Positions 1 to 64,000 of a stretch of DNA of 64,000 nucleotides are shown here, in pieces. The stretch comes from Fistulifera solaris. Its lineage: Eukaryota. Each line of letters starts with the position of its first letter. Position 1 is the stretch's first letter. The notes under the pieces were generated by a model. It saw only the letters and a program-made list of their open reading frames with translations, was not told where the DNA came from and did no database searches. A program made the position numbers and the translations under genes. Location of the stretch: contig AP026127.1 of assembly GCA_030295235.1 (NCBI GenBank), positions 806,001 to 870,000 of the forward strand, read 5' to 3'.

Positions 1-344
1 GAATTTTGTATTCTTGCGTCCGTTCCGTTCTCGCATTAATGTCACAGAGGATCCAAACATAAGCCCCGCTTTGATTGTATAGCCCCAAAAGACCTCTTTT
101 CTATCTCAACGCTTTCGATACTTATTTCGATAGTCTTTGCAAATTTTCTCTGTCTAGGCTCTAAAGTACAATCCGAAACATTTGCATGACCGCATTCTCC
201 GAGTTTTGTTCCACCGATCCGCGCCCGCGCCAAATGCCACATGCTCCAAAAAAATAATGAAAAAATGAGCGTCACTCATCGGTCACCCAAATCTTTCTTT
301 GCGCTAGTAACGTAAAGGTATCATTGAAGGTGTGAATATACAAA

Positions 345-1394
345 ATGATATCGAGCATAGAATGGATTCCCTCAAGTTCCAACAGGATCGAAAAAGCTTC
401 AACAGTTAGTAAAATCCCAATGAAGGAGAAGATGCGATTACAGGATCGTTGGCGACAGGCTTCCGAACGATGCCAACATATCGAGACAGCGCGAGCTTCA
501 GGATCCACAACAGTGGTGCATCAAATGGATGTTGTGTTTGGTTCCGATCCTGAAACTAGTAGCGATCACATCGGAAATATCCAGTTTCATCACCTCGTGG
601 AGTACAACAAATCCATTTGGCAAGCGCTTCCGAAGCGAAATCGTATCTTGGTTGCACGCTCCATAGTTGACACGATCATGCGAAGTGGAGGCCGATTTCT
701 AAGCCAAGAAAGCATCTGTGTCAAGGACAGAAATGTTGCTCACTGGACTGTGATGAGTTACGGCGAGGCCATTCTGAAAACGATGGACGCGTTAAGTGAG
801 AGTAGCAGGTCGATAGTCTTCGCCCCTCTTGGTCGACTCCGAAACGATGAAATGAACGACAAACCACCCATTCACTCGTTTACCAAATCGCTTGCCAATG
901 GTCCTATTGCAAAAGAGAAGGAGCGAGAGAGTTCTACTGTGTGGCGTTCAATGCAAGACAACTTTACAAAATCCGATTATGACTGTGCGGAAGTGAGTTC
1001 TGAGATAGGAGGTAAAGGTAGAGCCGCAGCAGCGTCAAAGGGAAAATACGCCACTTTTCGTCCTCTAAAACTCCAGTCAAGGTATCAGGGCCCGACATAT
1101 GCTGACAATAACATTGCGAAAACGCTCGTTTCATCTGAAATCTTGTCGTCGTCATCTACCGAAACGACCTCCGAATCTACATGCAGTGAAGATAGTCCGG
1201 AAAGTAGCAGCGAACATGACCAAGCGACCAGGTCAAATATCTGGCGATTTGGCTCATTCAATGTCGCTTCTTTTCGAACTGGACTCAAGAAGGTGAATCG
1301 AGTGGCTCGACAACCTTTTCGGAGCAAGCGACTTCATCCTATCGTAAAATTGCATGAGACAGGATCCAGCACAGTACTAAGTGGATCTTGGTAG
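345..1394 (+). CDS. DUF6824-like domain protein (family expanded in diatoms) with Ser-rich disordered C-terminus
   Basis: 349-aa ORF. The segment DVVFG..HIGNIQFHHLV..ARSIVDTI..GGRFL..W..EAILKT..AL matches my recollection of the DUF6824 pattern. Confidence 0.6.
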   Translation: MISSIEWIPSSSNRIEKASTVSKIPMKEKMRLQDRWRQASERCQHIETARASGSTTVVHQMDVVFGSDPETSSDHIGNIQFHHLVEYNKSIWQALPKRNRILVARSIVDTIMRSGGRFLSQESICVKDRNVAHWTVMSYGEAILKTMDALSESSRSIVFAPLGRLRNDEMNDKPPIHSFTKSLANGPIAKEKERESSTVWRSMQDNFTKSDYDCAEVSSEIGGKGRAAAASKGKYATFRPLKLQSRYQGPTYADNNIAKTLVSSEILSSSSTETTSESTCSEDSPESSSEHDQATRSNIWRFGSFNVASFRTGLKKVNRVARQPFRSKRLHPIVKLHETGSSTVLSGSW

Positions 1395-1660
1395 GCCTTT
1401 TTGTTACCGATCATCGTACTCCCGTGTAACTACTTTCATACACTTCCTGGATGGTTTCCGTGGGTAAAATTGTGTATGAACTGCTTCCTTCTTGCCATTA
1501 TAAAAAATATATAACGGCACGCTGCTTGTTTCAAAGATGAATTTGGAGAGGCGTTCCAGTGGATACTGGGCATAATATCTCGCACTTTTAAAGCTTTAAC
1601 AATGAAGCTGTCGGCTATCCAGCCGGAGCCGGTTATAATGGTGTTGGCAAAATAGGCGAG

Positions 1661-1719
1661 ATCCGGGTTAGCCTCTGTCGATAAATTTCCTACGGCGGCT
1701 ACGTGAAATACACGTCGAC
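1661..1719 (-). repeat. solo copy of a ~60-bp dispersed palindromic element (four more copies at 29983-30667)
   Basis: Reverse complement gtcgacgtgtatttcacgtagccgccgtaggaaatttatcgacagaggctaacccggat aligns by eye with the units at 29983, 30176, 30387 and 30609. Confidence 0.8.
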
Positions 1720-1941
1720 TTTCGAAGACATTTCCATGACCACTGCGACGAAGCGTTTTTTCGTTCGGAGGTTGAACTTTTATTCTCTTTCTCTTCCGGT
1801 CAAAAGCAGTTCATTATAGACCTTTGATACAACTATTATATGTTCATTATCAGTTAATACATTCTTATTTGTCAATTAACAATGGTTTTACGGCTGATTT
1901 GCTGAGAAAGTTGCTCTTGTAACGTCTCAAATCCCACAACA

Positions 1942-4187
1942 ATGAGGATGGACCGTTTTTCCCGGACTACGGACGGCAGGAATTGGCTGCTGGTGGCGTC
2001 ATTTTTCGGTGGTGTGCTGTCGTCGTCTTTAGTTTGGTATCTATCAACGCTGAAGAGTCACGGCGATGAGAACAGCCGGGCGCTGTTCTTTTTGAAAGGG
2101 GCCATGAACATGGACGATATTCGCGAGTCGCTGGAGGAGCTCAAAAACATATTGAATGATCTTCCCGTTTCGTTTGATGATTTGAAACATCGAATAGGAG
2201 AACTACCGGCTTTTAAGAAGCGCCGACCATGGCCTTGGGATCGTCGAAAACGAAAGAAAACGCAAGACAGTGTCGAAGGGAAGCATGGAGAAGAGGGCAG
2301 TCATCACTCGTCCGCGGACAAGCAGAATTCATTTAATGGTTCTTCACCAGCTAGTCCTTCGCTTAAATCCGATTTTTGTATTGGGAGTATTTTTGGAATG
2401 GATGTCGGAGGTACACTTGCCAAACTGGTGTATTTTGAACAAAGAGCGCCGGTCAATTCGACGACGGATTCGATAGGTCACCGCGACCGCCTCTATCGCA
2501 ACGCCGCTAGCGCTCAGACTGTTTTCATGGCAAGACAGGGTCTCCAAAGTGGACAGACAGCTCCTAATTTTACATTGAGACCTTTGCGTCAGTCGTCTCT
2601 GGTAGATCTGGAGAGTAATGTTGATCGCGAACGCCATTGGTCAGACGAAAAACGACGCAAGTCAGAGATTGCCATTTCATCCCCCAAACGTAACACGCCA
2701 TCCAAAGCTTCCAGCGATGACCTACTACACCTTAAATGGATGCGTCAACAGAGTGAACCCGATAATTTGCAAGCGTATGCGGATTCTGTTGATAATCCTC
2801 CACTGCCAAAGAGTACTTCTTTCACAGACAACGCACTCGACGATCTAGATCACGACATGCATAAGAATCAATCGCAGCCTACGAATAGTATGCGTCGTTC
2901 AAGATCCATGCTGGATTTTAGTCGCGACCGGGCCGAAGCACTGGACCAATTTTATAGTTTTGCTCGGAGACTCGATTCCTATCGTGAAGGTGTAAAGGAT
3001 GACAAACTTAGCTTTTATAGTCGGGAGCTTCAAGGCGAATTCCACTTTGTTCATTTCGAAACCCGTCGAATGCAACAGGCCATGGACTTAATAAGGACCA
3101 ATAATCTACACTTGAATATAAAAAAGATGGGTGCTACCGGAGGAGGGGCCCACAAATTTGCTGCGGAGTGGGAAAAGAACTGGGGATTATCATGCACAAA
3201 GAGGATGAGCTTGATTCTCTGGTTGCCGGCATGCAGTTTGTTTTGAGAACGGTGGTGGGCGAATGCTATTCATTCCGTCCTGCAACTGACACGAGCTCTA
3301 CTAGTTCTGTAAATCTTTCGCGGGCAACATCTTTCCGCAATGAGCCATCGTCTTCATTCGAATCTGAGAGTGAGCTCAGTTTGACGAAAGGAACATCCGT
3401 TAACGGGCAGGAAGTTGAAGGTGTTTTTATACCCGAAACTCCGCCACTGGCTGTGGATGAATGGTGGTGGTCAAGGAAAGTACGCCGCGACACTGTCTCA
3501 AGTTCTGAGACCTATCCCTATCTTTTGGTCTCCATTGGAACAGGAGTGAGTATCCTCCGAGTCGATGGGCCACGGAAATACGAGCGAATCTCGGGTTCTA
3601 CAATCGGAGGTGGAACGTACTGGGGTTTGATCCGTCTGTTGACCGACATTGAAGACTTTGACGACGTGATGAGAATGGTAGCAAATGGAGACCCAACGAA
3701 AGTAGATATGATGGTCGGGGATATTTATGGAGATAAGAGTGATGCTTTAGAAAAGCTTGGTCTCCCTGCCAACTTAGTTGCATCTTCTTTTGGAAAATTG
3801 GTTGCCAAAGAAGATCCAGCTTCCGGACTGAAACAAGAAGACCTGGCGAGAGCGTTGCTCATGATGATTACGAATAACATCGGCCAAGTCGCATACCTCA
3901 ACGCCAAGCTCTCAAAAACTAAACGCATCTATTTCATTGGTAATTTCCTGAGACAAAATAAGATATCACAACGGCGGCTAAGTTATGCGATCGATTACTG
4001 GTCAAAGGGTGAGATGGAAGCTCTTTTTTTAGAGCACGAAGGCTATTTTGGCGCTTTGGGAGCGTTTCTTCTCAGTCAAAATGTGAACGAACCATCGGAC
4101 GCAGAAGAAAAAGCTGGTCGCACCGAAGTATTTTTTAAGCCAGCATCCAGCGAAGAAAAGAAAATGACTCGCCGCCCTTCACTCTGA
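1942..4187 (+). CDS. PANK: type II (eukaryotic, Fumble-family) pantothenate kinase with N-terminal hydrophobic segment; 1-nt frameshift near 3173
   Basis: Motifs GMDVGGTLAKLVYF, GATGGGAHKF, YPYLLVSIGTGVSIL, GSTIGGGTYWGL, VDMMVGDIYG, ASSFGK and FLEHEGYFGALGAFL. ORFs 1942-3246 and 3168-4187 join if one A is added in gaaaag (EWEKELGII). Confidence 0.92.
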
Positions 4188-4239
4188 TATTTGTCAACAG
4201 TATGGTTAATGCTACCCTCTTTTTGTCGCTCTCCTTTTA

Positions 4240-5407
4240 TCACTGCCGCTTATCGAGCAGTTTCATCATGCTTTGTTTCGTTTCCTCATAAGTTGCGAAT
4301 TGAATCGCACCACTAATCATGGCTTTCCCTACTCGAGGGACCGCTCCAGCAAACAGTCCCGATAAGCCTTCTGTTTGGGCCAGTCCGACGAGAGTTGCAA
4401 GATAATTTGTATTGCTTTTGCTTTGTAGTTTCTGATGTAGTCGTCTTTGCCATGAGACGATTTCGAACGACATCCAGCGGTGTCGTCATGAATTGCGACA
4501 AGGCTGTGGCGGCCGCTCCCACCAAGGCACCTTCTGCGGGAGTGACGGGACGGCCACCGGCCAATTGTTCGTAAAGGACAAATTTCAAAACGTCGGCTGG
4601 ATACGCGTACAAGATATTTTCCCAATATCCCACATAGTAGCCTTCCCATAGTGGTACGTTGGTTCGATTGTTCAAAATGTCTGCGCGGACGCGGGTGAAA
4701 GCTTCCCAAGGATTGGTGGTGTTGACATATCCTTCAATACCCGCTTGTTGTCGCGTCTTGACAACTTCGCTCGGATTGCGGACCAGCCAGTAAGGAATTT
4801 GGGCGATCCCTACCGCCAAGGAAGTGGAGAGCCATTTAGGAATGTCATCTGCAGACGACGCCGCTAACACCGCTTTGGTGGCATCTTTTACGGCAAAAAA
4901 GACAGCACCGGCGGGAATATTCGACAAAAGAGGCACCGTAATGCCGCGATAGCTTCCTTTGAGTAGGTTGGGTAAATCAAATATGGAATAGGGCGAATTG
5001 GGCATTTGCAAACGCACGGTGGCCGTGTCGAGTGGGTATTTGACGAGTGTTTTTGTGACGGGAAGACTGGCACCCGCCACCATCCCCGACAATGATTCTT
5101 GTACGGTTCGCTGAACTGTCGTGTCGCTGACTTGTTTCAGTTCTGCCAATGATTCGGCGGCTCGAGTCGACGGGCTGGATGCCGTGAGAGCAACTCCCCC
5201 GATGAAAAGTGATGTAAGAAACGATTTCCGTGTCACTGGAACGCTATTGAAGCGTTCAGAGTGACTATCCAGTGTCATAGCGATGGCTGTGGTTCTATCC
5301 GAGAGATTCACATGGCTCCGCCTTCTTGTCAAATCGATCGGTTCGACCTGAAAGCAACTTGCTACGGGCGGTGAGACAATGAGGAAAACAAGTCGTAATT
5401 TCCTCAT
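4240..5407 (-). CDS. mitochondrial carrier family protein (SAM-carrier-like), probably plastid-targeted; frameshift near 4410-4430
   Basis: Three carrier signatures: YPLDTATVRLQ, NPSEVVKTRQQ and TPLDVVRNRLM. The C-terminal EGLSGLFAGAVPRV..IQFATYE lies in a second frame. N-terminal signal peptide ends VASC-F. Confidence 0.85.
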
Positions 5408-5572
5408 GTTTTTGAACTCCTGTTGCTCGTCCTGATTGTGCTACATACAACAAGGAATGAAGAATGAGATTCGCAACACAAAGGGATAGTTTATAAGAAA
5501 CCGATTCATGTTGTGCCCATTCATTACGAGTATGCGTTCTTGCTTAGTTGGCAAAAACCATGATGGAGTGAT

Positions 5573-6070
5573 GTGGTATTTCACGTTCCCAGGAAATCTA
5601 TAAGCGTGTGGTATTAACGTTGGTCCAGAAAATCTGGACCAGCTGTATTTCTCACATTCCCAGGAAATCTGGGGTTTGGTATTTACGTTGGTCCAGAAAA
5701 TCTGGACCAACTGTATTTTCAGGTTCTCAGGAAATCTGGGAGTGTGGTATTAACGTTGATCGAGAAAATGTGTTTTCACGTTCCCAGGAAATCTGGGAGT
5801 GTGGTATTAACGTTGGTCCAGAAAATCTGGACCAGCTCTATTTTCACGTTCCCAGGAAATCTGGGTGAGTGTATTTAAGTTGGTCCAGAAAAATCTGGAC
5901 CAGTTGTATTTTCACGCTCGCAGGAAATCTGGGTGAGTAGTATTTAACGTTGGTCCAGAAAATCTGGACCTGCTGTATTTTCACGCTCCCAGGAAATCTG
6001 GGGGTGTGGTGTTTACGTTGGTCCAGAAAATCTGGACCACTTGTATTTTCACGTTCCCAGGAAATCTGGG
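5573..6070. repeat. tandem array, ~7 units of ~68 bp, each made of two related ~34-bp hairpin subunits
   Basis: ggtccagaaaatctggacc (or a near copy) at ~5622, 5690, 5815, 5882, 5952 and 6020, with a degenerate copy near 5758, alternating with cccaggaaatctggg. Confidence 0.95.
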
Positions 6071-6330
6071 GGAGACCTCTCTTGGTATCGCGCGAAATGA
6101 TCGCGCACTTTCGAATTCGATTGTTTCCGAGAAAAATAAAGAAAAGATCCGCCGTTTCGCGGCAAAACACACGTGAAATGAAAAAGACATCTTCTTTCTT
6201 TATCATTTAAGAGCACGGTTGTTGCTGCTAAACCTCGTATCTAGAGTAATTTCATTCAAAAAGTCCAGCATAGTCCCCATTAGCGACGACAGAATCTACA
6301 GATCCCTCAACGAGACCGCTCGATGCACAG

Positions 6331-7913
6331 ATGAGGCGATTCGTGTTCTTGCGCCTTCTCCTCCTGCTCTGGCACGTCACAACGTCGAGTGCGCTTCCTC
6401 CCATTGAAGTCCATGGATACAAGTTTTTCGACAACAACACGGGCGAAGAATTTGTCGTACGAGGTATCGATTACTATCCGCGTCCGAACTATGGCGACTT
6501 GAATCACAATTCACTCGATTTGTTTTCGAATCAGTATCGACACATCTGGGAACGAGACGTCGTTTATCTTCAAAACTTGAAGGTCAACGTCGTGCGACTG
6601 TACGCCGTAAATGCCTCGCAAAACCATGATGATTTCATGTAAGTCCATTTTGGTGTGCAAAAACTCGCAATGGATATACTTCCGTTGGATCTCACTATAA
6701 CGTTAGGCACGCCATGGAAAAGGCCGGCATCTACGTCATTGTGGCTCTCGCGCATGATTGCCCAACCTGCGCCATCACGCGAGACGCGGTTCCCGATTGT
6801 TATCCACCCGAACTCAAATTGCAAGGGCAGCGTGTCATTCGAGCCTTTCGGCAATACAATAATACTCTGGCTTTTTCGGCAGGAAATGAAGTCAATCACT
6901 TCGCGCCACCCAATCAACCGGAATGGAATGCACCGTGTCAAAAGAAATTTATTCGGGATATGAGAAAATACATGGTTGCATGTCCTGGACGTCACATTCC
7001 GATCGGATTGGTGTCGGCCGACAATGAACGAGAAAATCTCGCACAGTATTACAATTGCTACGAACAGGATGACTATGATCGCGCCGAGTGGTACGGAATC
7101 AATACGTACGTTTCTTGTGATGGTGCGGCCAAAACCTACAGCGATGCTCCGGGATTTAAACTGCTCGAAGAAAGCTTTGCTCGATTGAATTATTCGATTC
7201 CGGTTTTGTTGACCGAATTTGGTTGCTTGTCCGATTCGTTCCCCACCATTGATGGTTACGAAGGACAGCGGAATTTCTTACAAGGCAAATGGCTGTTGGA
7301 AGAACCCTCATTACGAGAGCAATTCAGTGGCGGCATCGCTTTTGAATATTCTATAGAGAGGGAAAATGCCGGTCAGTATCCATTTAAGACGTTCAATAAG
7401 CAAGGTTACGGCGTGGGGTATTTTTCACCCGAGCTGTGCGATGATATCAATGTCACTTGCGAATACAATCCAATGCCATCCTATAAGGCTTTACGAAACG
7501 TCTACGCCGAATCCCAGAATGTTACCACCATTCGAATAGAAGACTTTCAGATTGCGGCAAGTCGTTCAGGGAGTAGTCATTGCCCGACACGGTTTGACCG
7601 TATCGATTCCTTCGTTTGGAAAGCCGATCAGACTCCTGATTTGGTCTGCGCTGCCGAAGACGAAACAAGCGCTTCGATCGGCCATCAACAATCAGTGATT
7701 GCTCGAGAAACTGGCTTCACGAAATTGAGTGGAGGAAACGTTGCTTTGGTGGTAAGCTCACTCCTGATACTTGGGATTGGAGTCTATTACAAACGCTGGC
7801 GGCATGAGACTCCAATTACGTCGAACAACGGTGATGAGGATGCCGGACCCGACGATTCTGTCCCTTTCCTTTCGTTACAAGGATTTAAAGACAATTATAA
7901 TTCGATTGCATAG
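6331..7913 (+). CDS. GH72 1,3-beta-glucanosyltransferase (Gas/Gel-like) with signal peptide and C-terminal TM; intron 6639-6706
   Basis: Motifs LPPIEVHGYKFF..GEEFVVRGIDY, NVVRLYAVN..NHDDFM..AGIYV, YNNTLAFSAGNEV, IRDMRKY, GINTY, PVLLTEFGC and FSGGIAFEYS. The intron GTAAGT..CTCAC..TTAG restores the frame. Confidence 0.9.
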
Positions 7914-8322
7914 GACCCATACATCTTTACACCGGTATACTTAACCGTCAAGTAACACAGTGGCATCGACGATCAACAATAATCAAAGATGATCATCCTT
8001 TGCCGATCGATTGAAGCGATAACAAGAGAGGCAATAACCAAAAAATGAGACGTGCAACTTTCAGAAGCATTCTACTTGATCGAATATAACTAGATTGTGT
8101 ACTTCTAGTACCAGTGCGGTTCACTTTAAAACGTCTTGACTTCAACTTCCGTTTTGATTGGCTAAAAAGCATTCGCATCCATTTCAAGGTATCTTCTTTC
8201 AAAATTGTCAGCACTTTCGTCGAAGTACCCGATCCAAGATTGCACCAGATGATGTCAATCCATCGAAAGATCCGATCCATCACTTCACAACAATATCAAT
8301 CGAGTACTGAACCCCATTCATT

Positions 8323-9111
8323 ATGCTATTCCGTCAAGCTTTCCGTAAATTGTCGCACACGGTTGGTCGCCGTGCAAAGAGCACTGCTACATTTGGTGAC
8401 GAAGGAGCGTCTTCGTCTGGTAGCGGGGCCCTGTTGGCTGCCGTTGGTACCACCTTTGTCACGTATATGACCGCCGATTTCCTTTCAAACTTCATCCAGC
8501 ACCCGACTCAGCAGGTAAGTTGTACCTTTTGTTCTGCAAAAAAGGCTTTAGTCTTGCCTTTACTCACTCCTTCGGACTCAGATGGACTACGGTTACTTCA
8601 ACCAATTCATTGGCCGGCCTGTGACCAGTAATTGGTGGGGAACTCGCACTGAGCATATTGTCGGCGTAGCGGCCTGTCTTGCCGTGACGGATCATGCTTC
8701 CCAGGCGTACTTCTCCAAGTTTTGGCTGGGTGGACGCGTTCTAAGTTTTGCCGCTGCCCCTGCCACTTTTGTGGCGCACACCTTCTTTTCATCTTCACGG
8801 GCGTAACCTTGTACGTAGGTGCCGATGCAGCATTCAATCCTCAGCATGCGGGAAAACGCTCTGAAGAGTTCTTCTCGGGAACTTACTCATCGGCAGTTGG
8901 ATCGTGCACGGCATGGTATGAGCCCTACGTGTCTCCGGCTCTGGCTCGAATTGCCGGACCCGCCATCGCAGGAAGCTGGGTCGGCTCCTCGCTTCTTCCA
9001 GCAACACTTGCTTACTCTACCGTCAAAGGATGCGGATGGAACGATTGGGGTAATAGTGGTTTGAATGATTTGGAGCTTAGTCTCAACGGACTTACTGGGG
9101 ACAAGGAATAG
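8323..9111 (+). CDS. uncharacterised multi-pass membrane protein with mitochondrial-type presequence; intron 8515-8581; frameshift near 8785
   Basis: Arg-rich, acid-poor N-terminus MLFRQAFRKLSHTVGRRAKS. The GT-AG intron joins HPTQQ to MDYGYF in frame. The T-run at ~8787 links HTFF to FIFTGVTLY. Confidence 0.7.
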
Positions 9112-9210
9112 AAGATTAGTCTATCCATAGTTTAAGATATAGTGTTATTGATCAATACATTTATTGCTGGTAGACGTGATTGATGATCACTAGCTGCGCC
9201 TCGCACAAAC

Positions 9211-11944
9211 TCACAACAATCCCTGTTCTTTACGTTCCATGTACTCGGCGAGGCTGATTCCCTTTCGAACTCGGTTCGCTCGGATTGCTTTCTTGCGGCT
9301 GCCTCCAAGAATTGTATCCATAACTGTGGCTTGCGCCAGGCTTTCTTCATCGATCGTAAACTGGTGTCTGTCTCGGAGAGCTGCAGCTTTACCCTGGGAT
9401 TCGTAAACCAGTGTGGGAGTCTGCGCCTCGGTAGATACTACACCGCCGGCGTTTTCCTTCGCGCCTCCTTCGCTTTCTTTCGTCTCCTCGGACTTCTTTT
9501 CTTCATCGTTGGTTTGTCCTACTTCCCACAAAATCTTCGGTTTCACGCGGCGGCGAGCATAGGGGTTGAACGCGACTTTTTCAGCTGCACCGTTTGTTCC
9601 CTCTTTCATTGACTTATTAGCCTCGCGATCAGCGCGCTGATTCGCTTGGACCGCACGCTCGTTAACCTTTGCCCAATTCATGTCCTTTGCACGGCTGCTC
9701 AATTTTTTCTTCCTATTTTCGACGATCTCTTTCATTGTGCGTTCTTCGTTTAGCAGCTCCTCGAGACGCTTTTGGGCTGCCTCGTACACTTTTTCGGCTT
9801 CGCGGACGTTTCTGGTCAGTTCTGTTTCGTCGGCGATACTTTCAGATTCCATCAACGCTTTCTTTGCGTCGCTTAGCCGACTGTCCATCTCCGCAGCATA
9901 TTCTCGAGCGGCTTGTACAGCAATTGCCATTTTGGTTTGTTCCAAGCCGAGATTACCAGATTTCTTTCCCAGTTTCTTGCGTTGCTCCAAGTTTCGCTCG
10001 ATATCCTCCGTCGTGTAGGTATAGTTGGTGACAAGGTCATCTTGCAAGCGACGGAGTTTATTTGCCCGGCGCTTTGTTAAGACGTCCAGTCTGTGATTCT
10101 TTTGCGTAGTGACATATTTGACGACATCGATTTCTTCAGGAGCAGCATCCGAGATCAAAAACATTGGAAAGTCACGCTCACTAGTTCCAAATTTCAAACG
10201 GAGTGTTTTGTTGGTAGAAACGGGTTTGTCGCCTTTTTTCGCCACAGGAAATTTGTAAGTTTTATTTGTTGTGACAACATCGACAATCTCGCAAAGCCGA
10301 TAAACCTTTTCACCATTCTCGTCTTCACCAATGAACAACCGAACGAAGCATTCCAAAATCGCAGCGTTGAAAAAGGGCTCGTTGCACCAACGAGCAAGTC
10401 TACGTCGAGGGATTGTAACTTTTAAAAAGTCCTCGAGTCCAGCTTCTACATCTGTTAACGCTTTCGCCGCGCGGACTTCCTTCTTTTTGCAACAGCCTCC
10501 TCTTCGTCCTCGTCATCTATATCCATATCGTCGCTAGAGTCACCTGCTTTATCAAGTCTTGAAACAGTCGAACGGGCTGCTCGGTCTTTTTTCTGCCACG
10601 GCTTCAACTGCACATCCTCGTCGTAGTCTTCGTCCGAATCGTCATCATCGTCGTCAAATCCAAGATCACTATCGTCAGATGAATCGTCTCGTTGCTGCTG
10701 TTGTTGGAGTTTCTTTTCCTTTTTAAGAGCAGCAAGGGCGGCGGCTTTCTTACTTTTAGCCCCGGTTTTATCACGGTCTCGGGCAGATTCACGGCGCCCA
10801 GCCAATGTTTTGGCTAGTTCTTCATCTCCTTCAGTCTTAGATTTTTTCGCAGGCTGCTTAGCCGGTGCTGCCTTTCGTTTGCCTGTTTGTGTTTTGCCTT
10901 CTTTTGTAGCCAGCTCATTTTCCTTGCGCCTGCGGGTAATCGCTTGCATGAGAGACATAAACGCACCAAAGAGACATACAAACGAAATATAGTACTTACT
11001 TAGCCTCTCTGATTGCCTTTTTCATGTCCTGCTCCGCTTTCAGCTTATCGAATCGCTCAGCAAGAATAGCTTCACGCTCCAGTTCTGGTAGCGAATCGAG
11101 ATGCTTTCGGTCAGCTTCGTCACGAATCAAAGCTTCTGTGTTATTAATGTCTAATTCTACCTCATCGTCATCATCACTACTGATTTCATCTTCTCCGATC
11201 GGATCATCTTCAACAATGGCCTTCTTTGACGCCGCTGCTCTCTTAGGTCTCGCCTTCGGTGCAACTTCCGCAAAATCTTCGTCGTCATCTTCATCTTCCT
11301 CCACATCGTCGTCACTCGAGTCCGACTCCAGTTCCATCTCATCCTCATCGTCGTCTTCATCTTTGAGAGGTTTACGGAGCTGCTTCCCGCGAGTTCCAGA
11401 GGAAGCAACAATCTTTGCCGCCGCTTTCTTCTTTGCCGGCTCTGTTTTTTTGGGTGCCGGTTGCCGCAATTGCTTTCCGCGAGGTGTTGCCTTTGAAATT
11501 TGGTTCGTTGCCGGTTTTTCAGTTTCTTCCGGCTCCGGTTGTCGCAATTGCTTCCCTCGAGACGGTGAAATCGAAGTTTCAACCTTTATAGCAGGTTCAA
11601 CCGGGGCGGGTTCTGGTGGCCGCAGCTGTTTGCCTCGTGATGGAGATGCAATCTGGTTGACAGAATTAGACGTCTCAGGTTCCTTTTTCAACGCTGTAGG
11701 AGCAATTGCAGAAGACGCGGGCTGTTCTTCTTCAGGTGGACGAAGCGTTTTCCCACGACTTAGATTCGCCAATGCTTTACCACCAGATGCACGCTGCACG
11801 GGCCGAACCGGCGCCTCTTCCTCTTCTTCTGATTCTTCGAGATCATCCTCCGACTCCTCTTCTTCATTGGGTGCCATGCGCGTGAGCGATTTCCCACCAC
11901 TTCGCGGCATAACTTGGTAGGTGGAAGGTTTCTTTTCGGATTCT

Positions 11945-11989
<45 letters not shown>

Positions 11990-12633
11990 TCATCATCATC
12001 ATCATCATCATCGTCGTCGTCGTCGCTGTCCTCCTCTTCTTCATCGTCGTCATCGTCGTCATCATCCTCGGGGGCTGCCATTCGCAACAAATTTTTGCCA
12101 CCGCTGCGCTGCATGACGCGAACAGGTTGATGATTCGCGGTAACGTCCTCTATTTCATCATCGTCGTCGTCGTCCTCCAAGGCGTCTTCATCGGAATCTG
12201 CTTCTTCCTCGTCATCATCTTGTCCACTGTAATGTTCACAAGAGGTAATCTTTTAGAGCCGGTGTGAAACAAACAACAGTTCCTGCTTTACTATACTTAC
12301 GGAGGATGCAAATATTTGCCGCCATGCCCTCGCAGTTGTTTCCCTCCTCCTCTAGCTTGAGAAATCGAATAGTTCTGTTCTTCTTCCTCCGACGATTCCT
12401 CTTCGTCGTCCTCCAGCGGACGAAGACCTTTGCCACCACTGACGCGCAATTGCTTGCCGCCGCCGTAGGGGTCGTTGTTATTGTTGTTGCTGCTACTACT
12501 AGGAGCTGTGCGTCGAATATTCGGCTGAGAATCGCAGAAAAGAGGCGTTAGTAAACGATCTTTCTTATCCCCGAAAGAAAAAGAGCCATCAGCGATGCTA
12601 TCTCGCTCTTCCCGTTCTCTTTCTTCTTACCAT
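9211..12633 (-). CDS. RTF1: RTF1 (PAF1 complex, Plus3 domain) with long acidic N-terminal extension; introns 12525-12630, 12227-12300, 10930-10999; frameshift near 10485
   Basis: HMD-like DEADRKHLDSLPELEREAILAERF and Plus3-like LKVTIPRRRLARWCNEPFF..ECFVRLFIG..YRLCEI..Y..TNKTLRLKFG..F.M..ISD. C-terminal FNPYARRRVKP. Canonical splice sites keep the frame from the ATG at 12633. Confidence 0.88.
11948..12025. repeat. (TCG/TCA)n trinucleotide microsatellite encoding poly-Asp in RTF1
   Basis: Direct reading of tcgtcg...tcatca; translates to a run of about 25 Asp on the minus strand. Confidence 0.95.
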
Positions 12634-13337
12634 GACGTCTCTGTACCGCGGTTTGTTCGATTACTTTGAAAGACCTGTTCCACCTTGATTCGAATTGATT
12701 CGATTGTTGTTATCAAGACAAAAGCCAACCTTCCTATAACAGAGGTCTCGTCTTATCCTTTGAATGGTAAAGACCATGCGCTCGCTCCGTTCGTCGTCGA
12801 TGGCGTCGGGCGTCGGTTTCATCCGCATCGCAAGTCGTCGCGCTGCGGTCACGGAAGAAGCGAGTCTACACTTTGTCGTATTCCCGATGGAAAGTATCCT
12901 TTCAGTAGTACTGTCTGCGACATTGCCCACGACTGCGATTCCAGTCATGAATCTTGATTGTTCCGACACGAATACCTCTACAAATCCGTTGCTTCTGCTT
13001 GCTATTGGGTGATTATCTCCTTATTGATCATGATCGCAATACAGCTTTTTCTTTAATTGCAGAAGCAGTGCACGCTTCAACACTCTTTACGTCGAAAATG
13101 CTGGCGAAACTGCTGTCATCCATCTTCACTATAAACGCGAAGTGTAGATGACTTTTTTCACGACTTGATTATTTCAGTCATGAGCTATTGAAAATTAAGA
13201 GCTGTATGGGAAATACAGTAGTATGGGATAAATATTCATATGTCCCACCGATTTCAAGCATTTTTGGGCCTCATTGGCGTTCACAACGGCATCAACCAAG
13301 TAAGTTGCCATCGAGGCGTCAAAGAAATAATAGAATA

Positions 13338-14253
13338 ATGACAGCTCAACCACCATCTGCTTTAACTATTAATGTCTTCAAGGCTTACTTGAACCCCTTG
13401 TTGAAGAAGCACGAAAGCGGGAAGGTGATTGTCTACGAAGATTTATTAGCATCATGGGAGGCCGTCCAAGCGGTCCTTTCGAAACATGAATCGGCCCCCG
13501 ATGCTAGTGATGTGGTAAGTCTAATTGTGATCTGAATATTTCTTTTCATAGTAGCTAACGTCTGGTTTCAAAGAAAGAGAAAATCAAAGCACTGCACAAC
13601 GAGCAAGTCTTGGAATATAAAAAGGCGGGCAAACGCGCTCTGGTCGAATATTGTCGTACCTGTTCCCTCCCCGCCGGCGATTCATCCGATCCCAATCACA
13701 CGCTCAAATGTATTCGGCATGCATTGAATGGAATACCGAACTGGAAATTACCTCGACCGTTGGTTCTTTCGGTTTTACAAAAGGAATTCAGGAGCGCTTG
13801 ACGTCCTCACCCACACCCTCATCCCCCACCAAGCCTCCAGCGCCAACTCCGACAAGTCCGAAACCTCTTGCTATTAAACCTTCGGCAAAAGTAGTACCCA
13901 AACAAAATGAGCCGGCCGTAGCTTCGATAGTCGAAGAAGGAGAGGAAGTAGAAACTCCCGCCGAGGAAGCCGCACCTGCGTCGGCCGACGAAGGGGAAAT
14001 GGAAGAAGGAGAAGAAGCAGAAGAGGAGGAAGACGAAAAAGCTGAGGAGGAGGAGGCCGAGGAAGAAGCTGCAGATGAGGATAACACAGAAAAGAAGGGC
14101 AATGCCGGCAAGACCAAGGGTCTTCTCGCGAAAAGAAGGGCATTGGGAAAAACGGCAGCCCCGAAAAAGAAAGGAACCACCGCCAAAGGTGGACGCATCG
14201 GGACACGTGGACGAATGGTACGACGTGGAGGCAGAAGTGGTGGCAAGGCGTAG
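13338..14253 (+). CDS. hypothetical protein with Pro-rich, acidic and basic RG-rich C-terminal segments; intron ~13515-13573; frameshift near 13780
   Basis: ATG at 13338. The GTAAGT..CTAAC..AAAG intron joins ORF 13188-13535 to 13610-13801. One extra A joins this to ORF 13651-14253, which ends KGGRIGTRGRMVRRGGRSGGKA. Confidence 0.6.
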
Positions 14254-14814
14254 GTCGTTTTTGGTTACTTCCAGTTCTAACTACCAACTTCGGCACTGAT
14301 GTTCATTTTCCCGTCATATTGCTGACAGCTAAGCCAACAGGGAACTTTCATCACAGATCGAATAGTTGAGTAATGCCATGTTCGATTCAGACGCTATTAT
14401 AAAATTGTTTTATATAATCTTTGATTAGATGCAGCATCGTAAAACTATTTTCGTTTCAAGTTTGCGAGTACACCTCGGCTTTTACTATCCCGTCCTTTCT
14501 ACATGTTTCTGCGAGTCGCTTAACGCTTTATTGTTTTTTAGAAATTTAATGAATTAGTCACGCGCCTGTGTAAGTTATTATGAAGGAAGATGTCCACGTC
14601 TCTGTTGCAGAGGATCAGTCCTAAATAATGACGTCGACTGACTCTATAACCAGCGCGAGGAAACGGAACACGCAGCTGAACATTATTTGAAATCCATGCT
14701 TAGCCCTCATTTGAAGAAGATTTTCGGCCCTGTGTTTATGTAGTTCGATCGTTATGGCGCCCTATTGGTAACGAGACTGAAATTAGTGAGTCGGGTGATG
14801 TTATCCGAGGTCGC

Positions 14815-15805
14815 TTCGTCTCGGGACTGTAGTTAATCAAGTGGCGTTTTCGGTAAACCTACAGTCTACGTCATAGTAAGTTTCGATTTCTTCTTAGAAA
14901 ACATTTCACGCGGCTTAGTTTATGATAAATCGCCGGAAACAGCAACACCAATACCTTTCTAGGCATATGTTAACTTCAACATAAATTGATCGGTCGTAAA
15001 CGGTGCCTAGGATGATTTTATTGGTTGCAAACATTTGCATCAGTTTCGTCGCAGGACTGTAATTAATCGAGTCGCGTTTTCCGTAAACCAACAGTCTATG
15101 TGATAGTAAATTTTGATTTCTTATTAGAAAACATTTCACGCGGCTTAGTTTATGATAAATCGCCGGAAACATCAATACCAATACCTTTCTAGGCATATGT
15201 TAACTTCAACATAAAATGATCGGTCGTAAACGGTGCCCAAGATGATTTTATTGGTTGCAAACATTTGCATCAGTTTCGTCGCAGGACTGTAATTAATCGA
15301 GTCGCGTTTTCCGTAAACCAACAGTCTACGTCATAGTAAGTTTCGATTTCTTCTTAGAAAACATTTCACGCGGCTTAGTTTATGATAAATCGCCGGAAAC
15401 ATCAATACCAATACCTTTCTAGGCATATGTTAACTTCAACATAAAATGATCGGTCGTAAACGGTGCCTAGGATGATTTTATTGGTTGCAAACATTTGCAT
15501 CAGTTTCGTCGCAGGACTGTAATTAATCGAGTCGCGTTTTCCGTAAACCAACAGTCTACGTCATAGTAAGTTTCGATTTCTTCTTAGAAAACATTTCACG
15601 CGGCTTAGTTTATGATAAATCGCCGGAAACATCAATACCAATACCTTTCTAGGCATATGTTAACTTCAACATAAATTGATCGGTCGTAAACGGTGCCTAG
15701 GATGATTTTATTGGTTGCAAACATTTGCATCAGTTTCGTCGCAGGACTGTAATTAATCGAGTCGCGTTTTCCGTAAACCAACAGTCTACGTGATAGTAAG
15801 TTTTG
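14815..15805. repeat. tandem satellite, ~4.3 copies of a 230-bp AT-rich unit
   Basis: Anchor ggactgt recurs at 14824, 15054, 15284, 15514 and 15744 (exact 230-bp period). Internal copies are nearly identical; the left edge is more diverged. Confidence 0.97.
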
Positions 15806-16159
15806 AAGTCTATTTATTACAATTTTTATTATAAAAGATGGGCTAGTTGAATAGACGGGAATCACTGTCTCTTCTTTTTATAATACTCCGTATTGCTTTT
15901 CTTGTCAATAACCGGGTATTATTAGACTAGTCTACTACGTTGTTATTTTTTTAACGATGACTTGGGCAAAAAATGGAGATGTGTGCAAGCGGTGTTATTG
16001 TGTTGGAGGTTGCGGGCTGGCCGGCGGTGTGGTGGAAGGACCATAACCTGGTACGGAGTAAACCTGCTCGTTGCGACGCAATGAGCCAAGTGATGGCAAA
16101 AAAGCAAGAAGACTGAATGATTTAGGCAATACTTCCGCTAGTTGTAACATTCCTGAAAA

Positions 16160-17245
16160 ATGAATTCGGTGCTTGTTTTACTGTGCCTCTGCTTGACGTT
16201 ATCAAACGCGTTTGGCTTTTTGTTTCCTCACATTTCCCCAAATAAACTAGCATTGAGTCCTCGAAGGCCCGAAACATGTCAGCATTTATCTTCTTTTTAT
16301 GGTAACTTTGACGAGGAACTAGAGGACGACGAGGAGGAGGATGAAGAAGATGATGATGACGAAGAATTTGATGACTTGGATGTCGCTAACTTTCGTACAC
16401 GCATGTCCAGTATGTTTCAAACGGAAGAGTCAAAAGAAGTGGATGAGCTCATCGGCTTGGCAACGACCAAATCTCAGCAATCATCAAAAGACTGGGCGAG
16501 GGCTGTCGATACGGTCGCTCCCGGGACGATACTCTTGGCCAATCCGGACTATTTTTGTGCCAACTTCAATGGCAATCGCAGAGTTCCGAGCTCCGATTTG
16601 TTGGCTCGATTCGGTCTCTCTTTGCCGCCGCCGCTGGAATTGGGACCCGACCGACGGGCGGATTTGTTACCTGTATTGTTGGTGGTGGATTCCTCCAAAA
16701 CCAAAGGAACGCGGGCTATTTTACTCAACCGAAGGACGGGGCATCTTTTGGGAGATTTAGAGCAACCGCTAGATGAAGGAGGATCGTCGCCTTTATTGGC
16801 CAAATTTTGCATCCAGCCATTGTGGTTTGGTGGCGTGGACTCGTATTCCGCGGGTTTGGAGATGGTACATTTGTGTCCGGCTGTTCGAGGAGCGAAGCAA
16901 CTCACGGAAGATGGATTGTACTGGGGTGGGGATCCAACGCAAGCGCAAGATGCTATGGCGGATCCTTCACTGGAGCGACCCATGTCGGGATTTGATTTTA
17001 AGTTCTTTGTACAGAGCACCATGTTCGCACCGGGGCAGGCCGAGAAGGAAGTGGCGAGCTCTACTTTCTTTCTGGCTAATGTATCGACGGATGTCATCTT
17101 CAAGTCGAGAGATAGAATGGGGACAAAACGAGCGAAACCGCTGTGGACGGAAATAGTGGAACTCATGGGTGGCAAGTACGAGGCAACAAAGAATGACCTC
17201 TACAAGGAAGGTGATTTTGAGGTAGATTATACCACAGATTCATAG
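16160..17245 (+). CDS. YqgE/AlgH (DUF179)-like protein, probably plastid-targeted
   Basis: Signal peptide ending SNA-F. Motifs PGTILLA, LLVVD..GTRAILLNR, PLWFGG, DGLYWGG and FKFF fit the DUF179 layout. Confidence 0.7.
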   Translation: MNSVLVLLCLCLTLSNAFGFLFPHISPNKLALSPRRPETCQHLSSFYGNFDEELEDDEEEDEEDDDDEEFDDLDVANFRTRMSSMFQTEESKEVDELIGLATTKSQQSSKDWARAVDTVAPGTILLANPDYFCANFNGNRRVPSSDLLARFGLSLPPPLELGPDRRADLLPVLLVVDSSKTKGTRAILLNRRTGHLLGDLEQPLDEGGSSPLLAKFCIQPLWFGGVDSYSAGLEMVHLCPAVRGAKQLTEDGLYWGGDPTQAQDAMADPSLERPMSGFDFKFFVQSTMFAPGQAEKEVASSTFFLANVSTDVIFKSRDRMGTKRAKPLWTEIVELMGGKYEATKNDLYKEGDFEVDYTTDS

Positions 17246-17293
17246 CGAAAGTCTTTTCGGTTAAGTAGCCCATCCTGCTAATTTAAAGTGATG

Positions 17294-20200
17294 TTAAGAG
17301 TTAACTCTCTTTCTGCGTTGATCGTCTTGGACAAAAACAGGAAAACCATAACACACTGGAGCGCAGCCAACCAGATACTTCATCTTACAAGCATCTCGCG
17401 CGTCTGATACGCACTGTGCTATAGAGCGACCGCTGCTGTCGAACATGCTTGTTAACAAGGCTTCCGTGTAACGATCAATATCACCGTCTGTTACGTCCCA
17501 CAAGTTACCAACGACACAAGGGGCACCGGCAAGCAGATAAGACAAAGCAATACCTTCGGGCTCGTAATGGATCGGTAGCTGCGACGTCGTTCTAGAATTT
17601 CTTCTATTCACCGACTCGAGTCGACCGCTGCTACATCCCATCAGAATAACAGACGATTTAGTGGAAGAGCTCTCCTCTGACGAAAGAGATGCAATTTCAG
17701 ACCTGGAAAGCAAACTTTCACCCCCGCCGTGTCCAATGTAGAGAAGTAAACCATCGCGCTGAAGAAAACCTTCCCGCATAACATCACTCTCCGGAAGTTT
17801 CCCAACCACACCTCTCCATCGGCCGTTACCATAACCTTCACCGAGGGCAGAAACTAATGGATAAAGACGATCTCTTGTCGCTGCCAAGTTGGATTCCGGG
17901 TCGATAATATATGAAACCTTTTCTGTATCAACCAAGTATTCCTGGAACGACCGCTGTCTCAACATCGCGACCATGAATGTCAGAGATGGAATTCTACAGA
18001 CAGATTTTCCACGGAAAAAGACAAGTTTTCGAATGGAAAGCGCTGTAAGTTTTCGTCGAGAATAAGGAATATGGTTTCATTTTCTTCCTCTTGATTACAA
18101 GCTGTAACATGCACTGTCTCGTCGTCTTCAGCGATAGCCTGACGCTGCTCCATGACAAGCTCCACAAGTTCATTCCTCCTTAATTTCCGTATTCTCTTTG
18201 TTTCCAAAGCCGTAAGATATTAACTCTTCTCTCAGCTCGGGTACCTTCAATTTTGAAGGGCTTTCTTTGATTTTGTTCTGATAGGTGTCGCTATCTTCAT
18301 TACTTGCTTCTTCGAAACGCGAGATTAATTTCCTGCGTGGAGTTTCTGCACTGCTGCTCGTGTCGACCCCAAATATAGACTGCAAATCAGAGTTGTTGCA
18401 GCACATACGTTCGAATCGGGTAAGGAGTTCCATTAGATCGGAATCCAGTTGCTGCCTCAACTCCCACCAAATTTTCTTCGAGTTTCTGTCGTTGCTTTTG
18501 TCGTTCAAACATTCCCCGGTCGCGCCAAGTTGTTCATGGCTCTTGCAAATGATATCATCAAGAGGTTTTAAAAACTCATCATAAAATGAATTGTCGGGTC
18601 CTGACTTTGCTTTTGCTGTCTTGTAAGCAAGACAACCGTCGAAAAGATCGGATTGACGAAGTGAGTAACTCTCCAGTCGGAGCCAAAGCCGTCATGATGA
18701 CCCTGGAATTAGATGGAAACAGTTGTTCTAGTTGGTCAAATGCCTCGTCGGAAATAACATGTGCTGTCAAAGACTCCGGTTCTCGGGTACCTTCAATATT
18801 CAGCTCGGAGTCTACTACGGAAACTTTCATTAATGATGCACAATCATATTCAATGAGCGCTCCCGAATCGCCCCCCAAACACCTTCCGATCGACGATGCT
18901 ATAAAGCGACAAACCGATTTGTCAGTAACCCCGCCCCCAATAGAAGCCAAAGCAACTAATCTGTAGATATCCCGAATCTTTTGGTGAGAAAAGATCATTG
19001 GTATTTGCAATGCCGAAACGAAATATTGACGAGCATTAGCGAGATTCCTCGAAGCAGTATCTCCGTTGTGGATAGATTCCGAAAGGCCAAGAGAGTCTTC
19101 TGAGGTGTTTGTTTCCGCGAAGTTCAAAGACAGACAACCCAGGATATAAAGAGATCTAGCACGAAGACTGGCGTGCACATTATGATCAGCGACCATCCTT
19201 TCAACAAGATAGCGTTCTTCTTTTCCCAATTTCGTCAGAGGTTGACGATGGAGTCGGTATTCAATTGATTGAAGTTGCATGTCGAGGTCAAGAAGAGGGC
19301 GACTGTTCATGCCTCGTCGTATTTCAAGCTTATTGTCTGTAAGTTTTAATAGCTTCAGAATAGTTTTAAGCACAGCACGAACACCGTTTTTCGTAGATTG
19401 CTCAGCATCATGGATCTCCTCATATGAAACACAACTATACTCCGATCCCAATGTTTCCCATACTGGCGTTACGTTGAGAAAGGTAAGAAAACGAAGCCAT
19501 TTTGAAATCAGACCAAGGTCACCTACCTAATTGGCTATCCAGGAGATCCTCCAACTCGTTATCTACGATCGGCTCTCCTTCGCTGTACAAAGTGCTCAGT
19601 AGCAATTTCCTGCTGCCCAAAAACCCGTGGATACCATGAATAACGACATCGAGAGGAGAAGACCGTATCTTTGTTATGATCATATTTCGTCGAAGCAGTT
19701 TTTGCAAAGGACTCCTGCAAGTCTGAGACGAGAATATTGATAAAACATCAGAGAGAGAAGCTTTTGGAGGGACAGTAATAGTATGTATTCCGCTAAAATC
19801 GTTCCAGACCAACTGAGCGTATCCCCATGCACGGCGATAATCTCCAACCAGATGATATATGGTGCAGAGTTGTCGAAGACAGCTTATCTGGCGCAGTGTA
19901 CACATGGAACGAAGTGCTTTTAACTGCAACGTGTCATTTGGATTTGCTGAAGTATGCGATACAAGGTGTGATGATATTCTGTTGCATTCCGAGAAGCACA
20001 TCCTTACATCAACTATGGCGTCGACGTAGTTGCCACAAATTTTCTCCAGTTCTCCCCGCCCCAACGAAATGGAGCTTTTGACCCAGCAAGCGACAATTTC
20101 ATCAAGTGAATTGTCGCCGCTTTTCATAGTTAGCAACGACTCCGCATCTGCTACAAGTATATCAAGCTCGTTCCTCATTTGCCTTATGTTGACAGATGAT

Positions 20201-23200
20201 CGAGCTTGGGATACTTCAGCTAGAAAAAGATAACGCTCTCATAGCAAGCTCGCGGTCCTCAGTTATACGGGAAGCAGAACCGATTGCTTTGATCGAGGGG
20301 TAATTGACCAACGGTACATGATTTGTATTTGAAGGTACGTTTGCAATTGAATCGTACCATGGGACTAACATGTCACTTCTTTCTGCTGAATGTTCTCTGC
20401 ACCACAAAGTACAGAGTGACGCAGAAAGGTCGAACCCATTTATAATCAAGTAATCTCGCAATCGCAACATAGCACCTTTCGCGCACGCTCGTGCGAACAA
20501 TCCCTCTGCAGTCAAGCAAGGTCCAATACCAATCGACAATCTTGTCGCATCAGCCATGATGTCATCGAAGCACTCCGAGTCACAAGCATTTTCATCTAAA
20601 AGCATTCTAGCCTGGAGTGACAAACGAAAAGAGAGAATCACGAGATCCCATCCACCTTCCGGGCAGCGACCAAGTTCACTTAGAGAGGAAACCAGCCTAG
20701 CCAAACCGCTCTTGGGAATTGGTGTGTATTCGCAAACTTCATATATCTCGAGCATTATACGCAATAACTCCCCAAAAAAAAGATTTCGAAGACGAAGCAA
20801 TCAAAGCGTGAATGTTCTTGTTAAGCAAGCAAGACAACACCCTTTCAAAACAACATGCAGGTTCTTGGATGCCACCTCGGCCAGCTTCTTTCTGGATCTG
20901 TTTATACAATAGAAAAAGAAGAGCGATGTACTCTAGATCTTGTGCTGATTCTGATGTTGTGCTAAATCCTCGACCGTCAATTTGAAATAAATAAGAAAGC
21001 ATATTCTCCAACCCGAAACGGCTATCATCAGAAAGACCGGCCTCTTCAGAGCAAAGTGTTTGTCGACCGAGCAGCATCTCAACTACATCAACTGGAGCAG
21101 TAATAGATTTCCATGAGATTGACGGTCCCTCTGTAACATTTCCCAATTCACGTAAACACTGAATAATTTTGAAGACAAGTCGCAAACGACGTGGCGACTG
21201 AAACCTTTCTTCGACATGATCGGCGTGAAATATCCCGTTCGACAAAGTACTGAGAAACTTGAAGAAAGCCAACCAACAGTCACCACTCAACTCCTTGCGA
21301 CTTAGAGTGCTTTCTTCTGCATCCTGCAGGAGTGCCATAATAAACGCCACTGTAGCCTCTTCCCATCGATTCATATTCATGTATATCGAGCCAATTGCAC
21401 TCCACCGAAGCGAGACTTGAAATTGAATGCCAGAACCGCCATTTTGTGACAAGTGCATGAAAAGTCGGACAGCATGCAACATGGAGTCAACTGCTCCATC
21501 GGTAACACCCTTGTCGAGCAGATTTTTTCCATGGAGAGCGAATAGCTGCGGAGCTGTCAGTATAGTCCATCAGACAAGCAAACCTTACAACAATTCTACT
21601 CACTTTTGCAGCTCTTTCTCGAAATTTTGGGTATTTTTCAAACTTCTTGCTACAAAGCTCCGTCACAACATCCATTAAGCAAGATCTGACAACATCAGTG
21701 CGATACTCGACAAAATCCAGTCTATGATAGGCTGCGATTGATTTAATGATACAGTCACAGCCAAAGTCCCACACGCTAGACCTTTTCGGACCTTCCGTGT
21801 CGGCAAAGATTACTTTAGCCATCGACCAGTAACATCTGTGCAGCAGCTGCGCAGCGAGAAATAAAGCTGGATGTGACTTTGGATTTTGATCATCGCCTTC
21901 GGCCGCTTTGGAAATCATTCGATTCAAGGAGGATTTGTACAAAACCTTGAACCAGAATTGAAGCCCGACACTAGAGTTACTGGGGTCCGCCGAAAGCATA
22001 GTATCAAATTTTTGAACTGCGTCCATCAAGAAGTTAACGACTCTCGTGTCTTGATAAGAAGCGTTCTCATGATCGATCGCCTTCACGACGTCAAGGGCAA
22101 GAAAAACGATAGATAGAGCAGCGAAGTCGAACGTAGCCCTGACTTTGGAGGTACCATTAAACTGGAATCGGTAGGGCAAAATACGAAAGATGCACGGGTC
22201 GGCGATATTGTCGGCATGTTTCTTCTCGTGGTGGTCCACCGGACCGCCATAAAGCGCTCGATATGCACAGAATTCGAAATAGCTTGCTATTTCAGCACCA
22301 TCAAAGAGTTTCACTAAGGAATCAAACTCTCCACCAACATCCTCTAGAAACATTGTCAAGCTCGTAGTATTGGTAGCTAATTGATCACATACCACCAGAA
22401 TGGCCTTTGATGCTTGCGAGCACGCACTTGCGAAGTGAGTACGAAACAACTCCTTTTCTGTTCCTTTCATCTCGTCTGCGTTTCGAGGGATAATACCAAG
22501 TAAGCAGGAAATCGAGTGGTGCCTTAAAGTTAAAACGGCATCAGGACCAATCGTCTCCTCATAGCCATCGACGCAATCCCACAAAACTTTATGCGCCCGT
22601 CTCGACAAAGCAATCGAGTCTTTCAAAGATCCTTCTGTGCCAAGCGCGAGAAGTTGCGATTGCCAGGGTCGACCAACAGTACAGATTAGGTTGGCGGATA
22701 GATGAAACATTTCAAGTGGCGTCTGTTTCTTTGCAACAGGCAAGCATCGAAGCAGTAACTCCTCTTCCGTGCGAACTGGTGCGTCATTTGTATGCCAGAG
22801 CGGTAGAAGAAAAACTCTGGAGCAGGAAAGAATCGAATGATTCCCAATGGTCAGCAGTTGCTCTTTGGACAATGACAATGGTAACGATTCTTTGCAGTGT
22901 GGTCTCGGTACCGGAAAGACTAATTGGATCGTCTTCAAAGCATTGTGGTCCACGACGAACTCGGAGCAACACCTCCTCAGTACAAGTCCCAGAGTTTCAA
23001 GTGCCAACACGGTGTAGTAAGCAGCTAATCGACTGACTGAGTGTTTTTGATGAGCAATGGTTTCCAAGGTAGAAATAATGTGATAGAGAAGTTTGATGAT
23101 TGCATCTGGTTTCTGTACCGTTTCCCCCTCCGCTGCTACAATGGCTCGAATGCCGTGGATAGCAGCACGAAGCATTCGAAAGGCTACTTTGTTGTCCTTC

Positions 23201-23519
23201 GCAACCGTCGCCTCCTTGACTAGCTTTCGACACGAATTCAACAATGGGACGGAAAGCTTCTTTTGAGTAAAACGTTGTCTTTGGGACTCTTCATCGTGAA
23301 GGATAGCTGAACGAGGCCTTCAATCAACCCCTCATGGCCCATCCAAATCGCATTGTCAGGTATATTGGTCATTGAATCTCTAATTTTAATAGCCATTGTT
23401 TGTAATTCTTCTTGAGAAAGGTTTGTGCGGCAATTCCCTGTACTCGACGACTTCGAGCGATTTGACGTTGCATTTTCCTTGTCGTCTTGGGTCCATGAAA
23501 CTTCCTGCATCAAATCCAT
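17294..23519 (-). CDS. ESP1: separase (peptidase C50) with long helical N-terminal region; split into several ORFs by frameshifts and probably short introns
   Basis: Catalytic motifs LLYIGHGGG and ILMGCSSG, plus YLLAGAPCVVGNLWDVTDGDID, GCAPVCYGFP, LILDENLQRFPFE and WWELRQQLD. A chain of same-strand ORFs extends to ~23519. The exact exon structure was not resolved. Confidence 0.88.
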
Positions 23520-24082
23520 CGCAGCAATAAACAATTCAGGACACGAAGGGTTCAAATTCGTTTAAAATTGGCAGCACTTATTCAAATGAATTGATTTGCA
23601 GGAACATAATGATCAAAAGCTTGCTTGTTGTCATTCGTTCATTGTCGTCGTGTGTTTATGCATTGAACAAAAATCATTATTGCCGATACGACGTGGAGTG
23701 CTATTCGTCAAACAAGAAAACTCGTATCCACTTCTTCAGTATCGTATATCATTATACCTTTTTCAGGCTTAATCATCGTACTTCAAAAGTGTCACTATCA
23801 GATATTAGTTACGGTCAGACAAATGTTTTCTTTATTTACTGACCCTCATCCTCATCCCCTCATCCTTCGTCGCCTTCGCACTTCGCATCCACCGAAAAAC
23901 AACAAAACAAAACGCAAACCTGCGTCGAATGAAATCGAAAAAGTCAGCATAACTTGCATCAGTCTCACCCAAGCAATCATTTTCTGAAAACTATTCTTTG
24001 CTTCATATCTAGCTTCTTATCGCTTCACGGGCCTCACTTTTGACCCGCTCGAGTTTTTCAGAATAGATCGACTCTCAAAGCC

Positions 24083-25305
24083 ATGCCATCCCTCTGGAAA
24101 CGATTTCTTATCCTCGTTTTATTTGTCGCTAATGCTGGCGCCTTGATTCCATTTCGGCCGCCGAAACTAGAAAGATGTTCGAGGACAACTCCTACATGTG
24201 TTCTACTTTCAACATCCTCAAACAACCTTGAGAAATTGCACACAACAAAGGGTCAATCAAGACGACAATGGATATCTGACGTGGGTAAAGCTGCGATTGT
24301 ACCTTTCCTGTTACCATCGCCCGTCGCTGCGAGTACGGCGGTAGTATCTTCGAAAGCAGTTTGCGACAGTACAGTTTCCGTGTGGAAAGAACCCAATCGG
24401 AATCGCTTGGTCTATATTTTGGGAACAGCTCATATTTCGAAAGTTTCTGCTGATCTGGCAGGACAATTGGTCCGTGATGTTCATCCGAACGCCGTTTTCG
24501 TCGAGTTGGATCTCAAACGTGTAGACGGGGTGGCTCAATATGTCAAGCAACAACAAGATTTAAAAGATTCTATTGAACAGGTGACACTGCCGCCAGGCAC
24601 AAGCAATACGTCACTGGAAGCCAATAATCCACCGAAACAGTCGACTGTCATCGTTCCTGTCCCGACGCCACCAGTTGCTACAGAAAAACAGCACCTTCGC
24701 AACCCCGCGGCTTGTTTGGAGATCTACGTCAAAAAGCTCTGAACGTGGGTGCGCAAGTCGTGGGCAGTGCCGTTCGTGGCATGTACCAAAATCTGGGGGA
24801 TCAGGGTTTCTCACCGGGCGAAGAATTCGCTGCGGCAATAATGGAAGCACAGAAACAGGGCGCCGATGTTATTTTGGGTGACCAAGATGTACAGATTACG
24901 CTGCGGCGCCTTACACAAGCTCTGGCCTCGACAGATCTCAGTAAACTCAACGATGATGCGCTGTCCAGCAAGTTTTCTGACTTGATGGGTGGTGGAAAGG
25001 CGATGGAATTACCGCCATCTGGCGTGATGGACGACATTTACAAAGAAGAATTCACGAAAATGGTTGAAAGCATGAAAAACCGAGAAAATGTCCGTGCCAT
25101 TATGACTGAGTTGAAAGAAGTTGCGCCGGCACTAGCGCAAGTTATGCTTACAGAGCGCGATGCGTACATGGCGACCGGTATCGATACGTTGAATCAGTTT
25201 GAATGCATTGTAGCGGTGATGGGCATTGCGCACATGGATGGAGTAGAAAATAACTTGAGAGGTCGAGGATGGACACAAGTTGCACCCAACTGCGCTTCGC
25301 TTTAA
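24083..25305 (+). CDS. TraB/PrgY (TRABD-like) family protein, probably plastid-targeted; frameshift near 24686
   Basis: Motifs VYILGTAHIS..SA, AVFVELD, PGEEF..A, LGDQDVQITLRRL, ERDAYMA and VAVMGIAHMDGV. N-terminal signal peptide. Confidence 0.85.
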
Positions 25306-26183
25306 TTAATTTGTGCCGATCATGATAAGATCAATCTTCTGCACGGCTCTATCCGATGCAACCTACAAACAAATACGGAGTATAGCATTTCGGTTCCTTA
25401 GCAAATTACCAGGTACTTGTAGGGTCGGTTTCCACGGTCCTAGACCAAGGAGGTTTTACCTTCTTGTCCTGGACTACAGCCGGGGATAATAGCTAGAGAT
25501 CTGCTATCAGTTTGCTATCAGATATCGAACATGAAATGGCATTTAGCTCTAAATACGATATATTTTCCCGGAGACAATACTGATTTTTTTCAATTGATGT
25601 AGACTAGTAATTGTCTAATAAAGATCGAAAGACTTAAAAATTTACTATAGGCTAGAGTGTTTTCCGTATTTCACCACGAACCACGACTGCATTTTCAGTC
25701 ATGAGTCAGGAACAACGGAATCAATGTTGTGAGCCCACGAGTTCATCCTTCGCTTATTTAAATCGCTTTTCTGTGCTTACGCTACTTTTTTGCATGATAC
25801 GGTTGTTAATAACAGCATTTTGTAAAGGCTGAAGCTAGTAGAGAGAGTTTTGCCCGTGTTTCAAAGCGACCTACAAACTTCGATTGACATTTTTCAAATA
25901 CACAGATTTTCCGAGGAGGGGAAGACACCAAGTACCACATTAACAGATTTTCTGTGAACTTGAAGACCTCACTGCATGCAAGAGGGCGCCAAACCGATGA
26001 CTGCTGCGACAGTTGGACGAGTTTTTGTTTTCGATCGATCGTGATCTTGACACGAAAAGTCATAGTTTTCGAGAGCCTGACTAAAGTAACCATTTTGCTA
26101 TTCATTCTAACATCTATCACCATAAAAAAGCTCAGAGCACTTGACAAGCGTTTAAAACGACCCACATCGCCGTTTTGCTTATC

Positions 26184-27053
26184 ATGACCTCAATCGTCGC
26201 TCAAAGAAAAGCAGCTATCGAAGCCCAGCTGAAAGCAAACTCATCGGCGAATGACTCAAGTCCTCCGACATCCGCTCCAAAACGAGCTTCTACAGACGAC
26301 TCATCCCACTATAAAAAGTACAATATTAAACGGGTGCGAAAGGTATCTCAAGAGACGAAGAAAGGCTGGGGTTTCACCAGGACAACATACGTCATCAAGC
26401 ATGAACAACCCAATTCGACAAATTCGTCGCTCGCACCGGAAGCCCTGCCACAAGATCTGCCGTCACAAAACAGCGCTCAACGCTCCGCTTCACCACCAAA
26501 ACCTGTAGGGAGATTTCGTGCTGCGGTACCGCAAGAAGCCGAGACGCAACCTCCGGTAGAAAACGTGTATTATTCGGACGGTCCTGAAACAGTATCGCTG
26601 CAGTATTCGGAACAGGAAGACTTTGAAGACACGCAACCTCGCTCAGCAGCTTTTACCCATCAGGTTGATCAAAGTAGACCAGAGGCGTTCCGGTCATCCT
26701 ACGACGAGCAGCCATCAAATGTAACACAATCAGCACCTCAAAAACCCTATTCGATTCAGCGAACAGGAAAAAGTGCCGCCTACGTTCCTTCTTTACCAGA
26801 AAGACGCAAACCCGTGGTTCGCGAAATGGCCGACACAAATCCCTCACAAGATAAAGAATACGAAGGTAGCTGGCAAGCTAAGAAGATGTTGCCACCTCAG
26901 CCACACCCGGGTATGCCCACGCCAGACATGGCCGCCGCTGCAGCGGAAAAGTACAACAAAAACAAGCACAGAATTCAAAAAGCTGTGCGAAAGTTGGAAG
27001 GTGAAGAAGACCCGGCGGCAAAACGTGGAGCCGGTTGTTGTGTTATTTTGTAG
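26184..27053 (+). CDS. disordered hypothetical protein with C-terminal CaaX box (GCCVIL)
   Basis: Open frame from ATG 26184, Pro/Ser/Gln-rich, ending KRGAGCCVIL-stop. Confidence 0.7.
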   Translation: MTSIVAQRKAAIEAQLKANSSANDSSPPTSAPKRASTDDSSHYKKYNIKRVRKVSQETKKGWGFTRTTYVIKHEQPNSTNSSLAPEALPQDLPSQNSAQRSASPPKPVGRFRAAVPQEAETQPPVENVYYSDGPETVSLQYSEQEDFEDTQPRSAAFTHQVDQSRPEAFRSSYDEQPSNVTQSAPQKPYSIQRTGKSAAYVPSLPERRKPVVREMADTNPSQDKEYEGSWQAKKMLPPQPHPGMPTPDMAAAAAEKYNKNKHRIQKAVRKLEGEEDPAAKRGAGCCVIL

Positions 27054-27504
27054 ACAAGCAAGGGGCATTTAATTGTGGTCAATCTCCGCCTCCACCTGCA
27101 GGATTGAATCTGATTTATTGAGGCTATTGAATTTCATGAAGGGTGTACCTTCTTTTTATTGGTGAATTTGACGATGTAGTTGGAGGTTCCGTAATAATGG
27201 AGTGAGTGATCTTGAGAAGCAAGTACGGGAATGTGGCTATACCGATGTGATGTTGATGTGCGCGCCGACTCCCGTGAAATCCCGATTGATGGCAGCTTCT
27301 CATCTTTGTAAAGTAAAGAAACCAGTTCTGTTCGGTTCGTAAGATGTTTTCATCGTTGTGTTCTCATTCTCATCGCCATGCATCCTCGCGGCCCTCCCAC
27401 CTTCCATCAATCGAGTGGATCCTTTTTTCGCATCATCGTTATCAGCCATGCGGACCAAACAATTATTTCAAGCATATACACTCGTCTTTCTCAGCACATC
27501 AATA

Positions 27505-27663
27505 ATGGGTGATGATACTGCCCCCGGCGACGAGAAATCCGCCCACGGGGAAGAACCGAAGACTTATCCTATTGCTGGAAGTGACAACAAGGATATCGAT
27601 ACCGTAGAAGTGCAACGCCTCGCATGTGAATGCGGAGACCCGGGCCTTTGTCCATGTATCTGA
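27505..27663 (+). CDS. possible small (52 aa) protein with Cys-rich C-terminus
   Basis: MGDDTAPG...LACECGDPGLCPCI-stop; ATG in an A-rich context. No homology recognised. Confidence 0.35.
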   Translation: MGDDTAPGDEKSAHGEEPKTYPIAGSDNKDIDTVEVQRLACECGDPGLCPCI

Positions 27664-28178
27664 TAGTCCACGATAGTATATCTGCCGGGCAAAAACATCG
27701 CTTAGCGGGTACTAATGCATTTTTAAAATAGGTGACGAGGGTTTACATTTTGCATGATTTTGGCTCGCACCAAGCGGATTGCGAGAGACGAATAAGTCTT
27801 GAACTGCAGAAAACATTCAATCTTCTTCTTCACGAGAGTACAGACATAGCAGTTGTTGTATCCGTCGATATATTAACCCATTTACTTGAATAATGCGTCG
27901 AAACAATGAGATGCATTCTAGCTAGACTTGATCAATGTTGTACTGTAGTTTGTATAATAAGACGGAAACCGGAAAGACTTACTTCTATTTTTGTCCGCGA
28001 GGGGGGACTTTTTCGCTGCGCCGCGCGCCGATGGGCGTGATAATTCAAAATTGAAACGAAAAGACGAGGGCGAGAGACTTATTGTTGAAAGTGACCCTCT
28101 TGGTCCATTCAACTTTCTTTCATCTTGATCGCCCCAACTTGAGTCACCATACATTCGTTCGCATTTAACGTGTTAAGA

Positions 28179-28854
28179 ATGTCGCGCACCATCTCAAGAC
28201 AGCAATCCACGTTAGCGTTCCTTGTCTTCTGGTGTCTGTTGAGCATGTGTCGCGGGGCGTTCGAGTGCCCCGCAGCGACTGCTCCTTGCATGAATGAGGA
28301 AAATCACGCTCAGTGCATGAAACTATTGGAATCTGGTTGCGAAGAATTCGATACGTTCGAAAGTTGCCCATTACAGTTCGCTTGTAGTAAGCAGTTGGTG
28401 ACAGATGCTTGTGTCACACTTCTCGTGTTTCCAGACGACAAGTGCACCGGAAAACCTTTGCAAAAAATGACATTTCCGACGTTTAGTAAACCAAGGAACG
28501 ATTGCTGTAAGTTGCAAGTGCGCTCGTTCCTTTGTTCGTGAATGATTGCAGCGTCCTGACTCCTTCATCACATTGTGACGACCGAATTCACTTACAGATC
28601 ACGATGAAGCCACGAAAAATCTTTCCATTCAAAGTCGGTATTGCGACAGAGAAACCGGCAACTGGCATGAAACGGTTTATTTTGGATCCGAAGACTGTGG
28701 AGAGACAAAGCCATGGTGGCAGTTCTGGTCGACAAAATCAATGGATATTGTGTTTACGCCCGATAACTGCGTTGATGGATATCGATTGGGGAAATGTCAA
28801 TTTCAACCATGCGACAGTGAAATGAACGGAAAGGCTGCCACAGCAGATTCATAA
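28179..28854 (+). CDS. small secreted Cys-rich protein; intron 28507-28597
   Basis: Signal peptide LAFLVFWCLLSMCRGA. The GTAAGT..TTACAG intron gives an in-frame second exon YHDEATKNLSIQSRYCD...CQFQPCDSEMNGKAATADS-stop. Confidence 0.75.
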
Positions 28855-29077
28855 TCGGCGTATTGCACCATGTAGTTCGTGCATTGATTGTAGTAAAGAA
28901 TTTTGTTTAAGTTATTTCAAACCTAAGGCGTAGACATCCGATTAAGATAATTGTCATGACGGCGATTGCTTCGACAAATAATCTCAAAGGTATCGGTGAT
29001 TTCAATTCCAGTTGTTATAAAAGTGATCATGGCACTCAGAGCGATGCCATGACATTCTACAGTCGACTGCTGGAATA

Positions 29078-29657
29078 TCATTCTTTGAACACAAGAATGG
29101 GCTTTTGGGTCACATCTACGAACTTTCCACCTTTCGTTCTCGGGATTTCAAACGTCACTTTCCCTTCTTGTTTGAGCTTCTCGACCTCACTATCGGCCAG
29201 TGCAACGAACGTCCCGTCAGGCTTCTTGACCAAAGTTTTTCCGACGACGCCGAAAAAGTCTGGGTAGTTTTTCATGTAATACGCGTCTAGCGCTTCCTGC
29301 ACAGCAATGTGTTATGATTTATGAGTTTCAAAGAGAAGAGAATGTGCGTTTAATGGTTTCTGTTGATGTCGGCATTTAACTCCATGTTGTGTCGTCGCGT
29401 ACCTGTTGATACCGTTCCCTGTTGATGGCACTCTTCTCTTGCAACGACCGAATGAGTTCATTTCCCTCACTGAGATCACCACAGCCTTCACCCACTCCAG
29501 CGGAGCAGTATTTGCTGGAAATCACAGCTTCGGCAGGCGACGATGAGGCCACGAAAGCTCCCACAAGGGCTTGTTGCAACAGATGGCGTCGACTGGTTGT
29601 CGGTTGGTAGCCGCTAGCCGAACCGATTAGCGAGATCAATATCAATGTTGATCGCAT
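29078..29657 (-). CDS. thylakoid-lumen PsaN-like family protein with tripartite targeting; intron 29297-29402
   Basis: Signal peptide, then twin-Arg SRRHLL..hydrophobic..PAEA. The mature LQEKSAINRERYQQEALDAYYMKNYPDFF resembles plant PsaN-like small lumen proteins (from memory). The intron keeps the frame. Confidence 0.6.
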
Positions 29658-29979
29658 TGATACAAACTATGATAATATTATCGGAATAGAAATAATGATA
29701 TTATCGATTCATTCGCTTATCGCGTTATTTTGTTGTTTGAATGAATGTTGCCGTGTTTTTCTCGATCAGGCGTCGATGACGTCATCGATTGATGTATACA
29801 GTGTAAAGGTGCAGCAGCGACAACGCTAACCTTTCAAAAAAAAAACGTCGCTGACGCCGTATGGCGGAAAGGTTGCATCGATGCGATGATACTCTTATAC
29901 GAAAACAGCCTTCTTTGGCAATCCACGCATTCACCTTTGTGGAGATCGACTGCAATGCGTCAAACGCATGAAAAAATAC

Positions 29980-30670
29980 AATGTCTACGTGATTTCACGT
30001 AGCTCTCGTAGAGAAATTATTTATCGACAGAGGGGAACCCGGATGTCGAATCTTTCGATGACTTCGATCATTCCCTTTCCGCGTCTTTTGGACAACAATG
30101 TCAACAAACCTTTGCCCAACACCGCTTATCCGTGACATGAAACATGAATTAGTAGAAAGATACGACGCTTCCAATGTCTACGCATTTTTTCGTAGCCGCC
30201 GTAGGAAATTTATCTCTACAGGGGGACCCGGATATGGTGTTTTCCCCGATCATCCAATTCTTGAATTTAAAATGCCCAAATGTCAGCGTTTCCTTATCCA
30301 CCGTATTTGGTTCGTATCGATAAGCAATAATCGCGTTAGAATTGAGAACAAAACGTTGATGGAACGAATGATGCAACGCACCGAATGTCTACGTGATTTC
30401 ACGTAGCTGTCGTAAGGAAATTTATCCACAGAGGGGAACCCGGATGTCGAATCAATTTTCGATGATTCAATCACACCCTTCTCCACGTCTTTTGGGCACC
30501 AATGTCAACAAACCTTTGTCCCATATCGCTTATCCGTGACATCAAACAATAATCGACGTTTACATGACCTTGAAACATGAATTAGTAGAAAGATACGACG
30601 CTTCCAGTGCCTACGCATATTTTACGTAGCCGCCGTAGGAAATTTATCTCTGCAGGGGCACCCGGATATA
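29980..30670. repeat. two imperfect direct repeats (~255-285 bp), each containing two copies of the ~60-bp palindromic element
   Basis: 29980-30235 vs 30384-30670 share aatgtctacgtgatttcacgtagct..gaggggaacccggatgtcgaatc..aatgtcaacaaacctttg..tgaaacatgaattagtagaaagatacgacgcttcca..cgtagccgccgtaggaaatttatctct..cccggata. Confidence 0.9.
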
Positions 30671-30866
30671 TGAACTCTTTTCTTTCATACGACGAGAGCG
30701 CCTCGATCCTTTCACGCTTCACGCAGCATAATTTTGCTACTCTCTTATTAACCTACAGTATCCATCACATCGAGATAAAAATCACTCAGTATCGTTCCTT
30801 TCCTTTTCCATTCGAAGGAATTTTGCTTCTTGAAGAAGCACAGTACCGTCGAAACAATCTTTTCCC

Positions 30867-31349
30867 ATGGCGCCTTCTGCCACACTGAGCGGTCCTATGA
30901 AGGCTCATGCTGTCCCCTTGGAACCCGGTGACGATCTCGTCTCATCACTGCAGCGCGCTGCGAACGATTTATCCCAAAACAATTGTTTTGTCATTTCAGC
31001 AGTCGGCTCCCTATCCAGCGTCACCTTGCGTATGGCCAACGCGACGGCGCAAGGCACCGCGACGATCCGCACTTGGAATGAAAATATGGAGATTCTTTCC
31101 ATGGTCGGTACATTTGCGCAGCACGACAAACATTTGCATCTTTGTCTGTCGGATGCAACCGGAGCCACCCTTGGAGGACATTTAGTTGCTGGTACGGTGT
31201 ATACGACTCTTGAGCTTGTGCTCGGAACTATTGAAGGAATCCGCTTTGAACGCGCTTTCGATCAAAGAACTGGTTTCAGAGAGCTTGCCGTCACCTCGTT
31301 GACGTCTGAAAACACAGCCAGAGACGAAAAGAATGAAGCACAGAAGTAG
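30867..31349 (+). CDS. PPC/DUF296 domain protein
   Basis: Motifs LEPGDDLVSSL, VISAVGSLSSVTLR, EILSMVGT, HLHLCLSD..G.TLGGHL and VYTTLELVLG..F.R.FD.RTGFREL. Confidence 0.88.
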   Translation: MAPSATLSGPMKAHAVPLEPGDDLVSSLQRAANDLSQNNCFVISAVGSLSSVTLRMANATAQGTATIRTWNENMEILSMVGTFAQHDKHLHLCLSDATGATLGGHLVAGTVYTTLELVLGTIEGIRFERAFDQRTGFRELAVTSLTSENTARDEKNEAQK

Positions 31350-31899
31350 TATTTACCTCAGTATATTGCTGGTGCACGAGCAGAATGGAGGGCCAGCCAT
31401 CAAAATTGATTGACCGAGTCGCCCTTTTCCCGCTTTCATTCTAATTGAACCTTCGCCAAGTGATTGGCCCAAATTCACAATTCACCTCTTAAATGGTGGA
31501 ATGCGCTCGGTTCGTCGACGCGTCTAATTTATAACACGGATACATCTGACGTCCCCTCGTGGAATGAGTGACCTTCTTACACGATATAGTTCGGTCTTGT
31601 GAGTCGGAGTCGCGAGCTGGAAAGTCGATAAAACTAGAGAGATTAGAGAAAAGGAAACAGGACCAGGCACCACGACGAGAGCACTCGCCATAAAGTGTTA
31701 CTCCTTAATACTTGCTCTTGAATAAAGTGGTCAGTGTAATGACGACAGACGACCACTCGTCTTGAATCCAACTCGCAACAAAATACTACTCCGTAATTCG
31801 TATAGTCTAGGTGAGAGAAATGAAACAGATCATCATGATCATGAATCATTAAGCCATTGAACCTTGAAAAGTTTTGTATTGTCCTCAATCCTAACTAAC

Positions 31900-32410
31900 A
31901 CTCAAATAATCTACCTGGTAACGAGTAATGACTGCTATAATGAGTAATGACTAATGACTACTCCGAAATATTTTAGTTGGGCGTTAGCGTGAGGGCTTAC
32001 GGCTTGAAATAATGACGAACGGTGAATGGCTAATGGCTAATGGCTAATGGCTATGCGCAATGCAAGAAGCCGAAGAACTTTATGAGGATCATGGATCATG
32101 CCTATGCGGTCATCATTGGTCATTTGATACTATGTAGGTTTCAAACTGTTCTAAGTTCAAACATGGTCCATGTTCTGCATTTCTTGTTTAGATATCATTT
32201 CGTAATTCTTGTTTCTTGTTCTCCCTCCGAATCGGATGATACGCGAATACCTATAATCTAATCAGCTAACAGCGAATGGAAGCTAATATTTTGGTTTCTT
32301 GCCATCTTCGAACTTCAACGTTCGATGTACATAAAGAACGGTACAATAGAATAGTCTTCGTCATTCGTCAACGTTCACAGTCAGCAGTCAGCAGGCATGA
32401 GCCATGAGCA
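31900..32410. repeat. zone of heterogeneous ~7-bp tandem duplications
   Basis: (aatggct)4 at 32025-32052, plus (taatgac)2, (ggatcat)2, (cagtcag)2 and (catgagc)2. Confidence 0.85.
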
Positions 32411-32523
32411 CAAGAAGATCAACCGCATTACATCGATCGCATATCGCATCCATCATCGCTATCAAAATCACTATCAGCAACGCACTGTCAAGAGGAAGAA
32501 CGTCAGTGCAGTTAACATATAAC

Positions 32524-33194
32524 ATGAACTCCTGTTCCCCTAGCCCGAGTCAACAGAACAACCTAGCAATCGAACTGCTTTTCCAAGGAAAGGTCGCCGA
32601 AGCGAAAGCACTCTTCCGCGAAGCCATCGCCAACACAAAGAATGTCCTCGGCTATGCCGAATACGTCACTTTGGTCGTGCCAAGTTCATCACCTTCACCA
32701 AAGCTTCGAGGCGTGTTGTTACCTCAGGAGCTAAAGGAATACCAGGCTCGCCAGGATCGCTGCGCTATTCCGATGTTCCACAAAGTTTTGTCACTCCCGA
32801 ACACGTGGGGCCTGAGAATCTCGATCTCGTATCAGCATCCATCTTTTACAATTTGGCCGTAACAAACTCCATTGGAAAGAACGAGTGTGCTTCCTACAAT
32901 CTCGAACACAGATTATACAGCTTATCTACAGAGATGCTCAACGCTTCTGGTTACTTTCATGATCCTTCGTGTTGTCTTTTGTTACTGGCTTTATGTAACA
33001 ACATAGCGCAAAGCTCTTTCTGTGACGGTCGGGTCGACGAAACGCGAGCAGCGCTTCGAGAGATGTTGTACCTACTGGAATCACGACCGCGGGATGATTC
33101 CATGGAGGAACAGGACGTTCAGTTTTTCTATTTGAACACCCTGCTCATGAAACACTGTGATCAAATGCAATCCATTTGCTCTCCAGCGGCTTGA
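32524..33194 (+). CDS. diatom-type TPR-like helical protein (paralog of 58887-59519); frameshift near 32795
   Basis: Motifs NNLAIELL..G....A...FREA, MFHKV, SASIFYNLAV, LYSLS, LLLLALCNNIAQ and FFYLNTL..SPAA-stop. The same motif series occurs in ORF 58887-59537. Confidence 0.75.
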
Positions 33195-33779
33195 TTCCCA
33201 AGTCGCGGCTACCACCTGTGATTCCTTAGTTTTGACGTTCAAGGATTCATTGTCTTCGTTATTACATGTTAACCATAACAATTCAAAGAATCTCTTTTTC
33301 TGTATGCAGTTTTTGTTGTGTCGCAATGGATTTTGCGCGTTTCTGTGTCACGAGTCTGACGCTATACCAGGGCACTGTCGACTATAGTGAAAAGTGTAGG
33401 CGCTACTTTCCACGACTGCAAATTCAGTAAATAAATAATGAAAAAAAATACATTCCTGAGCTACATAGTGCTACCTACAAATCATTCATTCGACAAAGTT
33501 CTTGAGCTACACTTGTCGTTGTTGCAATGAAATAGTCCTTGGCAGCGTTTGCATCACACGCCTTGTTATTTTGTACGTCGAACTCCTGCGAAACGTTGTC
33601 TGCCGTATTTTACTATGAACCAAAGTGTTGTCCGTTTTCGCCAAGACTGCACTTCAGTCATGAGTCATGAAGCCCAACGATGCGACGCGTGTTTGCATGA
33701 CAATGATGGATCTCGACGTGGTTTTGCTAAGCGCGATTTCTTTTCAAATTGCGAACAATTAAAACCATGTTTGTTTTAA

Positions 33780-34676
33780 ATGATTACTGTACTTTCTCTG
33801 TTTTTGTTTACTTCGGATTTGACGGACGGCTTGAATGATTGTGCCGCAAAAATGCCCATCCGCTACATGACCGTCGGAGACCCTTCCCGACGCATTGCCG
33901 TCGCACGAGACGATCGATCCAGTGAAATTGGCGTCATGTTTCTTCCAGGCTTTCATTCGAAAATGACGTCCAACAAGGGGAACGCGATTTCGGACTGGGC
34001 TCGTACGCGCAACTGTTCTTGTACTTTGTTCGATTATTCCGGCCACGGCGCATCGGAGGGAAATATTCAAGAAGGCACGATTAGTCGCTGGTTGGAAGAA
34101 AGCATGCATGTCTTTTCCAAGCAGACGAAGGGAAAGCAAATACTAGTTGGCTCTAGTATGGGCGGATATCTGGCGCTTTTACTTTGGAAGCATCAGTTGA
34201 AAAAATCCGCACAGGAGGCGACCCGAATTCATGCCTTGATCTTGATTGCTCCTGCCTGGGATTTGACGGAGAAACTCCTTTGGAATAATTTCTCGCCACA
34301 GATTCAGAAGCAGATCTGGTCGAGTGGTGTGTACTATCGTCCCTCGGCGTACGGAGAGGGTCCTTATCCCATAACGCGGCAGTTTATTGGAGACGGTCAA
34401 AAACATATGTTGTTTGCTGATGGCTGGCAATTTCCAAAACCGAGTCCCCCCATACGAATAGTGCACGGAGTTCGAGATGAAGATGTTCCACACACGCATT
34501 CTAGTCAACTGATTGATTTGCTTGATAACATGAACACGAAGCTCCAATTGGTGGAAGATGGCGATCACCGGTTGTCGCGACCGCAAGATTTGGTGCTACT
34601 GTGCGCGATACTCGACGCTGCATTGAGCAGCGATCCTGCTGATACACGCACAAAGGATGACGAACCAGTTATTTGA
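33780..34676 (+). CDS. alpha/beta hydrolase, ABHD10/alphaproteobacterial-type
   Basis: Motifs FLPGFHSKM..KG, FDYSGHGASEG, GTISRWLEE, LVGSSMGG (nucleophile), LIAPAWDLTE, HGVRDEDVP and DGDHRLSRP. Intronless; the start may be at ~33852. Confidence 0.88.
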   Translation: MITVLSLFLFTSDLTDGLNDCAAKMPIRYMTVGDPSRRIAVARDDRSSEIGVMFLPGFHSKMTSNKGNAISDWARTRNCSCTLFDYSGHGASEGNIQEGTISRWLEESMHVFSKQTKGKQILVGSSMGGYLALLLWKHQLKKSAQEATRIHALILIAPAWDLTEKLLWNNFSPQIQKQIWSSGVYYRPSAYGEGPYPITRQFIGDGQKHMLFADGWQFPKPSPPIRIVHGVRDEDVPHTHSSQLIDLLDNMNTKLQLVEDGDHRLSRPQDLVLLCAILDAALSSDPADTRTKDDEPVI

Positions 34677-35290
34677 ATTCCGAAAAGAAACGTTTTGCAA
34701 GCCGAGCCGGCGTTTGCTGCATTCCGGCGGATGCTTGTGTGCGCGCGAACCAATGAAAGACGGCCTTCATGTGTTCACGTAATAAAAGCGCTCCATTCAG
34801 CCAGTGATTGAGGCAAAACGTGCAATACTGGAAGATTAATATTGCTCATTCATGGCTCATTCATGGCCATTTGATTATGAACCCATTTGTTTTCGAAATG
34901 GCGCGTCGATAGAAAGTCGCCGTTTTTGAGAACGAAGCAACTCAAGGAAATGAAGGGAAATTTTCTAAGAACAATCTACGCCTTGTGAATGAAAAGATAT
35001 TTTATTTCGAGTACTTGAGAGGACCCCGAAACGTGTCACTCCAGCGTGGCAGTGTATGTGCGCGGAGACTAAATAGTCGCACCTCTGCTGTGGAACATTC
35101 GTCTCTTGTCTTTGCGTCCCCACACAAGGGATTTTCCGTTCCACGACCCCCATAGACCTCATCAACGAGTGAACACTGCTTGGGGTATTGATGTAATGGC
35201 AGTGAGTTGAGTTTCCAACTCAATATCACAAATTTTGGGTCAGTGCGCTCCACACTCTTCCGCAAACAAATCCTTTTTACGCACGCGAAC

Positions 35291-35620
35291 ATGTCGAATA
35301 TCCAGTCTCTCCTTACCATTTTCTATTTGCTTCTTTTGAGTCGCCACGCAAGTGGTCAGGTTGCTGGCCGTCGTATGCAAGTTCGTAAGCTTGGAAAGGG
35401 CTATTCGAGCCCGTGGATGGAGGGAAGTTTTGGATGACAAGAAGGAGGTGTGTCTCTGACGATGTGTTAACCTCAATACTGCTCTGTTTTATCTCTTACA
35501 AGTGCTTTTCTGCAGATGGAATACTACTGCAGCCATTCCGTCGAAACGTCCTTGTCTATGAGTTGGTCCATGAGTTACCCTATTCATGCACACGGAAAGA
35601 AGCGCAAATTGAAAGCCTAA
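35291..35620 (+). CDS. putative small secreted protein with SMSxSMSY motif; needs one frameshift (~35395-35410) and intron 35448-35515
   Basis: Signal peptide MSNIQSLLTIFYLLLLSRHASG and an RRM motif. A GT..CAG intron leads to MEYYCSHSVETSLSMSWSMSYPIHAHGKKRKLKA-stop. Confidence 0.45.
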
Positions 35621-36223
35621 GTCGCTTCCATGGATGCTCCCCATTTTTTCCTTAGTTACGAATGCTCTGTCAAATTCCGTAAAGAAAGAAAGTGGGATGT
35701 ACATTGGCAGTGTTATATGTTGGCTGTTAAATGTTGATGGTTACTATCGTTTTCGTAACCAATAAATTGAAAAATGTCGTTACCAGATTGAAAATTCATA
35801 TATTGCTTTAGGCCACGCCAACATTAGCTTAGCGGTCGATTGAAACACTCATTCTAGTTCATGGTGTGTTTGCTTTGGCCTGCTGTTCAGCTACGAACTC
35901 CGAAATTATAGCTATAGCTCATCGCGAGCGTGGACGATGTCCAGCGTGGGATCGAATCACGAGCGCGACTCGAGCATAACCTTATCTTCGCCTGTGCGAC
36001 ACGCACCACGTTGTCGGTGTCGAACGCTTTTATTTTCAACCGACTTTATTGCTTCACTGCGACCATGGACGATTGATTACCTTGTAATGCGAGAGCATAC
36101 CAGTCTCTACCGATATTACTAATAGGCTCAGCATTCAATCCAGATGATCGACGCATTGATTTAAGGTCGAATTGACAAGGAGCACACCGCAAGCCATGTC
36201 GACGTTTTTTTCGATCAGCGGCA

Positions 36224-39200
36224 ATGTCCATTTTGTCGAGGACATTGCAGACATTGCTTTACAAATACTTGTTAGATGTCGACGTAGAAGGAGTTGCTTT
36301 GCCTTCGTTATACGAAAACGGCTGGGGAGTTCGCCTTTCGAATGTAAAGCTTCGGGAGGGTATCAAATTGATGGACCTTCCCGGAACGTTTCCGAAGAAG
36401 AGCGACCGCAAGAGAAAGCTCTCGCAGAAGAGTTCTTCAACTAATACAGAGAAAAGGACAGCCAACAACAACGATAGCGAAACAAATGATCATAAAAGTT
36501 CATTTTCTGCTGCCCAAAATGAAATCTCTGATGTGAATGTTGACCCAGAAGACAAAATTCCTGCTGTGGAAACGAGCAGCTCTTGGTTTAGTCGGCTTTA
36601 CTGTCGCTCCACACCGCAAACAGTTACCGTTCCTCAAATACCTGAGCCTATAGAGCCTACTCTTGATCACGTTCATCAGCCGGACGATCTTGCAGATGTT
36701 GCAGAAGCACTGCCGAATGACGAGGAACCGTCTGAAAATACAGAAGCTTCAGATCAAGAAGCAAAATTAGATCCGTCACCTCCTGTTATTCTGCGACTCG
36801 GGAAAGATGGTCATATTGGAGTTTTAGATGTTCGATTAGTTGGAAAAAGTATTCGAGTATTAGTTGAGGACGCATCACTGACGGTGGAAGTAATACAGGC
36901 TCGTATCGACGACGAAGAGGATGCAACAGAAACATCGAAAGCTGAAATCCGAAAAACGCCCAAGGACACGAAACCCCCGTCTACAGTGGGTGAACGAGTT
37001 CTTGCAGAAAACGCCTTGGCTCGCATCTTTTCGGCTATTCCGAATCTGTTTCTAAGGGATATTCGAATACGAGTCATTATTCGAGCAAACGCGACGGTGT
37101 CATCGTCCTCCCCACAGTCGGAAGAAGTGTCCGAGGAAATCGAACCAGATGACACCGTGTTAGATTTTGCAATCGAGTTACTTTCTGTCACTGATGGAGA
37201 AGATTTTCTCTCAAATTTCCGAGCGGCGGCTGACGTGGAATCTGTTTCCGACTACGACGAGAATGAAGATCACACCGAGTCGGTCACAGAAGAAGCTTCC
37301 GATTTCTTTAAGAGCAATCCCAGCAGAGACAGTTTTAACGAGTTTGATGTGAAGCGCATTCGGACAGGTCGCGGTGAAGAAGGTGGCGTAACGATACGAG
37401 TCTATTCTGGTTCTGATATGGCCAATTTCGATAAAAGATACACCGCGCCAGTATGGGCTCGCCAGCAGTTTTTGTCATCGTCAAACTATTACGCATTGCG
37501 TTTATCCGGTGTTGATATCGAGTCTCGAGTGTTTCTGGGCGAGAACAGTGATCTCGCAGCTTCTAATGATGCATACGTCGATGATTTTCGAATGGATTCT
37601 ATGTTATTCAATATCGACTTCATTGCTCCCGCCTCGAAAAAGCCTCTCCCGCCAATCAATTCGAAACACGAATACCTTGAAAAGGACGACCAGACATGGT
37701 CCTTGCCTGGTGCAACGACATTTGTGGCAGATATGAACGGAATACAACGATGTGGCTTGAAAAGTAATTTCCATCGAGTTTCACGAGGCATGGTACCTGT
37801 CCCATGCGGTAGCAATCATCTCCCATGTGAATATTGTTCGAAATGCTGGGTAGAATGTCCGCGAAATCCAACTAGTAAACATTTCTTGGACAATTCTCTT
37901 CCAATGGGTGGATTCGTGATGCATGCTTCAGTTCGTGATCCTCTTGAGATCAATGTTGACCGTCGATTGCTCGAGACCATTGCGATATTGGTCAAAGTGT
38001 TCAAGAAACGAACCTTGCCCGCAGACGTGGAACTGGAGATAGCTGAATCACAGGCATGGGATAAGACTGACACTAGCGAGGTCACTGAATTTTGGGATGT
38101 CGACAACAGCAAATCACAATTGTTTTCGACAAGTTTCCATGATGATAGAGCTCGCTCTAAGATATCAACTCAACGGGGTACCAAGGAGAAAACCAACGGA
38201 ACTAGGAACGACGAGGATGCGTCTACATCTTTAATCCAGGCCGTCGATGAGAACTTAAGATCATCGTTCCCACCTTACATGCAACCAGAAAAAATCCAAA
38301 TTATCGGCCTTCATCTCGGGGAAATAAAGTTTCGAGTCCACATACTCCGTACCGAATCACCCGATCGAAAGTTTACTTTCTGCTATTGGGACCTTAGCTC
38401 AAAATGTCTGACAGCTGACGTACAGCTTCTTACGGCCAGTGAGTGCCCATTCCAAGACACTCGAATTGATATCGGGCAACTGATGGTGATAGAGCATATT
38501 GGTATTCATAGAAAACTTCTCGCAAGCTTGGGAACGCGACATCCAGAAGTCGATCTCGATGAAATGACTGTTCAAACCTTACTTTCCAAGGAAACCGACA
38601 ATTTGCGCCCCCGTGGCCATCAACCGCAGCGATCCTTCTCGATTTACCACCGCCTCTTGAAACAATTCTCTACGAACCAAGAGAAAGACATGGTTTGCAA
38701 CTACGACTTTTAAAGGTTGGAACCTCTCCACATTCAACTTCAAGAATACCAACAAGTCTGAACGTTGCGCTTGGCAGTACTTCCGTAGACGTTCCTTTTG
38801 GAGTCCAAGGCACGGTATCGTCAGTAATAAATATCGCGAAGAATATCGTTATCGGAACTTCAATTGAAGCGGATGGCAAAGATGAAAACGCACCAGCAAG
38901 TTGCGCAACAAGCTCAGCGGAACGTGACGACTCGTTGATCCTCTACAAACTTCATGCTAGTGGAGGGAGAGTTAAAATGCACCCCAGGTTTGATGTCAGC
39001 TTGCCCCTCTCGACAGCATTTGGTGAATGGTCGTCTTTGTCGGGCATTTGCTTGGAAACTGTGCTAAATGGTGCAAGGATAAAATACTCTAATCCGACTT
39101 CTTCGAGAAGAAGTGAAAGTGTCCTCTCCTTGCAAAAATTGGCTGAATTACCGGAGCATGTTCGACTCAGAATACTGCTTTTCCTTCCTGATTTGAAACC

Positions 39201-39468
39201 GATGGAAATAGCACTTGGAATGAAAGCTGCCCCCAACTCCTTCATGCGATGCCGCGCGGTTAATAAAGGATTGGTAAAGATTGCTAGGAGAATGATGACG
39301 AACTCGCTGACTGAGCACGAAGATGACGAGCCTTCAAAAACCGTAAGTCGGCGACAAGAGCTGATGGAAGAATTTATGAAACTTGGAGAATCGGAACTAG
39401 AAGATCTGTACCGAATATACAATCGGCGCCTTAAACAGTCGAGCAGGAACCCTACCCCACGCCGTTGA
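36224..39468 (+). CDS. large protein with Chorein-N/VPS13-like N-terminus (bridge-like lipid-transfer family candidate); frameshift near 38610
   Basis: The N-terminus LQTLLYKYL.DV..EGV.L....GW.V.LSNVKLR resembles Chorein_N. ORFs 36224-38713 and 38695-39468 join through the C-run at ~38608. Confidence 0.55.
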
Positions 39469-39469
39469 G

Positions 39470-40773
39470 TCACCTGCGGTGCGTGTACTCAAATTCGATA
39501 ATGTTCAGTGCCCGCTGAGCCAGTTCGTATGCTACCACAGCAAGATTGGCTTCTGCTAGAGATGCTTCCATTCTCTCTTTCAAGTGCAAGTCCTGATCAT
39601 TTACTAGTTCGTCCAGCATATCGCCAAGGTGAATTAAATCGAATACTTTTTCAGCTGCAGTATACTCGTGGGATAGACTTTGAGTAGGAAGTAGTTTCAC
39701 AATACCTACAAGTATCATAAAGAAGAACGCAGTCACATCTAGACCAACACATCCCCGTAACATAGATTCTTTCGCGTCCCAACCGTAAACAAGTTCCGAA
39801 TTCGATTCTTCCCATTCCTTCAGCTCGGTCTCGACAGACTGTAGTTCATCCCGTATACATTCCCAAACCGAAACTAGATTTGATGAAGTGATCCAATTGT
39901 GGTTTACTGATAGAGTTTCTCCGATATTCTTTACCGTATGAGGCATCATGGCAGGTACAAACACACAATCTCCTGCATGCTGCAGGAGTGTGATGGGATG
40001 AGCTGGGGTAAAGAACGTCCACTCCTTCGTACCAATGACATTGAACGACCACGAAAATGAGTTCAACACATCTGTATGCCGGCCCGTTTGTGATCCATCT
40101 GGTCCCCAGTAGGTAAATCGATAGTCTCCGTTCGAACACAGTAGTTGCATCTGATTCAGCAAATCGCATTCGAAATGAGGCGGAGTCTGATAAAGTGGTT
40201 CCTCATTCGGAAAATTGGTTTCATAATATTTTTGGAAGTGCCAATCTTTCAAATAAAAGTCATCCGACGAGGTATCCAATTTCGCATACCATTCGTTCAG
40301 AGTGAGATGCTCGGTCGCACACTCGTAAGCACGACCTTGATCATCGACGCCAGGCAAAGTGGACGGGTTCGTTCGTTTGACGGGCAAAGATCTTCTTGCC
40401 TCCATCGCTCGGCAAACCACTGCCGCCGCTGTTCCGCATCACTTTCCCACCACTCCATAATGTTTCCAAAGTATCGTTCCGCCCAAATGGGATCTCGAAT
40501 GAGACAAGGACGATTCGTTCGGACGAACTGCTCACGAAATTGGCTCGGGCACGGCATTTCCTGAAGAACAGCAATGCAAGAGGAGGGCGGTAATTGCGGG
40601 AATGACTGCGAATGCTTCCTTCGAAAGGGCTTTTCGTTACGTAGAACTGTATCAGTCGCTGGTAAATGCTTGTCTTTTAATTGAAGTGTACAGAAGTCAA
40701 GTGCTCGACGCATCGAAATTGTATGATCGGAAAGAAATTTCTCTTCCTCATTTTCATTAGTCTCGTCGTCCAT
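39470..40773 (-). CDS. JmjC-domain 2OG-Fe(II) oxygenase, JMJD4-like; frameshift near 40383
   Basis: Motifs FREQFVRTNRPCLI, YLKDWHF, DYRFTYWGPDGSQTGRHTDVLNSFSWSFNVIGTKEW and FVPA..PHTVKN..TLSVNHNW. Confidence 0.88.
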
Positions 40774-41433
40774 CTTTTGAATCCGGTTATTAATGATCGC
40801 TCAACTTCAGCCCCGGCTATGTTAAGCTTTTGCCAATGTAACGATGGATTAATAGTACTTAGTCCCATTTCCAGCGAACCTATAGCTAGTCTAGACTAAT
40901 TGCTTGTATTCTTACGTAGTAGCATGAGAAGAAAATGTTGCGTTTCTTATTGTTTTGTCGCTTGTCGAGCTCGCATGCATCGTTCTCTTGCCCGTCTGTC
41001 GTTTCTTCGTCGTCCTGTTTTGTATAGCTGCATAGTGTCGTCTTGCGGACGTCATACAGTGACTTAACATGATTTCAGTCGCGGAACCTGGGGAGCTGCG
41101 GCGCCGCACACCGCGATCATGGTCACCATGACGGCATAAACTCCACATGCAAGCTGCATCCATGCATTATTCAACACATTTATCATGCTCATAACGACCC
41201 TTCACTTGACATCATAGCTGCGCTACATGGTCGACTCGATTGCGCAATTGTTTCGAAAAAAAGACGCACAAAAACGAGAATCTTTAATTGATTTTTTTAT
41301 GATGAGCAACATTGGCTCATTTCTTGACGAACAAAAAGGTCGTGAAAGGTCATGCCGCATGTGCCTCATCACGAACAATTTATTTGAGGAAAAGAAAATT
41401 TGAATCAATCGCGGTTCTTTGTCACGCGCTGCC

Positions 41434-42165
41434 TTAAGCGATCGAATATTGATAGCGTCGAAGCGAGGTGGACATTTTCATTGGCTTACGCTTGGGAGAT
41501 TTTTCTGGCATCAAGCGGTTGTGAGCTTTGTGCGAATCTTGCTGAGACCCACTTTTTACTGGAAGGGCAAGCGGCCGCGAGTCAGCGCACCAGTTGCTTG
41601 TATCGTGCGGTAAAGGTGATCCTTTTCGCAAAGGGGAGAAAGACCTCAGTGGAGTCCAGCTGGGGGCCCTCGACGATGATTGAGAATGCGACGACCAACG
41701 GCTTGTTTCTGCATCGAGTACAGGTTTCGCTGCTGTCCCTGTTTTGTTCCGAATCGTCGGTGCTGTACCTTCTTCTGATGGCTCGAGAGGATGTTGATTC
41801 ACAGCACCTTTTCGACTGGGCATTTTCGGAGATTCTCTCGGTGTTCGTTCCGCCCAAGAGTCCCAGCGGCTCAATGTACGCTGTTGGTGTGCTTTCGCTT
41901 TAAAACCTTGAGATAAGCAGTGTCCGGGGAACGTCACATTTCTGCGCAAGGATGTAAGGACCGCGTCATCACAACTGTCAGGCGCAGCCCACGACGAAAA
42001 CGAACTAGAACTATAGTGTGACGATGAAACATCGCTAAGCTTTCCCGAACTTTCCAATAAGATCGCTATTGTCTGCATTGGCATGCTTTCGCAGCTCTTA
42101 CTTCGATCGTGTTGTTCAGGCATGGGGTTTGTATCGTCGTTTGGACTGAGGCATTCCAGTTCCAT
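41434..42165 (-). CDS. Ser/Pro/Arg-rich RW-motif protein, paralog 1 of 5
   Basis: Shares SCES..LLESSGKLSD, SRWDSWAERTPRESPKMP and SRWSSHS with neighbouring ORFs. Confidence 0.75.
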   Translation of the reverse strand: MELECLSPNDDTNPMPEQHDRSKSCESMPMQTIAILLESSGKLSDVSSSHYSSSSFSSWAAPDSCDDAVLTSLRRNVTFPGHCLSQGFKAKAHQQRTLSRWDSWAERTPRESPKMPSRKGAVNQHPLEPSEEGTAPTIRNKTGTAAKPVLDAETSRWSSHSQSSSRAPSWTPLRSFSPLRKGSPLPHDTSNWCADSRPLALPVKSGSQQDSHKAHNRLMPEKSPKRKPMKMSTSLRRYQYSIA

Positions 42166-42649
42166 GAGGTCTGTTTGTTTTCGCGTTTTAACGAATTAAT
42201 TCCAGCGTTGTTTGCCTTGGATGCAAACAAGCGATGAAAGAGTGGATAATGGAAGCGACAGGTGAGAGCGAGATGTGAGAGGATGCTTTATGCCTGTGTT
42301 CCATGTTCCATGTGTTTTCGTTCTTATTCGTAGAGTACGTAGTACTTCGATCTTCGATCACCAAGCTATGAGTCTTTGTAGTACTAATGCAAATGCCCAA
42401 TACCCGCCACACTTAGGACCAAAGTCCAAAGTGGCGTCTCGACTTATAGCTTTACAACGTACCCAATAAATCATTTAAGTCCAAGATAAAATTGAAAGCC
42501 TTAAAGAAAATAGAAGGTACAGTGTGTGTGAGCGAGGATTTAACGACTACAGAGTATTTTCTACGTGGAAGTGACATCAAACAGCGGCGACGTGCGGACG
42601 TACAGCGGAGGCGGTCATGGGCAAATGTTAGGGCGCTTTACCAGGTATG

Positions 42650-43090
42650 GTTAGTTCTGGATCTCTCGTCTCTCGTCTCTCTCTCTAACAAAATTAACGA
42701 TTGCCGAATTGGACACGTGACATTGACACGTACCGACTACCGACTATTGAAACATTGAAACTTTAGTTAAAGACTGTGACTACGGACTAAGGACTACGGA
42801 TTACGGATTACGTCAGGGAGAAGGGAGAACCTTAATCTTTATTAAAGCAAGCTGTTCGGGTTCGGGAAGAACACATTCAACGCTTAATGACCAACGGCGA
42901 CAAGTGACAAGTAGAGCGTCTCTTGTCCCCTGCCCCCTGCTCCTTGTTGCTGTTTGTTTTTGGTATCGGTACTCTGCCGTCACTGCCCTATGGTTGCGAC
43001 ACCCATCCTCTTTGACGCTTTCAACGACTACAAATTTATGAAGATAGCAGAAAAATCAAACGTCCATCGTAAATCGTAAAACGTCAAAGA
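42650..43090. repeat. zone of heterogeneous ~7-bp tandem duplications
   Basis: (tctctcg)2+, (taccgac)2, degenerate (gactacg/gattacg)5, (agggaga)2, (gacaagt)2 and (atcgtaa)2. Confidence 0.8.
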
Positions 43091-43638
43091 GTGACCAAAA
43101 TAGTCGATCTATGCAAATCATCTTCTCATTCTCCTTGAAACAATACGTAGTTTGTGACAAAGATTTCATCCGAATGTCGGCAATCATCATCCTCAACGTC
43201 TTTAGATGAAAGAACACGAGGTATGTCTTGTAATTTTTGATCATCCTGTTTGGCTGCTGAGAGCGATTGCAGGAATAATAATCAGATGATGTTAGCTCGG
43301 AACCATATTCCAAGACTGGATTTGGTCCCGAAACGCCCCATCTTCTGTGCTCCCTCCGCCAAAACCATAAGACGACGGTAACGCTAAAACACAGCGCTAA
43401 CCTTTTAACAACATACCGACGACCATAAAAAAAAAGAAATACTCCGTAATAATAATGATTGCTGCTCGACCTTCCCTGGTAGCGACTTTGCAATATTGAA
43501 GCCTACTGTTTTGACAGACAATGAAAGATGTCTTACTTTCTTTTTCAGCGGAACGTGCCCCTTGTCACGACAGAAGCAAGCGCAATTTGGGTTGAATCGG
43601 CAACGCGGCGTTTTGGCCGGACCAATCCACAATGAGTC

Positions 43639-44646
43639 TTATGAACGTTTTATTCTATAAAACGGAGACTCGAGTCTGCGACCGCAGTCGCACTTAATTT
43701 GGCCTTGCAATGTGCGTCGGGAGTAACTATCGACGCGCCGAGCATTGACTTTACCGAATGGAGTTAAATCCTTGATTGATGTACTTTCGGGGTCGTTGTC
43801 TGGCGGCAGGAGTGTGTAAACTTTGCAAGACTGCCACTTTTCACTCGGCAAAGGAATGGTTTTTGAAGCACGAGAAGTATTCGGCTGTAAGTAGTTCGGT
43901 TTGTTCGCGGTCGTAGCATTCGTTTTTCGTGAAGGTGAGGGAGACCTCTGAGTCAAAGTCGGGGCGCATGAAGTTTTAAAAGGCGAAGACCATCGACCCG
44001 TCTTTTCGCTGGATAATGTTTCTCCTGAGATGTCGTTTGTGTTCAGAGTCACAGATGCTTTATTTTCTCTTGCTAGTGCTGTCAAATCATGTCGTCGACT
44101 GGGCTTCTTAGGAGACTCCATTGGTGTTCGCCCTGCCCAAGATTCCCAACGATTTGATACGCGCTGCTGATATATAGGAGAAAAATGGTGGCTCGGAATA
44201 TTCGAGTGTTTGCGCAACGAGGAAAATATTACATTTTCGCAGTCATCAGGAAGAGCGAAGGACGTGAGAGAGTCGAAACCGTAGATTGAAGATGACAAAT
44301 CGCTTAGCTTTCCCGAGCTGTCCAGCAGTGCTGTTATTGTTTGCACCGACAAGCTTTCGCAGCTGTCGACTCGATGAAGCTGTCGTAGCATGCGTTTTTT
44401 TTGTTCAGCAACGATTTTTCGGACTGCTATATTGCTTCGGGGCAACGTCGTATCGTCTGCGAATGATCGCTTGACTTTGTTTTTTTTACCGCTGTCGTTG
44501 TTCGGGACAAGTCGAAAGTATTTGAGAAAATTTGTATCGTTATTTCGAAGGTAGATTATGATGTGTTCTGTTAGTTTCTTCCTCTTAGAGTCAAATGAGA
44601 GCTGACGCCCGACGCAGTCGATTGATTTTCGTAGGTCACAGATCAC
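43639..44646 (-). CDS. Ser/Pro/Arg-rich RW-motif protein, paralog 2 of 5 (start uncertain)
   Basis: HRVDSCESLSVQTITALLDSSGKLSDLSSS, NRWESWAGRTPMESPKKPSRR and GRWSS. Confidence 0.7.
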   Translation of the reverse strand: MICDLRKSIDCVGRQLSFDSKRKKLTEHIIIYLRNNDTNFLKYFRLVPNNDSGKKNKVKRSFADDTTLPRSNIAVRKIVAEQKKRMLRQLHRVDSCESLSVQTITALLDSSGKLSDLSSSIYGFDSLTSFALPDDCENVIFSSLRKHSNIPSHHFSPIYQQRVSNRWESWAGRTPMESPKKPSRRHDLTALARENKASVTLNTNDISGETLSSEKTGRWSSPFKTSCAPTLTQRSPSPSRKTNATTANKPNYLQPNTSRASKTIPLPSEKWQSCKVYTLLPPDNDPESTSIKDLTPFGKVNARRVDSYSRRTLQGQIKCDCGRRLESPFYRIKRS

Positions 44647-44679
44647 AGAAGATGATAAATTTTTGTGAGATGTACTGTC

Positions 44680-45020
44680 TTCCTACTTGAAACTTGAAAC
44701 TGTTTTTCGATGTGCGATCTATTGTAGGGAATTCGACATTCGACAATGTTTGACTCTTATCGTCGTCAAAATTCCCTACAATTTACAGGTCATCGTCGTC
44801 GTCGGAGCCACATCCCACCATCATTTTTTACTCTCGATTTCCAACAACAACACCATCGTCGAAAAGGCTGAAGGTGTAATGGTGTACTTGTAAGCCTCCC
44901 GTCTCCCGTCTCCCGTCTCCCGTCTCAACTTTTTTGCGGTAAAGGCGTCACAAAAACGAAGAAACTCAAGACCGCCGCATTGGGTTTGGACTTAAGATCT
45001 AAGACTGACTAAGATCAAGA
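44680..45020. repeat. zone of ~7-bp tandem duplications
   Basis: (cttgaaa)2, (ctcccgt)4 near 44896-44925, and taagatctaagact-type degenerate repeats. Confidence 0.75.
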
Positions 45021-45353
45021 CTTTAAGCTGAAACCAGCTTTGTTCTCTGTTTCGGATTTTTTTCGTTTGGGATAGCACCCTCGAAATTGATTAGGGTTCG
45101 AGGGCTACGGGAAGCCATGAAAACCAAATGAGGTAGGCGTAGGCAAGACAAGACCTAAGCACTACCGGTACCAGGTACACGTAACCAAATTAGAGAGTCT
45201 TCACCAGCCTGACGTGCGAGCGTTGGAGTAACACTGGTGCCCATGCATTTATGCTAGGTCCCGATGAACAGCTAACTAAGCTTGGGGCCAATTCTCTTTT
45301 CACGCCGTAAGAAATATTAGTGTTTACAATATAATTATTACAGCTTGAATTGG

Positions 45354-46082
45354 TTAGCTGTCATGGGAAGAACACCATGGGATGGAAAAATTGTGCGACA
45401 TTGCCGAAGACGATCGCGAGTCGCATGTACTACAGGTGAGGTTTGATCCTTTGAATGAAACGTCGGTTAGAGGCATTTCACGACCACACACTTTCTCGGT
45501 TCGTTGTTCGTCTTGTTCTGTGTTCGAGTGATTCCGCTTTGGTGACAAAGTCCTTCGAGGAGACGAAGTAAGTGTACGAGACGATTCTGAATGCGAAAAC
45601 CACCGACTATTCTCTTTGACGAGAAGCCGCCTTCTTGGCCCTTCAACTCCCGTCGAGGGCGTCGATATAGTTATTTCCCGAGGAAACTCAACTTTCGCCA
45701 CAATATCTCTTCGTTTTGGCTTCTTTGGCGACTCTTTAGGCGTGCGCTCGGCCCAAGAGTCCCATCGGTTCATTTCCATGGCTCTTGACCTTGAAGATAA
45801 ATGGTGTTCCGGTGACAAAGAGCTTATCCGTGAAGTAACTGATTCATTATCACTGCTCTCGGGCGCGAGCGAAGTCGAAGACGATGTTAGACTGCAGAGT
45901 GACGATGATAAATCGCTTAATCTTCCCGAGCTGTCCAGATTTGTTGCTATTTTTTGAGTCGACAAGCTTTTACAACTCTCAACTCTGATTATTTGTATTG
46001 ACGGTTGACCTTGTCTTGACTTCCGAGCCAACATGATCCTACGGATCGGCATCGTTTCATGAATGAGTAATCTGCCAACCAT
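45354..46082 (-). CDS. Ser/Pro/Arg-rich RW-motif protein, paralog 3 of 5
   Basis: RVESCKSLSTQKIATNLDSSGRLSDLSSS, NRWDSWAERTPKESPKKPKRR, SRWFSHS..SPRR and C-terminal NFSIPWC. Confidence 0.75.
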   Translation of the reverse strand: MVGRLLIHETMPIRRIMLARKSRQGQPSIQIIRVESCKSLSTQKIATNLDSSGRLSDLSSSLCSLTSSSTSLAPESSDNESVTSRISSLSPEHHLSSRSRAMEMNRWDSWAERTPKESPKKPKRRDIVAKVEFPREITISTPSTGVEGPRRRLLVKENSRWFSHSESSRTLTSSPRRTLSPKRNHSNTEQDEQRTEKVCGREMPLTDVSFKGSNLTCSTCDSRSSSAMSHNFSIPWCSSHDS

Positions 46083-46399
46083 TCTGATACCTGATGATAT
46101 GATTAGCTTGGTAGAAGCGACGATCGAATAATAAAAATGGAGGAGTCAACCGATGGAGCAAAGAAGCAAAATTTCGACAAAGAACAGGTGTTTGGTGTTT
46201 CTCGTTCTTGCAATCCCTACTCGGTTGACTGCTCTATGCTCTATACAATCCTTTATGTAGTAAGTCTGTGCAGAACTCCAGACGCTTGATAAACAATCTA
46301 CGTAAGGAGAGAGGGGGAATTAATCGCGAATCGCGCGCACGAGGCTCCGCCCTCCGCCCCCAAGTGTAATTTATCCGGGGAAGGTGGAAATGTAGAGAT

Positions 46400-47900
46400 A
46401 AAAGATAAAAGAGACTATAGAAATTAGCAAGCAGTAATCGCAGTAGTCGGCTTCTTGTCTTATAATTCTTTGTTTTGTTCTTCGTTCTTGGCCTCGGCGT
46501 CGGCACTCGGCACACGGCACTCCGCACTCGGCACTTGGCACTTGGCACTCAGAACTCAGAACTCTATTAGAACTCACAATTCACAATTCTTTCACAACTC
46601 ACAACTCACAACGCAACACATAACACATAACAGGGCAAACAACAAACAACGGAAAGAAAAGACAAAAATGGTCTTAAGCCCGTACGAATGTACTCCGAAA
46701 TGTGTAAGTGTAAGGCTATTCGGAGTTCGGAGTTGCTTGTTGCTTGTTGCATAGTCAATTGCCAATTTCCAGTTTCCAGTTTGCAGTTGCCCGTGCAACG
46801 TGCAATAACTAATGAGCAAGACGCGAGACAGATGCGAGCTTTATTCATTTTCATTTTCGGGGTGAAGTACTCTAAGTTCTAAGTACACAGTACACAATCT
46901 CCAAATCACAATTCACAATTCACTCGAAGGCTCGATGGTCGAAGGTCGAAGGTCGAAGGGTCATTTTTATTTGGTCATTGAGAAGACGACTCCTTTACTC
47001 TTTACTCTCAACTATTTTGCAAATTCCCCTAGAAAATGTCTTGCATCTTGCATCTTTCATCTTCTCTCCTCTCCTCTCTCTTCTCTCTTGCATTTTGCCT
47101 TGCCCTCTTGCTCTTGCCTCCTGCTCCTTTCTCTTAGAACTAAACTAGTAGGGCTACGCCCTTTGAGTATCATAGTCTTGCTAGCACCCAAAATGTAAGG
47201 AACTCTTGCAAGAGCAAGAGACAAGAGAAGAGAGAAGACGATGATGATTACTCCGTATCATGTATCATCTAACATCTAACTACGGACTCTAGAGTAGTGA
47301 CTTTTCAACCTCTAGATACTTTATTGCCTCGACCTCTCTCTAGACTCTAGACTAGAGAGAGAGACTGTGAAAAGTAAAGAATACTCCCGACTCCCGACCC
47401 CAAGCGAGGGAGGGCGAGGTACGGTACCAGGTTGCAGCTTGCAGGTCGCGGAGCTTAGCCTCGCGTCGGCGGAACAAAATAATGTGATGATTAGTTTAGG
47501 GTTCCTTACAAATTATTACACTGTAACCTTTTCGGCTCGGTCAACAAGTCGGAATACTCCAAGCTCCAAGAGTCTCAAATAGTTACAGCTTACAACCAAG
47601 GATGAACTCGAGGCTATAAAACTATACAAAGTACAAAGTACAAAATAGCTTTTACCACTCATCATCCATCATCCACCACCCGTCATCAAGAACAACTGCG
47701 TAAGGTTACGTGATGAGGAAGGAGGAAGTTACTTGTACAAGTACAAGTACCCGGTGCGGCGAACAATTGCCAAAAGACGATAGACTAGTCTATTGACAGA
47801 CGCCAAACGTCATGATTCATGATTTGATTAACTCCGTGAAATGTACGTAGGTCGTGATGTGGTTTTGTGTCATGTGCTTACGGCTTACGGTGACAAGACA
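46400..47900. repeat. large divergent intergenic zone saturated with different ~7-bp tandem duplications
   Basis: A ggcactc-type run of ~7 grading into (cagaact)2, plus (tcggagt)2, (ttgcttg)2, (tttccag)2, (gtacaca)2, (cacaatt)2, (ggtcgaa)3, (tcttgca)2, (gtatcat)2, (atctaac)2, (ctctaga)2, (ctcccga)2, (ctccaag)2, (tacaaag)3, (catcatc)2, (catgatt)2 and (gcttacg)2. Confidence 0.92.
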
Positions 47901-48024
47901 CTCTTCTAATCCGGTACTTGTATGCCTCTAGAGGCAAACAGGGTTCGAACTACGAAACATGTTTTGAAGCGCGAACTCTCAAATTGTCAAGTGCGGTGCG
48001 GAACACGAGAGATGATATCGGCGT

Positions 48025-49230
48025 ATGCACAATAAGCCCTTCAACAAACTATTTCCCTCCCTGATCTCTGATTCATTGTTTTACAACTCTCTTGCGAACA
48101 TGGCGAACAGGAGTGTTAATCTTCTTGACCAACCAACAACACAAACCCTGACAACAATAGCTGCAGCATCATGTTCAAATATTTTGAACAGTCAAAGCAT
48201 GAGAAATCAGGATTCTGTACCTCGAAGACCCCATCGAGCGCACAGCCCAGAGAGTAATCCGATGGGCGCAGCATTTCGGCCAAAGATAGGAAGGCCGACT
48301 TCACGCAGTACATCGGAAAACGTGAGTGATTTGTCGAATTCACACGGAAGTTTGAGCTCGATTTCCTCGTTTTTCTCCTCTACGGATGGCAGTGGTCCGG
48401 CATCGGCAGGAAGTAGTTTCAGCTCACTGAGCTCGCCGTTGCGTAAAAGGCTCTCCACATCATCGCGACTATCTCTATTTAGCGGCCAGCCACCAGGGAA
48501 AAAGAAGATTCATCGGAAAAGTGCAAAGAAAAAGCCACAACAGCTGAATCGTTGGGACTCCTCGGAAGAATGCAATTTGAAAGGATTGCCTCAGAAGCCT
48601 CGACGAGCCGACGCACCACAGCGGGTCGAGACAGCATCGCGTGGGCGAGATTTCGGAGCACCAGCACGAGGGCGATTGTATTCTGATGAAAGTGCAACCA
48701 GCCGATGGTCTTCGCATGTCAGCACTTCATCGCGTGATGTAACCGTTTCTCCCAGAAGAACTGGTTCACCTCGCAAGCCTTCTCGTCCTCCACTGATGGC
48801 GACACCGGATCTCCAATCGTCAAAGAAAAGCGAAACGCACTTTGAGAGAGAAATCGAGTTTCACCCCAATTTTATCAACAATTTTCGAAACGTCGATTCG
48901 AAGGTCCAATTCGCTGAACCAAACAACAATGGAGGTTCAACCGAACACCGTGCCGTCCTGTTCCGACAACCCAAAGCCTACAATTTGTTACTCTCCGAAT
49001 CTTCACACAGCCATCCTCCTGCTTTGATACCGCGACTTCCACCCTGGAATCCCAAAAACAACACCGATCCTGTTCATAAATTGAAATGTCCGTTCGAATG
49101 GGCCGAATCGAAGCGATCCATCGCCACAGCGAGTACGCGTGAATCGAGCGCATCTTCCGCTGCGTGTCCTGACTACTCCATTCCTTGGTTTGCTGCCCGT
49201 CGTCAGCAACAATCGAAATTCGGCCCGTAG
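48025..49230 (+). CDS. Ser/Pro/Arg-rich RW-motif protein, paralog 4 of 5
   Basis: QDSVPRRPHRAHSPE, LNRWDS..PQKPRR, SRWSSH..SPRR, RAVLFRQPKAYNL and RSIATASTRESSASSAACPDYSIPWF. Confidence 0.8.
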   Translation: MHNKPFNKLFPSLISDSLFYNSLANMANRSVNLLDQPTTQTLTTIAAASCSNILNSQSMRNQDSVPRRPHRAHSPESNPMGAAFRPKIGRPTSRSTSENVSDLSNSHGSLSSISSFFSSTDGSGPASAGSSFSSLSSPLRKRLSTSSRLSLFSGQPPGKKKIHRKSAKKKPQQLNRWDSSEECNLKGLPQKPRRADAPQRVETASRGRDFGAPARGRLYSDESATSRWSSHVSTSSRDVTVSPRRTGSPRKPSRPPLMATPDLQSSKKSETHFEREIEFHPNFINNFRNVDSKVQFAEPNNNGGSTEHRAVLFRQPKAYNLLLSESSHSHPPALIPRLPPWNPKNNTDPVHKLKCPFEWAESKRSIATASTRESSASSAACPDYSIPWFAARRQQQSKFGP

Positions 49231-50024
49231 CGAGTGTAAATTAAGTTTGTTTGCTTGTTTCACGAATGCTTTACAGTGACATTTATCGCTACCCCAACAT
49301 TGTTGCGATTGTAACGCGTTCGATGGAAACGATCTTCATTCCTTTGTTGGCAAAATGATTTCGAATTGAATGCTTTAGTTTGTCTCATTCGTCGCTAATG
49401 ACACGAAGCCATGGACATGTTAGGATCGAGGATGGACTTGTTTCGGAACAGCATGGCTGTCAAGAAGAAAACGGCGGCCTTAGAGCGCGCCGACGGGGAG
49501 AAAAATTGAGCCTTCGGCAACCGGCACTCAAGACGTATCTTTTACTCTTAAAACGCCTACTAAGTAGACGAGTATTTAGAGCTTTGGGGCTATAGAGGGG
49601 CTATAGAAAACACAAGCTATTTTCGTTTCAGTACGCCAGACTACTGTTTTCTTGACTGATGCGTAATTTGTCACACAGTCACACATTGATACATAGGACA
49701 AACAAAGATTGCCGATACAGTATAGTACTAATCACGAGCCGTCACGTCTGTCACACGCACTTGAAGACTTGCGCCAAAAAGAAAGACGCACTCCATCGTT
49801 TTCTTCTTTTCGACACCCATCACGTGTCATCAAGTGTGTTTGTTTTTGCATTTTCCTTGCATAATAACAGGTGTGACATCGTTCATCAAACGTGAAAGGA
49901 TGCGATGAACCTGTTCCCGGAAAACATGTGGGGAAAAACGGTGCATGCTCCGCACAATGGCAGCACGTTGCGTTCACAGCCCAATTTATGGCGTCGGAAG
50001 TGCAAGCAAGCATCATCAACCTGA

Positions 50025-51017
50025 ATGAACCCTTTTCTTGAACGATCTCTGAGTAACTGTCACCACACAATGAACATGGAAACATCTCCGTCTTCATATT
50101 GCTTGATGAAGCAAGATTCATTACCTCGACGACCCCGTCGAGCGCACAGTCCGGAACGCCTCGACGTCAACAGCATTACTTCTTTCAAGGCCGTCATCCG
50201 CCGCGTCTCGTTCGCCGACAGTGTCAGCGATTTATCCTTGTCGTCTTCACAGGAAAGTGGCTGTGAATCATCAGTCTGCTCGATTCTTTCCTTCGATGAT
50301 CTTTCGACGATTCTCAATCACTCGACGGGTACACCCACCAGCAGTTCTCTGAGCTCTTCGTCATCGTCGCGCAAGTTTTCTACGACGACTCGTTTATCCT
50401 TGTTTAGCAGTCAGGCGCACGAGAAGAAGAAATCGAAAACAAAGAAGGGACGAGGAGGTCGGAAACAACCAAAGCAAGAAGAGGAAATGCTGAATCGCTG
50501 GGATTCCTGGAAGAACGACGAACCACAAGGATCACCCGTCAAACCGAAACGAAAAGCACTCATTGATAGCCGATGGTCTTCTCATTCCTCGCGTGCTCCG
50601 ATTTCATCACCACGGCGCAGTTCCTCCCCGCGTCGTATCGCTTGTGCTCCGCCTCCCCTGGCTTCACCGCCGTTGATGCCGCTCCAACTGGACCAACAAC
50701 AGCAGGACATTGTGTTTCATCCACCTGCCAAACAGCTTCCGACACTCCCGCAGTTGCAACCTCGAGCCGTACTGACGCGCCGACCGAAAGCCCGCAACTT
50801 GGTCTTGGAAGCGGCCGTAAGCCCGAATCGTTTCCCAAAGGCAATTTTGACGGAACGCGACCACGAAACGATTCGGAAACTGAAATCGACGTGGGAGTCC
50901 CGACGTTCGGTCGCCACGACGAGTACTCGCGATTCGGCCGCCTCGTCGACAGCGTCCCCCGATTATTCGATTCCTTGGTTCTCGTCGTCGTTGCACCGTC
51001 CGTCGGCGCTTAAATGA
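50025..51017 (+). CDS. Ser/Pro/Arg-rich RW-motif protein, paralog 5 of 5
   Basis: QDSLPRRPRRAHSPE, LNRWDSW..SPVKPKRK, SRWSSHS..SPRR, RAVLTRRPKARNL and RSVATTSTRDSAASSTASPDYSIPWF. Confidence 0.8.
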   Translation: MNPFLERSLSNCHHTMNMETSPSSYCLMKQDSLPRRPRRAHSPERLDVNSITSFKAVIRRVSFADSVSDLSLSSSQESGCESSVCSILSFDDLSTILNHSTGTPTSSSLSSSSSSRKFSTTTRLSLFSSQAHEKKKSKTKKGRGGRKQPKQEEEMLNRWDSWKNDEPQGSPVKPKRKALIDSRWSSHSSRAPISSPRRSSSPRRIACAPPPLASPPLMPLQLDQQQQDIVFHPPAKQLPTLPQLQPRAVLTRRPKARNLVLEAAVSPNRFPKAILTERDHETIRKLKSTWESRRSVATTSTRDSAASSTASPDYSIPWFSSSLHRPSALK

Positions 51018-51288
51018 AGTGTGTCGAGGCAAACTGTTTTGTTCTACAGCAAAGGCTTGGAGACAAGGGTTCAATTTTGAAGCTGATTTCGTCTATCTCT
51101 ATCTCGAACAAGTTTAGTTGTGATAAAGATGTAAATAGGAAGTTACGATTATCAATTATGAGCACTACATGCCGCCGTTACACCCGTAATGTCATTTCGA
51201 TTCGAAAGGCTTGACGAGAAAATAGCCATTTTTACATTCGTACCCGCATTCTTCAGATCGCGTAGGCATTTTACTAGGTCAGGATTAC

Positions 51289-51590
51289 CGTTTCCAGAGT
51301 ATCTGAAACGTCCACAGAATGTCTGTCTTGCCCAAAACAACGATTCCAGGATTTCTGGAACGCCGTCAAAATCTATGTCTGACCCAACACAACGATTCCA
51401 GAATTTTTGGAACGTCCACAAAATCTCTGTCTGACCCAAAAGAGCGATTCAAGAATTTCTGGAACGTGAATGAATCTCCGTGTGACTCAATTCACCGATT
51501 CCAGAATTTCTGGAACGTCCACAAAATCTCTGTCTGACCCAAAAGAGCGATTCCAGAATTTCTGGATCGTGAATAAATCTCTCTGTGACG
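51289..51590. repeat. tandem array, ~6 units of ~52 bp, each with a ttccaga-att-tctggaa palindrome
   Basis: cgattccagaatttctggaacg-like cores at ~51289 (degenerate), 51341, 51393, 51445, 51496 and 51548. Confidence 0.93.
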
Positions 51591-51708
51591 CGCTGCATTG
51601 CGACGAAGTCCTAGGCTCAGTTGTTTGTTCCTTTGTTTTGAACGATTATTGTTTCCTTCTTGTATAGTCCATCAATATCTGCATCCATTTCTCTATTATG
51701 GCGACAAA

Positions 51709-53073
51709 ATGATGGCTTCAAAAGGAAGTTTACAGCATGATCGGCGGCAAGAAATACGCAATATCGTCTCAATCGGAATCACCGTCGTTGCTTCGGCATC
51801 TACTTGGTTCTTCTTCTATTACCGACGCCAACAGCAAAAACGAATACGAAAGTTAGAGTCGCGACAAGAACCGACAAATTTTTCTTCTGCATACGAAAGT
51901 CTCATAGGGAATACTCCTCTCGTGAAATTGCCGCGACTGTCTCGCATCTTGCAACGTGATGTATATGTGAAAATGGAAAGCATGAATCCGGGAGGCACAG
52001 GCAAAGATCGAGCGGCATGGGCCATGCTACACGCGGCGGAACAAGAGGGAACATTACCACCGCCTATACAAGAACACAGCCATGAAATTAATCACGCAGT
52101 AACAACGAAAGCCCCCACTTACGTACCGCAAAATGAAACAGAACAAAGCTACGAGACTGCCATTTGGCAAGCTATGCGAGCATCCCGAACCGGTGGCTTG
52201 GTCGTGGAAGGGACATCTGGATCAACGGGCATTTCCTTGGCCACTTTGTGCGCCTGTCGGGGACATGCCTGTTTGGTTGTTTTACCGGATGACCAAGCGT
52301 ACGAAAAACAAAAGATTTTACAAACGCTTCAAGCTCATGTGCTCATCGTACCCAACGTTTCGATTTCCAACCCGAAACATTACGTCAATATTGCTCGTCG
52401 ACTGGCACAATACGCACGGAATCAAATGAATATACCTGCCGTCTTTGTGGATCAATTTGAAAATCAGGCGAATGTACAGTGCCATGCTCACGTAACGGGA
52501 CGTGAAGTACTAGCGCAATGTCCCACATTAGACGCCTTTGTAATGTCGGCCGGCACAGGAGGTACCTTGGCAGGTATTGGCACATTCCTGAGACAACATC
52601 GTCCTACTTGTCGCATAGTTTTGGTGGATCCGCCTGGGAGTGCCCTTTACAACAAAATTCAATACGGCGTGGCGTATACCACGGAGCAACAAGAACGTGG
52701 TCTTTTACGACATCGATACGATACTTTAGCCGAAGGCATAGGACTGGATCGTGTGACACAAAATTTGGCTTATGGTTTGGAATGCATCGACGAGGCCGTT
52801 CGGGTATCGGATCAAGATGCTGTAGACATGGCGCATTGGATGCTGCAGAACGAGGGATTGTGGGTCGGTTCGAGTTCCGCCATGAATGTCGTGGGCGCGA
52901 TCGAAACCGCCTGGAAGTTATCTCCGGGCTCGCGAGTTGTGACGGTGATTTGTGATTCGGGAAGTCGTCACTTGACGCGCTTTTGGAATCGTGATTTTAT
53001 CCTAGAGAGGGGTCTTCGATGGCCGCGCGATCAAGAAAAGGAGTTATTACCTGCCTGTCTAGAGCATCGGTAA
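51709..53073 (+). CDS. PLP-dependent cysteine synthase family protein (N-terminal TM, mitochondrial-type subfamily)
   Basis: Motifs LIGNTPLVKL, VYVKMESMNPGGTGKDRAA, VVEGTSGSTGISLA, DQFENQAN, SAGTGGTLAG, AEGIGLDR, EGLWVGSSSAMN and VVTVICDSGSRH. Confidence 0.93.
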   Translation: MMASKGSLQHDRRQEIRNIVSIGITVVASASTWFFFYYRRQQQKRIRKLESRQEPTNFSSAYESLIGNTPLVKLPRLSRILQRDVYVKMESMNPGGTGKDRAAWAMLHAAEQEGTLPPPIQEHSHEINHAVTTKAPTYVPQNETEQSYETAIWQAMRASRTGGLVVEGTSGSTGISLATLCACRGHACLVVLPDDQAYEKQKILQTLQAHVLIVPNVSISNPKHYVNIARRLAQYARNQMNIPAVFVDQFENQANVQCHAHVTGREVLAQCPTLDAFVMSAGTGGTLAGIGTFLRQHRPTCRIVLVDPPGSALYNKIQYGVAYTTEQQERGLLRHRYDTLAEGIGLDRVTQNLAYGLECIDEAVRVSDQDAVDMAHWMLQNEGLWVGSSSAMNVVGAIETAWKLSPGSRVVTVICDSGSRHLTRFWNRDFILERGLRWPRDQEKELLPACLEHR

Positions 53074-53165
53074 TGATTGACATTCTATAATGTTTTTCTA
53101 GAGGAATAGGCATTTACATGACTCAATGATAGTCCTAATTAGAAGGAAGCGCTTCATTTATTTGT

Positions 53166-53933
53166 TTAGAAGAAGTCATCTTCATACCGTTCACCGTATT
53201 CATCATACTGATCAAACTTATCATTGTCTCCAAATGTTTCGATCATCTTTTGTCGTGCTTTTGCTTCGGCTACTTTGTCAACTTTCTTGGACTTTTGCGC
53301 TTGTCCCTTGACCTTGCGCTTCGCCGCCTGTACTTTTTCATTTTTGATGACATTGAGCGTTTTAATAAGTTCCGTGACAGCATCATCATCCAAAACATCC
53401 TTCGAACTCGTGACGCATTCTTTGAAAAACGCCGAGGCAAAATGAACATTTCCGTGTTTCTTCATAGCTTCCGCTACTTTGCGAGCATGTTTCAAATGGT
53501 CTTTAAGGTCTTTCAAGACAACAATATCACCGGCAGCAGCGGCACCTGTCGTCTTGTTTTTCGTATTGTCGGCTCCGAACAAATCATCCGTCAATTCATT
53601 ATCGGCTGCCTCGATGCGCTGACGCTCCAGCTGTCGTCGCTCGTCCGGTGTCATTTTCGCTTCCGCCTCGGCTTCCAATTCCATCGCTCGTCGAGCCAAT
53701 TCCAGCTCTTCCTTGGCATCTAATTCTTTCTGTTTCTTTTCCGCCAACGCCTTCCCTCTTGTCTTCAGTTCCATCGTCTGCAATCGATCTTGTTCGGCCT
53801 TTTCTTTTAAAGCCAGATCTTCTTCGTCCTCAAACGTGGGCACGTTCGTTTGCAATTTGGAGAGTTTCGCGGCGAGTTCGTCATCGTCGGATTTGTCCCA
53901 ATCATCGTCACTGTCGTCCCAGTTGTCTCCCAT
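53166..53933 (-). CDS. EIF3J: eukaryotic translation initiation factor 3 subunit J
   Basis: Acidic N-terminus with W (DNWDDSDDDWD), ERQRIEAADNELTDDLFG, KTLNVIKNEK and C-terminal YEDDFF. Confidence 0.85.
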   Translation of the reverse strand: MGDNWDDSDDDWDKSDDDELAAKLSKLQTNVPTFEDEEDLALKEKAEQDRLQTMELKTRGKALAEKKQKELDAKEELELARRAMELEAEAEAKMTPDERRQLERQRIEAADNELTDDLFGADNTKNKTTGAAAAGDIVVLKDLKDHLKHARKVAEAMKKHGNVHFASAFFKECVTSSKDVLDDDAVTELIKTLNVIKNEKVQAAKRKVKGQAQKSKKVDKVAEAKARQKMIETFGDNDKFDQYDEYGERYEDDFF

Positions 53934-54427
53934 GGTGTCTTTGTTAAGTCCGTTGTGAAATAAACGAACGATTTGCTGTTAAACAAAAGTGAATAAAGGC
54001 TTAGGAACGATGTTAATGCAGCAGTTGCAAAATATACATGAAACACGCGCAAAACAGCGCAAGGACGAGAAAAGACGAGACTACAAGTACAGAATAGACG
54101 ACAGTCCCTGTCGTACGCCACATTTCCGCGTGTGTGGTGTCTGCTTAATTCCAAGGACAGCATGACAGACAAATAAATGAGGGCTAAGGTTAAAATTATA
54201 GAGTAGCTATGGGTCTTTCGCAAGATGAGATAGCTTTAAGCTCTCTAGCACTGACGAATACAAAAAGTAAGCTTCGGAGGGTTCCAGATAACACTTGAAA
54301 ATAAAAACCGTTAAAGATCTCGGTTCGCAAAGCGATAGAAGGAGCAATGAGCGCGAAAAATAATCGACGTCAAGATACACGAATGTCTGTGATCATCCAA
54401 TTTATGCCAAAACGTCTTTGCTCCAGA

Positions 54428-54939
54428 CTATAAACAGTCATCGTCTTCCGATTGGCTCTCAATCTTCCCATTCAACCGCGCGGCATCACGGCTGTCAATG
54501 ACAATAGTTACAGGTCCATCATTCACCAAACTCACGTCCATCATGGCTCCGAAGACGCCGTTGTGTATCTTCTCCGAGGAATATTCCCTTTTCAACAGAT
54601 CAATAAAATCCTGATACAGCTGCTCGGCTTGTGCCGCTTTCATGGCTAGTTTATAGTCCGGTTGATGCTTCTTCGACAAGGTGGCGTACAATGTAAATTG
54701 ACTGACGCACAAACAATCGTACGATTTCTGTTTCACAGAATGTCGCCATTGTCCTCCACTCTCATTTTCCCACAGCTTACATCCAAGTAGCTTTTTGCAG
54801 CAGTATTCCAGATCCTGCAGGGTGTCCTCTTGGTGCAAGCCGACCAAGGCGAGGAGGCCCGGGCCGATGGCCGAGGCGATCGATTGATTGTCGGTCAAGT
54901 GACTGACGCCGAGCGCACGCGTTGAACGACGATGCGCAT
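54428..54939 (-). CDS. DTD1: D-aminoacyl-tRNA deacylase; frameshift near 54898
   Basis: MRIVVQRVRSASVT followed by IGPGLLALVG, LCVSQFTLY, GVFGAMMDVSLVNDGPVTIVIDS. One missing T joins the frames. Confidence 0.93.
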
Positions 54940-55819
54940 GGCGTAATAGTTCTTACTGAAGAAAACGAGAACGAGCCAAATAACGATAGTACTATAAGAC
55001 ATGACAGGGTATCTTTGCATGATCGAGATGGGCAAAAGCAAGAAAAGGAAAAATAATACTCCGTACTCACGTAATACGACAACCAGGTAACCTGGTAGAG
55101 TACTCTTATTCAATAGTTCCGATTTACTCTCATGCTTTATGTTGGTTATAACGGTCGTGAGTGCCGCTCAGAAATAATGTTTCCCTTATCAGCTGATAGT
55201 AACACTTGCTGTCATGTTTTAGGTAGGTTTTAACGGTCGTGAGTCCCGCTGTTCTTTAGATTTTTTTCTGAGTTATTCGTGACTGCAACGCAGTCCTGGT
55301 TTTGTTGACCCCAAAACCAACTCATTGCCCAAAACAAATAGAAATGAGAGAATTAGATGAGCAGGAAACGATCAGTAAGCATCTAGTTTTAAGATAAAGT
55401 TGGGCTACAGTTCCCTTTGTGAAAGCACACTGCCATCTTCGGTTGTAACTTATTTACTTTACGGACCTACTAGTTGGACAAATCATAACAATTGAATTGC
55501 CAACGTCTAATACTGCACCTTAAATTTAAATGGGGACACTTATCGTTAAGAATGATCTTTTTAAATGCTTATGAATCCTGTGAATTTTTGTCCTCCTCTT
55601 GTATTCACTAAAGTGTATGAACTTTCGTAATCTCGCGCAAGTAATCGGCGATCGAGGCAAAAAATGACGCATGGCTGTAGACACGTGGTGCATGCTGACA
55701 GCGGTCTCTCAGCAAGTGGACATACTATATGCTCTGTTTAGAAGTTCCTGAGCTGTTCGCTCATCACTGAACATTTCTCTGCTAGATGTAACCCATCTGC
55801 GTATCAAGCAGCACCTTGT

Positions 55820-56938
55820 TCATAGAGGAACAACAACCACCGAAATATCATCCCGGTAACCCTTTCTCGGAGCAATACGATCCACAAAAAGCGGCAATTT
55901 CTCTGCAAAGGTTGTATCACGACCAGGCTCGTACAAATCGTTCGTAAACCGCCGAGCTAGAAATTCCATGCGTCGCAAATCCCACAAACCATCACTGGCT
56001 GCCACAAGAAATTGTCTGTCTATGGACTCAATTGGTACTACATCGACAATAGGTTCTGCAGTTACACCAATTTTCTTCCATTCCAAGTCCCCAACGGATC
56101 GACTCATCGCCAACCCGATGGTTTCATTCGCAACCTTTGAAAAGACAATCACACGCGACATGGCCGAATTCTGTGGAGGCGTGTGTATCTTACCACCTCT
56201 ACCCTCAATTCTCGCACGTTCATCGGGAAGATGAGGCTTGTCAAAGCGGGTATGATAAACCACGGTCGCGTTTAACTTGCCGTGCACCAGTATAGTGCGA
56301 CTGTCTCCAGCGTTGGCGAAATACAGCTTCTCGCCGATCCGCAGCGTCACGGAGGCGGTACAGCCGCCGCGTTGTCCCGAGTGAACAGGAACGTATTTCT
56401 GAAGTTCGGCAAAGGCATCTTTGAGTTGTTGTTGAATCCAGTCATCGGATTGACAACACTGGCGTGCATTTAATTTATCGGCCACGATCCGAGGGAGTTC
56501 GGTGCGCGCAAATTCCGCCACCTCGTGACCCAATACACCGTGACCGTCGAGTATGGCAACCAGAAAGGATTCGTCTTTGTGTGTGGATTTCGCTTGTTGT
56601 TGTGTGAGAAATGGTCGGATGAGAAATGATCGATCTTGATTGACGGCATGAGAAGGACCTTGCCTTGTAAAAAGGCAACCGAGTTGACACGAAGTTGTCG
56701 GAAACTGTGTACTGCTCGAGAGAGTCACTGTTTGATTTTCTTTCGGAGAGAAAATGCAACCATAAGCAGGACACTCATTGCTGAATTTGTTCGCATCCAG
56801 CAAGAGCTGTGGAGCTGCTGGAATAAGATTCAAAAGAATGAAGGTGCTCAACAAGAAGGTTACAAAAATGCAAGAAGCGAACTGTAAAAGAATGAAGGGA
56901 ACGCTCTTTTTCTTTGTCATCAACGTGTCATCGGGCAT
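55820..56938 (-). CDS. PP2C/PPM-family protein phosphatase with N-terminal TM
   Basis: Motifs NQDR, AILDGHG..GH, GCTA, LYFANAGDSR, KPHLPDERARIE..GG, LAMSRSVGD, LVAASDGLWD and DDISVVV. Confidence 0.92.
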   Translation of the reverse strand: MPDDTLMTKKKSVPFILLQFASCIFVTFLLSTFILLNLIPAAPQLLLDANKFSNECPAYGCIFSPKENQTVTLSSSTQFPTTSCQLGCLFTRQGPSHAVNQDRSFLIRPFLTQQQAKSTHKDESFLVAILDGHGVLGHEVAEFARTELPRIVADKLNARQCCQSDDWIQQQLKDAFAELQKYVPVHSGQRGGCTASVTLRIGEKLYFANAGDSRTILVHGKLNATVVYHTRFDKPHLPDERARIEGRGGKIHTPPQNSAMSRVIVFSKVANETIGLAMSRSVGDLEWKKIGVTAEPIVDVVPIESIDRQFLVAASDGLWDLRRMEFLARRFTNDLYEPGRDTTFAEKLPLFVDRIAPRKGYRDDISVVVVPL

Positions 56939-57420
56939 TGCAGCTCATCAAGAAACTGTTATTCATTTCAAGCACGAAAAGATTAGGTCGAACGTCGAAC
57001 GTCGAACTAAACCGTCATGGTGTTTCGTCGTCTCGCTCGGAAAATGTGTATCGTCTTATTTTGCCTCTCATCGCGGTCATAATGTCTTTCCGAAATGCAA
57101 ATTAAGGTTAGGAATTGTGGTGGCTAGGTGTTGAAAGCTTCCGACTCCTCCGACTCAGGCCCTGACCATGTTTTTTTAGCCCATGAACAAATACATGAAA
57201 AGTTCATTCACAATATATTCCAAAACTTTGCCGGTGCTTTGATTGATTTTGATATGGGATGAAACCAAATGGGAGTGTAGACCTCGGTATCCTGTTGTTT
57301 CTGTTGACCCCACTATAGTACAACCCTCGCCATCGGTAACCCATCAACACAAGTTTATTGAAGCTGCATGCTTGTCAGCTCTGAAAAGAAATTATTCAGC
57401 GTATAGAAATGCACGACTCT

Positions 57421-58568
57421 TCAGACAAATTGTGGTCGTCGTGGTTTGACGCCCTTTTGAAAATAGGGGTGTTCTAAAGCGCTTGTAGCTGTCAGTCGTT
57501 GCGACGGATCCAAGGCGAGCAGGCCCTCTAAAAGAGCAAAACCATCGGCATCTAGAAACGATCGACCACCCTCCAAGGGTTGTGCAACAGGAAACTTTTG
57601 TGACAGCTGCGGGACGTCACTCGACTTCCAGCGAAACAAACCCGCGTTCGGGAGATTGTCGAAGGAAGGCCAGGTTGTTTCATTAGGACCGCCCAACAAT
57701 GAAAAGATTTTGTCAATTTGATCTAACTCCCCCTGTCCCGGCATCACCGCTTCCTTTCCTCCTAAAATGAGTTCCCCGAAGATACACCCGATGCTCCACA
57801 TATCGACCGGCGGACCATAGCAACCCTCCCCGAACAGTAATTCGGGAGACCGGTACCACAATGTTACCACCAATTGCGTCATGGCTTTTGCTGGTGTTTG
57901 ATATCGTCTGGCGAGACCCAAATCAGCTAAAGCTACCCGACCCGTGCGTTGCTCGACGAGTAAATTGGAAGGCTTCAAGTCGCGATGTAAATACCAGTTA
58001 GTATGCATATGCTGTGTACCCTGCAGAACTTGTTGCAAAATTCCTTTTAGTTCCGACTGCGGTAAAGGTGCTCCGTCAAGAAGATGTTTCGACATGGCCT
58101 CGCTGAGATCATAGTCAAACAATTGCATCACCATAAAAACTTTATCAATGCCGCCTCCCGTCACCATTTCGCGAACATTGACAATATTTTCGTGTGCCAA
58201 CGCCAACAATACACTTATTTCACGGAGAGCCGTGACCGGAAAGCCATTTTTGCATGATTGGGTTCCTCTGTCATGCGCGGTTCATCGTCCACGTGAAACT
58301 TGATTTGTTTCAATGCCACCGTTTCGTTGGTCGCCAAGTCACGAGCTTTCCACACAACTCCATACGTTCCTTCACTAAGGCGTTCTATTTGTTCATAGGT
58401 ATCGTAAACTGAGCGACAACCTTGCAAGAGCGGATTGTGAAGCGGCCAGGTGGAGATCACGTTGCCGTCCGTCGACGACCTGGTTTGGGGAATAACGCGC
58501 GCCTCCTTTTCCCCATCTTCTTCTTCGTCCGAGCTCGAATCCCATCGATCCCTCTTCTTTCCTCCCAT
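57421..58568 (-). CDS. cyclin-dependent kinase, CDK10/CDK11 (PITSLRE-like) group; frameshift near 58248
   Basis: Motifs LQGCRSV..YEQIERLSEGTYGVVWKA..VALKQIK, GFPVTALREI, HRDLKPSNLL, DLGLAR, TQLVVTLWYRSPELLFG and DMWSIGCIFGE. Confidence 0.92.
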
Positions 58569-58886
58569 TCTCTAACGATAAAAATTTAGTGTAAAAATGG
58601 AGTTGAATTTAGAGAGAGAAAGGACAGCAATAACCACAACAAAAAATGCGGAGAATGAGGATATAATGCAGTGAAACTTTAGTACAGATTTAGTACCATT
58701 ACGAATGCTTCACGAAACCTACCTACATGGTTTTCATCGCGATTGATGACAAAACAAAACACGCATCACAACGAATGCGCCTCAACAAACGTATTAGTCA
58801 AAAGTAACATATTTATAAAAAAAAAATAGCATCATTAAAAATCAATTGTTCAAACTTTGTTCAAAATTCATGTTCGGAGATGTTTC

Positions 58887-59519
58887 TCAGGCTGCGGGAG
58901 AGGTAGCGATGCCAACGCGGCTAGCCAAAACCAAAGTGTTCCGATAAAAGAACTCAAAATTTTCCGCATTCGAGGTCAAGTTGGCTTTCACAGACTCGTC
59001 CATCAGAAGAAGTGTCAGTTCTTCGAGGGCATAAACAGCATATGCTGTTTCATGGACGCAGAACGCCATGTGCGCTATATTGTTGTACAACGCCATGAGC
59101 AGCAAAGACGTGTTGGATTGCCACATCAAGTCAGAGTCGCGTAGAATCTGGAGAGAAAGTCTGTAGAGATTGAAGACTCGGGAGGCAGCGGAGCACTCTT
59201 TCCGCTGTAAAGAATAGGCAACTGCAATGTTGTACAGTAGTAGGGCTGCCAACAAGTTCTCGTCTTGCTTTGTAGAAGTATCGGCGAGCGCGAATACCTT
59301 GTCGAACATGGAAATGATATGATGTTCGTCATGGAGGCCTTCGATGGGACTGGTAACCAATGTATCAGCTGGGCATTCGGAAGGGGCTTGACTTGAATCA
59401 ACAGCTTTTTGGATGATCGCAAGAGCCTCTCTCCACTTGAGAACAGCATTTTCGAGTCGTCCTGTTGTCAAGAGCCCGATGGCTTCGTTGTTTTGAATGC
59501 ATGCTTTATTGAGCGCCAT
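58887..59519 (-). CDS. diatom-type TPR-like helical protein (paralog of 32524-33194)
   Basis: Motifs NNEAIGLL..G....A...WREA, MFDKVF, AALLLYNIAV, LYRLS, LLLMALYNNIAH and FFYRNTL..SPAA-stop. Confidence 0.78.
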   Translation of the reverse strand: MALNKACIQNNEAIGLLTTGRLENAVLKWREALAIIQKAVDSSQAPSECPADTLVTSPIEGLHDEHHIISMFDKVFALADTSTKQDENLLAALLLYNIAVAYSLQRKECSAASRVFNLYRLSLQILRDSDLMWQSNTSLLLMALYNNIAHMAFCVHETAYAVYALEELTLLLMDESVKANLTSNAENFEFFYRNTLVLASRVGIATSPAA

Positions 59520-59849
59520 GCTGAGAGGGGAAGACAATTTTTTTCTGCTTTGTCAACGAATGAAAATGAGAATTCGTATTTGTGCTATGCGCTCGATCAT
59601 GACGAGAGAAGAAGTGATGAAGCGGTCGTTCCTTGTGTCGTTCTTCTGGTTTTTCGACGGAAGGTTGAGTCTTTTTATTTTTTAATGCTTCTATGTTCCG
59701 ATCACCTAATAAGGCCATTTCATAGAAGCTAGTCTACCTTATACAACAAGTGACACACCACGCACCATACAGTACAAGCTATTTTAGTAAGATACAAGGC
59801 ACGAGCTCTTTCATCTTCAAATTCAACTCCAAATGGAAGCTGGGAGCCA

Positions 59850-60770
59850 TGAGAATTGTGAGCTGAGCGCTGATCCGCCTCTCCCCATGAGCCCTGAGCG
59901 TTGAGCGTTGGTCATTGGTCATGCGGTCATGCGGTCATGCGGCATGCGGTCATGTTAAGTGGGCTTGGGGTTGTGAGTTGGGAGTAGTAGTAGTTGGGTT
60001 AAAAGCTAAGGGTATTTTGTAGACTTACAGTAGTAGAATGAAGAATGTAAAAGGTACGTAGTTCCAGGTAAAAGGTTTAAAAGCTAGAGAAGCGAGAAGC
60101 TCCAGGAACCAGGAACAAGAAACAAGAACAAGAAACAAGAACTGATCAGTGATCTGTAGACTGTAGACTACAGTAGCCGTGTTCTTTCCTTGGACTATGA
60201 AATAAGAAGTGTCATAAGGAGAAAGTAGTTCTTGACACTTGACACTTTGAAGCGAACAGTAACCATTAGGAATTAAATATTTAGTTTGTGTTTGTCGTCT
60301 AAAAAAAAAAAAATTAGGCATTAGGCCTATGTTCTATGTTCTATGTTACCTGTAGCCTGTAGCCTGCAGCTGTTAGCCCACAAAAGTCTACAAATAATTA
60401 CAAAATTAATCGATGATGGTTGAGGGATGAGGGATGAGAGCTGAGAACTGAGAAGCTGAGAGCTTATAGCTTATAGCTTATTGGCTTATTATTGCTAAGC
60501 GCTGCTGGTAAGCCTTATTGCAAGTATTTATTGGCTTTTAGCCGCTTTAGCTTCAACCTTCAACCAGCAACAAGCCACTATGCGAAATGCGAAAGCCAAT
60601 AGCCCCCACCAAAACTTCACAGCGTATAGCCCCGGCCGTCATCGTTGGCTGACGCTCGACGCCCAATGAAGACTGAAGACTGAAGACGACTATCAGGCAA
60701 AATACAAGCCAAAGATTGAAAATTTACTGTGTAGTCCGTTTACTCTAGAGAGACTAGAGACTTTCTCTAG
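59850..60770. repeat. zone of heterogeneous ~7-bp tandem duplications
   Basis: (tgagcgt)2, ggtcat(t/gc) run, (ccaggaa)2, (ctgtaga)2, (cttgaca)2, (ctatgtt)3, (cctgtag)2+, (tgaggga)2, (ctgagaa)2, (gcttata)2+, (cttcaac)2, (atgcgaa)2 and (gaagact)3. Confidence 0.9.
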
Positions 60771-61432
60771 AATGGTAAGAACTTTGTAAAACTACTCCGT
60801 ATTAGTTTGCATTTCTCTTTTTACAAATGAGTTTGTTCTTCACGAGCTTAAATCCCCGAATTGTGTTAGAGACAACCATTAATGCTCCTCGATACCTAGT
60901 CCATCAAATGGCGTTGAATTGGTTTGCCTTCTCCGCCATTTCAACGTCACCCATTTCTTTGCATTTAAAAGTGTGTTTGCTAGGAAACCATAGGCCATGG
61001 CGTCATCGAAATCTAGCACACTCTTATTTCAAGGTGTCGTCGACTAATAGACTGCGAATAATCCAGTTCCAATTTTTACCGGCGTCACAGGGTAACCTAG
61101 AAAAAATAGCCGTCTAGGGTTAACGCTGCCGGAAAAGTTCGATCGGCGTATCTCGATTACCGTGTACCCTGCTTCAACGGTTCAACATCCGCCTTATGGC
61201 AAATGAGTCTTGGCGGGAATGAATTGTGCGTCTGCCATCCCGCCCTGTACCTGCCTCGTACCGGTACCTGGTTGGTACGTTGGTACTGGTGGTAGGTTTA
61301 ATGGCGCCGCGCACGACGCACCTCTTGTTCATCATTACTCCGTATTTGTCATTTATTACAAAGAGGGAGGTAGCACTCTTGTCATTGTCATTGTATCTTT
61401 CGAGCAAGGAATTGGCGACGAAGACAATCCCA

Positions 61433-62476
61433 ATGAGCTCTCACGAAAGCGCTCTGTATAGTCTGTCTTCGGGACGTTTAGTAAATCGCCGGAAATGGAA
61501 CGATACGTTGGATGTGCGAAAATGCGCGATCGCCGCTGCCGTTTTGTTGATACTGGCTGCGACAAACCCCGCGAACTGGCAGGCAGCGAATGAACTGACC
61601 ACCAATTACGGCTTGTTTCATCTTCAAGAATACGGCAATCGACTCGTGTTATCTATGGCGTACTTCGATATTAACTGCTATTATCAATCCATACTCGATC
61701 AGCGACAAGGTTTGCAAGATATTTGCACCAGTTTGCGACGTGAATTTGCACATTCCAAACCGCTTCTTTGGGACCCTAATGATCTGGCGCACGTTCTACA
61801 TCGATCAGGTACGATCCTTCTCATTACCGTGGCAGTTTCAGCTGCGTGCCGGCGAAAGTATGTGACCTTTATTCGATCTGGATCGATGGTGATAGACGCA
61901 CTCGCTTCGATTCTTTTACATGATCCTCGGAGACCCCTGCTTGGGCTCTTGTGGTGCCTTTTTCAGGAAAACTTTCTGATTTATCCCGTTTGGAAAGTCT
62001 TGTGTAAGATGGTTCCTCAGCAAGTCGATTCTTCGCTATTTCATGTCTTTGATAAGGACGGCGCGGACATTGCGGTGACGGTGTGTATACTGGTGGGCTT
62101 GGTGGTTCTAATCAACGTGCTGGGATACCGGTTTTGGAATCGGGTCTATTGGTTGCGGTTTGATGGCGTTCTAGCCGTCATGTTGGGCTACTATAGAGGA
62201 ATTCTGGGAGGTCGACCACCGGACTATTCCCTGCGGTGGCTACAGACATTGTTGCGCACTACGGCAATACCATCCTCTGTTTCCGTCCATGCCGTGACAT
62301 GGACATTCGTCCTCGTTCAAGGCTTAGACTCGTTTCCCAAATCGATCTTTACCATTATTGCCAACATTGCGGGCGCCTCTTTGGGGCAGTATCAATATAA
62401 GTATATCGGACAAAATGGCGCCTTTCAGAAAGTGATGGACGATTTCCTGAAGCTATTTGGTGCATCGAACCGGTGA
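61433..62476 (+). CDS. uncharacterised multi-pass membrane protein (start uncertain)
   Basis: Long ORF with several hydrophobic segments; first plausible ATG at 61433. No family recognised. Confidence 0.6.
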   Translation: MSSHESALYSLSSGRLVNRRKWNDTLDVRKCAIAAAVLLILAATNPANWQAANELTTNYGLFHLQEYGNRLVLSMAYFDINCYYQSILDQRQGLQDICTSLRREFAHSKPLLWDPNDLAHVLHRSGTILLITVAVSAACRRKYVTFIRSGSMVIDALASILLHDPRRPLLGLLWCLFQENFLIYPVWKVLCKMVPQQVDSSLFHVFDKDGADIAVTVCILVGLVVLINVLGYRFWNRVYWLRFDGVLAVMLGYYRGILGGRPPDYSLRWLQTLLRTTAIPSSVSVHAVTWTFVLVQGLDSFPKSIFTIIANIAGASLGQYQYKYIGQNGAFQKVMDDFLKLFGASNR

Positions 62477-63469
62477 AGGGGAAAAGGTAGGTTTGCTGTG
62501 TTGCTTGTAAATGCACGCCCAGCTAGAGCCCGCCAGTTCCCTATTTTCCAGGAGCTTTTGTGGGTATATGAAATGCGGGCAAGAGAGAAGGGGTGTCCTA
62601 TTTTTCGCTTGGTCTATAGAAATGCGATTTCCATGATAGATTGAGTAGCCAATGGGCACGACATTTAGTTTCATAAAGCTAACTCACCTTCGCTTTGTTG
62701 CCGGTTCAGGTAAATGGTAAGAGACAGACTGTGATGTGGTGTTGGAATATAAGCATGTGCGAAAAGGATGCAGGGCAGAAGATGAACCCTGGATCTGTTA
62801 CAACAATGCGAGATCGAAAGACGTACACACCGAATGCTTGAGAGATGCTGGCGTCGCGGAGTGACTTGGATGGGAGATTCTACAAACAGAAGATACTAGC
62901 GCCTTCTTGGTCAGTTTGACTGGGAATGGGTACGGCTCTCGGGAGCCGAGATCGAAGCCACATCTCTCATCGATGTCACTTTGTGTGCGCTAGCATTCCA
63001 GCCTCTCTTGACTTCATCGTGTCGTCGTTTCATGGCCTGTTCAGTATCATTCTGAATAGTGAATGCTGCACATCCAGACCATGGAACAGTTTGTTGCCGC
63101 TTGTTCGATCAACGGTCGATTTATCCTTATACTGACATGCCGCGTATCCTCCTTAAGGTCTTCCCTTCAATCATTGCAATGTGCCTCCCATGCGTGTAGC
63201 ACTCTCTTGCGAATGAACAGTAAAATAAAAATAACGTAGACTGGATACATTTAGCCCAGTCACGAGGCGACGATGATGTCACTGTTGTCGCACCGACTGA
63301 ACACGTCACACGAACGGATCTTCGGCGAGCACAATCGCGAACAAGAACGATGATGATCGGCCGCTTCTTTTCGGATGACCCATTGCGCGGTAACACATTC
63401 CGAATGTTTAACCATTTTAGTTGATTGATTGTTAACAAACCAAAAGATACGTTAGCTTTACAAATAAAA

Positions 63470-64000
63470 ATGAAGGCACTCACTAGCGCAATCGCACTCT
63501 CGTGGGGATTGCTGGCAACGAGCGTTCTGTCGGCCCCATTGGAAGATCTCGTCGAGACTCTACCGCTCTTCGGCCGTCCTCCTACAACCATGTTTTCCGG
63601 TTATCTGGATGCATCCGAGGGCTGTGACCTCGAAGCAAACGGCCCCGTTTGTAAAATACATTACTGGCTTGCCATGGCCGAGACAGAAGACCCCACTAAC
63701 GCGCCCGTCGTTCTCTGGCTCAACGGCGGCCCCGGTTCGACGTCCATCATTGGCTTTTTGCAAGAGAATGGACCTCTGCTTATGAATGCGACCGGAGGAC
63801 TCATGGAGAATCCGTGGAGTTGGACGAAATTGGCCAATTTCCTCGTAATAGAGGCCCCCATCGGGGTCGGATACTCGTATTGCTCACGACAGATGGAAGG
63901 CCAACCCTGTCAAAACACGGACAAGTTCACGGCTTCCGCATCGCGTGCCGCTCTCGTGGATTTCTTTACGCACAAATTTCCGGAATTGGCCGACAACGAC
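63470..64000 (+). CDS. serine carboxypeptidase (peptidase S10), 5' part, runs off the window
   Basis: My translation gives signal peptide MKALTSAIALSWGLLATSVLSA, then DLVETLP, MFSGYL, IHYW, PVVLWLNGGPGSTS..GFLQENGP and NPWSWTKLANFLVIEAPIGVGYSY. Confidence 0.93.
   Translation, partial: MKALTSAIALSWGLLATSVLSAPLEDLVETLPLFGRPPTTMFSGYLDASEGCDLEANGPVCKIHYWLAMAETEDPTNAPVVLWLNGGPGSTSIIGFLQENGPLLMNATGGLMENPWSWTKLANFLVIEAPIGVGYSYCSRQMEGQPCQNTDKFTASASRAALVDFFTHKFPELADND

What the first reader, a model, noticed from the sequence alone, without database searches (positions are those of the whole stretch)
46400..47900. Intergenic DNA saturated with sequence-independent 7-bp tandem duplications
Seen: more than 20 different short units here are duplicated or triplicated head-to-tail (ggtcgaa, tacaaag, gtacaca, cacaatt, tttccag, tcggagt, atctaac, ctccaag, catgatt, gcttacg and others). 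Nearly all have period 7, with only a few of 6 or 8. Some runs drift from one heptamer into another (ggcactc to cagaact) while keeping phase. Established: ordinary slippage favours 1-4 bp units of a few sequences. Inference: a fixed length with arbitrary sequence points to a dedicated process, such as fill-in of 7-nt staggered cuts, footprints of an element with a 7-bp TSD, or a polymerase/repair pathway that re-copies 7 nt. I know of no described system that explains it.
Basis: partly seen in the sequence, partly recalled or inferred. Interest (0 to 1): 0.78.

Follow-up and report, generated by a model that had tools for sequence, protein, structure and literature searches.

The report
Exact 7-base duplication scars, diatom
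Some stretches of DNA in front of genes in this diatom are crowded with dozens of unrelated 7-base words, each written twice in a row; they look like scars of one cutting-and-refilling process with a fixed 7-base offset, which I could not find described in print.

Summary
The 64-kb window, from a pennate-type diatom, holds 85 perfect period-7 tandem duplications against about 3.6 expected. Periods 8 and 9 give 5 and 1. Thirty start inside 46400-47900.

Seventy-seven lie in five non-coding hot zones totalling 4,755 nt. Only 4 fall in long ORFs, which argues against an artefact. Junctions are exact: 7-mers or longer recur at spacing 7 a total of 77 times, but 3, 1, 0, 2 and 0 times at spacings 8-12. 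Periods 6, 7 and 8 split 8:77:2.

A simulation of about 200 random 7-nt duplications plus about 0.2 substitutions per site reproduces the arrays and the in-phase drift.

I found no resident transposon, no transposase and no dyad target consensus. Twenty-two of 70 events have no flanking microhomology.

Best reading (0.5): breaks with a fixed 7-nt stagger are filled in and rejoined, which is target-site-duplication chemistry with nothing left inserted. The enzyme is unknown.

The decisive tests (haplotype indel spectra, whole-genome and cross-diatom counts) could not be run here.

Earlier reports of this scan describe the same pattern on two other pieces of this genome. Seven literature searches found no published description.

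The parts
45950..47900 (.). Hot zone 4, which contains the finding. It is the spacer between two divergently oriented ORFs and holds 36 perfect period-7 duplications.
   Evidence: Event list. Lag-7 identity is 0.40-0.58 in the 250-nt windows from 46501 to 47750. TRF rows.
46500..46650 (.). Decayed heptamer tract that stays in one 7-nt register through different units (tcggcac, ttggcac, tcagaac, ... ctcacaa, cataaca, caacaaa). Old copies were blurred by substitutions and then hit again.
   Evidence: Sequence. Lag-7, lag-14 and lag-21 identity are 0.58, 0.44 and 0.35 in 46501-46750. The pattern is reproduced by the random-hit simulation.
31900..32500 (.). Hot zone 1: 8 perfect period-7 duplications, just upstream of the ORF whose first ATG is at 32404.
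42200..43100 (.). Hot zone 2: 10 perfect period-7 duplications, upstream of the minus-strand ORF 41437-42195 (first ATG 42165).
44600..44950 (.). Hot zone 3: 4 perfect period-7 events including CTCCCGT x4.4, upstream of the minus-strand ORF 43642-44682 (first ATG 44391).
59850..60800 (.). Hot zone 5: 19 perfect period-7 duplications in the spacer between divergent ORFs (first ATGs at 59519 on the minus strand and 61301 on the plus strand).
45357..46145 (-). Flanking ORF (263 codons stop to stop, no Pfam match). It bounds hot zone 4 on the left. One event (45973) lies in its 5' end.
48016..49227 (+). Flanking ORF (404 codons, first ATG 48025, no Pfam match). It bounds hot zone 4 on the right. 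The last event ends at 47890.
47053..47241 (.). Inverted repeat inside hot zone 4: a TC-rich arm at 47053-47117 and a GA-rich arm at 47208-47241. Both arms carry the same period-6 duplication as mirror copies (47105 and 47208).
   Evidence: I1-I3, and I13 at 13 nt, 100% complementary. The arm alignment was ambiguous.

Best explanation
The hot zones are piles of independent small insertions. Each insertion is an exact adjacent copy of 7 bases of whatever sequence was there. The most likely cause is a double-strand break whose two nicks are offset by a fixed 7 nucleotides. Both single-stranded ends are filled in and the ends are rejoined without loss. This is the chemistry that makes a target-site duplication, but nothing stays inserted. 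The ruler points to a dimeric transposase- or integrase-type enzyme. It could be a mobile element that inserts and later leaves cleanly, or an enzyme that cuts targets without stable insertion. It acts in certain stretches of 5' gene-flanking DNA. Shown here: the fixed length, the exact junctions, the arbitrary units, the clustering, the depletion from ORFs, and the finding that repeated random hits plus substitutions are enough to make the arrays and the in-phase drift. Inferred: the staggered break, the fill-in and end joining, the type of enzyme, and the link to open 5' chromatin. In the fitted model about 200 events account for about 1,400 of the 4,755 nt, so the process has lengthened these spacers by roughly 40%.
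For: 1. Tight ruler. In the hot zones, perfect duplications number 14, 8, 77, 2 and 0 for periods 5 to 9. Across the window the period-7 count is 85 against 3.6 expected.
2. Exact junctions. Words of 7 or more bases recur at spacing 7 a total of 77 times against 0.25 expected, but 3, 1, 0, 2 and 0 times at spacings 8-12. So there is no filler and no ragged ends.
3. Arbitrary sequence. Fifty of 70 events remain after collapsing related units. The 27 unique-phase events show no consensus.
4. Microhomology is not required. Twenty-two of 70 events have no extra flanking identity. The excess of longer runs is accounted for by lag-7 identity of 0.43 in the flanks, which means events sit inside older tracts.
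5. A random-hit model fits. About 200 duplications plus 0.2 substitutions per site give run-length bins 23.7, 18.6, 28.6, 15.3, 8.2, 3.4, 6.3, 5.7, 0.4 and lag-7/14/21 identity 0.42/0.30/0.26. The observed values are 17, 9, 22, 21, 10, 6, 11, 5, 2 and 0.43/0.32/0.27. No slippage-type tail of long arrays is needed.
6. Real biology. Eighty-one of 85 events lie outside ORFs of 150 codons or more, 3.16 against 0.10 per kb. Older copies carry substitutions.
7. Events lie 5' of likely start codons, while the putative 3' flanks in the same spacers are empty. Many DNA transposons insert there (recalled).
8. Precedent. Fill-in and NHEJ of staggered breaks makes duplications as long as the stagger: Top2 gives 1-4 bp (10.1101/2020.05.03.075358, abstract), and breaks with 3' overhangs are filled in by Pol alpha-primase (PMC8355091, abstract).
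Against: No enzyme or element was identified. The window has no transposase, integrase or nuclease ORF. TIR pairs flanked by 7-bp repeats number 2 against 1.6 by chance, and both lie inside a palindromic satellite. Known cut-and-paste elements usually leave mixed footprints (extra, changed or missing bases; recalled), whereas these junctions are uniform. A 7-nt complementary overhang would be expected mostly to re-anneal and ligate without a scar, so a pure nuclease model needs frequent cutting. The weak site preference (log-likelihood ratio 52.5 against an L-matched null of 41.7, sd 4.5; 0 of 40 nulls reach it) is not dyad-symmetric as a dimeric transposase target usually is. Run lengths are shifted upward relative to the uniform model: L=7 is 31% of events against 46-53%. 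Some use of microhomology cannot be excluded. Only about 5 of roughly 16 upstream regions are hot, and I cannot say why. No comparison of haplotypes, strains or de novo events was possible, so 'insertion' is inferred from the product alone.
Confidence: 0.5

Rival explanations
1. Re-copying linked to replication, without a double-strand break. A nascent 3' end or an unprocessed Okazaki flap realigns 7 nt back and 7 bases are copied twice. This would be a form of microhomology-mediated tandem duplication, or polymerase slippage, with an unexplained 7-nt ruler.
For: Run lengths are longer than a uniform random-hit model predicts: L=7 is 22 of 70 against 46-53% simulated, and L8/(L7+L8) is 0.49 against 0.33. 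The weak motif is translational (W before each junction) and not dyad-symmetric. No element or transposase is in the window. MTDs are widespread and depleted from coding DNA (PMC13167724, abstract).
Against: Twenty-two of 70 events have no flanking identity, and only 17 of 70 have 3 nt or more. In de novo MTDs, 70% have arms of 3 bp or more and 13% have none (PMC13167724, passages). The excess flanking identity is explained by embedding in older heptamer tracts: lag-7 identity in the flanks is 0.43, and it is no higher next to the run than further away. No slippage or flap process known to me has a fixed length. The copy-number distribution is steep (70 events below three copies, 5 at L 14-20, 2 at L 21 or more) and matches independent hits.
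Confidence: 0.2
2. Ordinary micro- or minisatellite arrays, or selected regulatory heptad repeats in promoters.
For: The events lie in 5' gene-flanking DNA. A few units reach 3 to 5 copies.
Against: There are more than 50 unrelated units, and most have exactly two copies. There is no shared motif. Slippage favours short units and gives long tails, but here only period 7 is enriched about 300-fold in the hot zones. A binding-site explanation would need dozens of different factors that all prefer 7-nt spacing.
Confidence: 0.05
3. An artefact of sequencing, polishing or assembly.
For: The reads behind the contig could not be examined. Only two public runs hold any of the stretch, and only as contigs.
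Against: Density is about 30 times lower in long ORFs than outside them. An error process would not know about ORFs. Older copies carry substitutions and form decayed in-phase tracts. One 262-nt contig of run X2 matches 47105-47366 with no difference, including 5 period-7 events, though that run may not be independent of the source. Earlier reports of this scan describe the same pattern on other pieces of the genome (unchecked notes).
Confidence: 0.03

Closest known systems
Target-site duplications and excision footprints of DDE cut-and-paste transposons with 7-bp duplications, for example Galileo of the P superfamily (PMC2775673, passages read)
   Same: A direct duplication of fixed length (7 bp) is made by filling in a staggered cut. 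The length tolerance is about plus or minus 1. Sites lie in non-coding DNA near genes.
   Different: Here nothing lies between the two copies. No resident element or transposase is in the window. There is no consensus like Galileo's GTAGTAC and no dyad symmetry. The junctions are uniform, unlike typical mixed excision footprints (footprint behaviour is recalled).
Topoisomerase II-dependent de novo duplications made by non-homologous end joining (10.1101/2020.05.03.075358, abstract read; PMC8795545, search listing only)
   Same: Short unique segments are duplicated in tandem, with arbitrary sequence and a length set by the enzyme's stagger. The route is fill-in and end joining.
   Different: Top2 gives 1-4 bp; here the length is 7 (8:77:2 for periods 6:7:8). 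No known topoisomerase has a 7-nt stagger (recalled). Dependence on NHEJ is untested here.
Small tandem duplications made by CST-guided Pol alpha-primase fill-in at breaks with complementary 3' overhangs (PMC8355091, abstract read)
   Same: This is a route from a staggered break to an exact tandem duplication. It shows that 3' as well as 5' overhangs can end as duplications.
   Different: That work used engineered breaks of chosen offset. It supplies no natural source of a fixed 7-nt offset.
Microhomology-mediated tandem duplication, MTD (PMC13167724, abstract and passages read; 10.64898/2026.02.28.708716, passages read)
   Same: De novo tandem duplication of single-copy DNA, neutral outside genes and depleted from coding sequence. 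It can seed longer arrays.
   Different: MTDs depend on flanking arms (3 bp or more in 70%, none in 13%) and have no fixed unit length. Here 17 of 70 events have 3 nt or more, 22 of 70 have none, and one length dominates.
Intergenic heptanucleotide repeats of bacteria, such as cyanobacterial STRR (recalled); one example turned up here in L013/L017, a Prolixibacteraceae MAG
   Same: Period 7, intergenic.
   Different: The bacterial kind uses a few unit families in longer arrays. Here dozens of unrelated units are mostly doubled, in a eukaryote.

Membership tests
TSDs or excision footprints of a DDE cut-and-paste transposon with a 7-bp TSD | Direct duplication of a fixed short length of target DNA | tested here: met
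   Periods 6:7:8 = 8:77:2 in the hot zones; 85 against 3.6 expected in the window.
TSDs or excision footprints of a DDE cut-and-paste transposon with a 7-bp TSD | Resident copies: terminal inverted repeats bounded by the duplication | tested here: not met
   Two TIR+7-bp candidates against 1.6 in simulations, both inside the 68-bp palindromic satellite at 5.7-6.0 kb. This covers 64 kb only, so the rest of the genome is not excluded.
TSDs or excision footprints of a DDE cut-and-paste transposon with a 7-bp TSD | A transposase gene of a family with 7-bp TSDs in the genome | not testable with these tools
   No transposase domain in 59 ORF translations of the window scanned against Pfam. No whole genome is held. 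Unchecked scan notes list piggyBac, mariner, Harbinger and a hAT MITE elsewhere in the genome.
TSDs or excision footprints of a DDE cut-and-paste transposon with a 7-bp TSD | Target-site consensus, usually dyad-symmetric (Galileo: GTAGTAC) | tested here: not met
   No consensus in the 27 unique-phase events. EM over phase and strand finds only a weak, non-dyad preference (LLR 52.5 against 41.7, sd 4.5).
TSDs or excision footprints of a DDE cut-and-paste transposon with a 7-bp TSD | Footprints with residual, altered or missing bases at the junction | tested here: not met
   Spacings 8-12 hold 3, 1, 0, 2 and 0 repeated 7-mers against 77 at spacing 7. Inverted 7-mer pairs number 10 against about 2.7 expected.
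Microhomology-mediated tandem duplication (MTD) | Most events flanked by microhomology arms of 3 bp or more, and few with none | tested here: not met
   Seventeen of 70 have 3 nt or more and 22 of 70 have none, against 70% and 13% in PMC13167724 (passages). The flank context explains the modest excess.
Microhomology-mediated tandem duplication (MTD) | Broad range of unit lengths | tested here: not met
   A single sharp peak at 7.
Topoisomerase II / NHEJ de novo duplications | Duplication length of 1-4 bp, equal to or below the 4-nt Top2 stagger | tested here: not met
   The length is 7. Period 4 is not enriched in the window (223 against 190.8).
Topoisomerase II / NHEJ de novo duplications | Dependence on the NHEJ pathway | not testable with these tools
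   This needs genetics in the organism.
Microsatellite or minisatellite slippage arrays | A few motifs, many copies, and a long tail of copy number | tested here: not met
   Seventy of 77 hot-zone events are below three copies. Fifty distinct unit groups remain after collapsing related ones.

The most novel reading that the evidence does not exclude
Diatoms of this lineage have an endogenous enzyme, such as a domesticated transposase or another dimeric nuclease, that makes breaks with a 7-nt stagger in the accessible chromatin of particular promoters. Filling in and rejoining these breaks inserts 7 bases each time. This would be a lineage-specific mutational process, running at roughly a quarter of the local substitution rate, that steadily lengthens and rewrites promoter DNA without any mobile element being involved.
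Probability: 0.2. Interest if true: 0.85.

Novelty: new variant of a known kind. Interest (0 to 1): 0.68.

Why it matters
If the reading holds, this is a clean mutational signature: one length, exact junctions, any sequence, and enough events to make up about 30% of some promoter regions. It would point either to an unrecognised enzyme activity in diatoms or to a transposon that leaves unusually tidy scars. It gives a countable marker for dating and comparing non-coding DNA between diatom haplotypes. It offers a source of promoter length variation in an ecologically important group. It is also directly testable with mutation-accumulation lines, end-joining mutants and break mapping. More generally, it shows that the initial doubling which seeds tandem repeats can be dominated by a single enzyme-set length and not by microhomology.

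Tried and rejected
1. Whole-genome count: no genome is held for this window.
2. Reads: only two runs hold a small share of the stretch, both as contigs. Apart from one 262-nt piece, the pieces laid were 28-47-nt low-complexity matches. No indel polymorphism could be read, and uncovered parts say nothing.
3. Orthologous spacers: the metagenome scan with the neighbouring cysteine synthase returned 15 loci at 23-54% identity, with no close relative and no second haplotype. Indels could therefore not be polarised.
4. Signal in relatives: L001-L010 show period 7 at 9 against 2.6 expected, but period 6 is equally raised (34 against 8.9). I treat this as a hint only; L007 has 4 events in 5.7 kb. L011-L015 are not enriched (5 against 3.6). 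L013 is a bacterial contig.
5. The scans of genome contigs and viral contigs gave only bacterial, archaeal or giant-virus contigs.
6. Junction microhomology: the upward shift of run length looked significant against a uniform model but is explained by the lag-7 context of the flanks, so it is left open. In period-6 events the mode is L=7 (1, 4, 1, 1, 1 for L6 to L10), as a 7-nt fill-in joined on 1 nt would predict. But n is 8, and two of the events are mirror copies of one.
7. Target motif: the first collapse of related units was too strict and left 11 of 70 events, with no signal (21 of 30 nulls reached the observed value). The milder collapse kept 50 and gave a weak signal.
8. Aligning the two arms of the inverted repeat at 47053-47241 to read indel lengths: the alignment is ambiguous in low-complexity sequence, with a 27-nt gap.
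9. The small palindrome at 44708-44795 has no clear 7- or 8-bp flanking duplication by eye. I rejected it as a MITE candidate.
10. tRNA and Rfam scans of the window found nothing, so there is no tRNA- or snRNA-targeting element.
11. The Daphnia tandem-repeat survey that includes Thalassiosira gives no per-genome figure for 7-bp units in the passages seen. Its additional files were not opened.
Full report
**What the window is.** The window is gene-dense eukaryotic DNA at about 45% G+C. Its cysteine synthase (51589-53073) has its best named relatives in the pennate diatoms Nitzschia, Cylindrotheca and Pseudo-nitzschia, at 52-57% identity, and the protein itself lies on a 70,004-nt contig. The other ORFs are ordinary housekeeping genes: pantothenate kinase, mitochondrial carrier, GH72, Rtf1 Plus-3, separase, TraB, PCC, an alpha/beta hydrolase, JmjC, eIF3j, D-Tyr-tRNA deacylase, PP2C and a protein kinase. 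None of the 59 ORF translations scanned has a transposase, integrase or nuclease domain. There are no tRNA genes and no Rfam matches.

**Checking the observation.**
- I counted maximal runs with s[i]=s[i+k] of length at least k, keeping only primitive units. The window then has 85 perfect period-7 duplications against 3.6 in second-order Markov simulations. The other periods are k5 72/50.3, k6 41/12.0, k8 5/0.6 and k9 1/0.5.
- Thirty of the 85 start inside 46400-47900.
- The excess begins exactly at a match-run length of 7. At period 7, observed against simulated counts are 27/2.2, 23/0.5, 10/0.2 and 6/0.0 for L=7 to 10. At L=5 they are 54/43.8.

**Extent, and whether it is an artefact.**
- Seventy-seven of the 85 events lie in five zones totalling 4,755 nt: 31900-32500, 42200-43100, 44600-44950, 45950-47900 and 59850-60800.
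- In these zones, identity at lag 7 is 0.40-0.58 per 250-nt window, against 0.26 for the whole window. Lags 5, 6, 8 and 9 stay at background.
- Eighty-one of the 85 events lie outside stop-to-stop ORFs of 150 codons or more, which is 3.16 against 0.10 per kb. An error process would not avoid reading frames, but selection against 7-base frameshifts would.
- Many copies also carry substitutions, which an artefact would not produce.
- One 262-nt contig of a public run matches 47105-47366 without a difference, and this stretch includes five of the events. That run may not be independent of the source, and the rest of the read evidence was uninformative.

**Anatomy of the events.**
- *The ruler is tight.* In the hot zones, perfect duplications number 14, 8, 77, 2 and 0 for periods 5 to 9.
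- *The junction is exact.* Words of 7 or more bases recur 77 times at spacing 7 (0.25 expected) but 3, 1, 0, 2 and 0 times at spacings 8-12. Spacings 14 and 21 are raised (11 and 6) because of arrays. There is no filler between copies.
- *Inverted copies are rare.* I found 10 inverted 7-mer pairs with loops of 0-7 nt, against about 2.7 expected.
- *The units are unrelated.* Fifty of 70 events remain after collapsing units within one mismatch, or within two mismatches when they lie within 60 nt of each other.
- *Site preference is weak at most.* The 27 events with a unique phase show no consensus. An EM search over phase and strand finds only a weak, non-dyad preference of roughly S-W | n-n-T-C-n-n-W | not-T. 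Its log-likelihood ratio is 52.5 against 41.7 (sd 4.5) in nulls matched for run length, and 0 of 40 nulls reach it. That is about 0.3 bit per event.

**Arrays and in-phase drift need no separate mechanism.**
- I simulated random exact 7-nt duplications and point substitutions, applied in random order to Markov sequence trained on the cold non-coding DNA of the window.
- About 200 duplications with about 0.2 substitutions per site give run-length bins (L5, 6, 7, 8, 9, 10, 11-13, 14-20, 21 or more) of 23.7, 18.6, 28.6, 15.3, 8.2, 3.4, 6.3, 5.7 and 0.4. Lag-7/14/21 identity comes out at 0.42/0.30/0.26.
- The observed values are 17, 9, 22, 21, 10, 6, 11, 5 and 2, with identity 0.43/0.32/0.27.
- Triplications and longer arrays thus occur at about the rate expected when new hits fall inside old ones. 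A tract such as 46500-46650 keeps its register because every insertion is 7 nt long.
- In this model about 1,400 of the 4,755 nt were added by the process. That is roughly one 7-nt duplication for every three or four substitutions.
- The fit is not perfect. There are fewer L=5-6 remnants and more L=8 and L=11-13 runs than simulated.

**Microhomology.**
- The share of events with no flanking identity (L=7) is 22 of 70, or 31%, against 46-53% in uniform simulations. At most 4 of 150 simulations were that low, for any of the four parameter sets.
- This could mean that junction microhomology is used. However, the flanks 2-15 nt beyond the events already have lag-7 identity of 0.43 (0.26-0.28 at other lags), and it is no higher next to the run than further away.
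- So events sit inside older heptamer tracts, and that alone predicts about (1-0.43)^2, or roughly 0.32, with no extension.
- I therefore leave microhomology open. A strict requirement is excluded, because the class with none is the largest single class.
- In published microhomology-mediated tandem duplications, arms of 3 bp or more make up 70% of de novo events and arms of 0 bp make up 13% (PMC13167724, passages). Here the figures are 24% and 31%.
- Period-6 events have their mode at L=7 (1, 4, 1, 1, 1 for L=6 to 10). A 7-nt fill-in joined through one shared base would give this pattern. But n is 8, and two of the events are mirror copies on the arms of one inverted repeat.

**Where the hot zones lie.**
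- Using first in-frame ATGs as rough gene starts, all five zones lie 5' of genes. Two are divergent spacers (45950-47900 and 59850-60800). Three lie upstream of single genes.
- The putative 3' flanks in the same spacers (43100-43640 and 44950-45356) are empty.
- Only about 5 of roughly 16 upstream regions are hot. Several cold ones are occupied by other repeats: a 68-nt palindromic satellite at 5.6-6.1 kb, a 230-nt satellite at 14.8-15.8 kb, and a 52-nt repeat at 51.3-51.6 kb.
- The gene models are crude, so this part is inference.

**Is there an element?** TIR pairs (12 nt, up to 2 mismatches, 40-4,000 nt apart) bounded by identical 7-mers number 2 against 1.6 by chance, and both lie within the palindromic satellite. 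The small palindrome at 44708-44795 shows no flanking duplication. So this 64-kb window contains many scars and no candidate agent.

**Mechanism.**
- A fixed length with a tolerance of about one base, exact junctions, arbitrary sequence and no need for microhomology together describe what happens when a break with a fixed stagger is filled in on both ends and rejoined. This is how target-site duplications arise.
- It is also how trapped topoisomerase II produces 1-4-bp duplications through end joining (10.1101/2020.05.03.075358, abstract). Breaks with 3' overhangs can reach the same outcome through Pol alpha-primase fill-in (PMC8355091, abstract).
- I therefore take a 7-nt staggered break with fill-in as the best explanation, at confidence 0.5, and a transposase- or integrase-type dimer as the likeliest kind of enzyme.
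- I cannot tell whether it is a mobile element that inserts and then excises cleanly or an enzyme that cuts without integrating.
- The clean-excision version sits uneasily with what I recall of excision footprints, which are mixed. It also lacks a consensus such as Galileo's GTAGTAC (PMC2775673, passages).
- The main rival, at 0.2, is a replication-linked re-copying process. It has no known source for the ruler.
- Ordinary satellites or regulatory repeats (0.05) and artefact (0.03) are unlikely.

**Relatives and prior knowledge.**
- Loci around cysteine-synthase relatives at 38-54% identity (L001-L010, 34.9 kb) have 9 period-7 events against 2.6 expected (0 of 40 simulations reach this). Period 6 is as enriched there (34 against 8.9), so this is only a hint.
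- L007 has four events in 5.7 kb with the same texture. L013, which carries a heptamer array, is a Prolixibacteraceae contig and belongs to the bacterial kind of heptamer repeat.
- Seven full-text searches found no description of such scars in diatoms or elsewhere. The library holds open-access papers and preprints only.
- Earlier reports of this scan describe the same pattern on two other pieces of this genome and reached a similar description (e1-7530454 and e1-7529114). I used them as leads. My counts, controls and simulations are independent of them.

**Verdict.** This is a real, strong and clean signature of a fixed-length insertion process in diatom non-coding DNA. Its enzyme is not identified. 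It works like target-site duplication without an insert. It fails the membership tests for transposon footprints as far as they could be run in 64 kb, and it fails those for microhomology-mediated duplication, Top2 duplications and satellites. I class it as a new variant of a known kind, with interest 0.68.

Noticed in passing
window 5579-6074: Tandem array with 68-nt and 137-nt periods (7.4 copies, 81% matches) built around the palindrome TGGTCCAGAAAATCTGGACCA, in the divergent spacer between the mitochondrial-carrier and GH72 genes. A related unit with the palindrome TTCCAGAATTTCTGGAA forms a 52/103-nt array at 51287-51589, just upstream of cysteine synthase. Neither array carries any 7-bp duplication.
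   Followed up: partly
window 14815-15803: Satellite with a 230-nt period, 4.3 copies, 96% identical and without indels. It is young DNA in an intergenic spacer and has no 7-bp scars, which fits the idea that scars accumulate with age.
   Followed up: no
window 11948-12060: A run of about 38 TCG/TCA triplets inside the long minus-strand ORF 10999-12252. It probably encodes an acidic low-complexity tract.
   Followed up: no
window 47053-47241: Inverted repeat with a TC-rich arm and a GA-rich arm (26 nt at 85%, and a 13-nt core at 100%) inside the hot zone. The left arm is about 27 nt longer, and both arms carry the same period-6 duplication as mirror images.
   Followed up: partly
window 59917-59954: The only longer period-8 array, GGTCATGC x4.9. 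It sits among period-7 events of overlapping sequence (TTGGTCA, CATGCGG).
   Followed up: no
window 17297-23319: The separase gene (Peptidase_C50) is spread over at least six overlapping minus-strand ORFs. This implies short introns or frame breaks. None of the junction regions carries a 7-bp duplication.
   Followed up: no
L013 13140-13205 (same sequence as L017, a Prolixibacteraceae MAG): Bacterial intergenic heptamer arrays: CCCGTCT x2 and x3, and GTCTTCG x5. This is the known bacterial kind of heptanucleotide repeat. One of its units, CCCGTCT, is by coincidence a rotation of the CTCCCGT unit of the diatom array at window 44896.
   Followed up: no
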